Shown: one piece after another, positions 1 through 57,364 of the stretch
How positions within the stretch are numbered: position 1 is the first letter of the stretch
Layout of the letters: each line of letters begins with the position of its first letter
Virus record (IMG/VR): IMGVR_UViG_3300025382_000007
Coordinates: 1 to 57,364 of that record
Direction: 5' to 3' (one strand)
DNA: 57,364 nt
Origin: a virus
Lineage: Duplodnaviria > Caudoviricetes
Program-made: the position numbers and the translations under genes
The notes under the pieces: generated by a model
Seen by the model: the letters and a program-made list of their open reading frames with translations, nothing else
Told to the model about the DNA's origin: nothing
Databases searched by the model: none

Positions 1-909
1 GTAGTGACCGACAAAAGCACCGATGTATTCTTTCGGTACGATAGTACCGCGACGCATGATGTTTTTACCCGATGCGAGCTTGTTAAACATACGATCACAC
101 TTACTGACTTCTCTTTCATATCCATTTTCTTCCATCCACGCTCCGACTTGCCTGTAATCATGGCCAAAAGTTTCGATAAGACTCTTCGAATCATAGCTTC
201 TCACAGATATATTATTAGGATCTATTTTGTCAAAGTGTTCGCGGTGTGTTATACCACCATATACTACTTCAAGAAGGTACTTATAATAAGGATCTTCACT
301 AGGCTTATTCTTGTTGATCGGCTCCATCTGATAGTTAGCTTTAATCTCTAAGATAACGTTTTCTATCTTTTTATATGGTGTGTTATAATAGTTTAGTATA
401 GGAGTCTTATCACCTTTCCAGAAGAAGTAGAACGTTCGCTCTCTAACTTGTGGTACTCCATGCAGAAGACTCTTAGTACGATACAGAGTCATAGTATAAC
501 CGTGCTTATTACCAATAGCGATCAGCTGGTTTCTAATAGGCTCACCGATCTTTCCAGCTAGTGCAGGAGCGTTCTCTCCCCAGAATACTTTAGGCTGCAT
601 CTCACCTAAGACATATTCTGCAGATTCTAACATCCATTTATTATTTGGATTATGTTCGCCATAACCAGTAGATAACATTGATAATCCAGCACATGGACAT
701 ACACTAGAAACAACATCTACTTTATGTGGGTGTTTTCCACCTTCATCTAATAGATAATATGGAACTTCATAATCCCAATAATTGAGTAAATGCGCATCAT
801 GATTTTTAAATGGTGTATAACTTAAAATATAGTCTGGTCTGTTACCAAATACGGCCGCTGATGCTAGTGCTTCTCCACCAATGAGTGGAATAATTGCGGC
901 ATGCTTCAT
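1..909 (-). CDS. C5-cytosine DNA methyltransferase-like protein (3' end outside window; not in ORF track)
   Basis: Manual translation from ATG at 909 is open to position 1 (MKHAAIIPLIGG...VCPCAGLS...FWGENAP...GVPQVRERTFY). It has C5-MTase motifs IV (PC), VI (ENx) and VIII (PQxRxR); motif I is atypical (IPLIGG). Confidence 0.8.
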   Translation of the reverse strand, partial: MKHAAIIPLIGGEALASAAVFGNRPDYILSYTPFKNHDAHLLNYWDYEVPYYLLDEGGKHPHKVDVVSSVCPCAGLSMLSTGYGEHNPNNKWMLESAEYVLGEMQPKVFWGENAPALAGKIGEPIRNQLIAIGNKHGYTMTLYRTKSLLHGVPQVRERTFYFFWKGDKTPILNYYNTPYKKIENVILEIKANYQMEPINKNKPSEDPYYKYLLEVVYGGITHREHFDKIDPNNISVRSYDSKSLIETFGHDYRQVGAWMEENGYEREVSKCDRMFNKLASGKNIMRRGTIVPKEYIGAFVGHY

Positions 910-1995
910 TTAAATCTCCAAGATCTTAGTCAATTCATCACGCTGTACTTTCTTATCCAACGGATGATTATCATATAAACAGTCATGCTGATATTTAGCC
1001 AACTTTTCTAGCTGTGTGTTATCCATATTTTCTATATTAGCAATATTTAAACCGACATATGCATCACCATATATTACGCCTTCAACATCATCACATAATA
1101 GAATAGAACCAGCGTCTGCTACCTGCTGCACTCTAGATCTCCACCAACCTGAACCGGCGTGATAATATTTTGGAAGTAGACAACCCCAGTGCTTTACATA
1201 TTCTCTGCACATATCAGGTTCTTTTAGACGTTGTGCTTTATATTCACCACGTCGTGGACCATACATAGCAATATCCCATGTAAAATTATTCTTCTTAACT
1301 ACTGCATCATTCTTTTTATGATTAAGTGATGAAAACACCCAAGCTTTAATTTTAGTAGATTCTTCTTCAAAGAAAGCGTTTAAACCTATATCTTCTTCAC
1401 CAAAATTATTATGTGGACCACGATTTAGATTATAGGGATTAGGATTAAAGCTAAATAATTTATCATTTGACCATCCAAGTTTAAACTTACTCAAGTCACC
1501 GCCTGCATAAGCACAAATCATTAATTTATTTTGATAAGATAATACCTGCTCTATACTTTCTAGATAGTCTTGTTTATGAGCTCGAATAGTTGCTTCATCT
1601 GAAGATCCATAATAAAGATCTAATAGATATTGTCTAAATGGATTATACTTTTCTTCATCAAGTAAGTTACGTTTAAATTGTGGAAAACATGCCATAATTT
1701 GATCTACTTGCCAATCATCAAATGCAAGAATAGCATCAGGACGAGCTTTAATAGCATAAAGACCATCATATAAAAATTGACAAAATGACTGTATAGAATG
1801 AAGATATATAATCACACGATCATAACTTGATAGATCTTCACCAATATTTACTGGTCGTTGTTCTACTTCAAATCCCATATCTTCTAAACAGCGAATCAAT
1901 GAATAATGAGAGTTTAATATTCTTAATTCTTTAGTTAAGAAATAATCTCTAGTACATTGTTCTTTATTAAATCCAGTTATTAATATTTTTTTCAT
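910..1995 (-). CDS. GT-B glycosyltransferase resembling T4 beta-glucosyltransferase, probable hmC glycosylation
   Basis: 361 aa. LEDMGFEVE...DLSSYDRVII and RVQQVADAGSILLCDD resemble N- and C-terminal segments of T4 BGT as recalled; lies two genes downstream of dCMP hydroxymethylase. Confidence 0.6.
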   Translation of the reverse strand: MKKILITGFNKEQCTRDYFLTKELRILNSHYSLIRCLEDMGFEVEQRPVNIGEDLSSYDRVIIYLHSIQSFCQFLYDGLYAIKARPDAILAFDDWQVDQIMACFPQFKRNLLDEEKYNPFRQYLLDLYYGSSDEATIRAHKQDYLESIEQVLSYQNKLMICAYAGGDLSKFKLGWSNDKLFSFNPNPYNLNRGPHNNFGEEDIGLNAFFEEESTKIKAWVFSSLNHKKNDAVVKKNNFTWDIAMYGPRRGEYKAQRLKEPDMCREYVKHWGCLLPKYYHAGSGWWRSRVQQVADAGSILLCDDVEGVIYGDAYVGLNIANIENMDNTQLEKLAKYQHDCLYDNHPLDKKVQRDELTKILEI

Positions 1996-2446
1996 ATTTT
2001 ATCTCATGTTGTATGCCGGCTTCGTCAAACATTTCGGATGTAATTTTATAAGAATCTTTCCATTTATCTCTTATAGTTTCAGGATAACACATATATGCGC
2101 GTTTAATACCAACTTGTATTACACCTTTAGCACATTCAGAACATATTGGTAATCCATATACATATAAGTCTGCTTCATTTAAACTTACACCATTGAGTGT
2201 CGCATTATATATACAATTCATTTCGCCATGAACTACATACTTATATTTTGATTCTCTATCATTTAATCTATCATGTCTATCTTCAATATTTCTAGGAAAA
2301 CCATTGTAGCCTGTACTTAATATCTGACCACGTTCACCAACAGCTACTGCACCAATTTTAGTAGATGGATCTTTAGACCAAGTTGCTACATGTTTTGCTA
2401 GATTTAAATATTTAGATGACCAAGCTGAAGTGTCTTTCATAGACAT
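1967..2446 (-). CDS. cd: dCMP deaminase
   Basis: SKDPSTKIGA, GYNG, HGE and PICSEC zinc motifs. Confidence 0.92.
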   Translation of the reverse strand: MSMKDTSAWSSKYLNLAKHVATWSKDPSTKIGAVAVGERGQILSTGYNGFPRNIEDRHDRLNDRESKYKYVVHGEMNCIYNATLNGVSLNEADLYVYGLPICSECAKGVIQVGIKRAYMCYPETIRDKWKDSYKITSEMFDEAGIQHEIKYEKNINNWI

Positions 2447-3062
2447 GAAGAGATCCTACATTCCAGTAAATATCGCCACGATTAACTTTTAATTCTTTTG
2501 CTAATTTATTTAAAACATGATCTTGCCAAGCATAATCATTACGATAACCATAAACAACATCATTACTTCTCATTTGTACAATAGCATTTAATTTATTATC
2601 ACGAATTAAATATTGTACTGCATTTGTACACATAAAATCAGACATACCATGATAATTATAATCATGCCACATTGATGGTCTTGTATAAATCATAATAGCA
2701 CGACGTGAATCTGGATTATTATTAAGTTCATTTAAAGCATTATGATATTGATAATGATTATCATGTGACCATATACACCAACCATAATTTGAATTGATAT
2801 AACCATCTTCATCTGCCACTTTCTTCCATATGGCAGGTGTATCTTCTAGATCTCTAACATTCAGAGACATCGACTTATACCATTCTAGTTCTTTACGAAT
2901 ATATTCTTCGTTTACTTCGCCAAAGATAGTAGGTTCATTGGCAATAAAGTTAGCGCCAATGAGTTCAATCGTCTTAACACCAGTCTTATCAATTACAAAC
3001 TTTTGTTTTTGTAATTGATCTTTAAAGTATTCTCTAATATTAGATACATTAGCAACCAGCAT
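2412..3062 (-). CDS. gp42: dCMP hydroxymethylase (T4 gp42-like, thymidylate synthase family)
   Basis: DFMCTNAVQYLIRD, MRSNDVVYGYRNDYAWQ and WNVGSLHVY match T4 gp42, including the Asp (RND) that specifies dCMP rather than dUMP. Confidence 0.9.
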   Translation of the reverse strand: MLVANVSNIREYFKDQLQKQKFVIDKTGVKTIELIGANFIANEPTIFGEVNEEYIRKELEWYKSMSLNVRDLEDTPAIWKKVADEDGYINSNYGWCIWSHDNHYQYHNALNELNNNPDSRRAIMIYTRPSMWHDYNYHGMSDFMCTNAVQYLIRDNKLNAIVQMRSNDVVYGYRNDYAWQDHVLNKLAKELKVNRGDIYWNVGSLHVYERHFSLVI

Positions 3063-3462
3063 CTTCTACCTCATTACTAGCTGATATTGTTACAGTATTA
3101 AAATCTGCAATAGAATATGTTGCTACAGGTATTTTTTTATTTAAGAAATCACGCATTGAATCTTGACCTTCCATCTTACCGCGTGAAAATGCTACAAAGA
3201 AAGAAGCATAGTTAATAAGATCTTTTGCTGAATCTTCAAGCGATTCAAAGTTTGGTTTATAGTTCTTATCATATTGCATGGCTTCCATAACAGAACGCAT
3301 ACGAAGCACTTTAGCTTGCATAGTATCTAGAATAGTTTGACAACCATTTGGATAATAGTCAGCTTGTTTAATAGTTGAATTGGGATTCTGATAATCATTT
3401 GATTTTTTGTTCTGTAAGTCTATACACTCTTGCAGAACTTTTATTGAATAACGCTCACTCAT
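3049..3462 (-). CDS. Nucleotide-modification-associated domain 1 (Nmad1/DUF1599-like) protein
   Basis: KKSNDY...KVLR...ESLEDSAKDLINYA pattern; located in a base-modification cluster. Confidence 0.7.
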   Translation of the reverse strand: MSERYSIKVLQECIDLQNKKSNDYQNPNSTIKQADYYPNGCQTILDTMQAKVLRMRSVMEAMQYDKNYKPNFESLEDSAKDLINYASFFVAFSRGKMEGQDSMRDFLNKKIPVATYSIADFNTVTISASNEVEDAGC

Positions 3463-4040
3463 GCTACCTCACTTGTATAATGAACATTTTCACGGAAAAA
3501 TGCATCACCATTTTTCATTGCATTCTTATGATCATAATATAATTTCATAGTAAACTGTGAAGGTCTTACATATTTTTCAAACGTTTTAGCATTTGCTAAA
3601 AGATGAAAAGCTACCGTATAATGAGTAGAAGTTTTAAATACTTTACCAGATACCAGAAAGTCTACTATATCAATATTTTTCCTAAATGTCAATACATCTC
3701 TTTCATTAAAAGAGAACCATTTTTCAGCCCATCTTTTACATTCAAAAGTTTTTCCATTTTCTAAATCAATAACATCATATGCATAAGAAGTTCTATCGGT
3801 ATGATCAAAATCTTTAGGATTAAGTTGCATACCAGTTTGTTGAGCTAGTGCATGTTCAATCACAGCTTTTTCTACACATTCATATACATTTGAATAATTT
3901 CTTTTATTATGATTACGCGCTTTACAATTATAAATTTCATCTGCCATTTTTTTAAATTTAGCATTAAGTTCCGGAGTCTTTTTTACATATATAGGCTCCG
4001 GAACTAATATCGTATCTGCATAATCTTTTAAAGTTTTCAT
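3459..4040 (-). CDS. Putative PD-(D/E)xK endonuclease
   Basis: E(HAL)...YDVID...FECKRW arrangement typical of the restriction-endonuclease fold. Confidence 0.5.
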   Translation of the reverse strand: MKTLKDYADTILVPEPIYVKKTPELNAKFKKMADEIYNCKARNHNKRNYSNVYECVEKAVIEHALAQQTGMQLNPKDFDHTDRTSYAYDVIDLENGKTFECKRWAEKWFSFNERDVLTFRKNIDIVDFLVSGKVFKTSTHYTVAFHLLANAKTFEKYVRPSQFTMKLYYDHKNAMKNGDAFFRENVHYTSEVA

Positions 4041-4041
4041 T

Positions 4042-4446
4042 TTAATCCTCGAAGATTTTACTCACAAGTCCATGATTACCTTCATGCGACGGTCCAACCC
4101 AGCCCTCGGGTTTAATAAGATCTGGAAGTCCAAGTGGGTTAGGTCGTGAAGGCTTAACACCAGGAGTCTTATTCATATTAGCTTTTAGAACCTCGTCCCA
4201 TGCTTTGTATGAATTTACACCAAAACCATCAAGTGTACCAATTGCTACTACACATAGATCAATAAGTGCATCGACTACATCTTCAGCAGACTTAGCTTCT
4301 TTAAGTTCATTTAACTCTTCTTGTAAGAAGTTAGCACGAAACTCTAAAAACTTTGCAAGCTTATCTTTATCCATAGCATTTACAACGGGATGTACCTTAT
4401 AATGAAGATGCATTTTATAAATATCATCTACCCAGTTAGAACTCAT
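4042..4446 (-). CDS. MazG-like/PRA-PH nucleoside triphosphate pyrophosphatase (candidate dCTPase/dUTPase)
   Basis: EELNEL...DVVDALIDL, EVLKANMNK, DLIKPEGW motifs. Confidence 0.8.
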   Translation of the reverse strand: MSSNWVDDIYKMHLHYKVHPVVNAMDKDKLAKFLEFRANFLQEELNELKEAKSAEDVVDALIDLCVVAIGTLDGFGVNSYKAWDEVLKANMNKTPGVKPSRPNPLGLPDLIKPEGWVGPSHEGNHGLVSKIFED

Positions 4447-4458
4447 TATATGATCCTT

Positions 4459-5040
4459 TCATATTAGATCGAAATTAATAATACAGCGATAAGTTTCTTT
4501 TGGATTTGTAGAGCAATGATATCTTGCTCCATCAAACATTACAAATCTTCCTTTCTTTGGACTCACTCTTTTATGTTCTTTTAATTCTACATTCTTTGAA
4601 CCAAACTTCGTATCATACATCGTCTGTTCGTATAGAATGGTGTCACCATCAGAATCGTTAACATAATACACGCACGCGTAGTGTGGTTCTGGCACGTCGA
4701 TATGTATGCCGTTATGTTCTTTAACGAATTTAGGATTCAATGGTACTTGAAGAAAGGCTCTATTGTAGAGTATATCTTTAATTTCTATTTTTGTCTTTTC
4801 AATTATAGTGTTGATGATCGGAACGGAGATGGCTTCATAGTATTGAGACACTATACCCATCTTAGGATGTTTAAACATCTGATTAAAACCGTAAGTAGGA
4901 TACTTCTGCGGCTTTGATGGATACGTCATATCGTCTACAAAAGTCCAGTTTCCTTTCATAATTAATTTGTGATATTCGTCTTGTTTTTCTACTGGAATAA
5001 CATCATCAATTACAACAGTATCTTTTAATTGTAGATCCAC
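4459..5040 (-). CDS. 2OG-Fe(II) oxygenase
   Basis: HID...YYVNDSDGDT...SPKKGR..FDG..YH.S...R.IINF facial triad plus Arg. Confidence 0.85.
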   Translation of the reverse strand: MDLQLKDTVVIDDVIPVEKQDEYHKLIMKGNWTFVDDMTYPSKPQKYPTYGFNQMFKHPKMGIVSQYYEAISVPIINTIIEKTKIEIKDILYNRAFLQVPLNPKFVKEHNGIHIDVPEPHYACVYYVNDSDGDTILYEQTMYDTKFGSKNVELKEHKRVSPKKGRFVMFDGARYHCSTNPKETYRCIINFDLI

Positions 5041-5588
5041 TCTGGAGCCTCACGATTTTTCCATCTATGTAGGTTAGTCTTACCAATTTTATAATAATTA
5101 CGATAATTGTCAATAGGATTATTAGATATGATGTACTTCTTATCCATACAAGAAGGCATAGGCGTCCAATCAAAATCTTGTAGATTTTTAGGTGGTGATT
5201 GAAGCATGTAGCTCAATTCACCAAAACACTTATGTTCTTTTTCATAGCGATAGGTGTATTCAGCCATAAGAGCAAAGAAATGATCTACAAGCCAATTATA
5301 ATTTTCAATGCTGCTCCGAGTCCATACACAACTAGGGTGATTAATGTGCGTAGCTGAGTATAATACATTATCGCGACCATCTCCTAGTAACCATAGTTTC
5401 TTCTTACGAGTCTTAACAGTTCCATCTATTTGTTCTATATCTGCTTGTATCTGTATTTCTTTACCATCGAGGATACGATGAGCAGTAGACAGTAGCTGAG
5501 CTGACTCGAGTATCATCTTGACTACGTGCTTGTCGACCATCCACTGCGCAGCTTGAACAGGATTCTCATCGATATAGAATATATTCAT
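5025..5588 (-). CDS. Pyrimidine-dimer DNA glycosylase (DenV-like family) protein
   Basis: MNIF...DKHVVKMILESAQLLSTAH, HINHPSCVW, YRNYY signature of this phage family. Confidence 0.65.
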   Translation of the reverse strand: MNIFYIDENPVQAAQWMVDKHVVKMILESAQLLSTAHRILDGKEIQIQADIEQIDGTVKTRKKKLWLLGDGRDNVLYSATHINHPSCVWTRSSIENYNWLVDHFFALMAEYTYRYEKEHKCFGELSYMLQSPPKNLQDFDWTPMPSCMDKKYIISNNPIDNYRNYYKIGKTNLHRWKNREAPEWIYN

Positions 5589-5722
5589 CGATCATACTTT
5601 AAGAACATCTTGACTATGGAATATACTGACATGACTATGATTATAAACCACAGCCAAGAAGAGATATACGATAATCGTTCATCGAAATGTTTGTTGAGCA
5701 TATCAAAATCAAAGTACTTCAC
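5585..5722 (-). CDS. Small single-pass membrane protein (45 aa; not in ORF track)
   Basis: GTG-start ORF MKYFDFDMLNKHFDERLSYISSWLWFIIIVMSVYSIVKMFLKYDR. It fills the gap exactly, with 4-nt overlaps to both neighbours. Confidence 0.6.
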   Translation of the reverse strand: MKYFDFDMLNKHFDERLSYISSWLWFIIIVMSVYSIVKMFLKYDR

Positions 5723-6156
5723 AGAGTCTTCTCCATAACATAAGCGTCATAGTTATCGGCGTAATAGTCATCTATCATTCCAACTATATTATAACCTCTT
5801 TTTGAATAAATGTCAATAGCTTTTTTATTATTAACATATACCTCAAGAATTATCTTTTTATAAGAAGAAGAGTAATGATCTACAAAATCCATTAAGAAGC
5901 TACTCAAACCTTTTTTCTGATATTGAGGAGCTATAGAGATAGACTCAACTCCAATAGTCTCATGATCTATAAAAGAAAGTATTAGAGCTCCTGCGGCTAT
6001 ACCATCTACCATTAAAAGAAAAACATCGTATCCATTTTTAAAACACTGCTCATAATATTCTAGATCTTCATGAAATATCTTCTCGAAACTTACGTCGTCG
6101 ATATTCTTTATGATTACGGCATCTTCTATTCTCGCTGGGATTATTTTCTTTTCCAT
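5719..6156 (-). CDS. GNAT acetyltransferase (RimI-like)
   Basis: ISIAPQYQKKGLS, LEVYVNNKKAIDIY..GY, YY...DAYVMEK motifs. Confidence 0.88.
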   Translation of the reverse strand: MEKKIIPARIEDAVIIKNIDDVSFEKIFHEDLEYYEQCFKNGYDVFLLMVDGIAAGALILSFIDHETIGVESISIAPQYQKKGLSSFLMDFVDHYSSSYKKIILEVYVNNKKAIDIYSKRGYNIVGMIDDYYADNYDAYVMEKTL

Positions 6157-6620
6157 TTTCTGAACGCCTGATCTTTATGAAACTTATTAGCCTTGTCAAA
6201 AAATTTAATGCCATCTAGATGATCCATTTCGTGTTGAAAGACTCTCGCTGACATACCAATAAATTGTCTAGTGATAGTATCGCCATTTGGTGTAGTAAAT
6301 CTAACTCTAACCATTGAAGGTCTTTTAACTTTGACCAAAAGTCCTGGATACGATAAACAACCTTCTTCTAAGACAACTTTATCATTTGATACTGTCACAG
6401 TCTTTGGGTTAAAACAAACAAAGTTTTCTGGTGCTCCTCTCATAGCAAATATGCGATAAGGAACACCTACTTGATTTGCTGCAAGACCTAATCCATTATT
6501 CTCATACATGAACGCCATCATATCTTTGGCAAATTCGATAGGATCAAATGGAGGATTCTTAAAATCAAAATCCTCACATACTTTTGTCAAAATAGGATTA
6601 TCTTGTTTTACTAGTTCCAT
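6141..6620 (-). CDS. def: Peptide deformylase
   Basis: GLGLAANQVG, EGCLS and QHEMDHLDG motifs. Confidence 0.96.
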   Translation of the reverse strand: MELVKQDNPILTKVCEDFDFKNPPFDPIEFAKDMMAFMYENNGLGLAANQVGVPYRIFAMRGAPENFVCFNPKTVTVSNDKVVLEEGCLSYPGLLVKVKRPSMVRVRFTTPNGDTITRQFIGMSARVFQHEMDHLDGIKFFDKANKFHKDQAFRKWKRK

Positions 6621-7156
6621 TACATTAAGCTCTTTGCATATTTACAACGATTAGCAAAACCATCACCGTTCTCAGGATTAGCTGTAGTATAGCCGCGTGG
6701 TCGTTCATAACCAATAGCTACTAACAGCGCCTCATCTATATCTTTTGTTTTCTTTAATTTATTGCCTACATTCTTCTGTGAGCCCTTAGTAAGCTCCCAA
6801 TTAACAAATCGCGCTTGCGTATCTAGATCGCCCATGTCTTTGTCTAAAGATTTTGTGAATCTTTCAAGATCCGCAAGTCTATCACCTCTCCACTGAGCGA
6901 TACCATAAGCGGTATGCTTATCACCCCAAACATTACAGCGAAGGTCTGTATAAGATTCTTGCATGAACTGACCACACATAGCTGCTGCCTGAAAGTCTTT
7001 CCAACCGAGATCGATCAATACTTGTTTTACGTACAGTGGTCTATCTTTTCCTTTCAGGGCATTTGGATCAATTGCGCCGGCTGAATATAGTCCAAGTGGT
7101 TGTTCACTAAAATTAAATTCATCAAAATTAAATAATTTCTTTAACCATCCAAACAT
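6620..7156 (-). CDS. Phage lysozyme-2-like (tail lysozyme family) muramidase
   Basis: AAAMCGQFMQES, AYGIAQWRGDR, DLDTQARFV, YERP motifs. Confidence 0.75.
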   Translation of the reverse strand: MFGWLKKLFNFDEFNFSEQPLGLYSAGAIDPNALKGKDRPLYVKQVLIDLGWKDFQAAAMCGQFMQESYTDLRCNVWGDKHTAYGIAQWRGDRLADLERFTKSLDKDMGDLDTQARFVNWELTKGSQKNVGNKLKKTKDIDEALLVAIGYERPRGYTTANPENGDGFANRCKYAKSLM

Positions 7157-7159
7157 TTT

Positions 7160-8866
7160 CTACTCCTGTAACTGTGAGAAATTTTTGTTTTTAACAAATT
7201 TTAATACATTATTAAATTTTTCATTCATATGTTCTTTATGAGATATAATAATTATATTACTATCTTTTGATATATCTCTAATTATATTCATTAGATAGTC
7301 TGTAGCATTTTGATCAAGAGAAGAGTCAAATACTTCATCCATTATTAATAAGTTCGTATTAATTGAATTTCTAAGTTTAGCTACAGATCTCCAAGTAAAT
7401 AAGAGTGCAAGATCGATCTTCTGTTTCTCACCTTCTGAGAAAGAAGAATAAGTAAAGTCATCTCTATATCTAGACTTAATAGTCTCATTAAATTCTTCAT
7501 TGAGCTCAAAAGATACAAAGAAGTCCATTGAAGATAGATACTTATTAATTAACTTGTTAATGACCGGTATATATTGTCTAATGATCTTAGCTTTAATACC
7601 ACCATCTTTAAGCATAGATCCAGCTATAGATAATACATTTTTATCTTCAGACAATTCATTATACTTTAATTCTATTTCTTTGAGATTATTTTCAAAGTCA
7701 GTAATCTTTACATCTTTTTCAATTGTATGTTTCTCATTTATATCTTTAATATCTTTTTGTAGTTGATTATAATAACGAGTCATAGAGTTTATGTTGGTGA
7801 CTAATTCTATCTTTTCCATCTGAAAAGACTGAATATCACTATTAATCTTCATTATTTCTTTTAATCTATTATTAGCATTCTCATATTTTTTAGATAGAAG
7901 TTCAAGACCACTTTCTATCTCTTTGATCTCAATCATCTTATTTGCAATAGTAGTCTTACGAAAGTCTTCTTCTATCTCTTGTTTACAAGTTGGACAATTC
8001 TGATGGTCATGAAAGAACTTCACATCGTCATTTAACAATGAAGCTTTTGCCTCTATCTGATGACGAAGTTTAGACAGTTTGTTTATCTTCTTAGAAATGC
8101 TATCGTTATCTTCGATCTGTGACTGTAGTGTCTCTATGTCTTTTTCAATTAGTTCATGTTTTGATTTAGCGCTATTTAACTGATCAAGAGTATCTTTTAA
8201 AAGCTCTTGTTTCTCTTCTATTAGTTTATCATTGTTTGTCTGCATCTCTTTAAGATGCTCTTTAGTCATTTCAATCTTTGATTCAATTAATTTCTTTTCA
8301 GACAGTATTGAATTTATACTATCATTATTGAGCAATACTTTATCTTTAAGTAGTGAATTCATCTTAGTAAATATTTGTAAGTCTAATAGATCTTCAATAA
8401 TTTCCCTACGTTGACCTCCAGGTAATTGCATAAATGGTTGAAATGTAGCAGAACCTAAGATTACTACTTGATTAAAAGATTTATGATTTACTTTAATGAT
8501 TTGTTTTTCAAGTATCTCTTGATAGTCTTTAACGTCTGCAGATTGGTTTAACAGATCTCCATTTTGATATACTTCAAAGAGGTTTGGTTTAATACCACGA
8601 ACAATTTTATACTGATTGGTACCAATAGAAAATTCAAGTTCTACTAAACAATTCTTTCCAGTAATAGAATTTACTAATTGTGGTTTAGTAATTTTGCGAA
8701 AAGGTTTACCAAATAGAGCAAATGATAATGCATCTAATAATGTAGATTTACCAGCACCATTAGTACCAACTATGAGTGTAGTATCTTTTCTACATAAATC
8801 AATTTCAGTGAACACATTACCAGTTGATAATAAGTTCTGCCATCTAATCTTTTTAAAATATATCAT
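7160..8866 (-). CDS. gp46: Recombination endonuclease subunit (SMC-like ATPase)
   Basis: GTNGAGKS Walker A, CPTC zinc hook, FSEGE signature, DEVFDSSLD Walker B. Confidence 0.97.
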   Translation of the reverse strand: MIYFKKIRWQNLLSTGNVFTEIDLCRKDTTLIVGTNGAGKSTLLDALSFALFGKPFRKITKPQLVNSITGKNCLVELEFSIGTNQYKIVRGIKPNLFEVYQNGDLLNQSADVKDYQEILEKQIIKVNHKSFNQVVILGSATFQPFMQLPGGQRREIIEDLLDLQIFTKMNSLLKDKVLLNNDSINSILSEKKLIESKIEMTKEHLKEMQTNNDKLIEEKQELLKDTLDQLNSAKSKHELIEKDIETLQSQIEDNDSISKKINKLSKLRHQIEAKASLLNDDVKFFHDHQNCPTCKQEIEEDFRKTTIANKMIEIKEIESGLELLSKKYENANNRLKEIMKINSDIQSFQMEKIELVTNINSMTRYYNQLQKDIKDINEKHTIEKDVKITDFENNLKEIELKYNELSEDKNVLSIAGSMLKDGGIKAKIIRQYIPVINKLINKYLSSMDFFVSFELNEEFNETIKSRYRDDFTYSSFSEGEKQKIDLALLFTWRSVAKLRNSINTNLLIMDEVFDSSLDQNATDYLMNIIRDISKDSNIIIISHKEHMNEKFNNVLKFVKNKNFSQLQE

Positions 8867-8973
8867 TTATTCTCACATGGTGGATTAGGAACATCAAATA
8901 ATTTATTACAAATTTCACAATAGTATTTTATTTTTGGTCCGCCATATATTACTTTAATATCACATTTTTTCAT
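8863..8973 (-). CDS. Small Cys-rich (zinc-ribbon-like) protein, 36 aa (not in ORF track)
   Basis: MKKCDIKVIYGGPKIKYYCEICNKLFDVPNPPCENK; ATGA overlap with the gp46 start. Confidence 0.5.
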   Translation of the reverse strand: MKKCDIKVIYGGPKIKYYCEICNKLFDVPNPPCENK

Positions 8974-9448
8974 TTTCATACTCAATATTGTTATTAGTAC
9001 CAATCCAAAGTGTACCACCATTTGGTAGTGGATTATTTATGTCTCTTACTATTATAGATGGTCCATTTATTTTAACAGATTTGGTAAGTTCTATTATTCC
9101 ATCATGTAAAACATAACAACATGGAATCTCTTCATCTATTTTTTTACGAAAGTTTTTTTGATTTAGATATACTCTATTTTTATCAATATGAATAATGTAT
9201 TTCATTTCTTTATATGATTCAATTTCTGTACATTCAAAATCAGAATCTGTTTCCATATAAACAGCTTTATTATTAATATCCGAACAATAATTTAATAAAA
9301 CTTTAGAAGGTCCTAATATTCTCATTGCTTCTTTACAACCAAGAATTCTTTTTTCAGTCTTTATTTCTGTAGCAGTTATCACAATTCCTTTATATTCTAT
9401 AAACTGTAAAGCATTATTTCTATTATTAACATCTATTCTATATTTCAT
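8960..9448 (-). CDS. Hypothetical protein with tandem internal duplication
   Basis: Two halves: MKYRIDVN..ILGPSK..YMET and MKYIIHID..INGPSI..WIGT. Confidence 0.6.
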   Translation of the reverse strand: MKYRIDVNNRNNALQFIEYKGIVITATEIKTEKRILGCKEAMRILGPSKVLLNYCSDINNKAVYMETDSDFECTEIESYKEMKYIIHIDKNRVYLNQKNFRKKIDEEIPCCYVLHDGIIELTKSVKINGPSIIVRDINNPLPNGGTLWIGTNNNIEYENEKM

Positions 9449-10503
9449 TCTAGTGTCAATGCCTCATGATATAAATCTACTATTTTATTTTCTAATTTAA
9501 CTTTATCAACGCCTTTAACATCTACACCAGATATATATTTTTTAAAGATATCAATTGTACTTTCAGCTTCATTAATAATATCTTGATCTTCTTCTAAACC
9601 AAGATTTAGATGATCTTCAACGATTTGAATATCTACTGGATTTTGTTTTTCAATATTATCTACAAATTTTTCAAACCAAAAAGGATTATTCTTTTCTTGA
9701 ACAATAACTTTTACGATTGATCCGGCAAATTCAGTATAGTCCATTTCAGAGTCTAGAAACTCTTCACTGCCATCATTATACCATACCTTTTTAAACATCT
9801 TATATGGATTTTCAATAAATTCTAAAGATCTAGTTTCCGTGTCAAAAATGTGAAAGCCTCTAGGATCATTATAATCAGACCAAGTATACTCTGCAGGAGA
9901 ACCAAGATAATAAATGTTACCATGGTGTGACCTATGATGAAAATGCCCAGAGCAAACAATATCAAACCGTCCAAAAAGCTGAGGGTCATCTCCGTGCGAT
10001 ACAATCGATCCTTTAAACATTTCGAACCCCTGGATTTCAAGATGTCCGAACGCAATTTGTGCATCTGTATTCCTTATTAGATTAAGTGAATGATCTCTAT
10101 TATCATCGCAAATCCAAGGAATAAACAAAATTTTAGTATTATCAAATATCACTTCTGTTGATCTATTATATATATTTATAGGATACCGATTAAATAATTC
10201 AATAAACGAACTGACTTCATTAGTATTTTTATGATAAGTATCATGATTACCAATAATTTGGTGCCAGTCGATGCCACGTTCTAAAGCCGGCTCTATTAGA
10301 TCTTTCCTGAGTCGGTATGCGGTATTAATATTGATGTATTTTCTACGATCAATAATATCACCGCAATGGACAACATTTTTAATATCATTATCATCGAGAT
10401 ATTTATAGAATACATTATTATAAAACCTTTTCATATAATCGTGAAAAGCAATAGAATCATTTCTGACTCCAGCATGTGAATCAGTAATAAGTGCAATTTT
10501 CAT
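9445..10503 (-). CDS. gp47: Recombination endonuclease subunit (Mre11-like)
   Basis: DSHAG, GDIIDRR, GNHD and SGHFH metallophosphoesterase motifs. Confidence 0.97.
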   Translation of the reverse strand: MKIALITDSHAGVRNDSIAFHDYMKRFYNNVFYKYLDDNDIKNVVHCGDIIDRRKYININTAYRLRKDLIEPALERGIDWHQIIGNHDTYHKNTNEVSSFIELFNRYPINIYNRSTEVIFDNTKILFIPWICDDNRDHSLNLIRNTDAQIAFGHLEIQGFEMFKGSIVSHGDDPQLFGRFDIVCSGHFHHRSHHGNIYYLGSPAEYTWSDYNDPRGFHIFDTETRSLEFIENPYKMFKKVWYNDGSEEFLDSEMDYTEFAGSIVKVIVQEKNNPFWFEKFVDNIEKQNPVDIQIVEDHLNLGLEEDQDIINEAESTIDIFKKYISGVDVKGVDKVKLENKIVDLYHEALTLE

Positions 10504-10713
10504 TTATTTTATTCTACGAATATTAATAGAATTGCCATTATTTTTAACAATAGCAGAAGCGCAATAATCACGGATCGTCTCTAGACGCTGAAGCAGTATT
10601 TGCTTCTCGTTGTCTCTTAGATCTTTATTGTTTAGACGTTCTACAATATCTACGACATTTATTGGAACGAGATGTAGGTTCTTATTCATTTTCATCTCCT
10701 GAGAATCTTTCAA
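10504..10713 (-). CDS. Hypothetical protein
   Basis: 69-aa ORF packed between gp55 and gp47. Confidence 0.6.
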   Translation of the reverse strand: MKDSQEMKMNKNLHLVPINVVDIVERLNNKDLRDNEKQILLQRLETIRDYCASAIVKNNGNSINIRRIK

Positions 10714-11242
10714 CTCCTACCATTTTACTTGACTTTTTAGTCTTTGTCAACTTTGTTTTATCTTCAAAAGAACGAACGATCTCAGAAGAGTATTCATTTG
10801 CTTTAAGATGTATATTTTCGGCGTCTGACCAAAGTTCGTTCATTATAAAACTATTCTCAAAGTTCTTGTGTTTAATATATGTCTGCTTCTTTTCTTTCTG
10901 GATACGCCTGATAAAAGCGTTCCAAGCTATCTGAGTAAAATAGGCAAATGGGTTATTAGTTCTTTCTGGGTCAAAGTTATCGACGGCGGCCACGCAGTCC
11001 ATGATGGCGTCTGATATCATGTCTGATTTATATGTGTAGCCAGAGAAATTTGGTTTCTTGGCTAAATTAGAACAAATCAATAATATCGATTCACCAATAT
11101 ATTTTGGTATCTGAGGAATGTTGTTCGCTCTCTTCTCTTTAGCTTCTTTAACTTCATTCTTATGATGAATCATAGCGCCATAGAGTGTCTTATTATTAAT
11201 ATAGTTATTTTTCTTTCTGGGTTTCTTCTCTGTAGTTTCCAT
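10682..11242 (-). CDS. gp55: Late transcription sigma factor
   Basis: YINNK, NFSGYTY, NPFAYFTQIAWNAFIRRIQKEKKQ. Confidence 0.97.
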   Translation of the reverse strand: METTEKKPRKKNNYINNKTLYGAMIHHKNEVKEAKEKRANNIPQIPKYIGESILLICSNLAKKPNFSGYTYKSDMISDAIMDCVAAVDNFDPERTNNPFAYFTQIAWNAFIRRIQKEKKQTYIKHKNFENSFIMNELWSDAENIHLKANEYSSEIVRSFEDKTKLTKTKKSSKMVGVERFSGDENE

Positions 11243-12711
11243 TATGGCGCCTTTACGTTAAGTTTCACTTGATAAATCTTATAACGAAAACGTTCTTCAT
11301 TATATATCTTAATTCGTTCCATAAAGTGTAGTATGGTGAAGTTCTTCTTGTTCTTCCATGTTAGATCGTCTGCTATGTCGTAAAGGGTAGCAGCAGTCTT
11401 AGTATCAGACTTACGTAACCCCCTGCCAATGGACTGAAGATTCCGTATGCGAGACTTGCTTGGGCTAGCAAAAATAATAGAATGAAGATTCTTAATATTG
11501 ACTCCGGTAGAAAAAGTACCAAAGCTAGCGACAATAATAGCATCTCGTTCATTTTCTACAATCCTTCTAATCTCTTCGCGTTCCTCACCGTCGACTGCGC
11601 CAGAGACAAAGAATATCTTTCTATCTCCAGCTTCTTTCTCTAACATGTCTCTTAGTATTTTACCATGTTTTTCAACAAATTGAAACAATAAAAGTGTGTT
11701 CCCGGTAAGTGATAACGCTAAATTTTTAATAAAGTTATTTCTCTCTGGAAGTCTTACTAGATAGTCTATTTCATCCTGATACTTCATCACCGATACCATC
11801 TTACGAACTTCATCGGAATAACTAAGTACTAAAGCTTTAATAGAGAATTCAGCAAGATGTTTCTTATCTATTAACTCTTTAGTAGATATAACTTTACGAA
11901 CAGGTCCAAACAATCCTTCAAGAACAAGCTTGTTTGTTTCACTTCCATCCAGAGTTCCGGTAAAGCCAAAGCGATATTTACAGTTATCAAGCTTAGAAAG
12001 AATAGAAGTAAGCGATTTTGCTTTAAAAAGATGCGCCTCATCACCGATCACTACATCAAAATTTGAGAAATACGTCTTAGGTAGTTTGTAAATTGACTGC
12101 CAGGTCGTGATGGTAATAGGCTTATCTGTATCTTTAGGTTGTCCAGAAAATACACGATGTACCCACATATCAGAGTTAAACCCGTAGTCAGCAAAATCAG
12201 AGGCAAGCTGACTAACAAGAGAAGTAGTTGGAACGATAATAAGAAACTTACCTTTAAGCAGTCCAAGATAATACCTCATAATTAAATATATTATAAACGA
12301 TTTTCCAGAAGCAGTCGGGGATAGTAGTAGTGTTCTACGTTCTCTAATAGCATGTATAAAAGCTTCTAATTGATAATCTCTAGGTTTAAATTTAGGAGAC
12401 AATTTATTAATAAATTCATTTGCTTCTTTAATAGAAAACTCTTCAGAACTAAAATCTGACAAGTGTTCTACTATATATTCTCTAGTACGACAAAATTCTT
12501 CAACATATCTTAAAAGACCGGCATATAATAGTCCGGACATTGGATTATACAAATATATAAATCCATCCCAAAATTTACTTCTATAGCTTGGCATATACTT
12601 AGCGCCTGGCACAGCAAACTTGAAATACTCTCTAAGTTCCATGGCTATAGAAGGTTCGCATTTTATTTTGATGTAGACTTCATCATATTTTTCAATTTCA
12701 ACAATATCCAT
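11242..12711 (-). CDS. uvsW: UvsW DNA helicase
   Basis: PRDYQ, SPTASGKS, DEAH and QSIGRGLR SF2 motifs. Confidence 0.96.
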   Translation of the reverse strand: MDIVEIEKYDEVYIKIKCEPSIAMELREYFKFAVPGAKYMPSYRSKFWDGFIYLYNPMSGLLYAGLLRYVEEFCRTREYIVEHLSDFSSEEFSIKEANEFINKLSPKFKPRDYQLEAFIHAIRERRTLLLSPTASGKSFIIYLIMRYYLGLLKGKFLIIVPTTSLVSQLASDFADYGFNSDMWVHRVFSGQPKDTDKPITITTWQSIYKLPKTYFSNFDVVIGDEAHLFKAKSLTSILSKLDNCKYRFGFTGTLDGSETNKLVLEGLFGPVRKVISTKELIDKKHLAEFSIKALVLSYSDEVRKMVSVMKYQDEIDYLVRLPERNNFIKNLALSLTGNTLLLFQFVEKHGKILRDMLEKEAGDRKIFFVSGAVDGEEREEIRRIVENERDAIIVASFGTFSTGVNIKNLHSIIFASPSKSRIRNLQSIGRGLRKSDTKTAATLYDIADDLTWKNKKNFTILHFMERIKIYNEERFRYKIYQVKLNVKAP

Positions 12712-13183
12712 TCATTAATTTCCGTTTCTCATGCATCTTTTTCATAGATTCAGCAATTTTTAATTTAGTTTCTTCAGAATGTTCAGTACCTAATCTACTA
12801 TTTCTAATATTTTGTTTTGTTTCATTAGATCTTTTTTTATTTAAATTATTAATTTTAATTTTTTGCTTTGTTTGTTCGTCTCTAGATTTACCTATTTTAG
12901 CTATAGACATCTTGTTTTTATGTTCTTCTGATTTTTTTATTCCTGTTAAAGAAATACCACCTTTTTTACCACCGATTGATTGCTTTGTTTTAATAATTTC
13001 TTCTTTACCAATATGGCCAAATAATCCCATCCAAGCAAGATAGTCTTCTTGTTTACCATATTCTTCCCATAATTTTTTATGTGCTTCAGCATGTTCTTCT
13101 ATAGTTAAACAAATAATATTAGATGGATCGTCTGATCCACCCATATGTTTTGGTATTATATGATGATGGTGATAAATATTCAT
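12698..13183 (-). CDS. Free-standing HNH homing endonuclease with NUMOD3 repeats (true start likely 13183)
   Basis: HHIIPKHMGG..DDPSN..LTIEEHAEAH plus KSEEHK/RSNETK/HSEETK repeats; SD AAGGAGG precedes the ATG at 13183. Confidence 0.88.
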   Translation of the reverse strand: MNIYHHHHIIPKHMGGSDDPSNIICLTIEEHAEAHKKLWEEYGKQEDYLAWMGLFGHIGKEEIIKTKQSIGGKKGGISLTGIKKSEEHKNKMSIAKIGKSRDEQTKQKIKINNLNKKRSNETKQNIRNSRLGTEHSEETKLKIAESMKKMHEKRKLMNGYC

Positions 13184-13198
13184 AGCTGTGTCCTCCTT

Positions 13199-13235
13199 GA
13201 CATAGAGTCCGTAGAGCGCCAACTCGTGACGGACA
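13199..13235 (-). repeat. Structured leader element, copy 1 (homing-endonuclease 5' UTR)
   Basis: gacatagagtccgt-agag-cgccaa-ctcg-t-gacggaca; GTCCGT/ACGGAC and GAG/CTC stems; near-identical to 14557-14594. Confidence 0.8.
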
Positions 13236-13239
13236 TAAC

Positions 13240-13247
13240 TATTTATA
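13240..13247 (-). promoter_or_regulatory. T4-type late promoter (TATAAATA) for the HNH gene
   Basis: Exact TATAAATA on the minus strand in the intergenic gap. Confidence 0.8.
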
Positions 13248-13251
13248 TATT

Positions 13252-13686
13252 TTATGCTCCCATCGTAAACTTCTGCCACTCAATTACATTTTTGATAATA
13301 AAGTTTCTATTAATAATAGTCTTTATTATAGAATCAAGAAAGTCGATCTTCTCATGCTGCATACCGATCTTAAGACTCAGATTAATCATATCCTGATCTG
13401 CATCAATATACATTGGAATATCACCCTTTAGTATCATACCACGCGGCGGTAGCTTCCAACCTTTTTGTTTAGTCTCTTCATTGGGTCCTTGAGTAAGGAA
13501 CTCAAACTTATCTAACTTCAATTGCTTCATCTCAGACTCAAGTTTTCGAAGTAATAGTCTTTCTTTAATAAGAATATTATAATATTTAGAATGAAGTTTT
13601 GGAATCGTTAGAGCTTCATCACCAAGCTCTGTTTTATCTATCTTTGTATCAGACTCCCATAAGTTCATTATTTCTTCGATATTCAT
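13252..13686 (-). CDS. uvsY: UvsY recombination mediator
   Basis: IPKLHSKY, YIDAD, IKNVIEWQKF; GGAGA RBS before the ATG at 13686; synteny with uvsW. Confidence 0.92.
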   Translation of the reverse strand: MNIEEIMNLWESDTKIDKTELGDEALTIPKLHSKYYNILIKERLLLRKLESEMKQLKLDKFEFLTQGPNEETKQKGWKLPPRGMILKGDIPMYIDADQDMINLSLKIGMQHEKIDFLDSIIKTIINRNFIIKNVIEWQKFTMGA

Positions 13687-13713
13687 ACACGTCTCCAACA
13701 ATCATTATAGAGT

Positions 13714-13743
13714 ATTATAACAAATAAACTACTATTTGTAAAC
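13714..13743 (-). promoter_or_regulatory. Sigma70/T4 early-type promoter driving the uvsY operon
   Basis: GTTTACA-17 nt-TATAAT on the minus strand. Confidence 0.8.
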
Positions 13744-13749
13744 TTTTTT

Positions 13750-13779
13750 GTTTACAGATCTAGGAAACATTGGTATAAT
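13750..13779 (+). promoter_or_regulatory. Divergent sigma70/early-type promoter, antisense to gp3
   Basis: GTTTACA-17 nt-TATAAT on the plus strand. Confidence 0.6.
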
Positions 13780-13801
13780 AGATTCTATCAAAGGAATAAT
13801 A

Positions 13802-14323
13802 CTATATAGTCTTAGCTATATTATAGTATGTGTACTTGAATGTAGCTGAAGCTTCTAAATATGTAATATCATTATCAGTAGTATTGAATACTACATCAGA
13901 TAGTTCAACAGGATAAGCATCAATAAAGATAACATCATAGTTTATAGTCTTAATATTTGATAGTATAGAAAGATTAATATCAGAATATATACCATCACCG
14001 GTGTATGACGGATTCTTTGCTAACTTATAGTATTCGTTGTAGTCTAACTTACCAAGATATCTTATCCAGTTATGTATTTCCAGATAGTTCTGAAGCTGCT
14101 CATCTACCTTAAAGGTTATCTGTAGGGTATCGTAGTCTAGATGATCTCCAGGATACGGTACTGGAACGAATTGGTTAGGTACTACTACTGACTTTAGAGA
14201 TAATCTTGGAATATTAACTTTCTGAATAAAGAAGTTAACGTTTGGAGCTTTCTTAATTAAGAATTTAAAATTTAGCGGACTGAGATAGTTTAAATTAGAA
14301 GGTGTATCATCGATCGCTGTCAT
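13802..14323 (-). CDS. gp3: Tail completion/tube terminator protein
   Basis: NYLSPLNFKF, FFIQKVNIP, ITFKVDE..NYLEIHNW; position downstream of gp23. Confidence 0.88.
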   Translation of the reverse strand: MTAIDDTPSNLNYLSPLNFKFLIKKAPNVNFFIQKVNIPRLSLKSVVVPNQFVPVPYPGDHLDYDTLQITFKVDEQLQNYLEIHNWIRYLGKLDYNEYYKLAKNPSYTGDGIYSDINLSILSNIKTINYDVIFIDAYPVELSDVVFNTTDNDITYLEASATFKYTYYNIAKTI

Positions 14324-14339
14324 TCTAGCTCCTTTTAAC

Positions 14340-14347
14340 TATTTATA
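14340..14347 (-). promoter_or_regulatory. Late promoter for gp3
   Basis: TATAAATA upstream of RBS AAGGAG. Confidence 0.8.
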
Positions 14348-14351
14348 TAAT

Positions 14352-14378
14352 AAAAAAAGGGGAGTCCGAAGACTCCCC
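14352..14378 (-). terminator. Rho-independent terminator with UUCG tetraloop
   Basis: GGGGAGTC-TTCG-GACTCCCC-TTTTTTT on the minus strand. Confidence 0.92.
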
Positions 14379-14406
14379 AGTTTCTCGCTGGCTTGCTTAT
14401 CCAGTC

Positions 14407-14556
14407 TTACTTGTCTTTATTTATATCTTTATTTTTTCGAAATTCTTCCCAACGCTTCTTGGTGGCTTCTGATACTCTCTTGCGTCTCTCATTGTTTGGG
14501 TCTGACCACTGCTCTCTCATACGCTCTGCGTTTTGTTGTTTCCACTCATCTGTATA
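14407..14556 (-). pseudogene. C-terminal remnant of a homing endonuclease (NUMOD3-like helix repeats)
   Basis: YTDEWKQQNAERMREQWSDP..RKRVSEATKKRW follows copy 2 of the endonuclease leader directly, with no SD or nuclease domain. Confidence 0.6.
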
Positions 14557-14594
14557 GACATAGAGTCCGTGGAGTTCGTACCTCGCGACGGACA
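14557..14594 (-). repeat. Structured leader element, copy 2
   Basis: gacatagagtccgt-ggag-ttcgtac-ctcg-c-gacggaca; stems conserved, loop changed relative to copy 1. Confidence 0.8.
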
Positions 14595-14596
14595 AT

Positions 14597-14631
14597 AAAA
14601 TAACCAGGGAGATGAACCCCCTGGTTATTTT
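14597..14631 (-). terminator. Terminator hairpin downstream of gp23 (possibly bidirectional)
   Basis: 13-bp inverted repeat aaaataaccaggg/ccctggttatttt with A/T tails. Confidence 0.75.
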
Positions 14632-14662
14632 TATCAGCCAAATATGACTGAATTGTGATACC

Positions 14663-16078
14663 TCACATCAAATTATTGACAATAACGCGACGATAGTATA
14701 CGTTAGTTGAGATCTGGCGACGGCCGTATCCCTTAGTTAGACCTTCTGCGAATGGATTTGCAACCATTCCGTAACGAGTCTTGAAGCCAATTTTTGGCTG
14801 GAAAGTTGACTGATCAACCGCACGAACCATCTGAAGTGGAACGTATGGGCAGTAGAAAAGACCAGCGTCAAAAGCGCTCGAACCTTTATAGCCGACAGTG
14901 ATGTAGTTACCACCGATAGCGTATGGGTCGATGTAGACTTTTAGACGACCATTGAGAACACCGGCGAAAGTATTGCCAGTATCGTCAACTTCTAGACGGT
15001 TTGAGTTAAGGGCAGGAGTGTAGTCGAGAACACCAGCCATCTGTAGAGCAGAAGCAACGTCTGAAGAACAGATAACGATGTTACCTTTCCCTCTACGAGT
15101 CTGCTTAGCAATTTGGTTAGCTTCGCGCTCGAGCTGGAACATAAGACCCTTGAACTTCTCAACTGACCAACGACCGTTTGAGTCGGTGTCAAGATCGAAT
15201 ACACCAGCAGTAGTTGTATTGTCCTGAGCGCCTGGAACGGCAGTGATGTTGATAGTACGAACTACTTCACGATTGATTTCAGCAAGAATCTCAGCTGAAA
15301 GAATGTTAGCAAGCTCAGTCTCAGCGTCTAGACCATGGATTGCTTTAAGATCTTGAGCAAGTTCCATAGTGTACTCAGCCTTAAGGGCACGAGTGTTAGC
15401 AGAAACAGTAACCTTCTCAATTGAGAACGCCATCTGTGGGAAAGTGTTACCTGAATCAACACCGAGTGACTCACCCTGTGATACAGACATACCAGTACCT
15501 GTGTTATAGGTATTAGTAGCAGTAAGTGGTGTAGTGTTGGTTGCACCAGGAATAGTGCCCTTGAAGCCAAGACCGAAAGTATTAGCGTCAACGCCTGTTA
15601 GACCACCAGCACCTGTGAACGCATCGTTAACTTCGTTATAGAAAGTCTCGTTTGATGCAGTGTTACCTGGCTGATTGCCGTCACCGGAAGCAGCGGTACC
15701 AGTCTGGTTGCTGTAGCGTGAACGCATAGCGAAGATAAGGCCGGTTGGACCAGTCATTGGCTGAACGCCGCAGATGTCGTAAGCGATGAGGTTAGGCATA
15801 GCGCGACGAACTAGACTGATTAGAACAGGATCGAAAGTATCGATACCGCCAGCGCCAGTAGTTGAGCTTGAAGCGCCCATTGCGTTGACTGGAGTTAGTG
15901 AAGAAGTCTCAGTAAGAGTCTGATAATCGCCATGAGCGGCAGATTCACGGAGAGCCTTCTGTGTGTTTTCGAGCATTACAGCAGTGACTGAACGACGATG
16001 CTGGTCCTTAATAGCACCGAGAGCGTCGTGGTCAAGTACTGGAGCCCACTTGTTTTGGATTTCCTCAGCTAGATACAT
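14663..16078 (-). CDS. gp23: Major capsid protein
   Basis: DPVLISLVRRAMPNLIAYDICGVQPMTGPTGLIFAMR, ELAQDLKAIHGLDAE, FYCPYVPLQM. Confidence 0.99.
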   Translation of the reverse strand: MYLAEEIQNKWAPVLDHDALGAIKDQHRRSVTAVMLENTQKALRESAAHGDYQTLTETSSLTPVNAMGASSSTTGAGGIDTFDPVLISLVRRAMPNLIAYDICGVQPMTGPTGLIFAMRSRYSNQTGTAASGDGNQPGNTASNETFYNEVNDAFTGAGGLTGVDANTFGLGFKGTIPGATNTTPLTATNTYNTGTGMSVSQGESLGVDSGNTFPQMAFSIEKVTVSANTRALKAEYTMELAQDLKAIHGLDAETELANILSAEILAEINREVVRTINITAVPGAQDNTTTAGVFDLDTDSNGRWSVEKFKGLMFQLEREANQIAKQTRRGKGNIVICSSDVASALQMAGVLDYTPALNSNRLEVDDTGNTFAGVLNGRLKVYIDPYAIGGNYITVGYKGSSAFDAGLFYCPYVPLQMVRAVDQSTFQPKIGFKTRYGMVANPFAEGLTKGYGRRQISTNVYYRRVIVNNLM

Positions 16079-16110
16079 TTATTTTCCTTTCTTTACTAAG
16101 GTTATTTTAT

Positions 16111-16118
16111 TATTTATA
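16111..16118 (-). promoter_or_regulatory. Late promoter for gp23
   Basis: TATAAATA in the gp22-gp23 gap. Confidence 0.85.
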
Positions 16119-16121
16119 AAA

Positions 16122-17237
16122 TTATTTCTTTACAGTTCTTGCAATTGCTTGAACGTAACGATTTACGCTTGGATCGACAGAAACAACAGTGTCAGTGTCA
16201 TCACCCTCAAAAGTCTCTTCAGTTATATTTGAAGAGGGAGCAGCTGGAGCTTTAAAATAGTTCTCTTTAACAATCTTTAACTTTTTAGTATAAGTATCAA
16301 GATCACCATTAAACTCAATGCCTTCGGCAAGAGCAGCAAACTTTTCTTGTTGAGTTAGCGCAAGATCTGAAGAAATCTCTTCGAAGATATCTTTCTTAGC
16401 TTCTTCAATTAGAATTTCTTCTAACTCAGAATTCTTAGTGATAGCTTCATCGAGTTTCTGTTCAAGAACATCAACCTTGTTAGCAAGAGCTTCTAGAACA
16501 TCTATCTTTTCTTCTGGAACACTGATGTGATGCTCAGCAAATAGACCTTTAAGACCGTCGATAAACTCTTCCATAATCTCGTTACGTAGAGTTGATTCGA
16601 TAGCGACTGTGTTTTCTTTCATCCAATTCTCAACGACGTAGTCGAGATAAGTATCAAGCTTTGCGCTCAATTCTTCATTGATAACTGCAACTTCTTCAGC
16701 GAGTTTAGTTTCAAATTCTTCTTCAAGACGAACCTGCTCAGCGATTACTCTAGCAGATACAGCAGCCTCAAATAGTGTAGAAGCTTTATCTTTAAATTCT
16801 TCTGAAAGGTCTTGACCGACGAACATCTCTTCGACGTCTTCAGCCCAATGATTCTTTGAGTCTAGTTTTGGCGTAGCGTCTTTTGTCTTTGGACCTTTGC
16901 CTAAAGTAGTATCGACCGTTGCCTGGTTTGAAGCAGACTTATCACCAACACCGTGGTCTTTTCCTGGACCAAACTGTGACATAGTCTTATTAAAGAAATC
17001 GACGAGATCTACTTTATCCATGCCGGCCATTAGATGAGTCATATTCTTCATCATGGCTACTTTTGAAGTAGTTACAGCTTTGTCATCGCCTGCAGCGTTT
17101 GACTTATCAGCTGATGCGTGAGTCTTAAGAGTATCGGCTGCGACTGTACCTTCTTCTACAGTTTCAACCTCTTCTTCAACGACTTCGTCAGTAGTGACAT
17201 TGTCTTCGAAGTCTTTTTCGTTTTCTAAATTAGCCAT
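16122..17237 (-). CDS. gp22: Prohead core scaffold protein
   Basis: LSEEFKDKASTLFEAAV, YLDYVVENWMKEN, KIVKENYF. Confidence 0.95.
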   Translation of the reverse strand: MANLENEKDFEDNVTTDEVVEEEVETVEEGTVAADTLKTHASADKSNAAGDDKAVTTSKVAMMKNMTHLMAGMDKVDLVDFFNKTMSQFGPGKDHGVGDKSASNQATVDTTLGKGPKTKDATPKLDSKNHWAEDVEEMFVGQDLSEEFKDKASTLFEAAVSARVIAEQVRLEEEFETKLAEEVAVINEELSAKLDTYLDYVVENWMKENTVAIESTLRNEIMEEFIDGLKGLFAEHHISVPEEKIDVLEALANKVDVLEQKLDEAITKNSELEEILIEEAKKDIFEEISSDLALTQQEKFAALAEGIEFNGDLDTYTKKLKIVKENYFKAPAAPSSNITEETFEGDDTDTVVSVDPSVNRYVQAIARTVKK

Positions 17238-17267
17238 TAGAATAGTCTCCTTATTGAAATTTATAAT

Positions 17268-17275
17268 TATTTATA
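17268..17275 (-). promoter_or_regulatory. Late promoter for gp22
   Basis: TATAAATA overlapping the gp21 stop. Confidence 0.75.
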
Positions 17276-17942
17276 TTAAGTAATCTTTTACCGTTAAAGA
17301 AGCAATATAATTTTCAAACATCGCAATTTTATTTGCTTCTATCTGTTCTTTAGTCATCTTATGAATTTCTTTTTTCATCTCATGAAGCTTTTCTTCATGC
17401 CAAGAATTCTTAACAGGATCATATATCCATTCGACATTTTCCATAATACCATTGACGAAACAACCTGGACCTGATGGGTCTGAAACGATATCGACAGTCG
17501 ATAGTTTAAAGTCAGGCTGGACTTCCATTACACCATTTTTCTCTAGAAGAGAACCCATGCCTCGTGTAGATACACCAAGCTGACCGCCTGAGCTCATCAA
17601 TCCCTTAGCTATTTCTCCCATTGGAGTTTCTGTTATTCTAGCTTTACCGACGTAGTAATCACCATCTTTTTTAAGCTCGGTGATTATGTGTGATACGCGA
17701 TCAAGATTAATCGTTGGACCCTGTGGATGACCAAGTTCACCAAACGCTCTTTTAGCATTGATTACTTCTTTGATATATCTTCCAATTTCAGGAGCTATAT
17801 GCTTTTCAGCGTAGTATCTACCATTCTTATTTGGTTTATTAAGAGCGATATATCTACCTTCGATATAGTGCTCTTTCTTACCAGCTTCATTTATCTCTGT
17901 AATGAAGCTTGTTTCTTCTACTAGTTCTGATATTAGTTTCAT
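17271..17942 (-). CDS. gp21: Prohead protease
   Basis: GELGHP, LGVSTRGMGS, DIVSDPS. Confidence 0.96.
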   Translation of the reverse strand: MKLISELVEETSFITEINEAGKKEHYIEGRYIALNKPNKNGRYYAEKHIAPEIGRYIKEVINAKRAFGELGHPQGPTINLDRVSHIITELKKDGDYYVGKARITETPMGEIAKGLMSSGGQLGVSTRGMGSLLEKNGVMEVQPDFKLSTVDIVSDPSGPGCFVNGIMENVEWIYDPVKNSWHEEKLHEMKKEIHKMTKEQIEANKIAMFENYIASLTVKDYLI

Positions 17943-17951
17943 TTCTGTTCC

Positions 17952-18194
17952 TTAATACTTAAACGCTACTGGAACTGCTAACATATTAGCGCCAGTTAAC
18001 GTGTCTGCTACGTTTTTTTGAACGACAACATATTGAGCATTCGAAACAGTCAGATTGGCATATTCTGATCCAGTACTATCTTTAAAGTGAAGCACAGCGG
18101 CCGCGCCGGTATTGATGACTCTTACCAGCGACGAATTAGCTACAGTGTTTGCTGTAGCAATTGATATCTCCGCACCCTGTGGTTTAATTATCAT
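17952..18194 (-). CDS. Hypothetical head-module protein
   Basis: 80-aa ORF in operon context before gp21. Confidence 0.65.
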   Translation of the reverse strand: MIIKPQGAEISIATANTVANSSLVRVINTGAAAVLHFKDSTGSEYANLTVSNAQYVVVQKNVADTLTGANMLAVPVAFKY

Positions 18195-19048
18195 AATACT
18201 CTCCCCGCATCGTCAGCTACACCACTGTCTGTTTTAGCTGGCATAATTTGACCATCTTCTTTTTTAATCTTCTTTTTCTTACCACCCTCGAGCATAGGCT
18301 CTGCAGCGTCTTCTTTTACAGAACGCTTCTTAGAGTAGTATGCTGCGAGAGCTTGTTTTTGACGCTCTTTCTTAGATTTACCAGCAAACTTAGGATTATC
18401 TGAATGAACGAAGTCGTGAATCCACTTTGAAGCTGGATCTTTAGATGTTAATACTTCGTCGATCTGAACGTCTTCTTTTGCAGTCGTTTTAATCATCTTT
18501 TGTCTCTGCGCGACGAAAGCGTGAGCTTTGTCTCTTAGAGTTTTGTTAGCAACCATACCGGTTTCGGTCTTACCGGTCTTATGAATAAGGTGCATACGGT
18601 CGCTGTGCGCTTTACGATCAGCTATAGATTCATCTACACTGACTTCTTCATCAACTTTTTTATCAAGCAGTAGATTCTTGCTCTTGCCAGTAGTACCAGA
18701 ACAGTCGTCTAGTCCGTGCATTGGACATTTAGTTCCAGCTGGTGACTCATTGCATGCAGCTGCTTCATTTACTTTCATCGCGTCTTTTAGATCTTTATAA
18801 CCTAAATGTTTATTTTTAGGATCAGACAGCGACGGCTTCTGCTTAGCTCCCGCAAAAACGTCAGGACCATTACCTGCTCTACTAGCATGCTTTTCTGTTT
18901 TATGAATTGATACGAACTCTTGATCGTCCGGTGCTTTTGGTTTGTAGTCCACACCAGGTTCAACGCCTGTAGAACCTGGTTCAACAGTTGACTTCTTAAC
19001 GCCTTCTAGACGTTTATCTTCTAAAATGACCTTAAGATGCTTTGCCAT
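18191..19048 (-). CDS. Prohead core/internal head protein (gp68 position)
   Basis: Charged, modular protein with repeated (V/I)xE motifs, between the gp67-like gene and gp21. Confidence 0.55.
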   Translation of the reverse strand: MAKHLKVILEDKRLEGVKKSTVEPGSTGVEPGVDYKPKAPDDQEFVSIHKTEKHASRAGNGPDVFAGAKQKPSLSDPKNKHLGYKDLKDAMKVNEAAACNESPAGTKCPMHGLDDCSGTTGKSKNLLLDKKVDEEVSVDESIADRKAHSDRMHLIHKTGKTETGMVANKTLRDKAHAFVAQRQKMIKTTAKEDVQIDEVLTSKDPASKWIHDFVHSDNPKFAGKSKKERQKQALAAYYSKKRSVKEDAAEPMLEGGKKKKIKKEDGQIMPAKTDSGVADDAGRVL

Positions 19049-19050
19049 TC

Positions 19051-19242
19051 TTATTCTTCCTCTGGTTCTCCGACTTCAACGTTATTAAACATTGAAGCTG
19101 CAATTTCTTGTTTTCTATCCTCTACTGCACCTCTGATTCTGTCTAATAACAATGAGTTAAACGTGTTCTCAAACTCAATTGGTTGCTGTTCAGAAGCATT
19201 AGAGATTAAATCTTGTATAGTATATTTATCGAGATCAGACAT
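19051..19242 (-). CDS. gp67: Prohead core protein (gp67-like)
   Basis: Small acidic ORF after portal; F..LL.DRI..A.E..KQEIA..MF pattern. Confidence 0.65.
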   Translation of the reverse strand: MSDLDKYTIQDLISNASEQQPIEFENTFNSLLLDRIRGAVEDRKQEIAASMFNNVEVGEPEEE

Positions 19243-19255
19243 TTAATTTCTCCAA

Positions 19256-21058
19256 TTATTGACCACCAGTTGCTGCTGATTTAGGTAGACCGATTGATTG
19301 CACAATATCTTGATTTTTTGCTAGCAATTGGACAGCGGCTTTATATTTTGATTCATCTTGCATAGAACGATTTGTTTTACCTTTTTCTTTCATCTGTTTA
19401 ACGAATATAAGAGCGTTTCTAATTTCTTCCATCTTTTTACTGTCTTCAGGAGACTGATCTTCATCACCTTGTTGTTGCTCATCTTGAGCCTGCTGCATCT
19501 GCTGGTTTTGCATATCCATCTGTTGTTGCATTTGGACATTCTGCTCGATAGCTGGATTTAACCATCTTGGCTCTTGTGAATTATCTTCTTTCTTTATCTG
19601 CTTATCTTCTTCTTTAATATCTTCATCAGACTGCATAAGGACGTTCTTGCGTACCCACTCGTGCGAATAGTATTTACCAGTAACTTCCTGCATAGACACC
19701 GCTAGTTGAACTCTGTTTTGAGTTATCTCTGCGTTCTTTAATTCTGTGAAGTAATTATCTTTAGCATAGTCGAATTTAATAAGATTAGCAATCTTATGCC
19801 AATCTTCTACTGTCATAATACCTTTGAGCACAAGTTGCTTTTCTAACATCTTAAGGAATAATAGAGTAAATTTAGCTCTTAATCTAATAACAAATCTAGC
19901 AAATTTTAATTCATCGCGTGTAATTTCAGTAGCACGACCTAATGAAAATAATGCATCTGAATTAAGTCTAGATACTGGAACATTGAGACAGTTTAAGAAT
20001 TTCTTTTGAAAGTATAGAACATCATCCATCTGACCTAATGTTTGACCACCAGGAAGTGTTGTTACTTCAGTTCCACGCCCGCCTTCTCTTCTTGGGAGCC
20101 AGTAGTCTTCAAGCATAGTCATAAACTTACGATCGTCTCTTACTTCACCGGTATTGCCGTCGTATATAAGTCTGTTCTTATGTTTAACCATAATATCGCG
20201 AACGTACTGCTCAGCCTTCATCTTTGGTAGATTACCAACATCAATGTACCAGATACGACGTTCAGGAGCGCGCGATAGTCTATAAATTACTAACGCATCT
20301 TCTAGCGTGCGAAGCTGATTTAGCGCTTTAATAGCTTTATGAAGATAAGAAAGAACCATTGTTCCTTGGTTATCAGTAAGACCAGAAACGATATGTAGAA
20401 TAGAATCTTTAGCGATCTTTAAACCGGTTGTTGATGGACCTACGACTTTATTACCATAGTTAAAACCTTTATCATTAAAGATAAAGTATTCATTGACTAC
20501 TTTAGAAATTGATGCATCACCAGGATTTTCTGAAGCGACTCTTTTCTTTGAAATTTCTCTAACTTTACGGATCTTACGAGGATCGATATATCTTACTTCT
20601 TTAATACCAGCTTTGATATCTTTTGGATCCACAATAACATGATAATATAATCTTCCATCCACGTACCAACGACGAAATATCTCATATGCATGATTTTTAA
20701 AATCTAAAATCTTTAGACAATTATTGAATTCATCAGTGATTGCATTTTTAACATTCTCTGAGAGCTGGATATCATCTAAATCAATAGTGACAATATCATC
20801 GTCGTCAATAGATATAGATTCATTGATAATCTCATCGACTGCAGCATCACACTCTGGATGGAGTGACATTTCACGATATTTTGTTACTAATTCTGCTTCT
20901 GTTCGAACAGTACCATCAAGATCTACATATGTACCATATGCACCACCTGCAGCAATGACAACAGCTCCATCGTCTGACTCTTTAGGAGTAAATGATGGAA
21001 TTGGATCTTGATCTTGAGTTTTGCGCTTGAATTCAAATCCGAATAAGGATACTGCCAT
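19256..21058 (-). CDS. gp20: Portal protein
   Basis: WYVDGRLYYH, RAPERRIWYIDVGNLPK.KAEQY, EDYWLPRREGGRGTE. Confidence 0.98.
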   Translation of the reverse strand: MAVSLFGFEFKRKTQDQDPIPSFTPKESDDGAVVIAAGGAYGTYVDLDGTVRTEAELVTKYREMSLHPECDAAVDEIINESISIDDDDIVTIDLDDIQLSENVKNAITDEFNNCLKILDFKNHAYEIFRRWYVDGRLYYHVIVDPKDIKAGIKEVRYIDPRKIRKVREISKKRVASENPGDASISKVVNEYFIFNDKGFNYGNKVVGPSTTGLKIAKDSILHIVSGLTDNQGTMVLSYLHKAIKALNQLRTLEDALVIYRLSRAPERRIWYIDVGNLPKMKAEQYVRDIMVKHKNRLIYDGNTGEVRDDRKFMTMLEDYWLPRREGGRGTEVTTLPGGQTLGQMDDVLYFQKKFLNCLNVPVSRLNSDALFSLGRATEITRDELKFARFVIRLRAKFTLLFLKMLEKQLVLKGIMTVEDWHKIANLIKFDYAKDNYFTELKNAEITQNRVQLAVSMQEVTGKYYSHEWVRKNVLMQSDEDIKEEDKQIKKEDNSQEPRWLNPAIEQNVQMQQQMDMQNQQMQQAQDEQQQGDEDQSPEDSKKMEEIRNALIFVKQMKEKGKTNRSMQDESKYKAAVQLLAKNQDIVQSIGLPKSAATGGQ

Positions 21059-21074
21059 TTAATTCTCCAAATAC

Positions 21075-21095
21075 GAGGGGAGAATAACTCCCCTC
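21075..21095 (-). terminator. GC hairpin between gp19 and gp20 (terminator or processing/stability structure)
   Basis: GAGGGGAG-TTATT-CTCCCCTC with only a weak U tract. Confidence 0.55.
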
Positions 21096-21112
21096 TTGTC
21101 AAAGTATAAAAA

Positions 21113-21120
21113 TATTTATA
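21113..21120 (-). promoter_or_regulatory. Late promoter for gp20
   Basis: TATAAATA just after the gp19 stop. Confidence 0.8.
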
Positions 21121-21122
21121 TC

Positions 21123-21737
21123 TTAAGCTGGACCAAGTGGTCCGTCAGATACTGCACGATTACCATAAAGATTTACGCCACCAGCTTTAAATGCTGATGA
21201 TTCAACATTTGGTAACCAATAATCATATGAGAAAGTTACAGCAAATTCTTCAACAGCGTTAGTTGAATTCCAATCGAGTGGAATAGCGTCAATGACTGTT
21301 GGGAAAGCACCGACTAAGTAGTATGATCTTAGCTCTGAACCATCTTTGCCATATTGGATGACTTCGATCTGTGTTTTATAAAGTTCACCATCTACAGCTG
21401 GATCGCGAACGTTAGCGACCATACGATTGATAGCGTTTGACCAAGCCTCAAACAACGAGCGAACAGCAAAATCTTCGTCGTTCATGATAGTCACGCGCCA
21501 GTCAGCAAAAGTTCTATCACCAGCTATTTTAATCTTTCTTCCAAAATAAGGAACGTCGAAAGAAGCGATTTCTGAAGCTGGTAGCTCAGAAGCACGTGCT
21601 ACAAAGCTAAACTTCTGAACTGATACGTTATCAATACCAATACCTGCAGGTGGAAATAATCTAATGTTGAATAGTGATGGTCTGGCACCACCGTATACCA
21701 GACCATTTGCTTTGAAGGCGTCTATATTAAATGGCAT
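21123..21737 (-). CDS. gp19: Tail tube protein
   Basis: GGARPSLF, YFGRKIKIAGDRTF..W..TIMNDEDF. Confidence 0.95.
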   Translation of the reverse strand: MPFNIDAFKANGLVYGGARPSLFNIRLFPPAGIGIDNVSVQKFSFVARASELPASEIASFDVPYFGRKIKIAGDRTFADWRVTIMNDEDFAVRSLFEAWSNAINRMVANVRDPAVDGELYKTQIEVIQYGKDGSELRSYYLVGAFPTVIDAIPLDWNSTNAVEEFAVTFSYDYWLPNVESSAFKAGGVNLYGNRAVSDGPLGPA

Positions 21738-21768
21738 CTTTGTACTCCCTTAGAGTTTTATTTATTTA

Positions 21769-24075
21769 TTAAAACTGGCCAACGACCTGAGAGAACTGAA
21801 CACCAGTTCCAACAGCGATGAAGTTAAGCTGAATGAAGTTGATGCTTCTTGCTGGCTTAATATAGATATCGCCCACGAACTGATTTGAATCAATTATCTG
21901 AGGAGTATTGTTAGTCTCATCGCAGACTACTAAGAAGTCAGTGATACCACGACGACCTTGAATAGTTCTAAGATATGGAGTTACTAGATTCTTAAATTGA
22001 GCTCTAGTAAACGAATCGTTGAACTCGAATAGAGAGTATTTAGCAGCCTGAGATATCGCCTTTTCTAGGACAATGAATAGTCTGCGAACATTGATTCTAT
22101 CGAATGCAGATGGTTTTGATTGTAGAGTCTTGTCACCGAATAGAACAGTACCTTGACCAGGGAAAGTTACTACAGGATTAATACCATTAACATATATAAG
22201 ATCTCTATCAGTGCGTTTTGGATTATATGCTAGTTTAACAAGGTTCTTGATCTGACCGCGATTGAAACCAGCTGGTGACCACCAAGCGTCGTTAGTATGA
22301 TCAGTTCTTGCCATTAGACCAGCAATATCGCCGTTTAATGGAAGCCAACGATAGATATCATTATAGCGATCATACTGATACTTATATCCAGAGTCTAGAA
22401 CAGCGTATGAACTATCATGGATAGCGTTTCTCCAGTTAACAAGACCAGTTGACTGAAGACCATAGCTATTTAAAGTTATTGACTTATCAGGAGAGATTGC
22501 AACAACACAGTCTTTTCTGCTCTCAATTATGTTATCAATGATATAATTAGCTAGAAGATAATTAGTGATTGTTTGACCATTTACTACTGTAGTACCACCT
22601 AATGGACGACCCTGAAGAATGATTGAAATATCAACATCTTCTTTTGAAGCAAATTGATCATAACCTGTAGCAAGTGTTGATAGATCAACACTTCCTTCAG
22701 CAAGACCATCTGAACCAAGAGCAAACTGGTAATTACCAGGAGCTGATGATGATGATGATACTAGATTCATAGCGGTATTTGATGGAGCTAAACCTCTATC
22801 GTTTGCCCACCAGATATAAGCTGAATTCTGATTAAGAACATTAACATAGTAGTTAGTGCTGCCATCAGCAGTCTGGGCGTCAGTAGCTCTTGAAAGGCCT
22901 TTAAATGTTTCAAGAATAGTTCCAGGTGTACCTGTAAATAAGCCACCATTATCAACAACAACCACATGAAGCTCATCTTTAGCAGCAGTATTACCATTAT
23001 ACTGTTGCCAACGTGATTGACCTGGAGCAGTTCCAACTGCATTAAAGAATTCCCAATTTCTGCTAACAACATTAGAAGAATAATTTGAAGATAATCTATA
23101 TGGAACTTGGAAATTCAATGTTACAGATGAACCAGTACCGTTTGTTGATACGTTAGAAACACTAGTAACCTGCATATATTGTAGGTTGATTGATGTATTA
23201 CCAAACTGTAACTGATCACCGATCTGAATCTGTGATACGACATTAGCTGCGTAAACACCTGAAGTATCACCGATAAATGATAGAGCTGCTGCATTAGAAC
23301 CAACAGCGATGACTACGTTACCAGTAATAACGTTATTTGGTGTAAGAGCAATGTTTGAAGAATAAGAAGTAGCGTTATCTACAACTGATACTCTAATAGA
23401 ATTACCAATAGCGCCAGGATATTTTGCAATATACTGTACACCATTCTGGAAATTACCGGAAGAAATAGTAGTTTGATAATCAACTTCATTAGTGATAATC
23501 TGATTAACTAGATTAGAAACAAAAGTTCCTGATTCTAAACCAAGAGCAGAATAGTTAGTCTGTGGCCAACCAAAATAAAGGTTAGCAGAAGTACTAGTAT
23601 TTGCTGATGTTGATAATTGAATAGCAGTTGAGTTAATTACTTGTGTAACAGTCGTAGTTGCAGCTGCAGTAACAACGTTAGGATTAGCTGTTTGAGTAAC
23701 ATACATACCTGATGAGATGCCGCTAGTATTACCAGAAACGACAATAAAGATGTTATTGGAAACTGTGTTACTGACTGTATTAGCAAAGAAGCTCTGTGAG
23801 GCTACTGCGCCAGAAGTATTAGCTGCGCGAACCACATAAAGAGCGTCGGTATATGATAAGAAGTTAGCGGCAGTGAAGAATGTTTCTGCATTATAGTTAG
23901 TTGGATAACCAAATCTTTTAACAAGATTAGTTTCTGAATCGATTAGAACTCTTTCACCAACTGGACCCCAACGGAAAAGACCAGCGATAGCACCAGTTGA
24001 AGTTGCAACTGCAGGTACTATAGTAGTTAGGTCAATTTCGGTAACATTTACACCTGGACTAAGTAAAGTAGCCAT
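21769..24075 (-). CDS. gp18: Tail sheath protein
   Basis: LSPGVNVTEIDLT, WWSPAGFNRG, FDRINVRRLF, YIKPARSINFI. Confidence 0.98.
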   Translation of the reverse strand: MATLLSPGVNVTEIDLTTIVPAVATSTGAIAGLFRWGPVGERVLIDSETNLVKRFGYPTNYNAETFFTAANFLSYTDALYVVRAANTSGAVASQSFFANTVSNTVSNNIFIVVSGNTSGISSGMYVTQTANPNVVTAAATTTVTQVINSTAIQLSTSANTSTSANLYFGWPQTNYSALGLESGTFVSNLVNQIITNEVDYQTTISSGNFQNGVQYIAKYPGAIGNSIRVSVVDNATSYSSNIALTPNNVITGNVVIAVGSNAAALSFIGDTSGVYAANVVSQIQIGDQLQFGNTSINLQYMQVTSVSNVSTNGTGSSVTLNFQVPYRLSSNYSSNVVSRNWEFFNAVGTAPGQSRWQQYNGNTAAKDELHVVVVDNGGLFTGTPGTILETFKGLSRATDAQTADGSTNYYVNVLNQNSAYIWWANDRGLAPSNTAMNLVSSSSSAPGNYQFALGSDGLAEGSVDLSTLATGYDQFASKEDVDISIILQGRPLGGTTVVNGQTITNYLLANYIIDNIIESRKDCVVAISPDKSITLNSYGLQSTGLVNWRNAIHDSSYAVLDSGYKYQYDRYNDIYRWLPLNGDIAGLMARTDHTNDAWWSPAGFNRGQIKNLVKLAYNPKRTDRDLIYVNGINPVVTFPGQGTVLFGDKTLQSKPSAFDRINVRRLFIVLEKAISQAAKYSLFEFNDSFTRAQFKNLVTPYLRTIQGRRGITDFLVVCDETNNTPQIIDSNQFVGDIYIKPARSINFIQLNFIAVGTGVQFSQVVGQF

Positions 24076-24089
24076 TTTTATCTCCTTTT

Positions 24090-24138
24090 AGACAAGAATT
24101 AATACACCAAATTTAGATATATTTATTAATTCTTGTCT
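24090..24138. repeat. 15-bp perfect inverted repeat between gp17 and gp18
   Basis: agacaagaattaata (24090-24104) / tattaattcttgtct (24124-24138); overlaps a late-promoter-like AATAAATA. Confidence 0.8.
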
Positions 24139-24145
24139 TTTATCG

Positions 24146-25789
24146 TTAGAAGTCGTGTTGTTCTTGCCACATCCACGCATCAGGATGATATTTCACATAT
24201 TCTTCATCGACGAAACCATCTCTTCCATCAAGCATGAATCCAAAGGGGGCCATATCTTGTTCCATGTCCTCCTCAGTTTTGTCTCTTAAAGAATTCAAGG
24301 TATTAATATTAGTATAATCCTTGAAATATTGTTGTTCGGAAAGCCAAGCGAAAAGCACTAGACACATAACCAGATCATCGTGCTTACCAGGTTCTGCTTC
24401 ATAAGAATTTCCTTTCTTAGAGAACGTTGATAACTCGTTGATCGTATGGAAGTCGTTAACAATAAATTGGTTTTGTTCTATTAATAATTTTAAAATAGAG
24501 CAACCAACAGACTTAACAACCTTAGTAGTTCTGATGCCTTTATCGACAGCAGTTCCACCAAAGCCACCGGTGATCCTTTTACCAGATCGTCCGGCGTTTT
24601 CTGTGAACAATACATTTTCATAGCCAAAATCATAGTGTAAAGAGTGCGAAACCTGTTCACCGATGTCATTGACTTCAACCAGAACAGAAGCATTATTATA
24701 TGCTTTCGCTACTCTATGGATTACCTCAGCATAGTCTACAGGCGTAACTGCGTTATTTCTGTATACGCATGTCTGCTGATAAGGCATTCTAGATACGTTA
24801 AGTAGCTGGAACGCTGAGTAATCCAAACCTTTACCTCGAGAAACGTCGCAGACCATCATATAAACGTTATCTTTCTCGGGTTGAAAATATTGTATTAGAC
24901 CTTCTTTCTCTACCATTGGCGCTTGATGAACTAATTCTTTTAGCTTCCAGCCGGAAATGAGAGTTCCGGAAGAGCCTAGGAATTCACAATTATATTCTTG
25001 ATTGAACTTCTCTAAATCAAAGTTCATACCTGCTATAGTATTCTTTTTCCATTCTTCGTCTCTACCAGGAACCTTTTGCCAATGTACAAGAATTGGATTA
25101 TATCCATTTCTTCCTTCTTGTGCATTTGCCCATGTAGCATAAAAGTGATTAAGACCATTTGGTGTAGAGACAAGTATGATCTTTGACTCAGTACCAGAAG
25201 AGATCGTAGGATAAACTGATGTAAAGAATTCGTCCCAATTATCGATAAACGCGGCTTCGTCGATGAATAGTAGATTAATAGAATAACCACGAATTGCAGA
25301 TGCAGATGTCGCTGCGGCTATAACCCTAGAGTTATTTTCTAGAACAAATGATCCTTTATTCCATTCTACGACACCCTGTTGGAGCCACTTAGGTAGATGC
25401 TGATACGCTAATTGGACACGCCCAAGAATTTCTCTAGCCGTATCACCTTTGTTAGCTAGTAATGCTACAGTTTTTTCTGGTTGAAATATGATGTACCAAA
25501 GAATAAATGCACAGGTGGTTGTTGATTTACCAGCCTGACGAGCAGTAGTTACTATACTATATCTATTGTCTTTAAATGAATTGACCATTTCTTTCTGATA
25601 ATCATATAGTTTAAAATTAACAAGACCTTCATCAACGTTAATAATTTTCATATATGTTTCAGTAAAATATACAGGATCTTTAGAACACTTTATATATTCT
25701 TGAATTAATTCTTCAGTCCATTCTATAGATTGATTTGATTTCTTTAGTAGGACATTACCTTTATATCCTTTAAATTCAAACTCACTCAT
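24146..25789 (-). CDS. gp17: Terminase large subunit
   Basis: ARQAGKST Walker A, FIDEAAF, STPNG, DVSRG.G.DYS, HDDLVM. Confidence 0.99.
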   Translation of the reverse strand: MSEFEFKGYKGNVLLKKSNQSIEWTEELIQEYIKCSKDPVYFTETYMKIINVDEGLVNFKLYDYQKEMVNSFKDNRYSIVTTARQAGKSTTTCAFILWYIIFQPEKTVALLANKGDTAREILGRVQLAYQHLPKWLQQGVVEWNKGSFVLENNSRVIAAATSASAIRGYSINLLFIDEAAFIDNWDEFFTSVYPTISSGTESKIILVSTPNGLNHFYATWANAQEGRNGYNPILVHWQKVPGRDEEWKKNTIAGMNFDLEKFNQEYNCEFLGSSGTLISGWKLKELVHQAPMVEKEGLIQYFQPEKDNVYMMVCDVSRGKGLDYSAFQLLNVSRMPYQQTCVYRNNAVTPVDYAEVIHRVAKAYNNASVLVEVNDIGEQVSHSLHYDFGYENVLFTENAGRSGKRITGGFGGTAVDKGIRTTKVVKSVGCSILKLLIEQNQFIVNDFHTINELSTFSKKGNSYEAEPGKHDDLVMCLVLFAWLSEQQYFKDYTNINTLNSLRDKTEEDMEQDMAPFGFMLDGRDGFVDEEYVKYHPDAWMWQEQHDF

Positions 25790-26201
25790 TATTCTTCATA
25801 TCTTTCAATACTTTTTGTAACTCTGCTGTTGAGCCGACAAACAGGTTATTAGTTACTGACTTGGCCTGCTCGTTCATTGGAGAATCAGCATGTCTAATTT
25901 CTCTTATTTTCTCTTGCATATCTAACAGTTTCTCATTAGCCTGGATCATAGTATCCATGAGCTTTGCATATACTTCAAACGCGCGAGGATGCTGACTAGA
26001 AGACGCTATCTCTGCCAGTTTGAACATCGCTTCTTTACCATCGTTGATCATTTCGTGTAAGTTTGCCCTTGCTGTCTCGAAATCTTTTGACGCAGAATCA
26101 TCATGACTTTCGATCAACATCTTGTCTATTACATCAATTTTATTTTCCAATGGTTCCAAACCCAACGTTTTTCCGATGGGATCTTCATCATCATCTTGCA
26201 T
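25782..26201 (-). CDS. gp16: Terminase small subunit
   Basis: HPRAFEV, NNLFVGSTAELQK; first ATG at 26201. Confidence 0.93.
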   Translation of the reverse strand: MQDDDEDPIGKTLGLEPLENKIDVIDKMLIESHDDSASKDFETARANLHEMINDGKEAMFKLAEIASSSQHPRAFEVYAKLMDTMIQANEKLLDMQEKIREIRHADSPMNEQAKSVTNNLFVGSTAELQKVLKDMKNNE

Positions 26202-26217
26202 TATTTTATCCAATCAA

Positions 26218-27186
26218 TTATGTTTTCTCAATATATGAAGTATCAATCGTTACGCTACTGTCTACTGTTATTGTAATAAGATCACCAGTCAACTGTACTG
26301 TAGAAACTACAGAATTATTTTCAGCTGCTATATCATAGATCTGTGTAATAAATCCATAGTCGTCTGACGCCTGTATTTCTTGATACGGGACTGTGCCTGT
26401 ATTAGTGTTTGCTCTACCACTGTAATTTATAGGTTGTCCAGTATTAGATAGACCAGGCTGCACTGTAAATTTATACTCAGATGAGCTATTACCTACTGCT
26501 GATGGTAGCTGACCATCGGCGACTGGTGGAATAAAGAAATCAACATTGACAAATTTGATAACACCAGATTTCTTTACTGGTCCATAGATATAGCCTTTTA
26601 CGACCATATCCAGAGTCCATATTATCTGCCTTCTATCTTTTAAATCTCCTTCATAGTTGTCTTCATACGATATATCAGTGAGTACTACCGGTATATCCAT
26701 AGTTATATTCATTTCTGGAATGAGTTTTACTCTTGTCGTCCAGTCAGGAGTAAAATACGGAAGTATCTGTTCGATGATCTTTGTGCCGTCTTCGACATTC
26801 TTAGTATATATATGAACTTTAAAGTCTATGTTATATGGAACTGGGTTGTACTGGTATCTAAATATACTCTGCTCTGTCGTTAGATCGCTTTTATTTGATA
26901 CTTTACCGATCGTATGAAGCTTTCTTGTGCCATCGTATGACATCTTTCCCATCTCAAAAGATATCATTGGTAGAGGAAAAGTAGCAGTAGGTCTGTCTAT
27001 GTTAGGGTCTTGAAACACACGAGCGAGCATCTTGTCTTTTGGCCCGTACGTGATAGGAACTCTTACTAATGATACTTCATTGTTTGATTTTGGATCTGTC
27101 TTTACGACGCAAATGTCGTTGAATAGCGTTCCAACAAGAATAACATATTTACGAATAGTTGAGAAGTAAAAAGTCTGGCCGAACAT
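26218..27186 (-). CDS. gp15: Tail sheath stabilizer/completion protein
   Basis: FY..TIRKY, VPITYGPK, PVPYN, EQILPYF.P. Confidence 0.93.
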   Translation of the reverse strand: MFGQTFYFSTIRKYVILVGTLFNDICVVKTDPKSNNEVSLVRVPITYGPKDKMLARVFQDPNIDRPTATFPLPMISFEMGKMSYDGTRKLHTIGKVSNKSDLTTEQSIFRYQYNPVPYNIDFKVHIYTKNVEDGTKIIEQILPYFTPDWTTRVKLIPEMNITMDIPVVLTDISYEDNYEGDLKDRRQIIWTLDMVVKGYIYGPVKKSGVIKFVNVDFFIPPVADGQLPSAVGNSSSEYKFTVQPGLSNTGQPINYSGRANTNTGTVPYQEIQASDDYGFITQIYDIAAENNSVVSTVQLTGDLITITVDSSVTIDTSYIEKT

Positions 27187-27908
27187 TATATGTTACCCAA
27201 ACTAAACGGATCAGTTATAGAGAAGTCTACAAACGAGTTTGATTCTTTTTGTATTTGTTTTGAATCATCAGACACGACAAGATCTGAAGTAGATGAACCT
27301 TCTAATACTAGATAATCTCCATCTTCTGTTAAAATCATATTACCTGTTTGATCTTTAATAGTCCAATCGATAGCGTTGATGTCGAACTTAGTTTGAAGCG
27401 CATCGATCTCTGGGATACCTGTTGATATTCTCTCGTTAGAATATTCAAACAACTCGCACGTCATCTTCCATAGATACAGCGCACCTAATGGATAATACAT
27501 CTCAAATTTATCAGTATATTTGATTTGAAAACATTTCTTGTTCAGTGGAAAGAATATAAGATCGCCTTCGTTTGGTCTTAGCTGAGTCGTTATATTTCCA
27601 ACTTCGTTATCAAATATTCTCATTGCGACTGCGAAAGTAACTTGATCTCTAATCTCGATGCCAAACTTTGACATGAAATTACCGTCACCCTTGAACCCAT
27701 CATAGGATTCAATATACATCTCTAGAAGAATAGCCTGTTCGTATGATGACTGATCGTCAGCACCATATACGTCGTCATAGTGATTTAACTTACGTGGGAT
27801 GTAATATACGTCGTTACCATAGATCCTTATTGATTCTATGATAAGATTATTTAACAGATCTTGCTCTTGAGAAGCACCGAAGTTGTTAAAGAATACGCTC
27901 GTTGCCAT
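27186..27908 (-). CDS. gp14: Neck protein
   Basis: ESI..YG.DVYYIPR, SKFG, RPNEGDLIFFP. Confidence 0.93.
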   Translation of the reverse strand: MATSVFFNNFGASQEQDLLNNLIIESIRIYGNDVYYIPRKLNHYDDVYGADDQSSYEQAILLEMYIESYDGFKGDGNFMSKFGIEIRDQVTFAVAMRIFDNEVGNITTQLRPNEGDLIFFPLNKKCFQIKYTDKFEMYYPLGALYLWKMTCELFEYSNERISTGIPEIDALQTKFDINAIDWTIKDQTGNMILTEDGDYLVLEGSSTSDLVVSDDSKQIQKESNSFVDFSITDPFSLGNI

Positions 27909-27914
27909 TAACTA

Positions 27915-28586
27915 TTATCTCTTTTTACATCTCTCGTTGTGATATCTTCCTATATTACCAGGATTACCAATGAAATCACAATAAGTGCACTTAATTTTTT
28001 TATTATTTATATCATTAAAAACTGTGGTACATTTTATCTTATTTCTGTGCTCATCAGATAATGGCTTTCCTCTTCTCATCTCAGCAGAAATTGCTATAGC
28101 CTTTGAATTATCTTTTCCTTTATTCTTACCCATCATAGAAGCACTTCTTTTTTCTCTTACTTCTATTTCAGAAGATCTATTATCTCTAGTCTTAAGACCT
28201 TTTAGATATCGTTCTCTAACTTCTGGATTCTGCATCGCTTCTTTTGTCTTTATCGATATCTTTTCTTTGATAGATAATTTATTTAAATTATTTTCTTCAC
28301 TCCAATGACCAAATTTATGATTGCGAAGATTGTAGTATCGTTTACCTAATTCTTCTTTATTTATTAAAGATAGCCAATGATGCTCAACTAAATATAGTTC
28401 TTCTTTAGTTTTAATATTAGATATAATTATGCGGCGTTTAAAATCATTTGTTCTTTTTTTATACGCTCTATTCATCCAACCAGAAGAGCATATATATCCA
28501 TCGTCTATAGTTCCAAAATGAGCGCCAACATAATATCTTTTGTGTTTCTTATCTAACCAAATATATATAAATCCATATTTTTCCAT
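27915..28586 (-). CDS. Free-standing GIY-YIG (Seg-like) homing endonuclease
   Basis: YGFIY...YYVG.H....DGYICSS, E, YYN; NUMOD-like LSDEHR and C-terminal CxxC. Confidence 0.88.
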   Translation of the reverse strand: MEKYGFIYIWLDKKHKRYYVGAHFGTIDDGYICSSGWMNRAYKKRTNDFKRRIIISNIKTKEELYLVEHHWLSLINKEELGKRYYNLRNHKFGHWSEENNLNKLSIKEKISIKTKEAMQNPEVRERYLKGLKTRDNRSSEIEVREKRSASMMGKNKGKDNSKAIAISAEMRRGKPLSDEHRNKIKCTTVFNDINNKKIKCTYCDFIGNPGNIGRYHNERCKKR

Positions 28587-28589
28587 TTT

Positions 28590-28617
28590 ATACCTCCTGT
28601 TTATAGAGGTATTTATA
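28590..28617 (-). promoter_or_regulatory. Late promoter overlapping an RBS-sequestering hairpin
   Basis: Minus strand TATAAATACCTC-TATAAACAG-GAGGTAT-AAAATG; ATACCTC/GAGGTAT stem covers the SD. Confidence 0.8.
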
Positions 28618-28629
28618 CAAGTGTATCAC

Positions 28630-29370
28630 TTACCCGATCATGTCCGTAACTGGCAAGCTGTAACTGTTGATCATTTCATCTTCTAATTCTTTACGCTCCT
28701 CAGTTGCTTCATCATATATCTTTTGACCATTAAAAGTAATACCACCAGGTAGTGGCATTGAACCATATTTTTTAAGATTAGTACCATATTGTTGTTTGAT
28801 TAAACAAGTAGCATATCTTTGGAGCCAACGGTCTGTCCATACTTTAGTATAAACTGCTGGATCAACTACCTGATACGCTTCAAGAATAATATAATCGCCA
28901 GGATTGACAATACTCCAGTCCATATCAATATAGCAACGATTAATATAACGATTATATCTTAAAGGTTGCTGACCAACTAACATCTGTTCAAGAAATTGAA
29001 CATGCTGCAAAGCCATATAATATGGAACCATAGAAACTGATGTAAGAGTATAAAGATCGTTTAATGCTATTTGATATCGAATATTGAATAGATTATTTGT
29101 ATTTAAAGCCTGACCAACTGGAAACATATTAACAACACCAATAATATTATCTGGTAATGTTATATACTTATTAGTCTGATCTTGTGGTTGAATCTGATAT
29201 TTATAATATGTCTTTTCAGAACCAGAGAAATGATAGTCCCAGAAATACTGAAGAGCATCATCAATACGATCATCCAACTGATCATCATCGATGTTTACTT
29301 CATTTAAAGGTTTACCTAATCTACGAAGGCAGTACTCTTTAAAAGTATTTCTATCTACTGGTATTGCCAT
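28630..29370 (-). CDS. gp13: Neck protein
   Basis: YCLRRLG.P, Q..DRID.ALQ, K.Q.G.NL.K, LPGG..FNG. Confidence 0.94.
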   Translation of the reverse strand: MAIPVDRNTFKEYCLRRLGKPLNEVNIDDDQLDDRIDDALQYFWDYHFSGSEKTYYKYQIQPQDQTNKYITLPDNIIGVVNMFPVGQALNTNNLFNIRYQIALNDLYTLTSVSMVPYYMALQHVQFLEQMLVGQQPLRYNRYINRCYIDMDWSIVNPGDYIILEAYQVVDPAVYTKVWTDRWLQRYATCLIKQQYGTNLKKYGSMPLPGGITFNGQKIYDEATEERKELEDEMINSYSLPVTDMIG

Positions 29371-29379
29371 CTTTAATCC

Positions 29380-29736
29380 TTATTTCTTTACCCATGGAAA
29401 ATCAACATTTTTTTTCTCATACCTATTAATGCTTATCTTTTTATCTATTTCATCATTAATAAGATCATTATCAACAGGACTAATATTCTTTTGTATCCAA
29501 GTTAATAATGTTTTTTCTTTTAATTTACTAAATTCTGTAAATTTAAAACCTGAATTAGTTCCAAGAGCAATAGATACGGCATCTAAATCAAATCTAGTTC
29601 CACCTTCATAAATACCAATAACACCATCTTCACTAGTACCAATCTTTCTCCAAGATATACTGGCTACTGTATTTGGATTATTTGGAAGATCAGAAACGTG
29701 TAATTGAGTTATTTCCCAAGTGTAAGTAACTGTCAT
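29380..29736 (-). CDS. Tail-fibre-associated small protein (paralog of 52738-53115)
   Basis: MTVTYTWEIT..L, F..L.E..LL.WI, PW C-terminus; follows a fibre gene. Confidence 0.6.
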   Translation of the reverse strand: MTVTYTWEITQLHVSDLPNNPNTVASISWRKIGTSEDGVIGIYEGGTRFDLDAVSIALGTNSGFKFTEFSKLKEKTLLTWIQKNISPVDNDLINDEIDKKISINRYEKKNVDFPWVKK

Positions 29737-29737
29737 T

Positions 29738-32494
29738 TTAGTTTCCTTTAACCTGTTTCTTTAATTCATTAACCTCATCGGAAAGTTCTTTTATTCCTTG
29801 AATCAATAGAGCAACAATCTTTTCATATCTTACAGCTTTAGTTCCATCTTCTTTAGTTGAAACGATCTGTGGTAATACTTCTTCAATTTCTTGAGCAATA
29901 ACACCAACATCATGCTTTTTAATATAATATGGATCTTTTACTGATAGACTATCTAAATAATCATCTTTCCAATCAAATTCTACACCGTTTATTTTATTAA
30001 TCTTATTAAGAGCATTTGTTATTGGTTTAACATTTTCTTTAAGTCTTATATCTGATGACCAATACGCTGTAATATTACCTTGCGCGTAAAAATCACCAGA
30101 ATTTGCCATTAACCATCTAGCTGTACCATCATTTGTTTGGAATTCATGCACCCATTGAGCTGTGGTACCACCTCTATAAGTAGTACGATCACCATTAGTA
30201 AAATATAATCTTGGCCAACTGTCTGATGAATAATTCCAAACACTAACATCAAGATTAACAGAACTCATTCTTGACTGACCGCGACCTAACCAGAAGTACC
30301 CTTGGCTATAGTAGTCATAGAATCTTTCAGCATATAGAGCTGTACCACCCCAGTTATTATAACTCGTATAGTTACCAGCGTGTAACGCTGTTGATCCATT
30401 AATAACTAGATTAGCGCCATTTAGATTATAGTTTGTATTGTCCCAATAAAGATATCTAGTTTGCGCACTATTTAAGTACAATACACCTGAAGTACCACCT
30501 GATCTATAGACTGTAAGATCACCATTGGTAACATTAAGACCAGTGAATGATGGGGCATTACCGGTACCTAAATTCTGATTGATGGTGTAACCTGTAAGAC
30601 CGACTGCGTTGATGTTCCAGTTACCAGAAGCTCCGGCGCCAGTTAATGATGGAGCATATGAATTATAGTTACCAGCATCTAGCGCAATGTTACCTGCGAA
30701 CGACGGTCTATGTTCAAAATACCATCTTGGTGTTCCATCATTATATACTCTTGATACTGTACCACTGTTGAGCTGCAGTCCGATCATCCAGCTCGAACCA
30801 TTTATATTAAGACCTAAAGAACCACCTGGAGTAGAAGAAACAGTAGAACTGAAAGTACCAGTAGTTCCAGACAAACCAGCAGAAGATGAAATAGCGCCAG
30901 AACTAATCGTACCACCAAAAGTAGTTCCAGCTGCAGTGGCATCGATGTTAACAGCGCCGGTCCCAAGATTAAAATAGAACGGTCTCAACGCACTGTTTGA
31001 ACCATATTGATTTGCAGATGCAGTTGCTTGAATATATAAACTAGTACCATCATTCTTAATAATGGCTCCATAGTTACCAGAGATCGCACGGAACTGTCCA
31101 CCACCTGTAGTATAGCTAGTACTAATTACTTCACTACTATGTCTTGCAATACCATTAATATCTACAAGATAAGCAGGAGTAGAAGTACCTATACCAATAT
31201 TACCATTGGCTGAAATATATTGTCTAACTGTATTGTTAGAACTAAGAGTTAGATAAGAATTATCAATAACATTGATATAACCAGATTTATCAGAGCTAAC
31301 CTGACCTATATTCATACCAGAAGCTGTGTAAGTGCCAAATGATATATATGATTGTGCAGATGCACCAGTATTAGTATTTCTTACAATAATACCATCTGCA
31401 GCATTTAATGAACTTACTACATGTAATTTATTTGTTGGATTATTAATACCAAAACTAATTAAGCCATTAGCAAAGAAATAGTTTGAAGTAGCATTTAGCG
31501 ATAGAGTACCATTAGAACAGACAATTACTGGAGTCGTTAGAGTATAATTGTCTTTGTTATAAGTGAAAAAACCATTAGAGCCTAATGATCCTCTATCATT
31601 GACGATAATTTGAGTGTTGTTGTAGAAATCGCCTGGTGCGGTAACAGAGGCTGAACCAACTGGACCCCAAGTGACTGTACCTGCACCACTTGAAATCAAG
31701 ACCTGTCCTGTACCACCGGAATATCCAGTAGAATCTAAAAGACCGGCTGAGACCGTTAGATTGTTTGAAAATCTCCATGGTCCAGTAATAGTATACTGAG
31801 TAGAGTTATTAGCAACAAGAAATTCGTATACGTTTCTTCCATTGATAGTATTTGAAAGAGTAACGTTTCCTGTTACAACCAGAGTATTAGAGAATATAAC
31901 ATTACCGGTAACAGTCACTGAATTAGAGAATGTAGCATTACCTGTAGTTATAATAGTATTGGATAAAGTTGTGGCTCCAGTTACTGTTAATATACCACCG
32001 ACATATGTCGTGTAATTTAAATTAGCAGTGCCAAGAACTGTTATTGTATTAGAAAAACTAGCAGGACCATTGTGATAACTATTATTTGCCATAGTGGCAA
32101 CAGCATTAAGAGTAGTTGGTCCTAAGAAAAGAGAAGTATTTCCAACTGTTAATTGATTACCTAAACTAGTATTTCCAGTAATAGTAAGATTAGCAAATCC
32201 ATAAATTGTAGACTGGACGTTTGCTATTCCTTGTATAAAAATAGAACCATTTGAATATATATTACCATTGGCGGAAATGGTATTACCAAAAGTTGCAGAA
32301 CCTACTACTGATATAGTATTACTTACTCCAAGGGTGCCAGTGATGGCAACGTTGCCCTGAGTATTAGCATTACCTATAATAGTAACATTAGCATCTGGAG
32401 AACTGGTATTAAACCCTATTTGACCATTATTGGCCCAAATTAAATTAGAATTTACAGTAAGTCCATTTTTGACTTTAAAATCTTTATCAGCCAT
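29738..32494 (-). CDS. Tail fibre with C-terminal intramolecular chaperone (peptidase S74)
   Basis: MADKDFKVKNGL start; N/T/G/S-rich repeats; SDIRLKEN...GVIAQE...LIQGIKEL. Confidence 0.9.
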   Translation of the reverse strand: MADKDFKVKNGLTVNSNLIWANNGQIGFNTSSPDANVTIIGNANTQGNVAITGTLGVSNTISVVGSATFGNTISANGNIYSNGSIFIQGIANVQSTIYGFANLTITGNTSLGNQLTVGNTSLFLGPTTLNAVATMANNSYHNGPASFSNTITVLGTANLNYTTYVGGILTVTGATTLSNTIITTGNATFSNSVTVTGNVIFSNTLVVTGNVTLSNTINGRNVYEFLVANNSTQYTITGPWRFSNNLTVSAGLLDSTGYSGGTGQVLISSGAGTVTWGPVGSASVTAPGDFYNNTQIIVNDRGSLGSNGFFTYNKDNYTLTTPVIVCSNGTLSLNATSNYFFANGLISFGINNPTNKLHVVSSLNAADGIIVRNTNTGASAQSYISFGTYTASGMNIGQVSSDKSGYINVIDNSYLTLSSNNTVRQYISANGNIGIGTSTPAYLVDINGIARHSSEVISTSYTTGGGQFRAISGNYGAIIKNDGTSLYIQATASANQYGSNSALRPFYFNLGTGAVNIDATAAGTTFGGTISSGAISSSAGLSGTTGTFSSTVSSTPGGSLGLNINGSSWMIGLQLNSGTVSRVYNDGTPRWYFEHRPSFAGNIALDAGNYNSYAPSLTGAGASGNWNINAVGLTGYTINQNLGTGNAPSFTGLNVTNGDLTVYRSGGTSGVLYLNSAQTRYLYWDNTNYNLNGANLVINGSTALHAGNYTSYNNWGGTALYAERFYDYYSQGYFWLGRGQSRMSSVNLDVSVWNYSSDSWPRLYFTNGDRTTYRGGTTAQWVHEFQTNDGTARWLMANSGDFYAQGNITAYWSSDIRLKENVKPITNALNKINKINGVEFDWKDDYLDSLSVKDPYYIKKHDVGVIAQEIEEVLPQIVSTKEDGTKAVRYEKIVALLIQGIKELSDEVNELKKQVKGN

Positions 32495-32534
32495 CGGTTC
32501 CCTTTCCCCATGGTCATTGTTATTATTGTTTATT

Positions 32535-32542
32535 TATTTATA
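32535..32542 (-). promoter_or_regulatory. Late promoter for the fibre/gp13 operon
   Basis: TATAAATA in the intergenic gap. Confidence 0.75.
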
Positions 32543-32543
32543 T

Positions 32544-33239
32544 TTAGTCTTCTAGTAAATTCTGTTTAATTAATTTAATAAGATGTTTTTTAACCTTTGA
32601 GTCTCTAAACATATCATAGTAACGTTTTAAAGGCCAAAAACCACTTTTGTATTTTCTGGTAATAACAATATTTCCAACAATGGCTTCAAATTCATCAGTC
32701 ATATAAAATTTCTTAAGTTCTATTTTTTCATTAGTTTTAAATTCCAAATAAGCATAAACATCACCAACCGGCATATTTACATTAGTGACTCCATCTCTGA
32801 CAAAGAAAGCACATTCAAATGGTCTAAACCATTTTCCTATATCCATTCTACCTGGTATTAATGTTGTTTTATCCACAAAGTCATTTTTAATAAAATAAGG
32901 ATGTTTAATTTCTGCTTCAAGTTCTTCTTCACAAAAGAAATAATAACCAAATTTTAAAGAAGCCAATCTTGTTTTATAATCTCTTGGTAAAATATAAGTA
33001 CTAAAATAAGAAGGATTATAAGTATCACTACTCATAAAATTATCTTCAATATTAAGATCAAAGTCTATAGGAAATTTCAAAGAATAAGTATTCTTTAATA
33101 CATCCATAAAAGCTGGACATTTTGTATATTTTTCATCTTTATGTTTTTTTAATGATTCATTAAGAACTTTACCAGGTGGTAAAAAATTAATATATGGAAT
33201 ATCTTTTGATCTTTGATCTACTGCCCAATAAACTATCAT
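32544..33239 (-). CDS. Conserved-type phage hypothetical protein
   Basis: CPAF.D, HP, PG.MDIGKWFRP pattern seen in T4-like accessory genes; function unknown. Confidence 0.6.
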   Translation of the reverse strand: MIVYWAVDQRSKDIPYINFLPPGKVLNESLKKHKDEKYTKCPAFMDVLKNTYSLKFPIDFDLNIEDNFMSSDTYNPSYFSTYILPRDYKTRLASLKFGYYFFCEEELEAEIKHPYFIKNDFVDKTTLIPGRMDIGKWFRPFECAFFVRDGVTNVNMPVGDVYAYLEFKTNEKIELKKFYMTDEFEAIVGNIVITRKYKSGFWPLKRYYDMFRDSKVKKHLIKLIKQNLLED

Positions 33240-33243
33240 TTAA

Positions 33244-34539
33244 CTAATCTTTCATTTCAGTATGAGTAAAATCAATTTCTTTAATTCCATATTCTTCTGG
33301 ATCAGGTCTTCTTATTTTTCCATAAACACCAGAAACTACCATACCGGTCATACGATATATTGCTGCACCAAGAATTCCTATATAATAGTAATAATGATTA
33401 TTGCAAGTATGATACCAGTTTTCTCCTTCCATAAACATACAAGCTCCTGCACATAATTGCAATACAGGACATTCTGAACACTCTTTTCTATTAGACCAAT
33501 GCCAAGCAGTATTTAATTTGATATTATCAAAGTCTTGAACATTTCCAATTCTGTGTTTGCCAAGATCTCCAGTATCTTGACATGTCATAACATTACCTAA
33601 TAAATCGACAGTAATAACATCTTCTTTATCCATTAAACAACCTTGATACAAAGAACTAGATGGTCTTTGCGTTGCTATTGAATTTACAAAACTATTAATG
33701 GCATTATTTAAAACAGGTAAAATATTTTCTTTTGGTTTCATTGCAGCTAATGCTACATTATTTGTTAATTTATCATATTGTTCTTTAGTAAATGGTTTAC
33801 TGCCTTCAGTATGATAAACAATTCCAACTAAATTTACACTGACATTCTCGTCATCAAATTTTTTCTTAAAGAATTCTACTATCTTTTCTATATCAAAATT
33901 ATCAGGAGTTAGAACGGCATTAAATGACATTCTTCCTCTTCTTAATTTTTGTAGTTTATTAATCATATTAAATTGTTTTTTGTCTTCAAAGGGATCAGGT
34001 CCACGAAGATGCTGTCCCGGTCCATCGTGTGAAATCACAAAAATTATATTATATTTTTGAACATATTCTATTATTTCTTCTGTAATTAAACTACCATTTG
34101 ATGTTATTAAGAATTCTGTTTTTGGAAATTTCTCTGATAATTTCTCTAATAGAAATTTAACTTTGTTCCAGTATAATAGTGGTTCTCCTCCCCAGAATTC
34201 AATTTTATCTGGCTCTCCTTCCAGCCACCTATCAATATTATTCATAAATATTTCAGCGTCTCTGATATTAGTCTTAGACGAATACTTAACTTCTTTTTGT
34301 TGATTGCAGTAAGAACAAGAATAATTACAGCCCAAACCTAATTGGATCTTTATCTTTTTTAATTTTTTACTTTTCTTACCTGGATTTTCTGGAGAAACTC
34401 TAGTCGCAACTTCATAATTGTGTTCTTTAATATTCTGAACTAAATTCACACCATTCTCATCATATAGAGTAGAAGTATGTGGATCATATGAAATGTAATG
34501 AGTTAGACCATTTCTATCTACTAATTCTATCTTAAACAT
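33244..34539 (-). CDS. Radical SAM/SPASM protein (copy 2)
   Basis: CNYSCSYC, WGGEPLL, SHDG; SPASM C..GNVMTC...CSECPVLQLCAGAC...C. Confidence 0.95.
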   Translation of the reverse strand: MFKIELVDRNGLTHYISYDPHTSTLYDENGVNLVQNIKEHNYEVATRVSPENPGKKSKKLKKIKIQLGLGCNYSCSYCNQQKEVKYSSKTNIRDAEIFMNNIDRWLEGEPDKIEFWGGEPLLYWNKVKFLLEKLSEKFPKTEFLITSNGSLITEEIIEYVQKYNIIFVISHDGPGQHLRGPDPFEDKKQFNMINKLQKLRRGRMSFNAVLTPDNFDIEKIVEFFKKKFDDENVSVNLVGIVYHTEGSKPFTKEQYDKLTNNVALAAMKPKENILPVLNNAINSFVNSIATQRPSSSLYQGCLMDKEDVITVDLLGNVMTCQDTGDLGKHRIGNVQDFDNIKLNTAWHWSNRKECSECPVLQLCAGACMFMEGENWYHTCNNHYYYYIGILGAAIYRMTGMVVSGVYGKIRRPDPEEYGIKEIDFTHTEMKD

Positions 34540-34540
34540 A

Positions 34541-34837
34541 TTATCTGCCTTTAAAGTAATTAAGGTTTATGATCCACGTTTCATCATTAATTTTTTCTAA
34601 AATAGGTATATTATTTGATATAATAAAATCTTTATTATCTAATACAATAGATATATATTCTTTATTTCCAATCAAAATTTCTGGTATCTGTATAAATGTT
34701 GATTGTTTCTTATCTTCTAAATCACTAACTAATGAATTATAATAATATATATCGTTTAATTGATACATAAAACTATCAATTATTGGCCATTGTTTTATTT
34801 CCCATATATTGCTATCTATGAATGGTTCATCAATCAT
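34541..34837 (-). CDS. Hypothetical protein
   Basis: 98-aa ORF translationally coupled in the operon. Confidence 0.55.
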   Translation of the reverse strand: MIDEPFIDSNIWEIKQWPIIDSFMYQLNDIYYYNSLVSDLEDKKQSTFIQIPEILIGNKEYISIVLDNKDFIISNNIPILEKINDETWIINLNYFKGR

Positions 34838-35895
34838 ATTGAAATCTTTATTTTTAACTTTGACATATCATAACTATTTTTAAAATTATCTAGCATTAAT
34901 ATCCAATTTGCTTTATTGATAGATAGACAAGATACTGCTTTAGATTTATTTTTAGCATAATCTTTAAGACCACAATCTGATATGAATTCTCTCATTTGCC
35001 ATCGATGTGTATTAGGTTTACCAGGAATTTTAGTCCATGGATCTTTAGTGTGTATTGCCCATTTTTGGAAATCTTCAGTATCAAAGAAATGAAAAACTGT
35101 TTTAATCTTTTCTGGATCCATTTCTGATAACAATTCATATATACCATTATACCAATCAAAATTGAAAATACAATACCATCTTAGATCTGCTATTGTTTCT
35201 ATTTTTCTTGGAGATGCGTTTATAGATGGTGTTAAGAAATCTATTAATTCTTGATTTATATATTTCTTATAATCTTTATATATTGTTTCTTTTGTTCCTA
35301 GTGTATGGTGAAAGAAAGCAACAGATCTATCTTCAGCAAAGAAATCATCGGTAGGTCCAAATAACTGGTTTCCTTGAAACCCAGTAACCCAAATACAATC
35401 TTCTGTTTTACTTCTAATAATATTTGTTGGAAATATTTTTATTTCATAATTATAATTATTCTTAATAAATCTATCAAATATATCACCAGATTCTATAATA
35501 GAAGAATATGTACCATATACCGTGATCTGTTCTTTTGGAACATATTGAGATAAAAATAAAAGAACAAAAGTACTATCAATTCCACCAGACCAACATACTT
35601 TTATTTGTTTATTTTTTGATGCTAGTTCTTTGCATCTTTCTTCGCATATAGAATAGAAATCTTTATTAAAAGAAAGATCAAAAGAAGGAATTGGATGTTT
35701 ATTAGACATCATTAGATAATGAGGAACTTTACCAGTTCTATCATAAACTGGATTTCTATTTAAACCAAATTGATTATAAGATTTAAAAATATTATTATAG
35801 TCAATATTAAGATAGGGTGAAATTTGATTCACCCTATCTTCTTTTATCATATTAGATAAAAGATGAACGTTATAGTGTAGAACTTTGAACGTCAT
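34834..35895 (-). CDS. Asparagine-synthetase-like N-type ATP pyrophosphatase
   Basis: WSGGIDST PP-loop, VTG..G.QLFG, FFDT.DFQ.W. Confidence 0.8.
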   Translation of the reverse strand: MTFKVLHYNVHLLSNMIKEDRVNQISPYLNIDYNNIFKSYNQFGLNRNPVYDRTGKVPHYLMMSNKHPIPSFDLSFNKDFYSICEERCKELASKNKQIKVCWSGGIDSTFVLLFLSQYVPKEQITVYGTYSSIIESGDIFDRFIKNNYNYEIKIFPTNIIRSKTEDCIWVTGFQGNQLFGPTDDFFAEDRSVAFFHHTLGTKETIYKDYKKYINQELIDFLTPSINASPRKIETIADLRWYCIFNFDWYNGIYELLSEMDPEKIKTVFHFFDTEDFQKWAIHTKDPWTKIPGKPNTHRWQMREFISDCGLKDYAKNKSKAVSCLSINKANWILMLDNFKNSYDMSKLKIKISI

Positions 35896-36121
35896 TCACT
35901 TCTTTTCCCCAATCGGTACGGTTCCATAATCTTTCGTGAACCCAATAAGCGATGGAGTTAACTACTAGAGCAAAAGAGATAACACCAAGACCTACCCATG
36001 GATTACCTGATGCAATCCATCCACCAAAGAAGTTGGTCAATGATACAATGATACGCCAAGTCACAACTTTAACAAAACTGCGCTTTTGTTGTTCTGTCCA
36101 CTTATTATTCAAATCAAACAT
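35870..36121 (-). CDS. DUF2061-like membrane protein
   Basis: RSFVKVVTWRI...Y..HERLWN..WG. Confidence 0.8.
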   Translation of the reverse strand: MFDLNNKWTEQQKRSFVKVVTWRIIVSLTNFFGGWIASGNPWVGLGVISFALVVNSIAYWVHERLWNRTDWGKEVNDVQSSTL

Positions 36122-36163
36122 ATTATTTCTCCATAAAGTTTATATTGGTTATTAACCAATAAT

Positions 36164-36193
36164 ATTATAATATACTTTTTAAAAAAAGTAAAC
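36164..36193 (-). promoter_or_regulatory. Sigma70/early-type promoter inside the island
   Basis: GTTTACT-17 nt-TATAAT on the minus strand, upstream of the DUF2061 gene. Confidence 0.7.
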
Positions 36194-36200
36194 ACAATAA

Positions 36201-36854
36201 TTATCTTTGTTGGTCAATATATGTTCTAATCTTTAATGGATTAATTTCATCTGTAGGCCCATCGCCAGAATCAGGGGCAAAGACAAATAGAATAACTTCT
36301 TCATTATCAGTAATAAAATTATGTAATGTGTTTCTTCTCATAAAGAATGCTTCACCTTCAACAACATTATGATACTTATTATTATCTAATTCAATTTTTC
36401 CATTTCCTTTAAGAATAAGACCTATTCTATGACTAGGATGAGTATGTAAAGTTTGATACATAGCTTTTGGAAAATGAACATAATTAACTACAGGATCTCC
36501 TAATCTACCTGGAGTAATTGCTGTAGTATTAGTACCACCATCAATATAAGATAGATTACCAATATCTAATTCATTCTGAATAAAGAATTGATTTTCTTTA
36601 AAACGTAAACCAGGATAATTTATAATAACAGCAGATGCATCCGGTCCACATGATATTGTGTATACTTGACCTACCATAAAAGCGCCATACGCATTTTTAA
36701 TATGCGTAGCACCATCTTCATATGAAGCATTACGTAAAAGAATATAATCAGTACCAGATGGTATAAATGTTTTAACTTCGTTTGGCTCCAACTTTGTGAT
36801 ATTAAGCATCCATCTATCGGTGCTAATATATTCACTTTCTAAAGTCATTATCAT
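36201..36854 (-). CDS. Cupin-domain protein
   Basis: QTLHTHPSHRIG..L.G.G, H.F.T cupin motifs. Confidence 0.8.
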   Translation of the reverse strand: MIMTLESEYISTDRWMLNITKLEPNEVKTFIPSGTDYILLRNASYEDGATHIKNAYGAFMVGQVYTISCGPDASAVIINYPGLRFKENQFFIQNELDIGNLSYIDGGTNTTAITPGRLGDPVVNYVHFPKAMYQTLHTHPSHRIGLILKGNGKIELDNNKYHNVVEGEAFFMRRNTLHNFITDNEEVILFVFAPDSGDGPTDEINPLKIRTYIDQQR

Positions 36855-37959
36855 AGTTTATGAACTCCTCGGTTGGATACTCATTATATATATTCATTTT
36901 CTCATCAATCATTGTTGCTAATTTTTTTCTTCTTACTGGAGTATTTAAACTACCAAACTTATCTTTATCTTTAAGATATTCATCATCTTTATTAAAATTG
37001 TATATATATTTTTTTGATTCTAGTTTCATATCTTTAAAATTATCAATATTAAAATTTTGCATTGAGTTCATTGACCACAATTGAAAATTATCATTATTAA
37101 AAAAAGATGTATAACCTATTTCAAATTCAATTTTATTAACATTATTACTAAAAGGAATCATTCTAAAATAACACGATTGCCATTTGGTTGCAAAGATAAT
37201 CCACCAAAGAAACATAGCATTATTTTCTATTTTTATAGGAGCATTATCACATATTTTTTTCCATATAAAATAAAGATTTTCAGCTGAGTTTTTATCTTTA
37301 TATATTGGTAAGAAATGATCAATAAGTTCTATCATTGGCCCATCTTGAACATAATTATACAAAAAGTTTATATTTCTATTTCTTAGATAATCTAAAGAAA
37401 AATTTGGTAAATACAGTTGGTCAGATTGTTCACCACTAATAACTATATATTTTTTTGATCCAATATAATTAATATATTTTGAAGATGGAATACATTCTAT
37501 ATCATATGGTGATATAAAGTTATAATAAAAATTTGGATTCTCTCCTATACTAAATTCATTCATTAATAATAATATATTATCTTTAATAATAGTTTTTGGA
37601 AAGTTTTTAAAAAAAGAAGTAACTACCATAGTAGAGTCTATACCTCCACTATACATAATAGCAATCTTTCTATTAGTGTTTATTGCTTGCTTCATAAGTT
37701 CTTTAGATCGCATATCACATATTTCAGAAAATGAAATATCTATCTTTTTATACTTTGGTATTTCCAAATGTGATAAAAGTTTATAATTTAATGGAATCTT
37801 TATTGAATTTGATCTATCATAAAAAACATAGTTTCCACCCACTATATGAAATAACATTGAAAATAGTTTACCACCAGGTATTGATTCTAAATTCTTTTGA
37901 TTGATGGGATTTCGAAAAATATCAATACTATTATAATATATAAGTTTTTTCATAATCAT
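36832..37959 (-). CDS. Second asparagine-synthetase-like ATP pyrophosphatase
   Basis: YSGGIDST, SGE.SDQL, FF....FQLW. Confidence 0.8.
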   Translation of the reverse strand: MIMKKLIYYNSIDIFRNPINQKNLESIPGGKLFSMLFHIVGGNYVFYDRSNSIKIPLNYKLLSHLEIPKYKKIDISFSEICDMRSKELMKQAINTNRKIAIMYSGGIDSTMVVTSFFKNFPKTIIKDNILLLMNEFSIGENPNFYYNFISPYDIECIPSSKYINYIGSKKYIVISGEQSDQLYLPNFSLDYLRNRNINFLYNYVQDGPMIELIDHFLPIYKDKNSAENLYFIWKKICDNAPIKIENNAMFLWWIIFATKWQSCYFRMIPFSNNVNKIEFEIGYTSFFNNDNFQLWSMNSMQNFNIDNFKDMKLESKKYIYNFNKDDEYLKDKDKFGSLNTPVRRKKLATMIDEKMNIYNEYPTEEFINYDNDFRK

Positions 37960-38687
37960 ATACCTAACTTAGCATAGTTCCACATTTTATTTTCAAAATC
38001 TTGATAAATCATTGGTAAATTTTTTATATCTTTTTCTTTTTTTAATAAATTAGCATATTCCATTTGTATAGATTCAGATTCTGAAACTGTTACTAAGTCA
38101 CAAGATATTTTAAATTTTATTTCTCTTGCAGCCTGATATAAATCAATATTTCTATTTTTTGCATATGCAGAAGTAATAGGATATTTTTGATAATCATCTT
38201 GGTTTAGATTGTTATTTAATATTTCATTAACTTCAAACATTTTTCCAATAAATGAATATACATTATAAGGTAATCTATTAAATAAAGCAGTTGATTGATA
38301 TAAAATATTTTGAATTATTTCATCCATATATTGTAATTTTTGAGAAGTTAAAATATATTCATATAATTCATTTTTATCTTTTATATTTGTATCAAAAATC
38401 CAACTTTGACGTGGTTTATCAAAAACAATTTTATATATTTTTTCATATGGAATTTTAATAATATTTTCATTTTCTACATAAAGAGAATTCCTTGTTATTT
38501 TTGTGTGATCAATAAATGCTTCTGTTGTTTCATAAAATTTTGCTAATCCAATAATTCTTCCACTAGATGCTAGCATTAATACAGGAACACTTATTGTATT
38601 ATTAATAACAATATTATTCAATCTCCTTCTGAAAAAATAAGGAGAAAAAGATTCATGATAGTCATCAATTTCTTTTTCGGTTAACAT
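37956..38687 (-). CDS. Hypothetical protein
   Basis: 243-aa ORF with a helical C-terminus, coupled to the ATP pyrophosphatase gene. Confidence 0.6.
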   Translation of the reverse strand: MLTEKEIDDYHESFSPYFFRRRLNNIVINNTISVPVLMLASSGRIIGLAKFYETTEAFIDHTKITRNSLYVENENIIKIPYEKIYKIVFDKPRQSWIFDTNIKDKNELYEYILTSQKLQYMDEIIQNILYQSTALFNRLPYNVYSFIGKMFEVNEILNNNLNQDDYQKYPITSAYAKNRNIDLYQAAREIKFKISCDLVTVSESESIQMEYANLLKKEKDIKNLPMIYQDFENKMWNYAKLGI

Positions 38688-38688
38688 T

Positions 38689-39426
38689 TTAACCCTTCTG
38701 AGGAACTTTAGATAGTTTTAATATATTTCTACACGAACCTATTTCACCTTCAACAAAAGTATCAAAAGCAACACTTTGTCTTTTTACATTAGTTTCATTT
38801 GGTGGAACTTTATGTTTTAAATATGATGGAAATAATAATAATTTTCCATTTTTTGGTTCAAAATATTCTACATTTGATGTATATTTTGAAGGATGTGATG
38901 GATTTAAATATATTAATGTACTATCATTCATTTTAGTAATAGTAAAAGGTGAAGCATTTTCTGGATTATCAAAGAAAAATACTCCAGATATGATCGAATT
39001 TACATGATTATGTTCTGGATGAGAGACACCTGGTAATAATCCTGTGCACCAAGACATAGTAATATATAATCTAAATCGATTATTTTTTTCTCCAATAACG
39101 TTTTTTGTATAAAAATCTATATGATCTTGTAAATGTTTTTTTAATTCAGAAAATTCTGGATATTCTAAAATATATCTTTCTTTAAATTCTACAAATTCTG
39201 TATGTTCTGAAATAAACTGTTCTTCAGAACCTTTATAATCTTTATTCTCTAATATATATCTATCATAATAATTTTTATTATAATATTCCATAGTTTTATC
39301 AAGTGTATTTTCATCAATTTTTTTTCTAAGATTAGGTAAAGCATTTAATAAAATATCTTCATCTAAATCTGATTCATAAACCGGAGAAGGAAAAATAGGA
39401 ATTATTCTATACTTTGACATAATCAA
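38689..39426 (-). CDS. 2OG-Fe(II) oxygenase (HxH type, TIGR02466-like)
   Basis: IFPSPV, SW, HNH.NS.ISGV, LLLFPSYLKH.V, R.S.AF. Confidence 0.85.
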   Translation of the reverse strand: MIMSKYRIIPIFPSPVYESDLDEDILLNALPNLRKKIDENTLDKTMEYYNKNYYDRYILENKDYKGSEEQFISEHTEFVEFKERYILEYPEFSELKKHLQDHIDFYTKNVIGEKNNRFRLYITMSWCTGLLPGVSHPEHNHVNSIISGVFFFDNPENASPFTITKMNDSTLIYLNPSHPSKYTSNVEYFEPKNGKLLLFPSYLKHKVPPNETNVKRQSVAFDTFVEGEIGSCRNILKLSKVPQKG

Positions 39427-40219
39427 TGATCGCTTTTCTTGTTAAATGACTATTATTTTCCCACATAGAAAAATGAGTACTATTTGGTATTACTTTTTCT
39501 ATATAGTTTGGAAATAAGTTTTTAAATAAACTATAACCACCGGTGGTGATTTCATAATCATATTCACCAATAATACTTAGTATCTCTCTATTTCTGGAAG
39601 GTTTAAAGCCAAAATTATTATGATATGTTGTATAGTTATTAATATCAAATACAACTTGTCCTGGCGCCGTCCATTCATGTCCTACTACATCTATTATAGA
39701 TTTTTCCCATCCACATATTCTATTTGGTCTTGGTATTAATTTATCACTATATTTTTCAAGTCTTTCTTTTTTTAATATTTCTATATTTGATTTAAATATT
39801 AAATCATATTGAGTTAAAAAGTGTGGTTCAATACGAATACAAGGACTGTGTATAATAGTTTTGTTGAAATAACCATATTCACCAGCAATAAGAGCTGGTG
39901 CTGTAGATGAAGAAAAACCAAAAATTACTTTATTAGTATAATCTTCTAATTGATCTGTGATATAATTAATTTGATTAGCATATTCAATACGATCATAAGA
40001 AGCAAACTCTTGACTGTTACCAAATCCTTTAGGATCAAATAGAATAATATCTATACCTGCTTCAAGAAAATAATCAGCATGAGTTCTTCTATTTGGTAAT
40101 CTAAAATCCCAAAATGCTCTAGGAGTTAATGATTGGCCCGGTAAAAAGAATAATAATGAACTACCACCACACTTATAGTGTTTATAATAAGTTCCATTTA
40201 TATGTTTTTCAATATCCAT
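39407..40219 (-). CDS. Alpha/beta hydrolase
   Basis: LPG, D..GFG.S, GFSSS nucleophile elbow, GEYD, STHF. Confidence 0.8.
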   Translation of the reverse strand: MDIEKHINGTYYKHYKCGGSSLLFFLPGQSLTPRAFWDFRLPNRRTHADYFLEAGIDIILFDPKGFGNSQEFASYDRIEYANQINYITDQLEDYTNKVIFGFSSSTAPALIAGEYGYFNKTIIHSPCIRIEPHFLTQYDLIFKSNIEILKKERLEKYSDKLIPRPNRICGWEKSIIDVVGHEWTAPGQVVFDINNYTTYHNNFGFKPSRNREILSIIGEYDYEITTGGYSLFKNLFPNYIEKVIPNSTHFSMWENNSHLTRKAIIDYVKV

Positions 40220-41007
40220 TGTAATACTTCATTCTCTTCATATATTGTATCATTAAACTGTGTTACTTTGATAATCTTACCAGCTGTAGATGTTAGAAAC
40301 ATAGCATCTGCGCTTTCAATTATATATTTTGGAATGTTTATTCTATGGAAAGCATATTTATTTTTACATAGGTTTTCAACATTCATCATTGTTACGCCAT
40401 TTAAACAATTTTGTATAGGTGTATAGATATTATTACCAAGTATTATACCAATATTAAAACCAGGTCCTTCAGTAACATATCCTTTTTCATCTAATAATAT
40501 TGACGTATCATAGCCTAAATCTATAGCTTCCCATTGCGCTAAGTTTAAATCATTCCAAGCAAAATTTTTCATTGATTGATTAAATGATGTATTTCTTCTT
40601 TGTTTGGCAAGTAGAACTGTAGCTTCATTTGACTCATTAAATCCATAGTAAGGTTTGACATAAGCATAAAACCTATTGGTACAACTTTGTAAATCTCTAG
40701 GATTACCTGAACTAGGAATACCACGAGTAACACAAATCCATAATAATAGATCTTTTGTTGGTGATATATTAACCAGTTGATTTAATATTTCTATCAACTT
40801 TTCTTTATATGGTGGATTTAATCTCCAAGATTTACAACTATTTTCAAATCTATTTAGATGTAAATTTAAATCTTCTATATTACCATCTTTAACACTTAAT
40901 ACATCATATGTTGCATCAGAATGAATAAATCCAAAATCAAGAATTGAAATATTTAAATCTTCCAATTTACAGTATATTCCATTATTATACGCAGGATAAT
41001 TGAACAT
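40198..41007 (-). CDS. Fold-type IV PLP aminotransferase, (R)-amine transaminase-like
   Basis: DFGFIHSDATYDV, HLNRF, KNFAWNDL, TEGPGFN, TSTAG. Confidence 0.88.
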   Translation of the reverse strand: MFNYPAYNNGIYCKLEDLNISILDFGFIHSDATYDVLSVKDGNIEDLNLHLNRFENSCKSWRLNPPYKEKLIEILNQLVNISPTKDLLLWICVTRGIPSSGNPRDLQSCTNRFYAYVKPYYGFNESNEATVLLAKQRRNTSFNQSMKNFAWNDLNLAQWEAIDLGYDTSILLDEKGYVTEGPGFNIGIILGNNIYTPIQNCLNGVTMMNVENLCKNKYAFHRINIPKYIIESADAMFLTSTAGKIIKVTQFNDTIYEENEVLQWILKNI

Positions 41008-41016
41008 AATAACCCT

Positions 41017-41802
41017 TTACCAATAGAGATAATATTTGTTATCTTTCTTTACACAATGACCTTGTATTGTTATTCTATACTTATCTTGATTATATATAGA
41101 CTTTCCACTTCTATGAAGCATTCTATCCAATTGTAATACTAAATCACCAGGTTCATAATTAATAGTTTTATATTGACCTAAGTTACAATTGTTACATATT
41201 CCTTCAATTGCATGATCTTTGCAATGTGGAGGAGTATTATTTTGATTATATTTTGTTGATGTGTTTTCATAATAATCAAAAGTGAAATCACCTTTACTTA
41301 ACATAATTGTTATTGTTGAGTATTCATCAAAATAAGTTAAATCTATATAGTCTGGGAATTCTTTATTATATGGATAAAGTTTCTTCTCATCATCATAATG
41401 CCAACTTTTAGACAATGTTTCTGTTAATATTGGAAATCCTGGTTTTGAAAAATTATGCATATAAAAACAATTCATATCCAATTTTTCTTTAAACTTTTGT
41501 AACAATAAATCAAATACCCATTTATCTTCTATTGCCTCTATTTCTTTTTTTCTTTTATAATAGTTTTCATGTGCTTTATTAATAATATTTTGATCAACAT
41601 ATTTTACTTTACCAGCAGATGGAATAAAATTTGATGCTAATAAATTTCTATATAGACTATTACCTAAAATATAAGCGCCTTTATGTTCTTTTAAAGTTAA
41701 TGGCGTTGGATAATATGTCCAATGATCTTTTTTAAAGATAATTGATTCTACAATTTTTTGACATTCTTCTTTTGTGAAGAAATTATTAATAACTTTAATC
41801 AA
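41017..41802 (-). CDS. 2OG-Fe(II) oxygenase-like protein
   Basis: I.NFFT..EC, WHYD, Y..G......LHR, RIT.QGH. Confidence 0.75.
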   Translation of the reverse strand: MIKVINNFFTKEECQKIVESIIFKKDHWTYYPTPLTLKEHKGAYILGNSLYRNLLASNFIPSAGKVKYVDQNIINKAHENYYKRKKEIEAIEDKWVFDLLLQKFKEKLDMNCFYMHNFSKPGFPILTETLSKSWHYDDEKKLYPYNKEFPDYIDLTYFDEYSTITIMLSKGDFTFDYYENTSTKYNQNNTPPHCKDHAIEGICNNCNLGQYKTINYEPGDLVLQLDRMLHRSGKSIYNQDKYRITIQGHCVKKDNKYYLYW

Positions 41803-42046
41803 ATTTCACCTTTTTTAATAATGGATCATCTGGGTGTAAGTCTTTAAGATGTTTAATATACCAAACCATTTTCTCAATAACATAAAAACCAATTAATTGT
41901 GGTATAAAAGCATGAATAAGCATAAGAATAGACCATATTAATAAAAGAAAAGAAAGATGTATAGCCCAAAAGAAATGAGTAAAATATATTGGGCCAGATA
42001 TTCTGGAATATTTCTTTGCTTTTTCTAAATGATTTAAGTCAAACAT
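41795..42046 (-). CDS. Small membrane protein (DUF6356-like)
   Basis: HL...Y..HF..A.....LIHAFIP pattern with a hydrophobic core. Confidence 0.6.
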   Translation of the reverse strand: MFDLNHLEKAKKYSRISGPIYFTHFFWAIHLSFLLLIWSILMLIHAFIPQLIGFYVIEKMVWYIKHLKDLHPDDPLLKKVKFD

Positions 42047-42648
42047 AGGAATGTTACAAATCCGTATCTAGCATTAAGTATATCAACTTTAAAACCAATA
42101 TCAGTTAAAACTTTTAAATACCATTCAGTAGTTTTAGTATATATAACATTCTCTAACATCTTTTCTTTTTCAAATATATATTCATATGATACACCCTTTT
42201 TATGTTTAAATTGATAATATAAATTCTTAGTTGGTTCCATTTGTGTTGTTTTATCAGTTAATATTAAAGTACCATTAGTATTTAATTGATCATAAATAGA
42301 CTTTAAATAACTTTCTTTTTCTTTGATAAAATGTAAAGTCCAGTTCATTAAAACCAGATCGCATTTCATATTTGGAAATACATTGGTATAGAATACATTT
42401 GCAGGATATAAAGACTTATCCAACATATCTTTACTAGACTCAACTCCATATACTTGGTCATATCCTGCTTGGATAAAAGTATTCATAGTATAACCTAAAG
42501 CACTACCAACATCTATAATTGTTATATCTTTTTTATACATTTCATTAGCGTAATTTAAACATATACTAACTACTCTTGCATAATCTGGTATATTTGTTTC
42601 AGCTTCATGTTGGAATCTTTCAGCTATTAATTGATTAAATTGCCACAT
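42034..42648 (-). CDS. CmoA-like SAM-dependent protein
   Basis: WQF..A..F....IP.Y, DVGSALG, NWTLHF, FK...G.S...I..K..MLENV align with CmoA as recalled. Confidence 0.75.
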   Translation of the reverse strand: MWQFNQLIAERFQHEAETNIPDYARVVSICLNYANEMYKKDITIIDVGSALGYTMNTFIQAGYDQVYGVESSKDMLDKSLYPANVFYTNVFPNMKCDLVLMNWTLHFIKEKESYLKSIYDQLNTNGTLILTDKTTQMEPTKNLYYQFKHKKGVSYEYIFEKEKMLENVIYTKTTEWYLKVLTDIGFKVDILNARYGFVTFLCLT

Positions 42649-43352
42649 ATAGATTCCTCAAGTGTTATTATTTTTTCATTTGTTTTAATATATCTGCAAA
42701 TAAATCGATTATTAATACTAGATGTGTTATAAGCATCATGGCTTTCTATAATCTTTTCTGGATATATTCTTTCATCAACTTTAAACCCATAAATGGACAT
42801 AATTAAATCTATAGCATGTTTATTTGGTAATGTTTCTATTCCAAAATGATCTAAATAATTTTCTCCACCATTATTTTTAACCATTCTACCTTGGTGAAAA
42901 GAAATTTGTGGATTATTACCAAAGTTTGGATCGTGTGTTTCTATAATAACATATTCATTTGACAATTCACATATATTTTTTAATATACCAAATAAATCAA
43001 AAGTTCCATGAATATATCCACACGCTAAAACAATATCATGTTTTTCTGATATATCTTTTATTGTTTCAAATAATTGAAAGTTTGTATGATATTTTGCTAA
43101 TAGTTTTTTTGATTTATCTCTATAAGATTTTTGAATCTCAACACCAGTGTAAAACTTACTATTACCATATAGAGCATAATGACCCATAGCACCAAGAGCT
43201 GAACCTAAATCCAATACTGTTTTTTCTTGTATAAATGTAAAAGGTATGATTGCAGAACATCTTTTTGATAAAGATTCTATAGTAATTTTTAATCTATCTC
43301 TATTTTTTCTAGGATCTAATTCTATAAATTCTGGATAATCATTGAAGAACAT
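42627..43352 (-). CDS. Class I SAM-dependent methyltransferase (CmoB-like)
   Basis: KTVLDLGSALG, GVE, IIET motifs; adjacent to the CmoA-like gene. Confidence 0.7.
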   Translation of the reverse strand: MFFNDYPEFIELDPRKNRDRLKITIESLSKRCSAIIPFTFIQEKTVLDLGSALGAMGHYALYGNSKFYTGVEIQKSYRDKSKKLLAKYHTNFQLFETIKDISEKHDIVLACGYIHGTFDLFGILKNICELSNEYVIIETHDPNFGNNPQISFHQGRMVKNNGGENYLDHFGIETLPNKHAIDLIMSIYGFKVDERIYPEKIIESHDAYNTSSINNRFICRYIKTNEKIITLEESICGNLIN

Positions 43353-44011
43353 TAGACCCTCTGTACAAAAAAATATTGATTAAGACGTTTATTCATTTTT
43401 TTAGTCATAGGATCACCATGTAAAGTTTTTCCTTTCCATGATGCCATTCTATTATATACATTTTTTATTTCACATGTTAATTCAAAATTATTATGATAAT
43501 TAGTATGTATTTTTGTATATTCTTCTAAATTAATCTTTCCTGCGTAATATTCTTCTTTTGGTTTAGTATAAAAATTAACTGTTTTGTCTAATAATTCTTT
43601 TTCAGACCAGTTAACTTCTGGTTTCAATGAACATATTTTAATTCCTGCATTTGGATCAGGATTTGGTGTTAGAAATATTTGACCACATAATACTAACTTA
43701 TATTCTTCCATAGACATTAAACAAGTATCTGGATTCTTACCATCAATATGCACCCATCTTTCATTGAATATTTCTATTGGATCATATTCATGTTCCATGA
43801 AAAAAGTAGATAAACATAGTCCAAATGGATTTAAACCATGAGTTCTATAAATCTTTTGACAGAATTGATTATGTAATGATCTATCAATTTGTTGTAAATC
43901 TATACTTCTACGGCCACTACCACAACCTACAATAGGATAATCACCATTTATTTTATCTATGATTATCTCAGGGTTTTCATAAAAATTATCTATAATTGAT
44001 ATATCATTCAT
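43352..44011 (-). CDS. 2OG-Fe(II) oxygenase-like protein (DUF6445-like)
   Basis: IIDNFYENP, G.RS, VHID, N.YNR, LHG, RLNQ.FF. Confidence 0.75.
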   Translation of the reverse strand: MNDISIIDNFYENPEIIIDKINGDYPIVGCGSGRRSIDLQQIDRSLHNQFCQKIYRTHGLNPFGLCLSTFFMEHEYDPIEIFNERWVHIDGKNPDTCLMSMEEYKLVLCGQIFLTPNPDPNAGIKICSLKPEVNWSEKELLDKTVNFYTKPKEEYYAGKINLEEYTKIHTNYHNNFELTCEIKNVYNRMASWKGKTLHGDPMTKKMNKRLNQYFFVQRV

Positions 44012-44012
44012 T

Positions 44013-44675
44013 TTATTGTCTTGGATATATATAAAAATTATGAGTTAATTTAATAACTTGTTTTTTAGATATCATTTTTTGACCTCTTATTGATCCAGAA
44101 TTCCAAGATATCATTCTATTTTTTTTATTAGGTATTGAAATATCTAATTTAAACTTGTTATGAAATATATTAAATTTTTGTTTAAACTTATCTAATGTTA
44201 GTTGACCATTTTCATATTGATCTCTTGTAACAATATAATCATATAAAAGAAGTTTAAATAATTCATTTTTATCTATATCATATGATGGCATCCAAAAATC
44301 TGTATTTAGATTATCTACAATATCACATAGTATTATCATTCCGCCTAAAGTAATCTTTTGATGATAATTTTCCGGTGTCATTGATGTATCACCGTATCTT
44401 ATATCACCATCTATATGTGGCCAGTTATAATTTAGAATGTCTTCATCAAATGCTGTTATTTGATTAAAGTATGTTGTAAGTCCATATTTTCCATTATCTA
44501 CTATATTATGTAAATCAAATATTTTTTTACGAAAAGCTTTATAGAATGACATATCTATAATATCAATATGATGACTTCTCATTCCAGGACATGGAGAAGG
44601 TTGATCACAAATGGCCATGTTAATTATGGATTGCACATCATCATAAAAGTCATCAATAATATATATTTTATTCAT
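44013..44675 (-). CDS. 2OG-Fe(II) oxygenase-like paralog lacking the distal His
   Basis: IIDDFY, PG.RS, PHID, N..NR; IRG where the paralog has LHG. Confidence 0.65.
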   Translation of the reverse strand: MNKIYIIDDFYDDVQSIINMAICDQPSPCPGMRSHHIDIIDMSFYKAFRKKIFDLHNIVDNGKYGLTTYFNQITAFDEDILNYNWPHIDGDIRYGDTSMTPENYHQKITLGGMIILCDIVDNLNTDFWMPSYDIDKNELFKLLLYDYIVTRDQYENGQLTLDKFKQKFNIFHNKFKLDISIPNKKNRMISWNSGSIRGQKMISKKQVIKLTHNFYIYPRQ

Positions 44676-45265
44676 AGATAATTAAAGTTAATGATGCATC
44701 GTAAATCAGTCTTAGGTTTTCCAACTGAATGATATATATCACCATCAAATATAATTGCTCTACCTTTTTTTGGTGAAACAGTATGTGCTATATCTAATTT
44801 ACCATCTATTATATCTTGTGGTGTAGCATTATTTAATGTTTGTTTAAACAAAACAGTATCTCCATCTACGTCATTAACATAATATACCACTACATAATAT
44901 TTTTCTTTTCTTCTACCATCAACATGAGGTATACCATAAACTTTATCTTTTTCTGTTAAAAGTGGTAATTGCAATTGTATTCTTGCATTTAATACTGCAT
45001 TAATTTTAATATTAATTTTATTTTGAATACCATCTAATATTTTAGAATAAAGAAAATAATCATCACTTGGTTCCATTGTATCTAAATTTATTAATTCTTT
45101 TGTAAATGACATTAGAGATTTTCTTTGTACATCTGTAACTTCAGCATGTGTATCATAGAAAACAGAACGTGCAAATGTCCATTTAGTATCTTTACCAAAT
45201 ATTGTTTTTTCAATTTCATCTTGTAATTCTTTATTAATCACATCATCAATAATAACTAAACTCAT
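44672..45265 (-). CDS. 2OG-Fe(II) oxygenase (paralog of 4459-5040)
   Basis: PHVD, YYVND.DGDT, SPKKGR, YHS, RCIINF. Confidence 0.85.
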   Translation of the reverse strand: MSLVIIDDVINKELQDEIEKTIFGKDTKWTFARSVFYDTHAEVTDVQRKSLMSFTKELINLDTMEPSDDYFLYSKILDGIQNKINIKINAVLNARIQLQLPLLTEKDKVYGIPHVDGRRKEKYYVVVYYVNDVDGDTVLFKQTLNNATPQDIIDGKLDIAHTVSPKKGRAIIFDGDIYHSVGKPKTDLRCIINFNYL

Positions 45266-45993
45266 TAAAGAACTTTCTTTAATCTAAATACAACAGCATA
45301 TCGAATTTCTGGACTCCAAGCAGCAACAGGTTTTGTTGTATGAAGAGTTCGTCCATCATATAATATAATTCTACCAGGTTTTGGACTAACTGTTAAAAAT
45401 GGATTACCGACACCAAAACCTCGGCACTGACCATATCCTTTTTGGTATTGCTGTTTATCTTCTGAATCTTCATCATCTTCATAGAAAATATTTTCACCAA
45501 ACCAAGTAGGATACCATTCTGGATTTGCTATGTATAATAAAGTATAATTTCTTGTTTCTTTTAGATTAATAGTATCTCTATGAATTCCATGAGATCTTTT
45601 GATAGTTTCTTCTGGTTGTGCATTTACATATACTCTAGCATAGTTAAAGTTATTATCAGCTATACCTTCTGGATCTCCACCTATAATAAAACTATCATTA
45701 AAATGTTTATTGATATGTTCCCAAAGATTTAAGATTATTGGATGATTATTTAAATCGCTTTGACCTTTAGAGAAAACACATCGATGCATATATTGATTAT
45801 TTACTGAAGGGATCGATTGATCTAAATATTCTTTTTTGTTTTCTTTTGGAACATAATTTATAACAGTTCCTACATCTGGATAAGAAACATCTTTTCTAGT
45901 CGCATGAAAAGACTGAGAAAGTATATATTCCCATACATCTTTTTGTAAATGTTGATCTATAACATTATCAACAACATCGACATCATATATCAT
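45265..45993 (-). CDS. 2OG-Fe(II) oxygenase (prolyl-hydroxylase-like)
   Basis: IHRD, LYIANP.W...W.GE, PKPGR, LH, R. Confidence 0.85.
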   Translation of the reverse strand: MIYDVDVVDNVIDQHLQKDVWEYILSQSFHATRKDVSYPDVGTVINYVPKENKKEYLDQSIPSVNNQYMHRCVFSKGQSDLNNHPIILNLWEHINKHFNDSFIIGGDPEGIADNNFNYARVYVNAQPEETIKRSHGIHRDTINLKETRNYTLLYIANPEWYPTWFGENIFYEDDEDSEDKQQYQKGYGQCRGFGVGNPFLTVSPKPGRIILYDGRTLHTTKPVAAWSPEIRYAVVFRLKKVL

Positions 45994-46007
45994 AATATAA
46001 CCTTATA

Positions 46008-46955
46008 CTAAGCTCCTATTAGAGCATTCACTAATCCTGGAGTAAAATAATCTTTATACATACGATAAACGTGTGAAGTTACTTGTTTAAACTTTTCTTT
46101 TTCTTCTTCTCTCATATGAATTACTTCAACATTATTTTCTTCACATTGTTTTAGAATGTTTGGAATATCTTCAACAGAAAGTTTACGTTCTTTTTTAGCA
46201 GCATTATAAGCTGCTTGAGCAAAAATACCACGCATATCTCTATCATGTGATTTAAAGAAATCTTTATTCATAATAATTGAAGTCAGAAATAAGCTATGTT
46301 CAGTATCATTAACATACTTAAATGATTTATACTGATTAAGTGGAAACACACGAACATATGTTGATTCACCAGCTTCAATCTCGCCACGGTCAGCATATTC
46401 ATTCATTGTCTCTAATGGAATATGTTCTTTTGGTTTAGCACCTAATAATTTAAATACATCAACAGCAATAGGTGACCGAGAGGTACGAACAGTACGTCCA
46501 TGCCATGAATCAATAGTATTTGCTCTAAAATTAGCAGGAACAATACGATAACCACCAGAATAAGTATATGACATTGGTTGAATGTTTGATTTAGTTGCAA
46601 CACCACTTAAAAGGGCGCATCCAATACCACCTTCAAGAACACGATCGGCATGAGCATGATCGCGGAATAAGAATGGAAGGTCAAGAGCATGAAGATTGCG
46701 ATTATAGTCGGCTAACCAAGTGGTATAGATATGTGACATTTCAATGGTACCATTATTAATAAGGTCCATTAAGTCATATTTAGTAATTGTTTTTCCACCA
46801 TGATATTTTTTAGAAAAATCAGTCAATGAAAGAACTTCAATTTCAAACATGTTATTAGTTTTTTCATTAACTTCATTAGCAAAGTTCTGAGCCACCGCTA
46901 CGAAATAATCGATCGGTTCGTGAGCGATTACCCATTTAACGTGTCTTTTTTCCAT
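46008..46955 (-). CDS. TRAP transporter substrate-binding protein (DctP-like), no signal peptide
   Basis: LDLPFLFRD..HA..VL.G.IG, GYR, G..VR, F..LGA, T.H; N-terminus starts at the mature domain. Confidence 0.85.
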   Translation of the reverse strand: MEKRHVKWVIAHEPIDYFVAVAQNFANEVNEKTNNMFEIEVLSLTDFSKKYHGGKTITKYDLMDLINNGTIEMSHIYTTWLADYNRNLHALDLPFLFRDHAHADRVLEGGIGCALLSGVATKSNIQPMSYTYSGGYRIVPANFRANTIDSWHGRTVRTSRSPIAVDVFKLLGAKPKEHIPLETMNEYADRGEIEAGESTYVRVFPLNQYKSFKYVNDTEHSLFLTSIIMNKDFFKSHDRDMRGIFAQAAYNAAKKERKLSVEDIPNILKQCEENNVEVIHMREEEKEKFKQVTSHVYRMYKDYFTPGLVNALIGA

Positions 46956-46984
46956 AGTTTTTTTCCTTTTGACTATATAGTGAT

Positions 46985-46992
46985 TATTTATA
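46985..46992 (-). promoter_or_regulatory. Late promoter upstream of the DctP-like/oxygenase operon
   Basis: TATAAATA in the intergenic gap. Confidence 0.75.
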
Positions 46993-46996
46993 TAGT

Positions 46997-47707
46997 TTAT
47001 TTTCCCATCATTTGTTCTTTTTTGGTAACACCATTAGCGCCAAAGGCATTAAGTTCTTCTTCATTTTCTTTTAAAGTTTGAAGAAAGTCATCATAGCTTC
47101 TATGTATGGCTGATACGATACAAACTCTATCACCATAATCTGTTGTCTTCATATTTCCAGGTTCAACAAAATGTAGAAGATAACCAGGATGGATGACCAT
47201 TATTCCTTCTTCAACTGGTATTCTTTTATATGGACTAAACTGATTAACCCAATTAACACCACCTCTTGGATCCATTATTACCAGATTTCCAGATTCATTC
47301 TTTTTAGCATTTACATAATATACGCCAACACCATATGTCGTACAATGTTTATGCGGTGAAATTTTATATTCAAAATTTGGTTTTGTTATTCTAAAATAAC
47401 CTTTACCAGCTCTAATCTTAGGTAATGGTTGTTCTGAATGTGGCCTAAAATATTTATCAGTAAGCTCTACTATTTTTTCTTTTACTTCTAACATAGTATC
47501 TGGTAGTGTTATTCCTTTAGAAGTCCATTCTTCTGATAAATTCCATAGGTCATTATGATTATACATACCAGGACCATTCATAATCGGAATAATATCTTTT
47601 TTAAGTTGTTCTAAGAATGTATTTGAAAATGGTCTTGCTATAATTACTGGTGTTGACCATAGTTCATGACAGATTTCATTTCCTTCTAGTTCAAGATATG
47701 TTGACAT
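46997..47707 (-). CDS. 2OG-Fe(II) oxygenase (HxH type)
   Basis: LWSTPV, HKH, GVYYV, DPR, PGYLLHFV.P, R. Confidence 0.82.
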   Translation of the reverse strand: MSTYLELEGNEICHELWSTPVIIARPFSNTFLEQLKKDIIPIMNGPGMYNHNDLWNLSEEWTSKGITLPDTMLEVKEKIVELTDKYFRPHSEQPLPKIRAGKGYFRITKPNFEYKISPHKHCTTYGVGVYYVNAKKNESGNLVIMDPRGGVNWVNQFSPYKRIPVEEGIMVIHPGYLLHFVEPGNMKTTDYGDRVCIVSAIHRSYDDFLQTLKENEEELNAFGANGVTKKEQMMGK

Positions 47708-47714
47708 TTTATCT

Positions 47715-47804
47715 TCACATTTTTTCTATAATAGCCATTTTTTGACCTCGTGGGTGATTCCAATTTTCTATTGATACTAATTTCCATGGCATTCCTACTA
47801 ACAT
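47715..47804 (-). pseudogene. 29-codon ORF, possible C-terminal remnant of a methyltransferase
   Basis: MLVGMPWKLVSIENWNHPRGQKMAIIEKM; WNHPRxQKM resembles the ends of class I MTases as recalled. Confidence 0.35.
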
Positions 47805-47807
47805 ATT

Positions 47808-49076
47808 TTATATACCGTATTGTTCTGGATCCGGTCTTCTTATTTTACCATGTACATTTGTTAGTATTAAACCAGTCAAATGGAATAATGCTGCACCAAG
47901 AATTCCTATATTATAATAGTATTCATTATTGCAAGAATGATACCATTCTTTTCCTTCTAAAAACATACATGATCCAGCACAAAGTTGAAGAACAGGACAC
48001 TCTGAACATTCATCTCTATGGGACCAATGCTTGGAAGTATTTAATTTGATATTATCAAAGTCTTGTATATTTCCAATTCTATGACGACCAAGAGCTCCTG
48101 TATTCTGACAAGTCATAACATTACCAAGTAGATCAACAGCAATATTATCTTCTCTGTCCATACCACATTTCTGCCCAACAAATTCAGAAGGTGTTTTATT
48201 GTATAATGACTGTATGAAATTATCTATTTTATTTGCAAAGCATGGCAGTAATTTTAATTTTGGTTGTATTGCGGCTTTAAAAACACTAAGTGTTAATTGC
48301 TCATAGTGTTCTTCAGTAAAATAGTTATTTTCTCCACCTTCATAATTAACAACAATACCTTCTAAGTTCACAATCACATTATCATCTATATTTGTTTTAA
48401 AGAATTCTACTATTTTTTCTATATCAAAATTATCAGGAGTTAGAACGGAATTAAAAACCAGTTTAGATTTTCTTTTATTGTATAATTTTTTAATCATTTC
48501 AAATTGATTTGAATTCTGAAATGGATCTGGACCTCTGACATGTTGTCCAGGACCATCATGAGATATTGCCACATTAACATCATATTTTTCTACATACTCA
48601 ATAAATTCATCATCAATCAAACTACCATTTGTTATAATTAGAAACTTTGTTTTTGGAAATTTCTCTGATAGTTTTTCAAGAAGAAACTTGATTTTATTCC
48701 AGTATAATAGTGGTTCTCCTCCCCAAAATTCAATATATTCTGGTTCTGATTTTAACCAACTGTCTAATTTAGATAAGAAAATTTCGGCATCTCTAATATT
48801 AGTCTTAGATCCAAATTTAACTTCTTCTTTTTGATTACAATACGAACATGAATAATTACAACCCATGCCTAATTGTATTTTTAAAGTCTTAATATTATGA
48901 CTTTTTATTCCAGGATTTTCTGGTGAAATTTTATTAATAATAGATAAATTTGTTTTTTCAGCATATTGACTTATAATATCATTACCATCTGCATCAATGA
49001 TAGTTGATGTATGTGGATCATAGAAAAAATAAACAGGATTTGCAAGAGCGTTTTCCACCAACTCAAGTTTAAACAT
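47808..49076 (-). CDS. Radical SAM/SPASM protein (copy 1), candidate peptide/protein maturase
   Basis: CNYSCSYC, WGGEPLL, SHDG; SPASM CG..GNVMTC...CSECPVLQLCAGSC...C. Confidence 0.95.
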   Translation of the reverse strand: MFKLELVENALANPVYFFYDPHTSTIIDADGNDIISQYAEKTNLSIINKISPENPGIKSHNIKTLKIQLGMGCNYSCSYCNQKEEVKFGSKTNIRDAEIFLSKLDSWLKSEPEYIEFWGGEPLLYWNKIKFLLEKLSEKFPKTKFLIITNGSLIDDEFIEYVEKYDVNVAISHDGPGQHVRGPDPFQNSNQFEMIKKLYNKRKSKLVFNSVLTPDNFDIEKIVEFFKTNIDDNVIVNLEGIVVNYEGGENNYFTEEHYEQLTLSVFKAAIQPKLKLLPCFANKIDNFIQSLYNKTPSEFVGQKCGMDREDNIAVDLLGNVMTCQNTGALGRHRIGNIQDFDNIKLNTSKHWSHRDECSECPVLQLCAGSCMFLEGKEWYHSCNNEYYYNIGILGAALFHLTGLILTNVHGKIRRPDPEQYGI

Positions 49077-49083
49077 ATTAACC

Positions 49084-49971
49084 TCACGCAGTTTTAGTTA
49101 TTTGAAACACCTCTGAAATGTAAAACCAATGTGCTCCAATTCTTATATTTACAGTATCACCAATATTCATTGTAGAAGGATCAAAAGAAAAAGAACCAGA
49201 ATTGTTAACTATTTTACATGAATTATCTATTTTGCCTTTATCAGTATCTGCATATAATTTACTATAATCGCCATAACACCATGGTTTTTGATCTAAATTT
49301 TGAAATTCAACATTAAATGTAATATTAATTGGAGCATTACCTGTAATCTCAGTTGGACCTGTATATGTTAATTTAAATGGTCTTGGTATAGTAGTAGGAT
49401 GCATATTTGGAGATCTAATTTCTTCTAAAGATCTCATTGGAAAATAACCATTTAATAAATCAAAATTTGCAGATATAAAATCTTGATTTTTTAATAATCT
49501 TATGTTTGAATGTATTTGACATAATATATATGTTCTAAGTGATAATATTTTTTCTTCTTTTGATAAAAATAATAAACCAAATTTATGTTTATCTCTAAAG
49601 AACATACCTTCTGGTTTATTCATATCAGCAATAGTTGTTGGTTTAAATCCATCTTTATAATATATTTTTAATTCATTTTGTAATGGAGTAGTAGTAATAG
49701 GTATTTGTTCTTTAGCAAATTTTTCTCTATGAAAACCATGAAGTCTCCATATACCAATACCATTTTGACAATCATTTGAATTTAATAAATCAGAAAAATT
49801 AATATTATATTCTAAATGATTGTCTACTTTAACTGTTGAATCTTGATTAGTAAGATCTGTATGTACTATTAATGAAAGATTGTCATCATCAATCTGATTG
49901 ACAATTATTTGTTGAGAAGGTAAATAAGTACCAGTATTTACCCAGTAGTTATATAATGTGATAGGTGTCAT
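49084..49971 (-). CDS. Hypothetical protein with a beta-rich (Ig-like?) C-terminus
   Basis: 295 aa; lies between the Cys peptide and rSAM genes, with GAGG RBS. Confidence 0.6.
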   Translation of the reverse strand: MTPITLYNYWVNTGTYLPSQQIIVNQIDDDNLSLIVHTDLTNQDSTVKVDNHLEYNINFSDLLNSNDCQNGIGIWRLHGFHREKFAKEQIPITTTPLQNELKIYYKDGFKPTTIADMNKPEGMFFRDKHKFGLLFLSKEEKILSLRTYILCQIHSNIRLLKNQDFISANFDLLNGYFPMRSLEEIRSPNMHPTTIPRPFKLTYTGPTEITGNAPINITFNVEFQNLDQKPWCYGDYSKLYADTDKGKIDNSCKIVNNSGSFSFDPSTMNIGDTVNIRIGAHWFYISEVFQITKTA

Positions 49972-49978
49972 TTAAACC

Positions 49979-50164
49979 TCAACAATTGCATCTGCAGTTA
50001 CAGTCGTTATTTATTCCAACAACCACTGCTGATCCACTTTGGTATACTGTCTGCACTCTTTGGCCATTTGCTAGAGTCTGAGAACCATCACCATAATAAT
50101 AAACTGAAACAGATTGTAGTGCAAGCGCACTAACAACGTTCGTACTTCCAATATAATAAGCCAT
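49979..50164 (-). CDS. 61-aa peptide with C-terminal CxCxCxC; candidate rSAM substrate
   Basis: Ends GINNDCNCRCNC; strong SD AAGGAGA and its own late promoter. Confidence 0.8.
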   Translation of the reverse strand: MAYYIGSTNVVSALALQSVSVYYYGDGSQTLANGQRVQTVYQSGSAVVVGINNDCNCRCNC

Positions 50165-50183
50165 TCTAGAATCTCCTTTACTC

Positions 50184-50191
50184 TATTTATA
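50184..50191 (-). promoter_or_regulatory. Late promoter for the Cys-peptide/rSAM operon
   Basis: TATAAATA overlapping the fibre stop codon, ~20 nt upstream of the peptide ATG. Confidence 0.8.
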
Positions 50192-52499
50192 TTAGAGCCT
50201 CTAATTTATTTATCTTTTCTTCTAGTTCATCTATTTTAGCCATCTGTGCCTTTACAGCTTCTACTAGAACTGGAATTAGTTTTTCTTCTTTTACCGATAA
50301 GTATGGATTCTCAGGATCATAATCTATACCATCTTTTGGCACACCTCTATCTTTAAACTGTAGTTCATTTATCGCCACACCTTGAGGTAAGACGTCTTTA
50401 ACTTCTTGGGCGATTAATCCTATCTCTATAGTATCAGCATCTCTAGACATGATCTTTTTACCAGTCTCATTCCACTGAAATCTGTAGCCGTTGATGTTTT
50501 CTAGAATTGTTCTCCAGTCAGATATCTTCTCAATATTCTTTTTCATCCTTCTATCTGACCACTGAGATATAATATCTCCACTGGCATAGAAGTTACCAGA
50601 ATATGCCATCAACCATCTAGCAACGTCGTCGTGCGTCCTGAATTCGTGAACGTATTGCGCAGTAGTTCCACCCTCATATATAGTTCTATCACCAGAAGCA
50701 AAATAAAATCTATTCCATCCATCAGAAGAAGGATTCCAATTACCAACGTTGATATTTACTATTGCGAATCTAGATGTTGAATTAGGATCACAATAATAAC
50801 CAGTGTCATTAGAATCATAGTATATCGGTGATCTTGTCTGACCAGCAAACCATGCTCCAGTGCCATTGATATGAGCACGACACGTACTGCTGCCGTAGTC
50901 TTCAAATCCCCAAGCACCAGCCCTAACTCTTACTTGATGGTTGTTGTCCCAATAACCACCTGACATAGTGGCTCCAGCAGGATTAATACCAACTGTTGGT
51001 TGGGCCATATAAGTTGCCCAATTAGAATCACTATCAGACCAGTGCCAAATACCATTTACACGACCATCATTAGCACCATTGCCCATAACAATTCTATAAT
51101 TCATTTGCAGTTTATAGATATTTGATGTACTATCTGGATTTACATAATAACCAGTATTATTTGTATCATAAAATATTGGAGCTCTAACATCGGTATCAGA
51201 TTGTATTAAATTAGAAGCCCAAAATTGTTTACTATTATAGACTCTTACCCAGGTGGAGTCATTCATATAGATTCCACCACCATATGTTTCATTATACCAA
51301 CCACTGGAATTATATGATCTAAACCAGTTTGTCGCGCTCACTGAACCAGTTTCATTATTAAGACCACTAGCCGCTGATATAAAACCAGTAGCAACTAGAC
51401 CATTAATATTTGATGTCGAATTGGGATCGACATAATAAGAAGTATCATTATAGTCATAAAACGATGGAGCTTGAACTTGGTTGTTATGATAAGTTACACC
51501 ATTAGAATCTATCCACATTTTTGCAGAGTTAGCAATATCAAATTCAATTCCATAACCAGATGGAACAGAATATGCAAGTGTAGCATAACCAGTTGCAGTA
51601 CCTCTACCAATCCAGAATTGTGTGGAGGTTCCACCGGAAGTTTGTATTGGAATATTAAAAAGAAGTGGACCTGTTAAAGTACCACCGGCAAGAGGAAGAT
51701 ATGTTGAACTTGCTGTTGATGATAAAAGATAAGAACCTGCTGATTGACCATTAATATATGTAGCACTATTTGCTGTCATTGTAGCTACATTAGCAGCAAG
51801 AGTAGAATTTAATTGATAAGCTGAAGCAGGTGTTCCACCAAGATTAGGTGAATTGTTTGCTGTTGAATTAGAAATATATGTTGTTAAATAAGAACTATTA
51901 ACAAATAAACCATCAGCTGTAGCTGTTAAACCAGTATTAGCTTTAACAAATAATCCTAATGTATTTGCTATTAAACCAAATTGCGCATTAACATATACAC
52001 CACCAGGACCAACTGTTATACCACTATTACCAATGACAGATACGCCAGAACTGGTAACTAAAATACCATTATTTCCTACTACGAAAGTACCAGATGAATT
52101 TGAATAAAGACCATTATTTGCTGTTGTATACGCAGCTAAGTTTGCTGTTACAGCATTTGCAGAACTAATTGTGTTTGAAGTAGTAGAAGAAAGACTTGCA
52201 ATATTTGCTGCTAATTGAGCGTATGTTGGTACTCCAAGAGATGATGGAGTGATTATTGACCATTGACCATTTGAATTTAGCCAATATGTTCCAAGTGACT
52301 GTTGCGCAGTATTTGGACAAGTAATTGAAATATAATTTTGAGGATTTGAAATACTTAATGAAGTTGTATTAATAGATACGTTTAAATTATATACTTCATC
52401 AGCTACAGCTACGTTAGCTACTGTGTTAAAAGAACCTTGATTACCATAGACATAAGTAGACAAAACACCATTGGATACGAATGTGAAATTATCTGACAT
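50187..52499 (-). CDS. Tail fibre with S74 chaperone
   Basis: Three P.(F/Y)YD.N.T.YY..P.STS repeats; SDRRMKKN..GLIAQE..LVEAVK. Confidence 0.88.
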   Translation of the reverse strand: MSDNFTFVSNGVLSTYVYGNQGSFNTVANVAVADEVYNLNVSINTTSLSISNPQNYISITCPNTAQQSLGTYWLNSNGQWSIITPSSLGVPTYAQLAANIASLSSTTSNTISSANAVTANLAAYTTANNGLYSNSSGTFVVGNNGILVTSSGVSVIGNSGITVGPGGVYVNAQFGLIANTLGLFVKANTGLTATADGLFVNSSYLTTYISNSTANNSPNLGGTPASAYQLNSTLAANVATMTANSATYINGQSAGSYLLSSTASSTYLPLAGGTLTGPLLFNIPIQTSGGTSTQFWIGRGTATGYATLAYSVPSGYGIEFDIANSAKMWIDSNGVTYHNNQVQAPSFYDYNDTSYYVDPNSTSNINGLVATGFISAASGLNNETGSVSATNWFRSYNSSGWYNETYGGGIYMNDSTWVRVYNSKQFWASNLIQSDTDVRAPIFYDTNNTGYYVNPDSTSNIYKLQMNYRIVMGNGANDGRVNGIWHWSDSDSNWATYMAQPTVGINPAGATMSGGYWDNNHQVRVRAGAWGFEDYGSSTCRAHINGTGAWFAGQTRSPIYYDSNDTGYYCDPNSTSRFAIVNINVGNWNPSSDGWNRFYFASGDRTIYEGGTTAQYVHEFRTHDDVARWLMAYSGNFYASGDIISQWSDRRMKKNIEKISDWRTILENINGYRFQWNETGKKIMSRDADTIEIGLIAQEVKDVLPQGVAINELQFKDRGVPKDGIDYDPENPYLSVKEEKLIPVLVEAVKAQMAKIDELEEKINKLEALI

Positions 52500-52528
52500 T
52501 TATTGTACCCAATGGTGTTTGTTTTCTA

Positions 52529-52705
52529 TTAGTTTACAATCTTATCAGCCAATGGACCCTGTGGGCGTTGAGCTTGGAGCTGTGGAACTACCTGTTTGTT
52601 AATCTCTTCTACAATACCAAAAACAGATTCATATGGAGCTTTACCAAGAGCGCCAAAAATAACATTTAGCTGGTTTACATTAAGTTCTAGAGTTACCTTT
52701 TCCAT
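52529..52705 (-). CDS. Small hypothetical protein, 58 aa (not in ORF track)
   Basis: MEKVTLELNVNQLNVIFGALGKAPYESVFGIVEEINKQVVPQLQ...; SD AAGGAGA. Confidence 0.75.
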   Translation of the reverse strand: MEKVTLELNVNQLNVIFGALGKAPYESVFGIVEEINKQVVPQLQAQRPQGPLADKIVN

Positions 52706-52737
52706 TTCAATTCTCCTTCATATTATGGAAAAAAATA

Positions 52738-53115
52738 TTAGGTGTTACTTACAGCAACATTACTATTTATAACAGTATTTGCAGGTGCCCATGGTAGAGG
52801 CGCATCTACAATAGGTGTTATTTTCTGATTAATTGAGTATTGGATTCTTTCATTTACATGCTCTTCATAACCATCAACTACCACTGCTTTAATCCACTCA
52901 AGTACATTATTTTCTGTAAGGTTTGAAAATGGAATAAATACTGTATTGGCTGGCATAGAATTTGCTTCAAATGGTGTCGCTCCAATAAACTCACCAGTAT
53001 TACCATTCTCATCTGTGCCAGTCTTTTTCCAATAAGTCTGAATGACAACATCAGAAGTATTGGCGATAGTCGATGTTCTAAGACCGGTCACTTCCCAAGT
53101 ATATGTAATTGCCAT
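52738..53115 (-). CDS. Tail-fibre-associated small protein
   Basis: MAITYTWEVT.L, FIPF..LTE..VL.WI, LPW; paralog of 29380-29736. Confidence 0.65.
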   Translation of the reverse strand: MAITYTWEVTGLRTSTIANTSDVVIQTYWKKTGTDENGNTGEFIGATPFEANSMPANTVFIPFSNLTENNVLEWIKAVVVDGYEEHVNERIQYSINQKITPIVDAPLPWAPANTVINSNVAVSNT

Positions 53116-53139
53116 TTTAATTATCTCCTTTAAAGATTA

Positions 53140-53147
53140 TATTTATA
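53140..53147 (-). promoter_or_regulatory. Late promoter
   Basis: TATAAATA upstream of RBS AAGGAGA. Confidence 0.75.
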
Positions 53148-53149
53148 AA

Positions 53150-53383
53150 CTATTTCTGAAATACAATATTATATATATCTTTTACTATCTGATCTTCTGC
53201 TGATATGTCAGAATTTGCAAATAATTTTTCTGTTTTATGAGTAGTTACAGGTAAATCTTGATCATCAGGATCATCTAATATGATTTCATAATCAATCCAT
53301 AGAGTTGCTGGTTCTTGGACGGGTACATTTGTTGCTTCCGTATATCTCAACGCCTTTAAATTCATTTTTTTAGTTATTGCCAT
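53150..53383 (-). CDS. Small fibre-associated hypothetical protein
   Basis: MAITKK...DDPDD.DLP...DISAEDQIV.DI; follows a fibre gene. Confidence 0.6.
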   Translation of the reverse strand: MAITKKMNLKALRYTEATNVPVQEPATLWIDYEIILDDPDDQDLPVTTHKTEKLFANSDISAEDQIVKDIYNIVFQK

Positions 53384-55385
53384 TTTTGTTCTCCAATTGC
53401 TCAATTCTTTTCATTAAATCTTCAATTATATTATGTTGTTCCTTTATTGCTTCGACAAACAATCCAGCCATGTTTCCATAGTTAGCACCATATTGATCGT
53501 TTTCTTCATCATAGGTAATAACTTCTGGTAGAATTGGTAGTACCTCTTGTGCAATAACACCCAATTCTCTTTTTCCTTGAAACTTTTCTACAGTATTTTT
53601 AATCTTGTTATAAAACACACCTCTCATTTGTAACACTCTATTTAGGGCGTTATCAATAGTCACTACATTTTCTTTAATTCTGGCGTCTGATGCGGAATAG
53701 ATATCGGAAGTAGCATATAAATTTCCACTCACATAAACGTTATAAGATGCAGATGTTGTTGAGGTGTTTAGTCCCATATATCCTTTGTTATATAAAGAAT
53801 ATATTATCCAGTGACCGTTTGAAGAATCATATAGACCAAAATCTGTACCTGAGCGACCCATAAAATGAAATGTTCCAGGAATAGCCCAACCTTGCCAAGA
53901 GTTTAAACCAGTTCCATATGTGGACATATTACCATAAACAGCATTGTTGCCAGGATCCCAAATTCCTCTGCCGGTTGCCTGGTTATATAGACCAGCACCT
54001 TGTATGTTATTTCTAAACCAACTATTGTTATATATTTCTGTAAATGTTGGACCGTTAGCGGTACCCAAACTCTGGTTGATGGTATATGCTGTGATATTAG
54101 TAGACGTACCAACAATATTCATTGTTTGGCCGCTAAGGAATGCCGCTATGGCTGCGGCGCTTGCTGAACGATAGTAGTTATCACCTGCTTTTGACATTAC
54201 TGCCGTTACACCACTGGTTATAGAGTTATCAGTAGAGTTAAAATAGTTATTAAATATATAACCGTTAGCATCGGCAAGAACAACACGATTTGCAGTAGCC
54301 GCTACAGCAGAAGGTGTATATCCACCAACAGAACCAGCAGAACCTGTAATAGAACCAGTAATAGTTCCTGCTACAGTTAAACCATTAAGGTTTGACGTTG
54401 ATGACGGATCAACATAGTAACCGGTATTATCTGAATCATAGAATATTGGTGCTCTAAATGAAGTAGTACTATAAGTAATACCACTGGTGTCCATGTACAT
54501 TTTAGCAGTAGTTCCACCTGGCATAAAATTTAATACTTTACTACTACCATTATAACCGTAATACATACTTCCTTGATTAGTACTAATAACCATATTAGAA
54601 CCATCATTACGAATCCAAGCACCAGAAGCAGCATCACCAGTGCCAAATGTAATTGGACCGGGCGTAACAACATTACCAGTAAACGTCGCACCGCTTAATA
54701 GAGCATAAGAACTTAAACCAGAAGATGTAATATATCCAGAAGGATTGGTGCTATTATATGGTGTATAACCTAATGCAGTAGTTACTTGAGAAGATGTAAT
54801 ACCTGTTAAATAAGATGCTGCAGCCACGCCACCAAGATAAGAAGCATTATTGGCAGAAAGAGTTGCGATATAAGCAGTGTTGACTGTGACCGTACCAGAC
54901 GTGTTGACCAACCCAGTACTGATAGTATATTGAGGTATGGTCGACCAATAAACATTACTACCGGCAGACGAAGTTAATACCTGTCCAGATGTTCCGGCAG
55001 AACCGTTGGCGATGATAGCGCCATTGACAGACACGTTAGCCGTATGAGATAAAACACCGGATAGCGTAAAAGCGCCAGAAGTGTTAACATAAGAAGCTGC
55101 AGCAACACCACCAAGGTACAGCGAATTGTTGGCAGTTATGTTTGGTTGTGAGGTTGTCTGTAGCGTTCCATATATACCAGAACTGTTAGCTATGGTTGTT
55201 GAGCCGACGCTGAACGATGCGGCGTTCATCAGACCAGTATGATACAGTCCAGTCGTATTAGCTAACCAAGAAGTGCTAAGAGAAACAGCAGAAGAGTTTA
55301 CTGTAGAATTACCAACGGTTAATACGTTGGCGCTAAGAGAACTAGATACTTTAAGTGTAGTAAACCCTGATACTGATTTTACCAT
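53370..55385 (-). CDS. Tail fibre with S74 chaperone
   Basis: ALGYTPY, APIFYDSDNTGYYVDP, SDARIKEN..GVIAQE..EAIKE. Confidence 0.88.
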   Translation of the reverse strand: MVKSVSGFTTLKVSSSLSANVLTVGNSTVNSSAVSLSTSWLANTTGLYHTGLMNAASFSVGSTTIANSSGIYGTLQTTSQPNITANNSLYLGGVAAASYVNTSGAFTLSGVLSHTANVSVNGAIIANGSAGTSGQVLTSSAGSNVYWSTIPQYTISTGLVNTSGTVTVNTAYIATLSANNASYLGGVAAASYLTGITSSQVTTALGYTPYNSTNPSGYITSSGLSSYALLSGATFTGNVVTPGPITFGTGDAASGAWIRNDGSNMVISTNQGSMYYGYNGSSKVLNFMPGGTTAKMYMDTSGITYSTTSFRAPIFYDSDNTGYYVDPSSTSNLNGLTVAGTITGSITGSAGSVGGYTPSAVAATANRVVLADANGYIFNNYFNSTDNSITSGVTAVMSKAGDNYYRSASAAAIAAFLSGQTMNIVGTSTNITAYTINQSLGTANGPTFTEIYNNSWFRNNIQGAGLYNQATGRGIWDPGNNAVYGNMSTYGTGLNSWQGWAIPGTFHFMGRSGTDFGLYDSSNGHWIIYSLYNKGYMGLNTSTTSASYNVYVSGNLYATSDIYSASDARIKENVVTIDNALNRVLQMRGVFYNKIKNTVEKFQGKRELGVIAQEVLPILPEVITYDEENDQYGANYGNMAGLFVEAIKEQHNIIEDLMKRIEQLENKNGNN

Positions 55386-55396
55386 TTATATTAACC

Positions 55397-55726
55397 TCAG
55401 TTCAATGATTCCAGAACACTTAAAGTGATCTTCAATGTATTTGCTGAACTTCCAGAAGCATAGACGCTGTGAGCGTTGGATAGAATTAGTTTTCCAGTTA
55501 ATACGTTCACTGCATCATTTGGAGGAACTGAGAGGTTATACACCAATTCTGTATTGGTCGTGATGTTGTTCCATCCAAAAGTAACGTTGGCTGCAGTGGT
55601 TGTGATATTCGTTACCTGCGCCATCAATAGAATGGAAGTATAACCCGTCGGAGCAGTATACAACGTGGCGTTAGAAGTCGCTAGGTTGGCTGTGACATTC
55701 TTGAACGTATTTAAATTAGTGGCCAT
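55397..55726 (-). CDS. Small virion-type protein
   Basis: LN.FK....LYTAP.GYT.I.L.AQVTN...GKLIL pattern of small structural proteins of T4-like phages. Confidence 0.55.
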   Translation of the reverse strand: MATNLNTFKNVTANLATSNATLYTAPTGYTSILLMAQVTNITTTAANVTFGWNNITTNTELVYNLSVPPNDAVNVLTGKLILSNAHSVYASGSSANTLKITLSVLESLN

Positions 55727-56249
55727 TAATTATTTCCTTGTCGTATTCGCTCATTATCTTTATTGCCCAGTCGAAAGCGATATGGATTTCATCGATAAGA
55801 CTATGGTCTACTTTAGATAAGATATTTATTCTTAGCTGGTTCTCATTATCAAATTCTAAACTGGTATGAGGAGACTTAATCAATTTCTTGATTACAGCTC
55901 CTCCTGAAAGGTCACCCATATACCATGTATATAAATGAGCCAATACCTTGCCAGGTTCTAGATCCATGATGTAGTGAAAATAATCAATACTTACCTTTTT
56001 GAATTCTTTATTACTGTATTTATTAGAATTTTTATAGTCCTGATAGAGCCTATAGGTTCTTTCGATTCCAGGAAGATCTTCTAGATGACCCTCAACTTTT
56101 GTTTTGATTTCAATTGCATTGTACCACATCATTTTATTGAAAACAAAATCAGCCCAGATATCTTCTGAGAGCTGACCTCTAAACATCTTCTGCATGAATA
56201 GAGTATTCTCAGCCTGTGTATGCTTATCTTTTATTAATTCTTTTAACAT
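55716..56249 (-). CDS. Heme oxygenase (biliverdin-producing)
   Basis: Proximal His in HTQAE; LAHLY..YMGDLSGG distal helix; E...AF. Confidence 0.85.
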   Translation of the reverse strand: MLKELIKDKHTQAENTLFMQKMFRGQLSEDIWADFVFNKMMWYNAIEIKTKVEGHLEDLPGIERTYRLYQDYKNSNKYSNKEFKKVSIDYFHYIMDLEPGKVLAHLYTWYMGDLSGGAVIKKLIKSPHTSLEFDNENQLRINILSKVDHSLIDEIHIAFDWAIKIMSEYDKEIINGH

Positions 56250-57364
56250 CAGTTTCCTTCAAGAGCTAGAATATATGGAGTCATTAAACCAAACAGGCTC
56301 TTTTGGAATGTCGTTCCGATGATAGTAGATGTTGGGCCAGAGATAGTCAAGCTGTTGCCAATCTGGAAATTACCAAACTGATCTGTCGATGTGTAGTTTA
56401 CGACGCCACCATTGCCGGACAACACCTGAGTCGCAGTATTTGATATACCACCAGCGAATGGAGATGCGTTAGAAAGGTTGGTACCAGTCCCACAGTACTC
56501 AAACGTATGGCCAGAAGCTGTGATCTGACTTCTTTGATAGAATGTAACAGCAGTATTATTGGCTACCGGAGTAGTGATAGTCTCCATAATATTTACTGTT
56601 GAAGTATTAGAAGCCATCGGAGTGACACCAGTTACTGTATAGAAACTAGCGTCGCCAGTAAACTGTAGCGTACTGTTGATGAATGGAGTGTTGGCAAGTC
56701 CACTGATTACGAAAGTGTTGCCAGACTGATTGACACCATTTGAATATCCAGAATTAGTGGCAGATGAAGTGCCATTGGCAATGAGACCATAGTTACCAAA
56801 CGTGGTGTCTGAACAGTTCAGCGAACAGAAACCACCCGACTCACAGCGAACGGAGACATTGGCGCAGATGGTATAGATATTAACCAGCTGTGAGTAGCCT
56901 TGGTTTAAGATATAAACACCAGTACCATTCTGATTGACGATCGTATAGAGACCTGCAATGATAGATTTTGTTCCAGTGGCAAGAGAACCATCAATTCTCA
57001 AACCAATACCAGTGGTTGTTAGTGAAGTACAGTTTAGAATATATGGACTTCTTGTGATCAACCCAGCGCCACCTGATGGAAATGCGAATGCAGCTGCCGG
57101 TGATGTATAGCCTTGAATTGATAACTCTCTAACGTATGTTCCATTGTTTAACCAGAAGACGTCACTGGTTGGGTTCTGTGCAATAACATTGACGCCTCTG
57201 AGAGCGTTACCAATGACAGAGACACCGGCAGGAACTGTTAGTGGGTTGTTCTCGGTGTAGTCACCATTGTCAACATAGACCGTCGTACCGCTGGTAGCGT
57301 TGCTCAGCGCCTGTTTGATTGTGAGATATGGGCTGTTGAGATAACCTAAGTTGGAATCAGAACC
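56249..57364 (-). CDS. Beta-helix (pectin-lyase-like) structural/tail-spike protein, 5' end outside window
   Basis: The frame stays open upstream of 57061 to the window edge (PYLTIKQAL...V..G.Y.E.NPL.VP.GVS..G..LR), then RSPYI and HTFEY.G.G. Confidence 0.75.
   Translation of the reverse strand, partial: GSDSNLGYLNSPYLTIKQALSNATSGTTVYVDNGDYTENNPLTVPAGVSVIGNALRGVNVIAQNPTSDVFWLNNGTYVRELSIQGYTSPAAAFAFPSGGAGLITRSPYILNCTSLTTTGIGLRIDGSLATGTKSIIAGLYTIVNQNGTGVYILNQGYSQLVNIYTICANVSVRCESGGFCSLNCSDTTFGNYGLIANGTSSATNSGYSNGVNQSGNTFVISGLANTPFINSTLQFTGDASFYTVTGVTPMASNTSTVNIMETITTPVANNTAVTFYQRSQITASGHTFEYCGTGTNLSNASPFAGGISNTATQVLSGNGGVVNYTSTDQFGNFQIGNSLTISGPTSTIIGTTFQKSLFGLMTPYILALEGN

Follow-up and report, generated by a model that had tools for sequence, protein, structure and literature searches.

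Cytosine modification in phages is described for several systems, among them the glucosyl-5hmC system of the T-even phages (gp42, the dCTPase gp56, Cd, DenB and the alpha- and beta-glucosyltransferases), the C5-MT/TET (5mYOX)/GT clusters (Burke et al. 2021, PMC8256090; 10.1101/2023.12.21.572611), the CmoX/CmoA/CmoY 5-carboxymethylcytosine system of Synechococcus phage S-B43 (PMC12783734) and the arabinosyl-5-hydroxycytosine clusters of RB69 and DLP3 (PMC13326640). Here we compare with them a gene module of a freshwater T4-like phage, whose entire 57,364-base record was analysed (the window). With the T-even system, the module shares an orthologous gp42, a dCMP deaminase and a probable DenB-like nuclease, and immediately behind gp42, where T4 has b-gt, it encodes a GT-B transferase. 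Unlike in T4, the pyrophosphatase belongs to the MazG family, the glycosyltransferase (GT) falls into no BGT or AGT sequence family, and all genes are gathered in one module between gp46 and gp45. In addition, an Nmad1-like protein and a C5-methyltransferase (MTase)-like gene are constant here, whereas the T4 methylase is adenine Dam only.

Gene content of the module

Positions 1 to 4446 of the window contain seven predicted ORFs, all on the minus strand, with neighbours abutting or overlapping by 4-35 nt (Table 1). The first-pass annotation had singled out these seven adjoining genes as a cytosine hypermodification cluster, and all of them were found in place. We regard the calls of dCMP hydroxymethylase, dCMP deaminase, MazG-family pyrophosphatase, GT-B glycosyltransferase and C5 MTase-fold protein as firm; the identities of the Nmad1/DUF1599 protein and of the 193-aa DenB-like protein are less secure. 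The module meets the end of the record at coordinate 1, so that only 303 of the 399 MTase residues, counted from the N-terminus, are encoded here; the cluster must extend beyond this point. On an identical contig (L002), the MTase gene is followed by genes for a DUF3310 protein, a GT-A-like protein, gp45, gp44 and gp62. At the other side of the module, the oxygenase-like and Pyr_excise-like genes, each found in a minority of 83 related loci, lie outside the module core. The phage encodes many 2OG oxygenases. A sigma-70 consensus upstream of the gene run is a possible module promoter, to be taken as a lead only because promoter-like matches overall sit at chance level (61 found versus 53 +/- 7.7 in shuffles).

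Table 1. Features of the module and its upstream flank in the window
Feature	Positions	Strand	Length	Basis
C5 DNA cytosine MTase-like gene (N-terminal part)	1..909	-	303 of 399 aa	PF00145, 42.7 bits
GT-B fold glycosyltransferase	910..1995	-	361 aa	predicted fold; T4 BGT best structural match
dCMP deaminase	1967..2446	-	159 aa	PF00383, E 6.1e-17; phrog_174, E 4.3e-37
T4 gp42-type dCMP hydroxymethylase	2412..3062	-	216 aa	E 8.8e-89 to 1b49 (T4 gp42 structure)
Divergent Nmad1/DUF1599-like helical protein	3049..3462	-	137 aa	DUF1599, E 0.16, under cut-off
Probable T4 endonuclease IV (DenB)-like nuclease	3459..4040	-	193 aa	D89...E100-x-K102 motif
MazG-family nucleoside triphosphate pyrophosphohydrolase	4042..4446	-	134 aa	PF01503, E 2.6e-8
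2OG-Fe(II) oxygenase-like gene	4459-5040	-		PF13640 under cut-off; phrog_274 match
Pyr_excise-like/phrog_624 gene	5025-5588	-		PF03013 under cut-off; phrog_624 match
Candidate promoter (sigma-70 consensus TTGACA-17-TATAAT)	5788..5816	-		12/12 positions match; upstream of gene run

The MazG-like protein scored 34.6 bits against PF01503 (cut-off 21.3), matched phrog_671 (E 1.2e-17) and has homologs in Xanthomonas phage Xp12 and rhizobiophages. We propose that it may act as a dCTP-clearing enzyme; as it showed no similarity to T4 gp56 (E 0.17), it would parallel gp56 in function without being homologous to it. The annotated Nmad1 gene exists as an ORF, but the window copy stays under the DUF1599 cut-off and its relatives match better, with 20 of the 27 family members hitting DUF1599 at E <= 1 (best 3.6e-6). 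In phrog_18404, the C-terminal half matches the Nmad1-like protein and the N-terminal half the MazG-like protein. For the gene annotated as a PD-(D/E)xK nuclease, no Pfam, PHROG or PADLOC family was matched and tblastn of phage records gave no hit. Its structure matched a PF26887 cluster of a protein atlas (TM 0.69), a tag carried by 2 of 14 homologs, and hhalign against T4 DenB was weak (E 0.017) with the D...ExK motif aligned. These weaker leads make a T4 endonuclease IV (DenB)-like nuclease probable.

The GT had no Pfam match at E <= 10 and no PDB sequence match; it matched phrog_14998, a family of unknown function (E 4.7e-42). Its AF2 model (pLDDT 91.3, pTM 0.90) placed T4 BGT at the top both in Foldseek (E 8.8e-9) and in VIA-align (Z 17.9, rmsd 3.8, 299 residues aligned), where glycogen synthase, SenB and T4 AGT trail by only 1-2 Z units. 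Homologs are present in Aeromonas T4-like phages bearing gp42. Phage C48C1, however, encodes a homolog (36% identical) without a gp42-type gene, so that membership of this family alone is no proof of a DNA substrate. We presume that the enzyme is a DNA 5hmC glycosyltransferase.

The hydroxymethylase retains the catalytic Cys (FMCTN) and the dCMP-specificity Asp (RNDYAWQ). A TS homolog next to GTs is also what the RB69 and DLP3 clusters contain, and by that route it would produce 5-hydroxy-dCMP, from which the GT would build glycosyl-5-hydroxycytosine. The RB69 and DLP3 enzymes carry gp42's Asp and acidic active-site substitutions, so that these residues do not discriminate, and a nucleotidyltransferase-kinase fusion like that of Pseudoalteromonas phage XG4 (see below) is of the type serving UDP-arabinose there (PMC13326640). 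Yet the window protein is of the T4 hydroxymethylase type and not a flavin-dependent hydroxylase: it shares 63% identity with T4 gp42 and 26% with the RB69 5hodCMP synthase (gp48), its PDB match to T4 gp42 (E 8.8e-89) compares with about 4e-9 for the 'thymidylate synthase' entries 9iqu and 9iqc (234-238 aa), and no arabinose-pathway genes lie beside it. Judging from this comparison, we take it to be a genuine gp42 ortholog and consider a 5-hydroxycytosine route exceedingly improbable. The dCMP deaminase is standard T4 equipment and gives no clue.

Conservation of the module and its tailoring slot

Linkage was counted in related viral loci with at least 7 kb of sequence upstream of the MTase-like gene (n = 33, corresponding to 27 groups at 95% nucleotide identity). 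gp42 was found upstream in 33/33 loci, a number that in part reflects shared descent, as all belong to a single phage clade whose backbone is conserved; the deaminase was present in 29, MazG in 27 and the Nmad1-like gene in 25. The cultured and distant phage XG4 (MTase 31% and gp42 55% identical) has the order gp42, nucleotidyltransferase/kinase, two GTs and MTase-like gene, so gp42 and the MTase-like gene are linked in close and distant relatives alike; a lack of linkage would have counted against the cluster proposed in the first-pass annotation. The linkage of gp42 with the MTase-like gene is a new result, and the module recurs as a conserved unit in uncultured T4-like phages from aquatic habitats, which form a large clade.

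Between gp42/deaminase and the MTase-like gene lies a slot whose contents differ among relatives. Some carry true T4 alpha-GT homologs (PF11440, E 1.3e-71) and others the window-type GT, sometimes joined by UDP-galactopyranose mutase and an epimerase; TAGT together with UDP-glucose dehydrogenase (two relatives), a GT4 or an HMUDK-like (kinase-like) protein also occur. For every one of these enzyme types, activity on 5-hydroxymethylpyrimidines of DNA is known.

The arrangement gp46 ... module ... phrog_1574-gp45 is shared by 53/53 loci having downstream DNA. This would also suit an MTase standing outside phage DNA modification, as a backbone gene that flanks a recombination hot spot and provides a homology arm for cassettes; its job would then be on host DNA, on RNA or in binding cytosine-DNA, for example. 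The S-TIM5 cyanophages fit such a role in that their MTase homolog has no adjacent GTs and lies on the strand opposite to its neighbours, but four genes away there is a TS homolog whose dCMP-specificity position holds Asp. Moreover, Stenotrophomonas phage DLP6 has the backbone (gp46...PDF...phrog_1574-gp45) without gp42 and without the MTase, and XG4 keeps gp42, GTs and MTase together despite a different downstream context; gain and loss thus affect the module as a whole. We therefore regard a backbone role as decidedly unlikely.

The MTase-like protein

The full-length identical MTase copy on L002 (2412-3611) matches PF00145 with 69.2 bits over profile positions 58-322. Its AF2 model (pLDDT 86.8) has the fold of DNMT1, M.HaeIII and M.HhaI, with DIM2, ZMET2, MET1, DNMT1 and M.HaeIII as best Foldseek matches (E about 1e-11) and PDB 8yf3 also among the fold matches. 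Motifs I (IPLIGG), IV (CPC-A-GLS), VI (GENAP) and VIII (QVRER) can be read, and 31 homologs show no variation at the catalytic Cys, the Glu of ENx, QxRxR and the Asn of motif X. From motifs and fold, we predict a DNA cytosine-C5 enzyme whose catalytic machinery is intact and which belongs to a subfamily of its own, in which motif IV reads PC-Ala for PC-Gln and motif VI ENA for ENV. Among 150 subfamily representatives, ENAP is present in 100 and the motif IV pattern was matched in 130, in which the catalytic Cys is followed by Ala (111), Ser (13), Gly (5) or Thr (1) and never by Gln; because the pattern also demanded G-[LFMIV]-S directly behind this position, PCQ-A-FS types were possibly missed among the 20 non-matching sequences. 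The departures from canonical enzymes fall exactly around the C5/cofactor site. The N-terminal motifs I-III were aligned neither by PF00145 nor by PDB profiles, and SAM use is therefore only putative.

An MTase in such a cluster could supply the substrate for post-replicative synthesis, either by TET (5mC to 5hmC to sugar) or by a CmoX-type reaction (Cx-SAM to 5-carboxymethylcytosine). C5-MT/TET/GT clusters likewise pair a C5-MTase homolog with 5hmC-tailoring GTs or kinase-like enzymes (PMC8256090), and a TAGT-family GT occupies the slot of two relatives of our phage. No Tet_JBP match was obtained in the window or in four related records (one 91% complete), which is weak evidence because the control genomes gave no match either; here 5hmC would be supplied pre-replicatively by gp42, so that the methylase would not be needed for the precursor. 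CmoX of S-B43 is a C5-MTase-fold enzyme, as is the window protein, which is suspected of being no plain methylase and matches 8yf3 in fold, and SPPC and the carboxyl-binding Arg-350 are given as its features (PMC12783734). The window MTase has VCPC and Asn at these places, and no CmoA or amide ligase is conserved: the weak CmoA-like gene at 42034-42648 reaches 65 bits where the cut-off is 193, and none of 4 related records contains it. The post-replicative routes are largely refuted, and we give them very little chance. With these and the RB69 route set aside, the module reads as T4-style, pre-replicative formation of 5hmC followed by glycosylation.

A proposed T4-style pathway and the methylase paradox

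Gene identities, folds, motifs and linkage were observed directly; the enzymatic activities, the sugar and the MTase substrate in the following scheme are what we infer. The MazG-family pyrophosphatase would lower dCTP, the gp42 ortholog would convert dCMP to 5-hydroxymethyl-dCMP, and the dCMP deaminase would feed dTMP synthesis. Cytosine-containing DNA would probably be attacked by the DenB-like nuclease and, after replication, the BGT-like GT-B enzyme would add a sugar to 5hmC in DNA. The analogy to T4 drawn in the first-pass annotation is borne out by the gp42 ortholog, an NTP pyrophosphatase, the BGT-like GT directly downstream and the probable DenB-like nuclease. We are fairly confident that the phage DNA carries glycosyl-5hmC. 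Pre-replicative cytosine replacement as a whole, with the MTase in a mop-up role, is an explanation that we favour by a narrow measure.

With a DenB-like nuclease and a pyrophosphatase, the gene content speaks for almost full substitution in this phage, and if replacement were complete, a C5 methylase would have no substrate in phage DNA. The paradox of a C5-MTase in DNA with occupied C5 is thus real, and it is sharpened by the linkage of gp42 with the MTase-like gene. Both ways out offered by the first-pass annotation, partial substitution and a new route of hypermodification, are compatible with the sequence. Classical hmC phages cope without such an MTase. Only 16 phage records matched it, with no T-even types among them, and Aeromonas phage 25 has gp42 and a GT homolog but no PF00145 gene.

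The altered active-site motifs may leave room for new modification chemistry. In a later hypermodification step, the Cys would act on C5-substituted cytosine (5hmC or its sugar adduct), or a group larger than methyl would be transferred from a cofactor other than SAM itself, and either reaction would yield a so far undescribed cytosine derivative. The MTase gene always borders the 5hmC-tailoring slot on its 3' side (27 distinct loci and XG4), and both the loss of Gln after the catalytic Cys (never seen in the 130 matched sequences) with ENAP in 100, and the cofactor region unrecognisable to PF00145, are compatible with such a step. C5-MTases are able to couple thiols to 5hmC in vitro, and M.HhaI Q82A has reportedly been engineered to accept bulkier transferable groups. 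CmoX of S-B43, a phage C5-MTase homolog, is a precedent for other chemistry (PMC12783734). However, the motif X Asn is retained as in true methylases, and no gene for a partner enzyme or for cofactor synthesis is conserved along with the MTase gene, CmoA-like genes being found in 0/4 related records. We consider a later step unlikely.

We tentatively suggest, at somewhat less than an even chance, that the MTase methylates cytosines escaping replacement and so forms a second protective layer. One long member of the subfamily bears a zf-CXXC domain, a domain that binds unmethylated CpG. Together with the motif X Asn, which represents the methyltransferase state as opposed to the Arg of CmoX, this would support ordinary MTase action on unmodified C.

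Gene layout and setting of the module

The first-pass annotation had placed a run of cytosine-modification genes side by side at the start of the window, and this contiguity was borne out: the seven ORFs from position 4446 down to position 1 abut or overlap by a few bases. All called genes of the window lie on the minus strand, bar a few short plus-strand ORFs, and T4-type core genes (gp46/gp47, gp55, UvsW, UvsY, major head protein, portal, sheath, tube and terminase) are present, with CheckV putting the completeness of the 57,364-base window, which is the whole IMG/VR virus record, at 32%. The IMG/VR contig L002 is identical to the window in protein sequence across the module genes, gives the full 399-aa methyltransferase (MTase)-like protein and continues past window coordinate 1 with genes for a DUF3310 protein and a 284-aa phrog_1574 protein, followed by gp45, gp44 and gp62. 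The module is therefore an insertion into a T4-like backbone, with gp46 on one side and gp45 on the other. Near-identical stretches occur in 24 freshwater metagenome runs (stored as contigs), of which 19 contain half or more of the sampled words; several of the runs may represent the source sample. The T4-like clade that carries the module is widespread in both freshwater and marine settings.

Module genes and other features of the window (TS, thymidylate synthase; GT, glycosyltransferase)
Feature	Position	Strand	Basis or remark
MazG-like	4042-4446	minus	PF01503, 34.6 bits, cut-off 21.3
193-aa ORF	3459-4040	minus	no Pfam, PHROG or PADLOC match
137-aa Nmad1-like ORF	3049-3462	minus	DUF1599/Nmad1 only at E 0.16
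TS-like ORF (gp42-type)	2412-3062	minus	match to T4 gp42 structure 1b49
dCMP deaminase	1967-2446	minus	PF00383, E 6.1e-17
361-aa GT	910-1995	minus	no Pfam match; phrog_14998, function unknown
MTase-like ORF	1-909	minus	PF00145; cut by contig end
Perfect TTGACA-17-TATAAT	5788-5816	minus	inside the 3' end of a GNAT gene, upstream of the run entering the module
Homing-endonuclease-like ORFs	12698-13279, 27915-28586		phrog_655, phrog_314; inserted among core genes; one separates the helicase (UvsW) gene from uvsY, the other sits within the head-completion/neck genes
AT-rich island	33244-49076		GC 24-29%
Radical-SAM gene	33244-34539		in AT-rich island
2OG-Fe(II) oxygenase-like gene	38689-39426		in AT-rich island
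Aminotransferase class IV-like gene	40198-41007		in AT-rich island
CmoA-like gene	42034-42648		in AT-rich island; weak methyltransferase-fold match
2OG-Fe(II) oxygenase-like gene	44672-45993		in AT-rich island
2OG-Fe(II) oxygenase-like gene	46997-47707		in AT-rich island
Radical-SAM gene	47808-49076		in AT-rich island

Overall counts in the promoter scan of the window were at chance level, and the terminator scan of the window yielded no minus-strand terminator. CpG observed/expected is 0.74 and that of GpC 1.05 in the window, values too mild for reading methylase specificity.

Hydroxymethylase, glycosyltransferase and accessory genes

The TS-like protein closely resembles T4 gp42 along its entire TS-like fold: the match to the sequence of crystal structure 1b49 has E 8.8e-89, and identity to T4 gp42 is 63% (E 6e-102). 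The residue criteria set out in PMC13326640 are the catalytic Cys, Asp at the position of E. coli ThyA N177 and an acidic residue. In the window protein the Cys is kept (SDFMCTN), with an acidic residue three positions before it, and the motif RNDYAWQ aligns with the T4 Asp at the N177 position, where the mutant entry 6l18 has N and both T4 gp42 and the window protein have D. That paper (2026) shows that some phage TS homologs, RB69 gp48 and DLP3 gp80 among them, bear these substitutions yet yield 5-hydroxy-dCMP. Because the substitutions also occur in 5-hydroxy-dCMP synthases, we compared identities directly, and found the window protein to be only 26% identical to RB69 gp48, against 63% for T4 gp42, and on these identities we rejected an RB69-type 5-hydroxycytosine route. 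The window protein is of the T4 hydroxymethylase type and is predicted to form 5-hydroxymethyl-dCMP, using dCMP and methylene-tetrahydrofolate.

Directly downstream of gene 42, in the position that b-gt occupies in T4, lies the gene for the 361-aa GT. Searches gave no match in Pfam at E ≤ 10 and none among PDB sequences; of 2290 candidates, 572 proved related at E ≤ 0.001, with hardly any of them named. An AlphaFold2 model built from 39 relatives (pLDDT 91.3, pTM 0.90) was ranked by Foldseek closest to T4 beta-glucosyltransferase (BGT; 1nzd, E 8.8e-9, TM 0.58-0.61), and VIA-align superposed 299 of 351 residues on the same structure (Z 17.9, rmsd 3.8), with glycogen synthase (16.6), SenB (16.0) and T4 alpha-glucosyltransferase (15.8) only one to two Z units lower. 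As modelled, the protein has the GT-B two-Rossmann fold and is most like T4 BGT. At the level of sequence it is not a member of the BGT family, the profile reaching T4 BGT only at E 0.016 over 61 N-terminal columns. Context, from which both sugar and acceptor are drawn, suggests that it would transfer a sugar to 5hmC DNA; in the T4 BGT reaction glucose passes from UDP-glucose to 5hmC of duplex DNA. Homologs 25-29% identical are encoded by T4-like phages of Aeromonas, Stenotrophomonas (IME13), Erwinia, Providencia and Morganella, and one of these, Aeromonas phage 25, additionally carries a gp42 (57% identical). Phage C48C1 carries a 36%-identical homolog in a genome without a gp42-type gene, a caveat on reading a DNA substrate from membership of this family alone. 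In Aeromonas phage 25 (locus L009, 4893-8164), three hypothetical genes of about 350 aa each stand in tandem, and the middle one is a homolog of the window GT (29% identical), so all three may encode DNA glycosyltransferases that are paralogs of one another, in a phage that carries gp42.

The MazG-like protein matches the PRA-PH/MazG clan of Pfam above the cut-off and has no similarity to the T4 gp56 dCTPase (BLASTP E 0.17); Xanthomonas phage Xp12 and T4-like rhizobiophages encode homologs, and its context suggests a putative role in clearing dCTP. The 193-aa protein is probably DenB-like. In the protein atlas its own model adjoins an 'Endonuclease IV' cluster with PF26887 (TM 0.69, 173 residues aligned, feature score 0.95), and 2 of its 14 homologs carry the PF26887 tag. 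Hhalign paired it weakly with T4 DenB (E 0.017, probability 2.7%), aligning YAYDV...FECK with YAWDV...VEVK, while tblastn against phage records gave no match and neither did the Pfam copy searched, which may lack PF26887. T4 DenB is a nuclease whose specific target is single-stranded DNA containing cytosine. The Nmad1 label of the first-pass annotation holds only for the family, where DUF1599 is matched by 20 of 27 members (E ≤ 1; best 3.6e-6); the window copy scores 12.8 bits against PF07659, below the gathering cut-off of 25. The family profile found nothing meaningful among PDB sequences (best E 0.18). The closest relatives, L003 and L004 (GT 96% identical), have an extra 130-aa ORF between deaminase and GT (7610-8002 in both) with a sub-threshold match to the UDG superfamily (PF03167, E 6e-4). 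This ORF family is present in 19 loci and absent from the window, where the deaminase gene directly overlaps that of the GT.

Gene identities, folds, motifs and linkage are what the analysis shows; from them we infer, with good support, a pathway in which dCTP would be depleted, 5hm-dCMP would be synthesized from dCMP and then incorporated into DNA, and 5hmC would be glycosylated after replication by the GT-B enzyme. Such a glycosyl-5hmC core is an already known kind of system.

A variable, putative tailoring slot with a constant neighbour

When IMG/VR was scanned with the MTase alignment, 598 stretches matched, of which 540 were confirmed; the top 80 loci were taken, and the window proteins were searched against 83 loci in all. 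Among loci that extend 7 kb or more upstream of the MTase gene, all 33 carry gp42, together with the deaminase in 29, the MazG-like gene in 27, the Nmad1-like gene in 25, the window GT family in 10 and the 193-aa gene in 5. Clustering at ≥ 95% nucleotide identity reduces these 33 loci to 27 groups. Of the loci that reach 3 kb or more downstream of the MTase gene, 53 of 53 carry phrog_1574 and gp45, and 23 carry DUF3310.

What lies between deaminase and MTase gene changes from locus to locus. Homologs of T4 alpha-glucosyltransferase (PF11440, E 1.3e-71) occupy this slot in 18 loci and the window GT family in 16, in some of them accompanied by a UDP-galactopyranose mutase and an NAD-dependent epimerase, both of which are absent from the window lineage. 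The slot can also be filled by a GT4-like protein, by a TET-associated GT with UDP-glucose dehydrogenase, or by an unnamed family of 350-377 aa that comes with an inositol-phosphate-synthase-like and a 5-hmdU-DNA-kinase-like protein. Such variation is the pattern expected of a 5hmC-tailoring slot, with the MTase gene as its constant 3' neighbour. In locus L025 (5961-8890) and six similar loci the slot holds an inositol-1-phosphate-synthase-like protein and a PF18723 protein (E 2e-11). PF18723, the helical domain of 5-hmdU DNA kinase, was matched in 7 loci, and its presence hints that the phages concerned may tailor 5hmC by phosphorylation rather than with a sugar.

The phrog_1574 protein (3997-4851 in L002) gives weak nucleotide-diphospho-sugar transferase signals (Anp1/GT-A; Anp1 E 0.0022), and Anp1 is found on 32% of the members of its atlas neighbour cluster. 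We rejected it as a part of the module and regard it as a backbone gene, because it lies beside gp45 in all 53 loci and is present in phages without the module, namely DLP6, Sinorhizobium phiM12-like phages and cyanophages, as well as in a Pelagibacter phage. In Stenotrophomonas phage DLP6 the same backbone reads gp55, gp47, gp46, peptide deformylase, phrog_1574 (67.5% identity), gp45, gp44, gp62 and RegA, and genes of gp42 type and of PF00145 are both absent from the genome.

Three cases bear on whether the linkage goes beyond shared descent, namely DLP6, as just described, and two phages with divergent MTase-like proteins. In Pseudoalteromonas phage XG4, whose MTase-like protein is only 31% identical, the order is gp42-type, 131-aa ORF, nucleotidyltransferase/kinase fusion, two GT-like proteins and MTase-like; its gp42-type protein matches T4 gp42 at E 5.6e-62 and is 55% identical to that of the window, and the gene downstream of the MTase-like gene is something other than gp45. 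Cyanophage S-TIM5 carries a 33%-identical homolog (gp080) four genes from the 'thymidylate synthase' gp076. Another reading, in which the MTase gene would be no more than the conserved border of a recombination hot spot and act elsewhere, we consider quite unlikely. The gp076 protein of S-TIM5 (5766-6602 in locus L087), annotated as thymidylate synthase, has Asp at the ThyA N177 position (GVPLDMFRY) and, three positions before the catalytic Cys, a Cys and no acidic residue; dCMP may be its substrate, a dCMP methylase being one option. Matches to the MTase-like protein were confined to 16 phage records, none of them T-even-like, and Aeromonas phage 25 has no PF00145 gene. Classical hmC phages lack an MTase of this subfamily, which speaks against a general requirement for the enzyme.

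The atypical cytosine-C5 methylase-like protein

The full-length MTase-like protein matches PF00145 (69.2 bits) over profile positions 58-322 only. Its model (pLDDT 86.8) matches the folds of DIM2, ZMET2, MET1, DNMT1, M.HaeIII and M.HhaI at E about 1e-11. Invariant in 31 homologs are IPLIGG at the position of motif I, CPCAGLS (IV), GENAP (VI), Q-x-R-x-R (VIII), R-E...G-x-P (IX) and C-Q-N-V-P (X), and with them residues C73, E112, Q154/R156/R158, R319-E320 and N346-V347-P348. When aligned with PDB methylases, the family has Ala opposite Gln of PCQ in motif IV and Ala opposite Val of ENV in motif VI, and keeps the motif X Asn. As to the SAM-binding motifs I-III, HMM matches begin no earlier than profile position 58 or query residue 63; the model still has a confidently predicted beta-alpha-beta N-terminus, and the IPLIGG motif and an invariant Asp55 are present. 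From these features we predict a catalytically intact but atypical cytosine-C5 enzyme.

The altered residues are a property of the subfamily, which comprises 370 proteins at E ≤ 1e-30 in a profile search of 1.84 billion cluster representatives. Among the best 150 of these 370, 130 fitted a pattern demanding G-[LFMIV]-S after the variable residue, and in these the residue following the motif IV Cys is Ala in 111, Ser in 13, Gly in 5, Thr in 1 and Gln in 0; canonical forms among the 20 sequences off the pattern could have escaped this tally. ENAP is found in 100 of the best 150 representatives. Four long members (P0338, P0319, P0287 and P0301; 598-1462 aa) have K/E-rich low-complexity C-terminal tails and look eukaryotic or giant-viral; they share the VCPCAGLS/IPLxGG/QNVP motifs, and three of the four have GENAP. 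One of them carries a zf-CXXC domain (E 6.6e-7), a domain that reads unmodified CpG.

For the role of the enzyme we tentatively favour SAM-dependent 5-methylation of cytosines that escape replacement, because the cytosine-contacting residues and the motif X Asn match those of true methylases and because one subfamily member bears a zf-CXXC domain. If it methylates leftover cytosine in this way, these phages would have two-layer protection, which T-even phages do not have. A different reading has the enzyme act on C5-substituted cytosine through the covalent Cys-C6 mechanism, or transfer a larger, non-methyl group. The Gln-to-small and Val-to-Ala changes beside C5, the cofactor half that is not recognisable and the fixed place of the gene beside the tailoring slot all speak for this, and the altered pocket residues are reportedly the same as those targeted when C5 methylases are engineered to accept more cofactors. 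We hold such a role to be unlikely. Were it true, hydroxymethylcytosine-type hypermodification would include a third conserved enzyme, the PC-Ala/EN-Ala subfamily, whose activity on DNA would be new and go with a changed pocket; virion DNA of the clade would then contain an undescribed cytosine derivative alongside a swappable sugar code.

The hypermodification of its DNA determines whether a phage can evade particular restriction, CRISPR and type IV defences, and hypermodification is also a source of enzymes for epigenome sequencing. The module is compact and widely distributed, and couples a T4-type 5hmC supply to an exchangeable slot with an atypical C5 enzyme always beside it. In the portion of the literature covered by our search, we found no description of this gp42-linked methylase subfamily; within that portion the one-module architecture, the GT family and the MazG, Nmad1-like and DenB-like accessories also appear new, and above all the constant PC-Ala/EN-Ala subfamily.

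The CmoA-like gene of the AT-rich island raised the idea of carboxymethylation because of the S-B43 CmoX system, for which PMC12783734 describes DNA cytosine carboxymethylation, with an SPPC motif, Arg-350 and a linked CmoA as hallmarks. The gene matches TIGR00740 at E 1.6e-18 with 65-67 bits against a cut-off of 193, and this model also matches in 8 of 14 control genomes. Within five records the gene is found in the window only, being absent from all four related ones. The MTase-like family has VCPC versus the SPPC of CmoX, and its QNVP Asn aligns with the Arg of GRMVP in 8yf3 (CmoX Arg-350, the M.HhaI N304 position). We therefore rejected the CmoX/CmoA reading, since the CmoA-like gene is missing from the relatives and the MTase lacks the hallmarks. 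A TET route appears less likely: Tet_JBP (PF12851) had no match in the window or in its four relatives, which are 47-91% complete; this absence is weak, because the control genomes were silent as well and few of the records are complete. PF00145 genes number exactly one in each of these five records.

Follow-up and report, generated by a model that had tools for sequence, protein, structure and literature searches.

The closest described relatives of the system studied here are the CteB, PapB and SCIFF maturases, in which a radical SAM (rSAM) core is combined with a seven-cysteine SPASM region and the Cys-rich substrate is encoded by an adjacent gene; the bonds made by PapB and NxxcB run from Cys to Asp or Asn. 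Another SPASM enzyme, anSME, modifies a Cys in a folded-protein substrate that has no leader peptide, within the target motif C/S-x-P/A-x-R. On the virion side, covalent stabilization is known for capsids (the chainmail of HK97), and the tips of tail fibres determine which hosts can be infected and have to withstand harsh environments. T4 gp37 carries an HxH iron ladder, an alternate-residue repeat at its distal, C-terminal trimeric tip, and Peptidase_S74 chaperones serve in tip maturation. Tandem arrays of 2OG-dioxygenase genes in cyanophages were described by Iyer et al. in 2010 (PMC2938197), with predicted modification of collagen-like or tail-collar proteins; the part of that paper dealing with phage arrays also proposes secondary-metabolite roles. 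The rSAM/SPASM peptide systems in the relevant portion of PMC7159879 are unrelated to the cassette described below, and full-text literature searches returned no description of this cassette, nor of a fibre-tip modification installed by an rSAM/SPASM enzyme.

The locus that we compared with these systems lies in a 57,364-nt stretch of viral DNA, hereafter called the window. The features needed for the comparison are the following:

50187-52499, minus strand: tail fibre of 770 aa whose C-terminal part is a Peptidase_S74 intramolecular chaperone (Pfam, 4.3e-15)
50184-50191, minus strand: TATAAATA, the T4-type late-promoter consensus, overlapping the TAA stop of the fibre gene; a promoter function is suggested by the consensus
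50173-50177, minus strand: Shine-Dalgarno site AGGAG, evident from the sequence itself and placed 8 nt ahead of the ATG at 50164
49979-50164, minus strand: 61-aa fibre-like protein, the putative substrate, starting with MAYYIGSTNVV and ending with D-C-N-C-R-C-N-C
49084-49971, minus strand: 295-aa partner protein of an unnamed family, β-rich, with an Ig-like C-terminal domain at about residues 200-295
47808-49076, minus strand: 422-aa Radical SAM/SPASM enzyme with CX3CX2C and seven auxiliary-cluster Cys
46997-47707, minus strand: 2OG-Fe(II)-oxygenase-like protein of 236 aa that might serve as an accessory modifier (PHROG_81 match)
33244-34539, minus strand: second rSAM/SPASM paralogue of 431 aa, 63% identical to the cassette rSAM

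The cassette is thus set in a fibre module and reads, on the minus strand, from the 770-aa fibre gene immediately upstream through TATAAATA and AGGAG to the 61-aa, 295-aa and 422-aa rSAM genes. Only 7 nt separate the stop of the 61-aa ORF from the start of the 295-aa gene, and another 7 nt the stop of the latter from the start of the rSAM gene; the oxygenase-like gene begins 100 nt downstream of the rSAM stop. Every gene feature named in the original prediction, which had been made from the DNA letters of this locus, was located on this strand at the coordinates listed above.

The 61-aa product ends in ...GINNDCNCRCNC and holds four Cys in total, at residues 55, 57, 59 and 61, so the expectation that its only cysteines form the terminal D-C-N-C-R-C-N-C was borne out. 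The CNCRCNC stretch is encoded at 49982-50002, and this product is the sole carrier of a CxCxC run among the ORFs of at least 55 aa in the window. No recognisable fibre domain or family match was found for it in Pfam, NCBIfam or PHROG. Its homologues, of 55-104 aa, share an N-terminal MA-[YF]-K-[VI]-G-S-T-T-V motif and end in a similar run of alternating cysteines, which we call the ladder. One example is a small ladder protein with 46% identity to the 61-aa product, encoded at the equivalent position of a related locus (L006).

Between the TATAAATA octamer and the ATG of the 61-aa ORF lie 19 nt. Late promoters of the T4 type have their consensus about 10-40 nt upstream of the gene and are used by a phage late sigma factor (gp55 in T4). 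In this AT-rich window the total number of copies is not above chance (17 observed, 14.8 expected). Their distribution is oriented, with 16 of the 17 on the coding strand, and nine of these 16 precede an ORF start by no more than 45 nt (background 7%); the genes preceded in this way include those for the major head protein and two fibres. This match to the consensus suggests that a T4-type late promoter probably drives the 61-aa gene along with the structural genes. A scan of the operon for sigma-70 promoters and terminators gave matches at chance level only.

The 422-aa enzyme matches Pfam Radical_SAM (PF04055) at 7.2e-15, with 56 bits against a cut-off of 29.5, and its CX3CX2C motif (C73-x3-C77-x2-C80), invariant among the 25 homologues aligned, places it in the Radical SAM superfamily. 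The SPASM motif has the form CX9-15GX4C ... CX2CX5CX3C ... C, and the corresponding residues of the enzyme, C304-x13-G318-x4-C323, C357-x2-C360-x5-C366-x3-C370 and C382, provide all seven cysteines, each of them also invariant in the 25-homologue alignment. This C-terminal motif places the enzyme in the SPASM subfamily, and it is predicted to hold three [4Fe-4S] clusters; the Pfam SPASM model itself gave no match at E <= 0.01. The earlier description of the gene as encoding a complete rSAM/SPASM enzyme therefore holds for both sets of cysteines. An AF2 model (pLDDT 89.4) has CteB, TigE, anSME, ChlB, SuiB and SkfB as its closest folds, with CteB the best match (E 1e-12) and anSME at TM 0.59. 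Among solved proteins, those nearest in sequence are the sactisynthase CteB, TigE (an rSAM enzyme) and anSME, which oxidises Cys (1e-16 for the last), and the alignments to these three run through the SPASM region. Among NCBIfam models the ranthipeptide maturase PapB scores best (8e-26). With CteB, TigE and anSME nearest and PapB as best model, the enzyme class fits a chemistry on Cys. All named maturase models stay far under their cut-offs, however, with 91 of 340 bits for PapB, 74.7 of 500 for CcpM and 59.8 of 425 for the SCIFF maturase, so that no particular chemistry can be transferred by homology. In this the cassette rSAM differs from CteB, PapB and the SCIFF maturases, as it does in the absence of any Pfam match to an RRE/PqqD-type leader-binding domain; the approximately 60 residues that precede its core are modelled by AF2 as a three-stranded β-sheet without helices.

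The enzyme can be likened to anSME in that its proposed substrates include folded proteins without a leader peptide. An identity as anSME was considered and rejected, the score of 54.4 bits against a cut-off of 349.45 for TIGR03942 indicating a distant relative only. The cassette also differs from anSME systems in that the ladder lacks the anSME target motif and Pfam scans covering 20 ORFs around the two rSAM genes revealed no sulfatase. Grouping with non-peptide enzymes of the anSME type, named beforehand as a result that would speak against a peptide-modifying role, was not found. The hosts are probably freshwater aerobes, a setting in which rSAM enzymes are fragile. This counts against the maturation role proposed below, as do the lack of a recognisable fibre domain in the 61-aa protein, the absence of RRE/PqqD and SPASM matches in Pfam for the enzyme, and the ladder-free second rSAM of the window.

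For the 295-aa protein, which yielded no match in Pfam, NCBIfam or PHROG, AF2 gave a mostly β model (mean pLDDT 69, with C-terminal blocks mostly at 85-96), in agreement with its earlier description as β-rich. Foldseek returned generic Ig-like matches only, one of them at E <= 0.001 (a filamin Ig domain, E 7e-4). On the strength of the model we are confident that the region from about residue 200 to 295 is an Ig-like domain, and we assign no further function to it. ESM Atlas searches with the 295-aa protein gave feature scores all below 0.8 and TM values all below 0.4, and tblastn against the phage collection returned no match. An iterated HMM recovered a partner family sharing this C-terminal domain in 109 of the 163 loci described below. 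Treating the partners as a single family over the full 295-aa length was rejected, since profile-profile homology is confined to the C-terminal 85-112 columns (96.9%, E 2e-10; 73.9%, E 3e-5). Complex prediction for the 295-aa and 61-aa proteins scored 0.06 against a mark of 0.32, which is evidence neither way.

The 236-aa protein matches PHROG_81 at 1.3e-14 and scores 22.9 bits with Pfam 2OG-FeII_Oxy_5, below the cut-off of 27. Its homologues, in which two His are invariant, are found within the cassette in 91 of the 163 loci and often flank the ladder gene. In the closest relatives (L003, L006 and L008) no homologue was detected beside the rSAM gene; we therefore rejected it as a firm member of the cassette here and list it as a possible one. 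The cyanophage arrays mentioned above differ from these cassettes, in which the oxygenase-like genes are embedded, in that the part of PMC2938197 that describes them connects neither rSAM enzymes nor Cys ladders with fibres.

The link between enzyme and ladder was examined by comparing loci. The rSAM family comprises 3025 proteins at E <= 1e-20 among 6009 candidates scored, and screening for related enzymes was positive in 553 of 592 viral stretches and in 203 of 211 genomic ones. Context was studied in 163 fetched loci, which include the best 80 of the 553 viral and the best 80 of the 203 genomic ones; 152 are distinct, and 127 of them have at least 2.5 kb of upstream sequence (L001 and L002 excluded). 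Counting strictly, with the ladder within 12 aa of the stop of a same-strand ORF no more than 4 kb upstream, 97 of these 127 loci have a ladder-ending ORF; nine further loci have a ladder followed by 161-214 aa comprising a self-cleaving Hint domain. Of the 2820 same-strand ORFs lying upstream, 107 have a ladder tail, compared with 21 of 14496 elsewhere in the same loci. A looser motif count (135 of 150 loci) was dropped in favour of the strict one, as it included junk GC-rich ORFs. The reverse search started from a DNA pattern for NCNCNCNC, which was found in 120 viral stretches. In 71 of these it forms the tail of an ORF, and 54 of the 71 have an rSAM gene in the fetched locus; 16 of the 17 tails without one have less than 3.5 kb of downstream sequence, lying near the end of their locus. 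Among matches that are not ORF tails, only one in 49 is accompanied by an rSAM gene. The ladders have the composition (Cys-X)n with n = 3-12, where X is Asn more often than Ala or Asp, these two being about equally frequent (Ala at 18%). Several loci have less than 100 nt, and no gene, between the ladder gene and the rSAM gene.

By these forward and reverse counts the Cys ladder is far beyond chance. The co-occurrence of rSAM homologues with ORFs ending in (CN/Cx)n, proposed as a check when the locus was first described, was therefore positive in both directions, and it favours the RiPP-like reading offered at that time. The near-obligate pairing argues that the Cys residues themselves are the target of the enzyme, and it seems likely from these sequence comparisons that the rSAM acts on the ladder.

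A ladder-like tail is missing from 18 of the 127 loci, so the rSAM family is not exclusive to ladders. Ten of these 18 group together in one clade, in which an ATP-grasp-like gene and a gene for about 780 aa accompany the enzyme; three belong to another, accompanied by FAD-type (halogenase-like) and dioxygenase-like genes, and the others have shortened rSAMs or ill-defined contexts. On a tree of 123 rows only three changes between ladder and no ladder are needed, so the ladder-associated enzymes are phylogenetically coherent.

Many ladder substrates are proteins of 300-700 aa. Among ten such long proteins scanned, nine match tail-fibre PHROGs and seven contain collagen repeats; two of these seven also have a Phage_T7_tail N-domain and six have sub-threshold CBM_5_12 matches. 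Examples are ORF048 of Ralstonia phage RSP15, classed in Ackermannviridae, which bears the annotation "side tail fibre" and has NCQCGN as its end, and gp028 of Achromobacter phage JWF, in which NCNCDCNCNCSC is fused to a Hint domain and whose record likens it to the T4 gp36 tail-fibre family (Pfam PF03903). JWF also encodes a "central tail fiber J", and its gp030 is named an anaerobic sulfatase-maturating enzyme in one of two records. The cassette follows a fibre gene in the T4-like myovirus of the window, in RSP15, in JWF and in a locus of a Rhodobacteraceae genome (L093), where it abuts host polysaccharide genes at the locus end. In 12 ORFs the ladder enters a Hint start of the C-F-P-A-G-T...M-A-D-G type, either directly or through a linker of 4-8 residues. 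Hint domains are known in general to cleave themselves at the domain start; if those found here behave like the rest of the family, the ladder would be the mature C-terminus in all cases. The ladders that end fibre proteins in related loci thus back the original prediction of a fibre-tip component rather than an antibiotic. By analogy with them, we consider it fairly probable that the 61-aa product is itself a component of the virion.

Taken together, these observations suggest, with better than even probability, a RiPP-like cassette, widespread in phages and prophages, that would mature the C-terminal tips of tail fibres and of small fibre-like proteins. Its components would be a ladder substrate (in this phage the free-standing 61-aa protein), the rSAM/SPASM enzyme, the Ig-domain partner and often one or two 2OG-Fe(II)-oxygenase-like proteins. 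The rSAM could abstract a hydrogen and join the ladder Cys to neighbouring residues by thioether bonds of the sactionine or ranthionine type. Asp and Asn, the partner residues of PapB and NxxcB, are also those that dominate the X positions of the ladders; we know of no ranthionine in which Ala, at 18% of X positions, is the acceptor, and this counts against such bonds. Among possible chemistries we favour thioether cross-linking, though with a less than even chance. Since fibres are trimers, the bonds may also run between chains, and the outcome would be a covalently locked fibre tip, resistant to proteases and heat. More tentatively, phages of several tail types might weld their trimeric fibre tips by rSAM chemistry of the RiPP kind, through a Cys thioether ladder that is possibly inter-chain; the Ig-domain partner and Asn/Asp-directed oxygenases would then assist, and in some lineages self-removal of the Hint domain would expose the ladder. 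If true, the receptor-binding structures of virions would be subject to a new class of enzymatic, covalent post-translational modification. Confirmation would give a function to a large unnamed family of phage rSAM enzymes, now annotated as anSME or "antibiotic synthesis", and a new class of SPASM substrates, made up of folded structural proteins that end in a (Cys-X)n ladder. It would also bring a new partner family to be named and make the C-terminal NCNCNC run a marker for a subset of receptor-binding proteins in metagenomes.

The ladder might instead have a structural role in the trimeric tip, binding metal or forming disulfides in a way comparable to the iron ladder of gp37, with the rSAM performing a chemistry other than cross-linking (conversion of Cys to formylglycine as by anSME, epimerisation or another single-residue change) and the oxygenases adding hydroxyl groups to Asn or Asp. 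In a β-strand every second residue points to the same side, so that CxCxC in a trimer would stack triads of Cys, and an inward-facing ladder of this kind could bind metals without any enzyme, which speaks against the cross-link model. The proximity of anSME in fold (TM 0.59) and in solved sequence (1e-16) fits this idea, as do the X positions, mostly Asn or Asp and thus the usual targets of β-hydroxylases, and the 2OG-oxygenase-like genes in 91 of 163 loci. The cassette would resemble gp37 in its alternate-residue repeat at a C-terminal tip, and the S74 chaperones, which the fibres of the window use, in providing dedicated genes for tip maturation; it departs from them in having Cys rather than His in its motif and a radical enzyme rather than a folding chaperone as its companion. 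The 54 bits against a cut-off of 349 and the lack of the anSME motif in the ladders weaken the analogy with anSME, and the near-obligate pairing of ladder and rSAM also argues against this role, even if it is still compatible with a non-cross-link chemistry. We judge it unlikely, though less so than the possibility that ladder and rSAM simply travel together in a mobile fibre module, the true substrate being the Ig-domain partner, the upstream S74 fibre, a host surface molecule or a small molecule. The second rSAM of the window without a ladder gene beside it, the two clades of the family in non-fibre contexts and the polysaccharide genes abutting the L093 cassette could all be read in this way. 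Such co-travel is rather improbable, as the pairing persists across phage types while the other neighbours change (partner in 109 and oxygenase in 91 of 163 loci), a gene of the partner family could not be detected in JWF, and in several loci the fewer than 100 nt between ladder and rSAM contain no gene.

The fact that an rSAM/SPASM gene adjoins a small, precursor-like ORF whose N-terminus is conserved while its Cys-rich C-terminus varies, with RiPP maturases as best NCBIfam matches, could also indicate a phage moron whose product is matured into a secreted antibiotic or signal of the sacti- or ranthipeptide type. The "antibiotic synthesis gene" annotation given to an rSAM maturase in a paper on a cyanophage (PMC12801897) points in the same direction. 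Most long substrates scanned, however, have tail-fibre or collagen domains, Hint-fused forms exist, the cassette lies within a fibre module behind a late-promoter consensus, and Pfam scans of the neighbouring ORFs of the window revealed no leader peptidase or exporter. The leader/core precursor with peptidase or exporter that defines a classical RiPP gene cluster is not what is seen here: in contrast to sacti- and ranthipeptide systems, the substrates include full-length tail fibres instead of leader-core peptides, a new family of Ig-domain partners is present, some forms are coupled to Hint domains, and no protease or exporter was found. We consider a secreted peptide very improbable. The reading of the 61-aa ORF as a chance open frame with a coincidental CxCxCxC end has in its favour a short ORF, an AT-rich genome and no family match in Pfam, NCBIfam or PHROG. 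It is already contradicted by the homologous small ladder proteins with the same N-terminal motif at the same position in related contigs such as L006, by the uniqueness of the ladder among window ORFs of at least 55 aa, and by the Shine-Dalgarno site and the 7-nt coupling to the following gene, and its probability is close to nil. The RiPP-like maturation of fibre tips thus remains our preferred reading of the cassette.

The second rSAM of the window (431 aa) has neither a ladder ORF nor a gene of the 295-aa family alongside, the contig being a fragment, and forms a three-row clade with the cassette rSAM and that of L006 (100% support). A DNA search of the phage collection gave no match. The window also holds an array of 2OG-oxygenase-like genes beside its fibre genes. 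The sequencing runs listed as containing it include no RNA run; it is present in 22 freshwater metagenome runs, apparently as DNA.

The original prediction had described 47808-50191 as a 61-aa ORF ending in alternating cysteines, a 295-aa protein and a radical SAM/SPASM enzyme (rSAM), lying behind a tail fiber gene and a late promoter. This gene description is correct and every feature was located. The positions were right, although they had been given as plus-strand and the genes lie on the minus strand, which carries every gene of at least 150 aa in the window. The features are:

50187-52499, minus strand, tail fiber of 770 aa with a C-terminal Peptidase_S74 chaperone
50184-50191, minus strand, TATAAATA (T4-type late-promoter consensus), overlapping the stop codon of the 770-aa fiber
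50173-50177, minus strand, AGGAG
49979-50164, minus strand, 61-aa ORF with C-terminus ...GINNDCNCRCNC
49084-49971, minus strand, 295-aa ORF beginning 7 nt past the 61-aa ORF
47808-49076, minus strand, rSAM of 422 aa beginning 7 nt past the 295-aa ORF
46997-47707, minus strand, 2OG-Fe(II)-oxygenase-like protein of 236 aa, downstream of the rSAM (PHROG_81, 1.3e-14; Pfam under cut-off)

Among the products of window ORFs of at least 55 aa, the 61-aa protein is the sole one with a CxCxC run. In this AT-rich window TATAAATA is not above chance (17 observed vs 14.8 expected); the coding strand carries 16 of the copies, and in 9 of these 16 an ORF start follows within 45 nt (7% background), the head protein and fiber genes being among the ORFs concerned. 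On sequence grounds, a late promoter before the 61-aa ORF is plausible.

The rSAM is a SPASM enzyme of the peptide/protein-modifying class, outside every named family. Pfam found the Radical_SAM core (7.2e-15) and no match to its SPASM model. The motifs for three clusters are present: in an alignment of 25 homologs (43-64% identity), C73/C77/C80 are invariant, as are C304-x13-G-x4-C323, C357-x2-C360-x5-C366-x3-C370 and C382, which together make up a complete SPASM motif of seven Cys. The AlphaFold2 model is confident (pLDDT 89.4), with sactisynthase CteB (E 1e-12), TigE, anSME (TM 0.59), ChlB, SuiB and SkfB as the closest solved folds; TigE, anSME and CteB were also the top PDB matches by sequence profile. 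The best NCBIfam model, that of the ranthipeptide maturase PapB, reached 91 bits where 340 is the cut-off, all other named maturase models in NCBIfam were likewise far under threshold, and the PHROGs entry (phrog_1802) reads “radical SAM domain-containing protein.”

To examine the surroundings of related enzymes, loci were taken for the 80 top-ranking relatives on viral contigs, out of 553, and for the 80 top-ranking of 203 relatives in genomes. In total 163 loci were compared, of which 152 are distinct; 127 of these 152 have at least 2.5 kb upstream (L001 and L002 left out). A ladder was scored when an ORF on the rSAM strand, at most 4 kb upstream, ended in three or more alternating Cys, with 12 aa at most between the run and the stop. 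Our analysis uncovered such an ORF in 97 of the 127 loci; in 9 further loci the ladder was followed by 161-214 aa more, and 3 had degenerate tails such as NCACVPADCANCGACE. Ladder tails were found on 107 of 2820 upstream same-strand ORFs and on 21 of 14496 other ORFs from the same DNA. Runs hold 3-12 Cys, and the intervening residue is mostly Asn (122), Ala (44) or Asp (42), each other residue occurring at most 7 times. In the reverse direction, viral contigs were searched for DNA encoding NCNCNCNC. Of 120 stretches found, 71 were ORF C-terminal tails, and in 54 of these the locus examined includes the rSAM. Of the other 17, 16 are followed by less than 3.5 kb of sequence, and one has room and still no rSAM. 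Among the 49 non-tail matches, mostly simple repeats, one alone has the rSAM, and this match is a Hint-type protein. The forward and reverse counts share some contigs and are thus not fully independent; the association of this rSAM clade with C-terminal ladders is near-obligate in both directions. The comparative test proposed with the original prediction supports its interpretation, for which the evidence is now stronger, and reaches more widely, than had been stated. Other kinds of ladder tail (…NCNCNCNCSNCDCGDDGG, …NCNCNCNCTRGIL) were also seen near more distant rSAMs, 24-29% identical (L173, L225, L237, L246, L264 and L280), so the pairing may extend beyond this enzyme clade.

Most of the long ladder proteins scanned carry fiber or collagen domains. 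Of ten such proteins, 9 matched tail-fiber PHROGs, 7 had collagen repeats (6 of these with sub-threshold CBM_5_12 matches, 2 with a Phage_T7_tail N-terminal domain) and 2 had Hint-type matches. In the cultured Ralstonia phage RSP15, whose rSAM is 42% identical to that of the window, a tail protein comes first, then a “side tail fiber” of 290 aa with the C-terminus ...NTNCQCGN, then two unnamed genes and the rSAM. The enzyme of Achromobacter phage JWF, likewise a cultured phage (38% identity), is preceded by a 483-aa protein, noted in its record as similar to the T4 gp36 tail-fiber family, in which ...NCNCDCNCNCSC is directly joined to a Hint domain. In 12 ORFs across the loci a Hint/intein-like domain, beginning C-F-P-A-G-T...M-A-D-G, follows the ladder, either immediately or with 4-8 linker residues in between. 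Hint domains cleave at their starting Cys, so the mature protein would again terminate in the ladder, which would make the ladder a feature of the mature C-terminus. In most phage fibers the C-terminus is the distal tip.

Short ladder proteins (55-104 aa) share an N-terminal MA-[YF]-K-[VI]-G-S-T-T-V-[IV]-D-N...S-G-x-I-x-W-S-R-I, present in the 61-aa protein in shortened form (MAYYIGSTNVV). Tandem Cys-less paralogs beginning MA-[FL]-K-[IV]-G-S-T immediately precede the copy with the ladder (L003, 4416-4586 and 4594-4767; L008, 1904-2068 and 2073-2300). In many loci, most putative substrates have a further short element, N-C-x-C...N-C-[YG], which lies some 25-30 aa before the terminal ladder and leads into a Gly-rich turn (for example L024, 5022-5309; L072, 3736-4659; L045, 2798-4021). 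This layout suggests a conserved C-terminal hairpin domain of about 40 aa whose two Cys-bearing strands could pair.

No family match was found for the 295-aa protein. Its AF2 model is moderate (pLDDT 69) with a confident C-terminal β-sandwich, and by Foldseek the model comes closest to a filamin Ig domain (E 7e-4). An HMM iterated over rSAM neighbors settled at 110 proteins, spread over 109 of the 163 loci, RSP15 ORF047 included, and found none in JWF. Homology of the window's subgroup to two others is confirmed only over the C-terminal 85-112 columns (profile-profile, 96.9%, E 2e-10 and 73.9%, E 3e-5). What the partner family conserves is a predicted Ig-like domain; its N-terminal halves are dissimilar. 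Homologs of the 236-aa oxygenase-like protein, with two invariant His, occur in 91 of the 163 loci, often flanking the ladder gene on both sides. In a Rhodobacteraceae genome (L093) the order is a collagen and S74 fiber, a 300-aa partner, a 2OG-oxygenase-like gene, a ladder protein of about 95 aa, a second oxygenase-like gene and the rSAM, and host polysaccharide genes come next. This phage's closest relatives show no oxygenase-like gene beside the rSAM, and the window has a whole array of such oxygenases; the 236-aa gene is therefore listed only as a possible part of the cassette.

We infer that the rSAM modifies the ladder and that the product is a virion part. The comparisons support a RiPP-like rSAM/SPASM system whose putative substrates are phage fiber tips. 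A classical secreted RiPP is a poorer fit, as most long putative substrates scanned have fiber or collagen domains, the cassette sits in the structural module and no protease or exporter turned up in Pfam scans of the window's neighboring ORFs. For the chemistry we prefer thioether formation, sactionine or ranthionine, and hold it tentatively, at rather less than an even chance. The nearest characterized relatives act on cysteine, making such bonds or oxidizing Cys, and the dominant residues Asn and Asp are known ranthionine partners; both points favor a thioether. Within a trimer, thioether bonds could tie chains together. The rivals to this thioether reading are a metal or disulfide ladder combined with another type of modification, and an enzyme acting on another target.

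The full-text literature, subscription journals and supplements apart, yielded no description of the ladder-rSAM pairing on fibers; an earlier description elsewhere is possible. In the portion of PMC12801897 available, a cyanophage rSAM maturase is counted among “antibiotic synthesis genes” and the reason why such genes are present is called unclear. Cyanophage dioxygenase arrays have been described, with modification of collagen-like proteins predicted (PMC2938197), but the available portion of that paper ties no rSAM or Cys ladder to fibers.

A ladder-like tail was absent in 18 of the 127 loci. Ten of these, forming one clade (support 99), have an ATP-grasp-like gene and a gene for about 780 aa. 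In this clade (L085, L086, L087, L089, L090, L091, L094, L100, L113 and L120; Variovorax, Ramlibacter, Polaromonas and other proteobacterial assemblies) the rSAM comes after the ATP-grasp-like gene and a protein of ~770-830 aa whose last residues are HPCT or HPFT; such loci may represent a separate peptide-modification system of bacteria. Three more, also one clade (support 100), have FAD-type (halogenase-like) and dioxygenase-like genes; in these AT-rich viral contigs (L052, L055 and L061) several FAD-type genes of ~550-640 aa, halogenase-like by eye, precede the rSAM, and paralogous ~200-220-aa proteins ending in GPKFR come after it, with no ladder. The remaining ones have truncated rSAMs or unclear contexts. 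Presence or absence of the ladder requires just 3 changes on a tree of 123 enzymes, made with the quick method FastTree and with several long branches flagged.

The window encodes a second rSAM/SPASM paralog (33244-34539, minus strand), 63% identical to the first copy and forming with it and L006 a three-row clade (100% support); five related contigs have one copy apiece. No ladder ORF or partner gene lies near it; it may act on the 61-aa protein as well, or on the product of a gene outside the contig. Its neighbors (34541-34837, 34834-35895, 36832-37959 and 32544-33239) are a 98-aa ORF, a 231-aa ORF and two unnamed proteins of about 360 aa without Pfam match, both with an SGGIDS motif that is presumably PP-loop-like. 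This group lies upstream of a 918-aa S74-type fiber with its own TATAAATA.

The 57-kb fragment, the entire record for this genome, is from a T4-like myovirus, with strong PHROG matches for the large terminase, the portal, the sheath and the major head protein. Its GC is ~25-38%, and it is present in 22 freshwater metagenome runs. A low-GC island (25-29% GC, about 32000-48000) contains accessory genes, including an α/β-hydrolase-like ORF and the following:

36201-36854, cupin
40198-41007, class IV aminotransferase
43352-44011 and 44013-44675, two paralogs matching phrog_1644
46008-46955, DctP/TRAP solute-binding protein, preceded by TATAAATA
38689-39426, 44672-45265, 45265-45993 and 46997-47707, 2OG-Fe(II)-oxygenase-like ORFs

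A Peptidase_S74-type intramolecular chaperone region terminates three separate tail-fiber genes (29738-32494, 50187-52499 and 53370-55385), which suggests several fiber sets.
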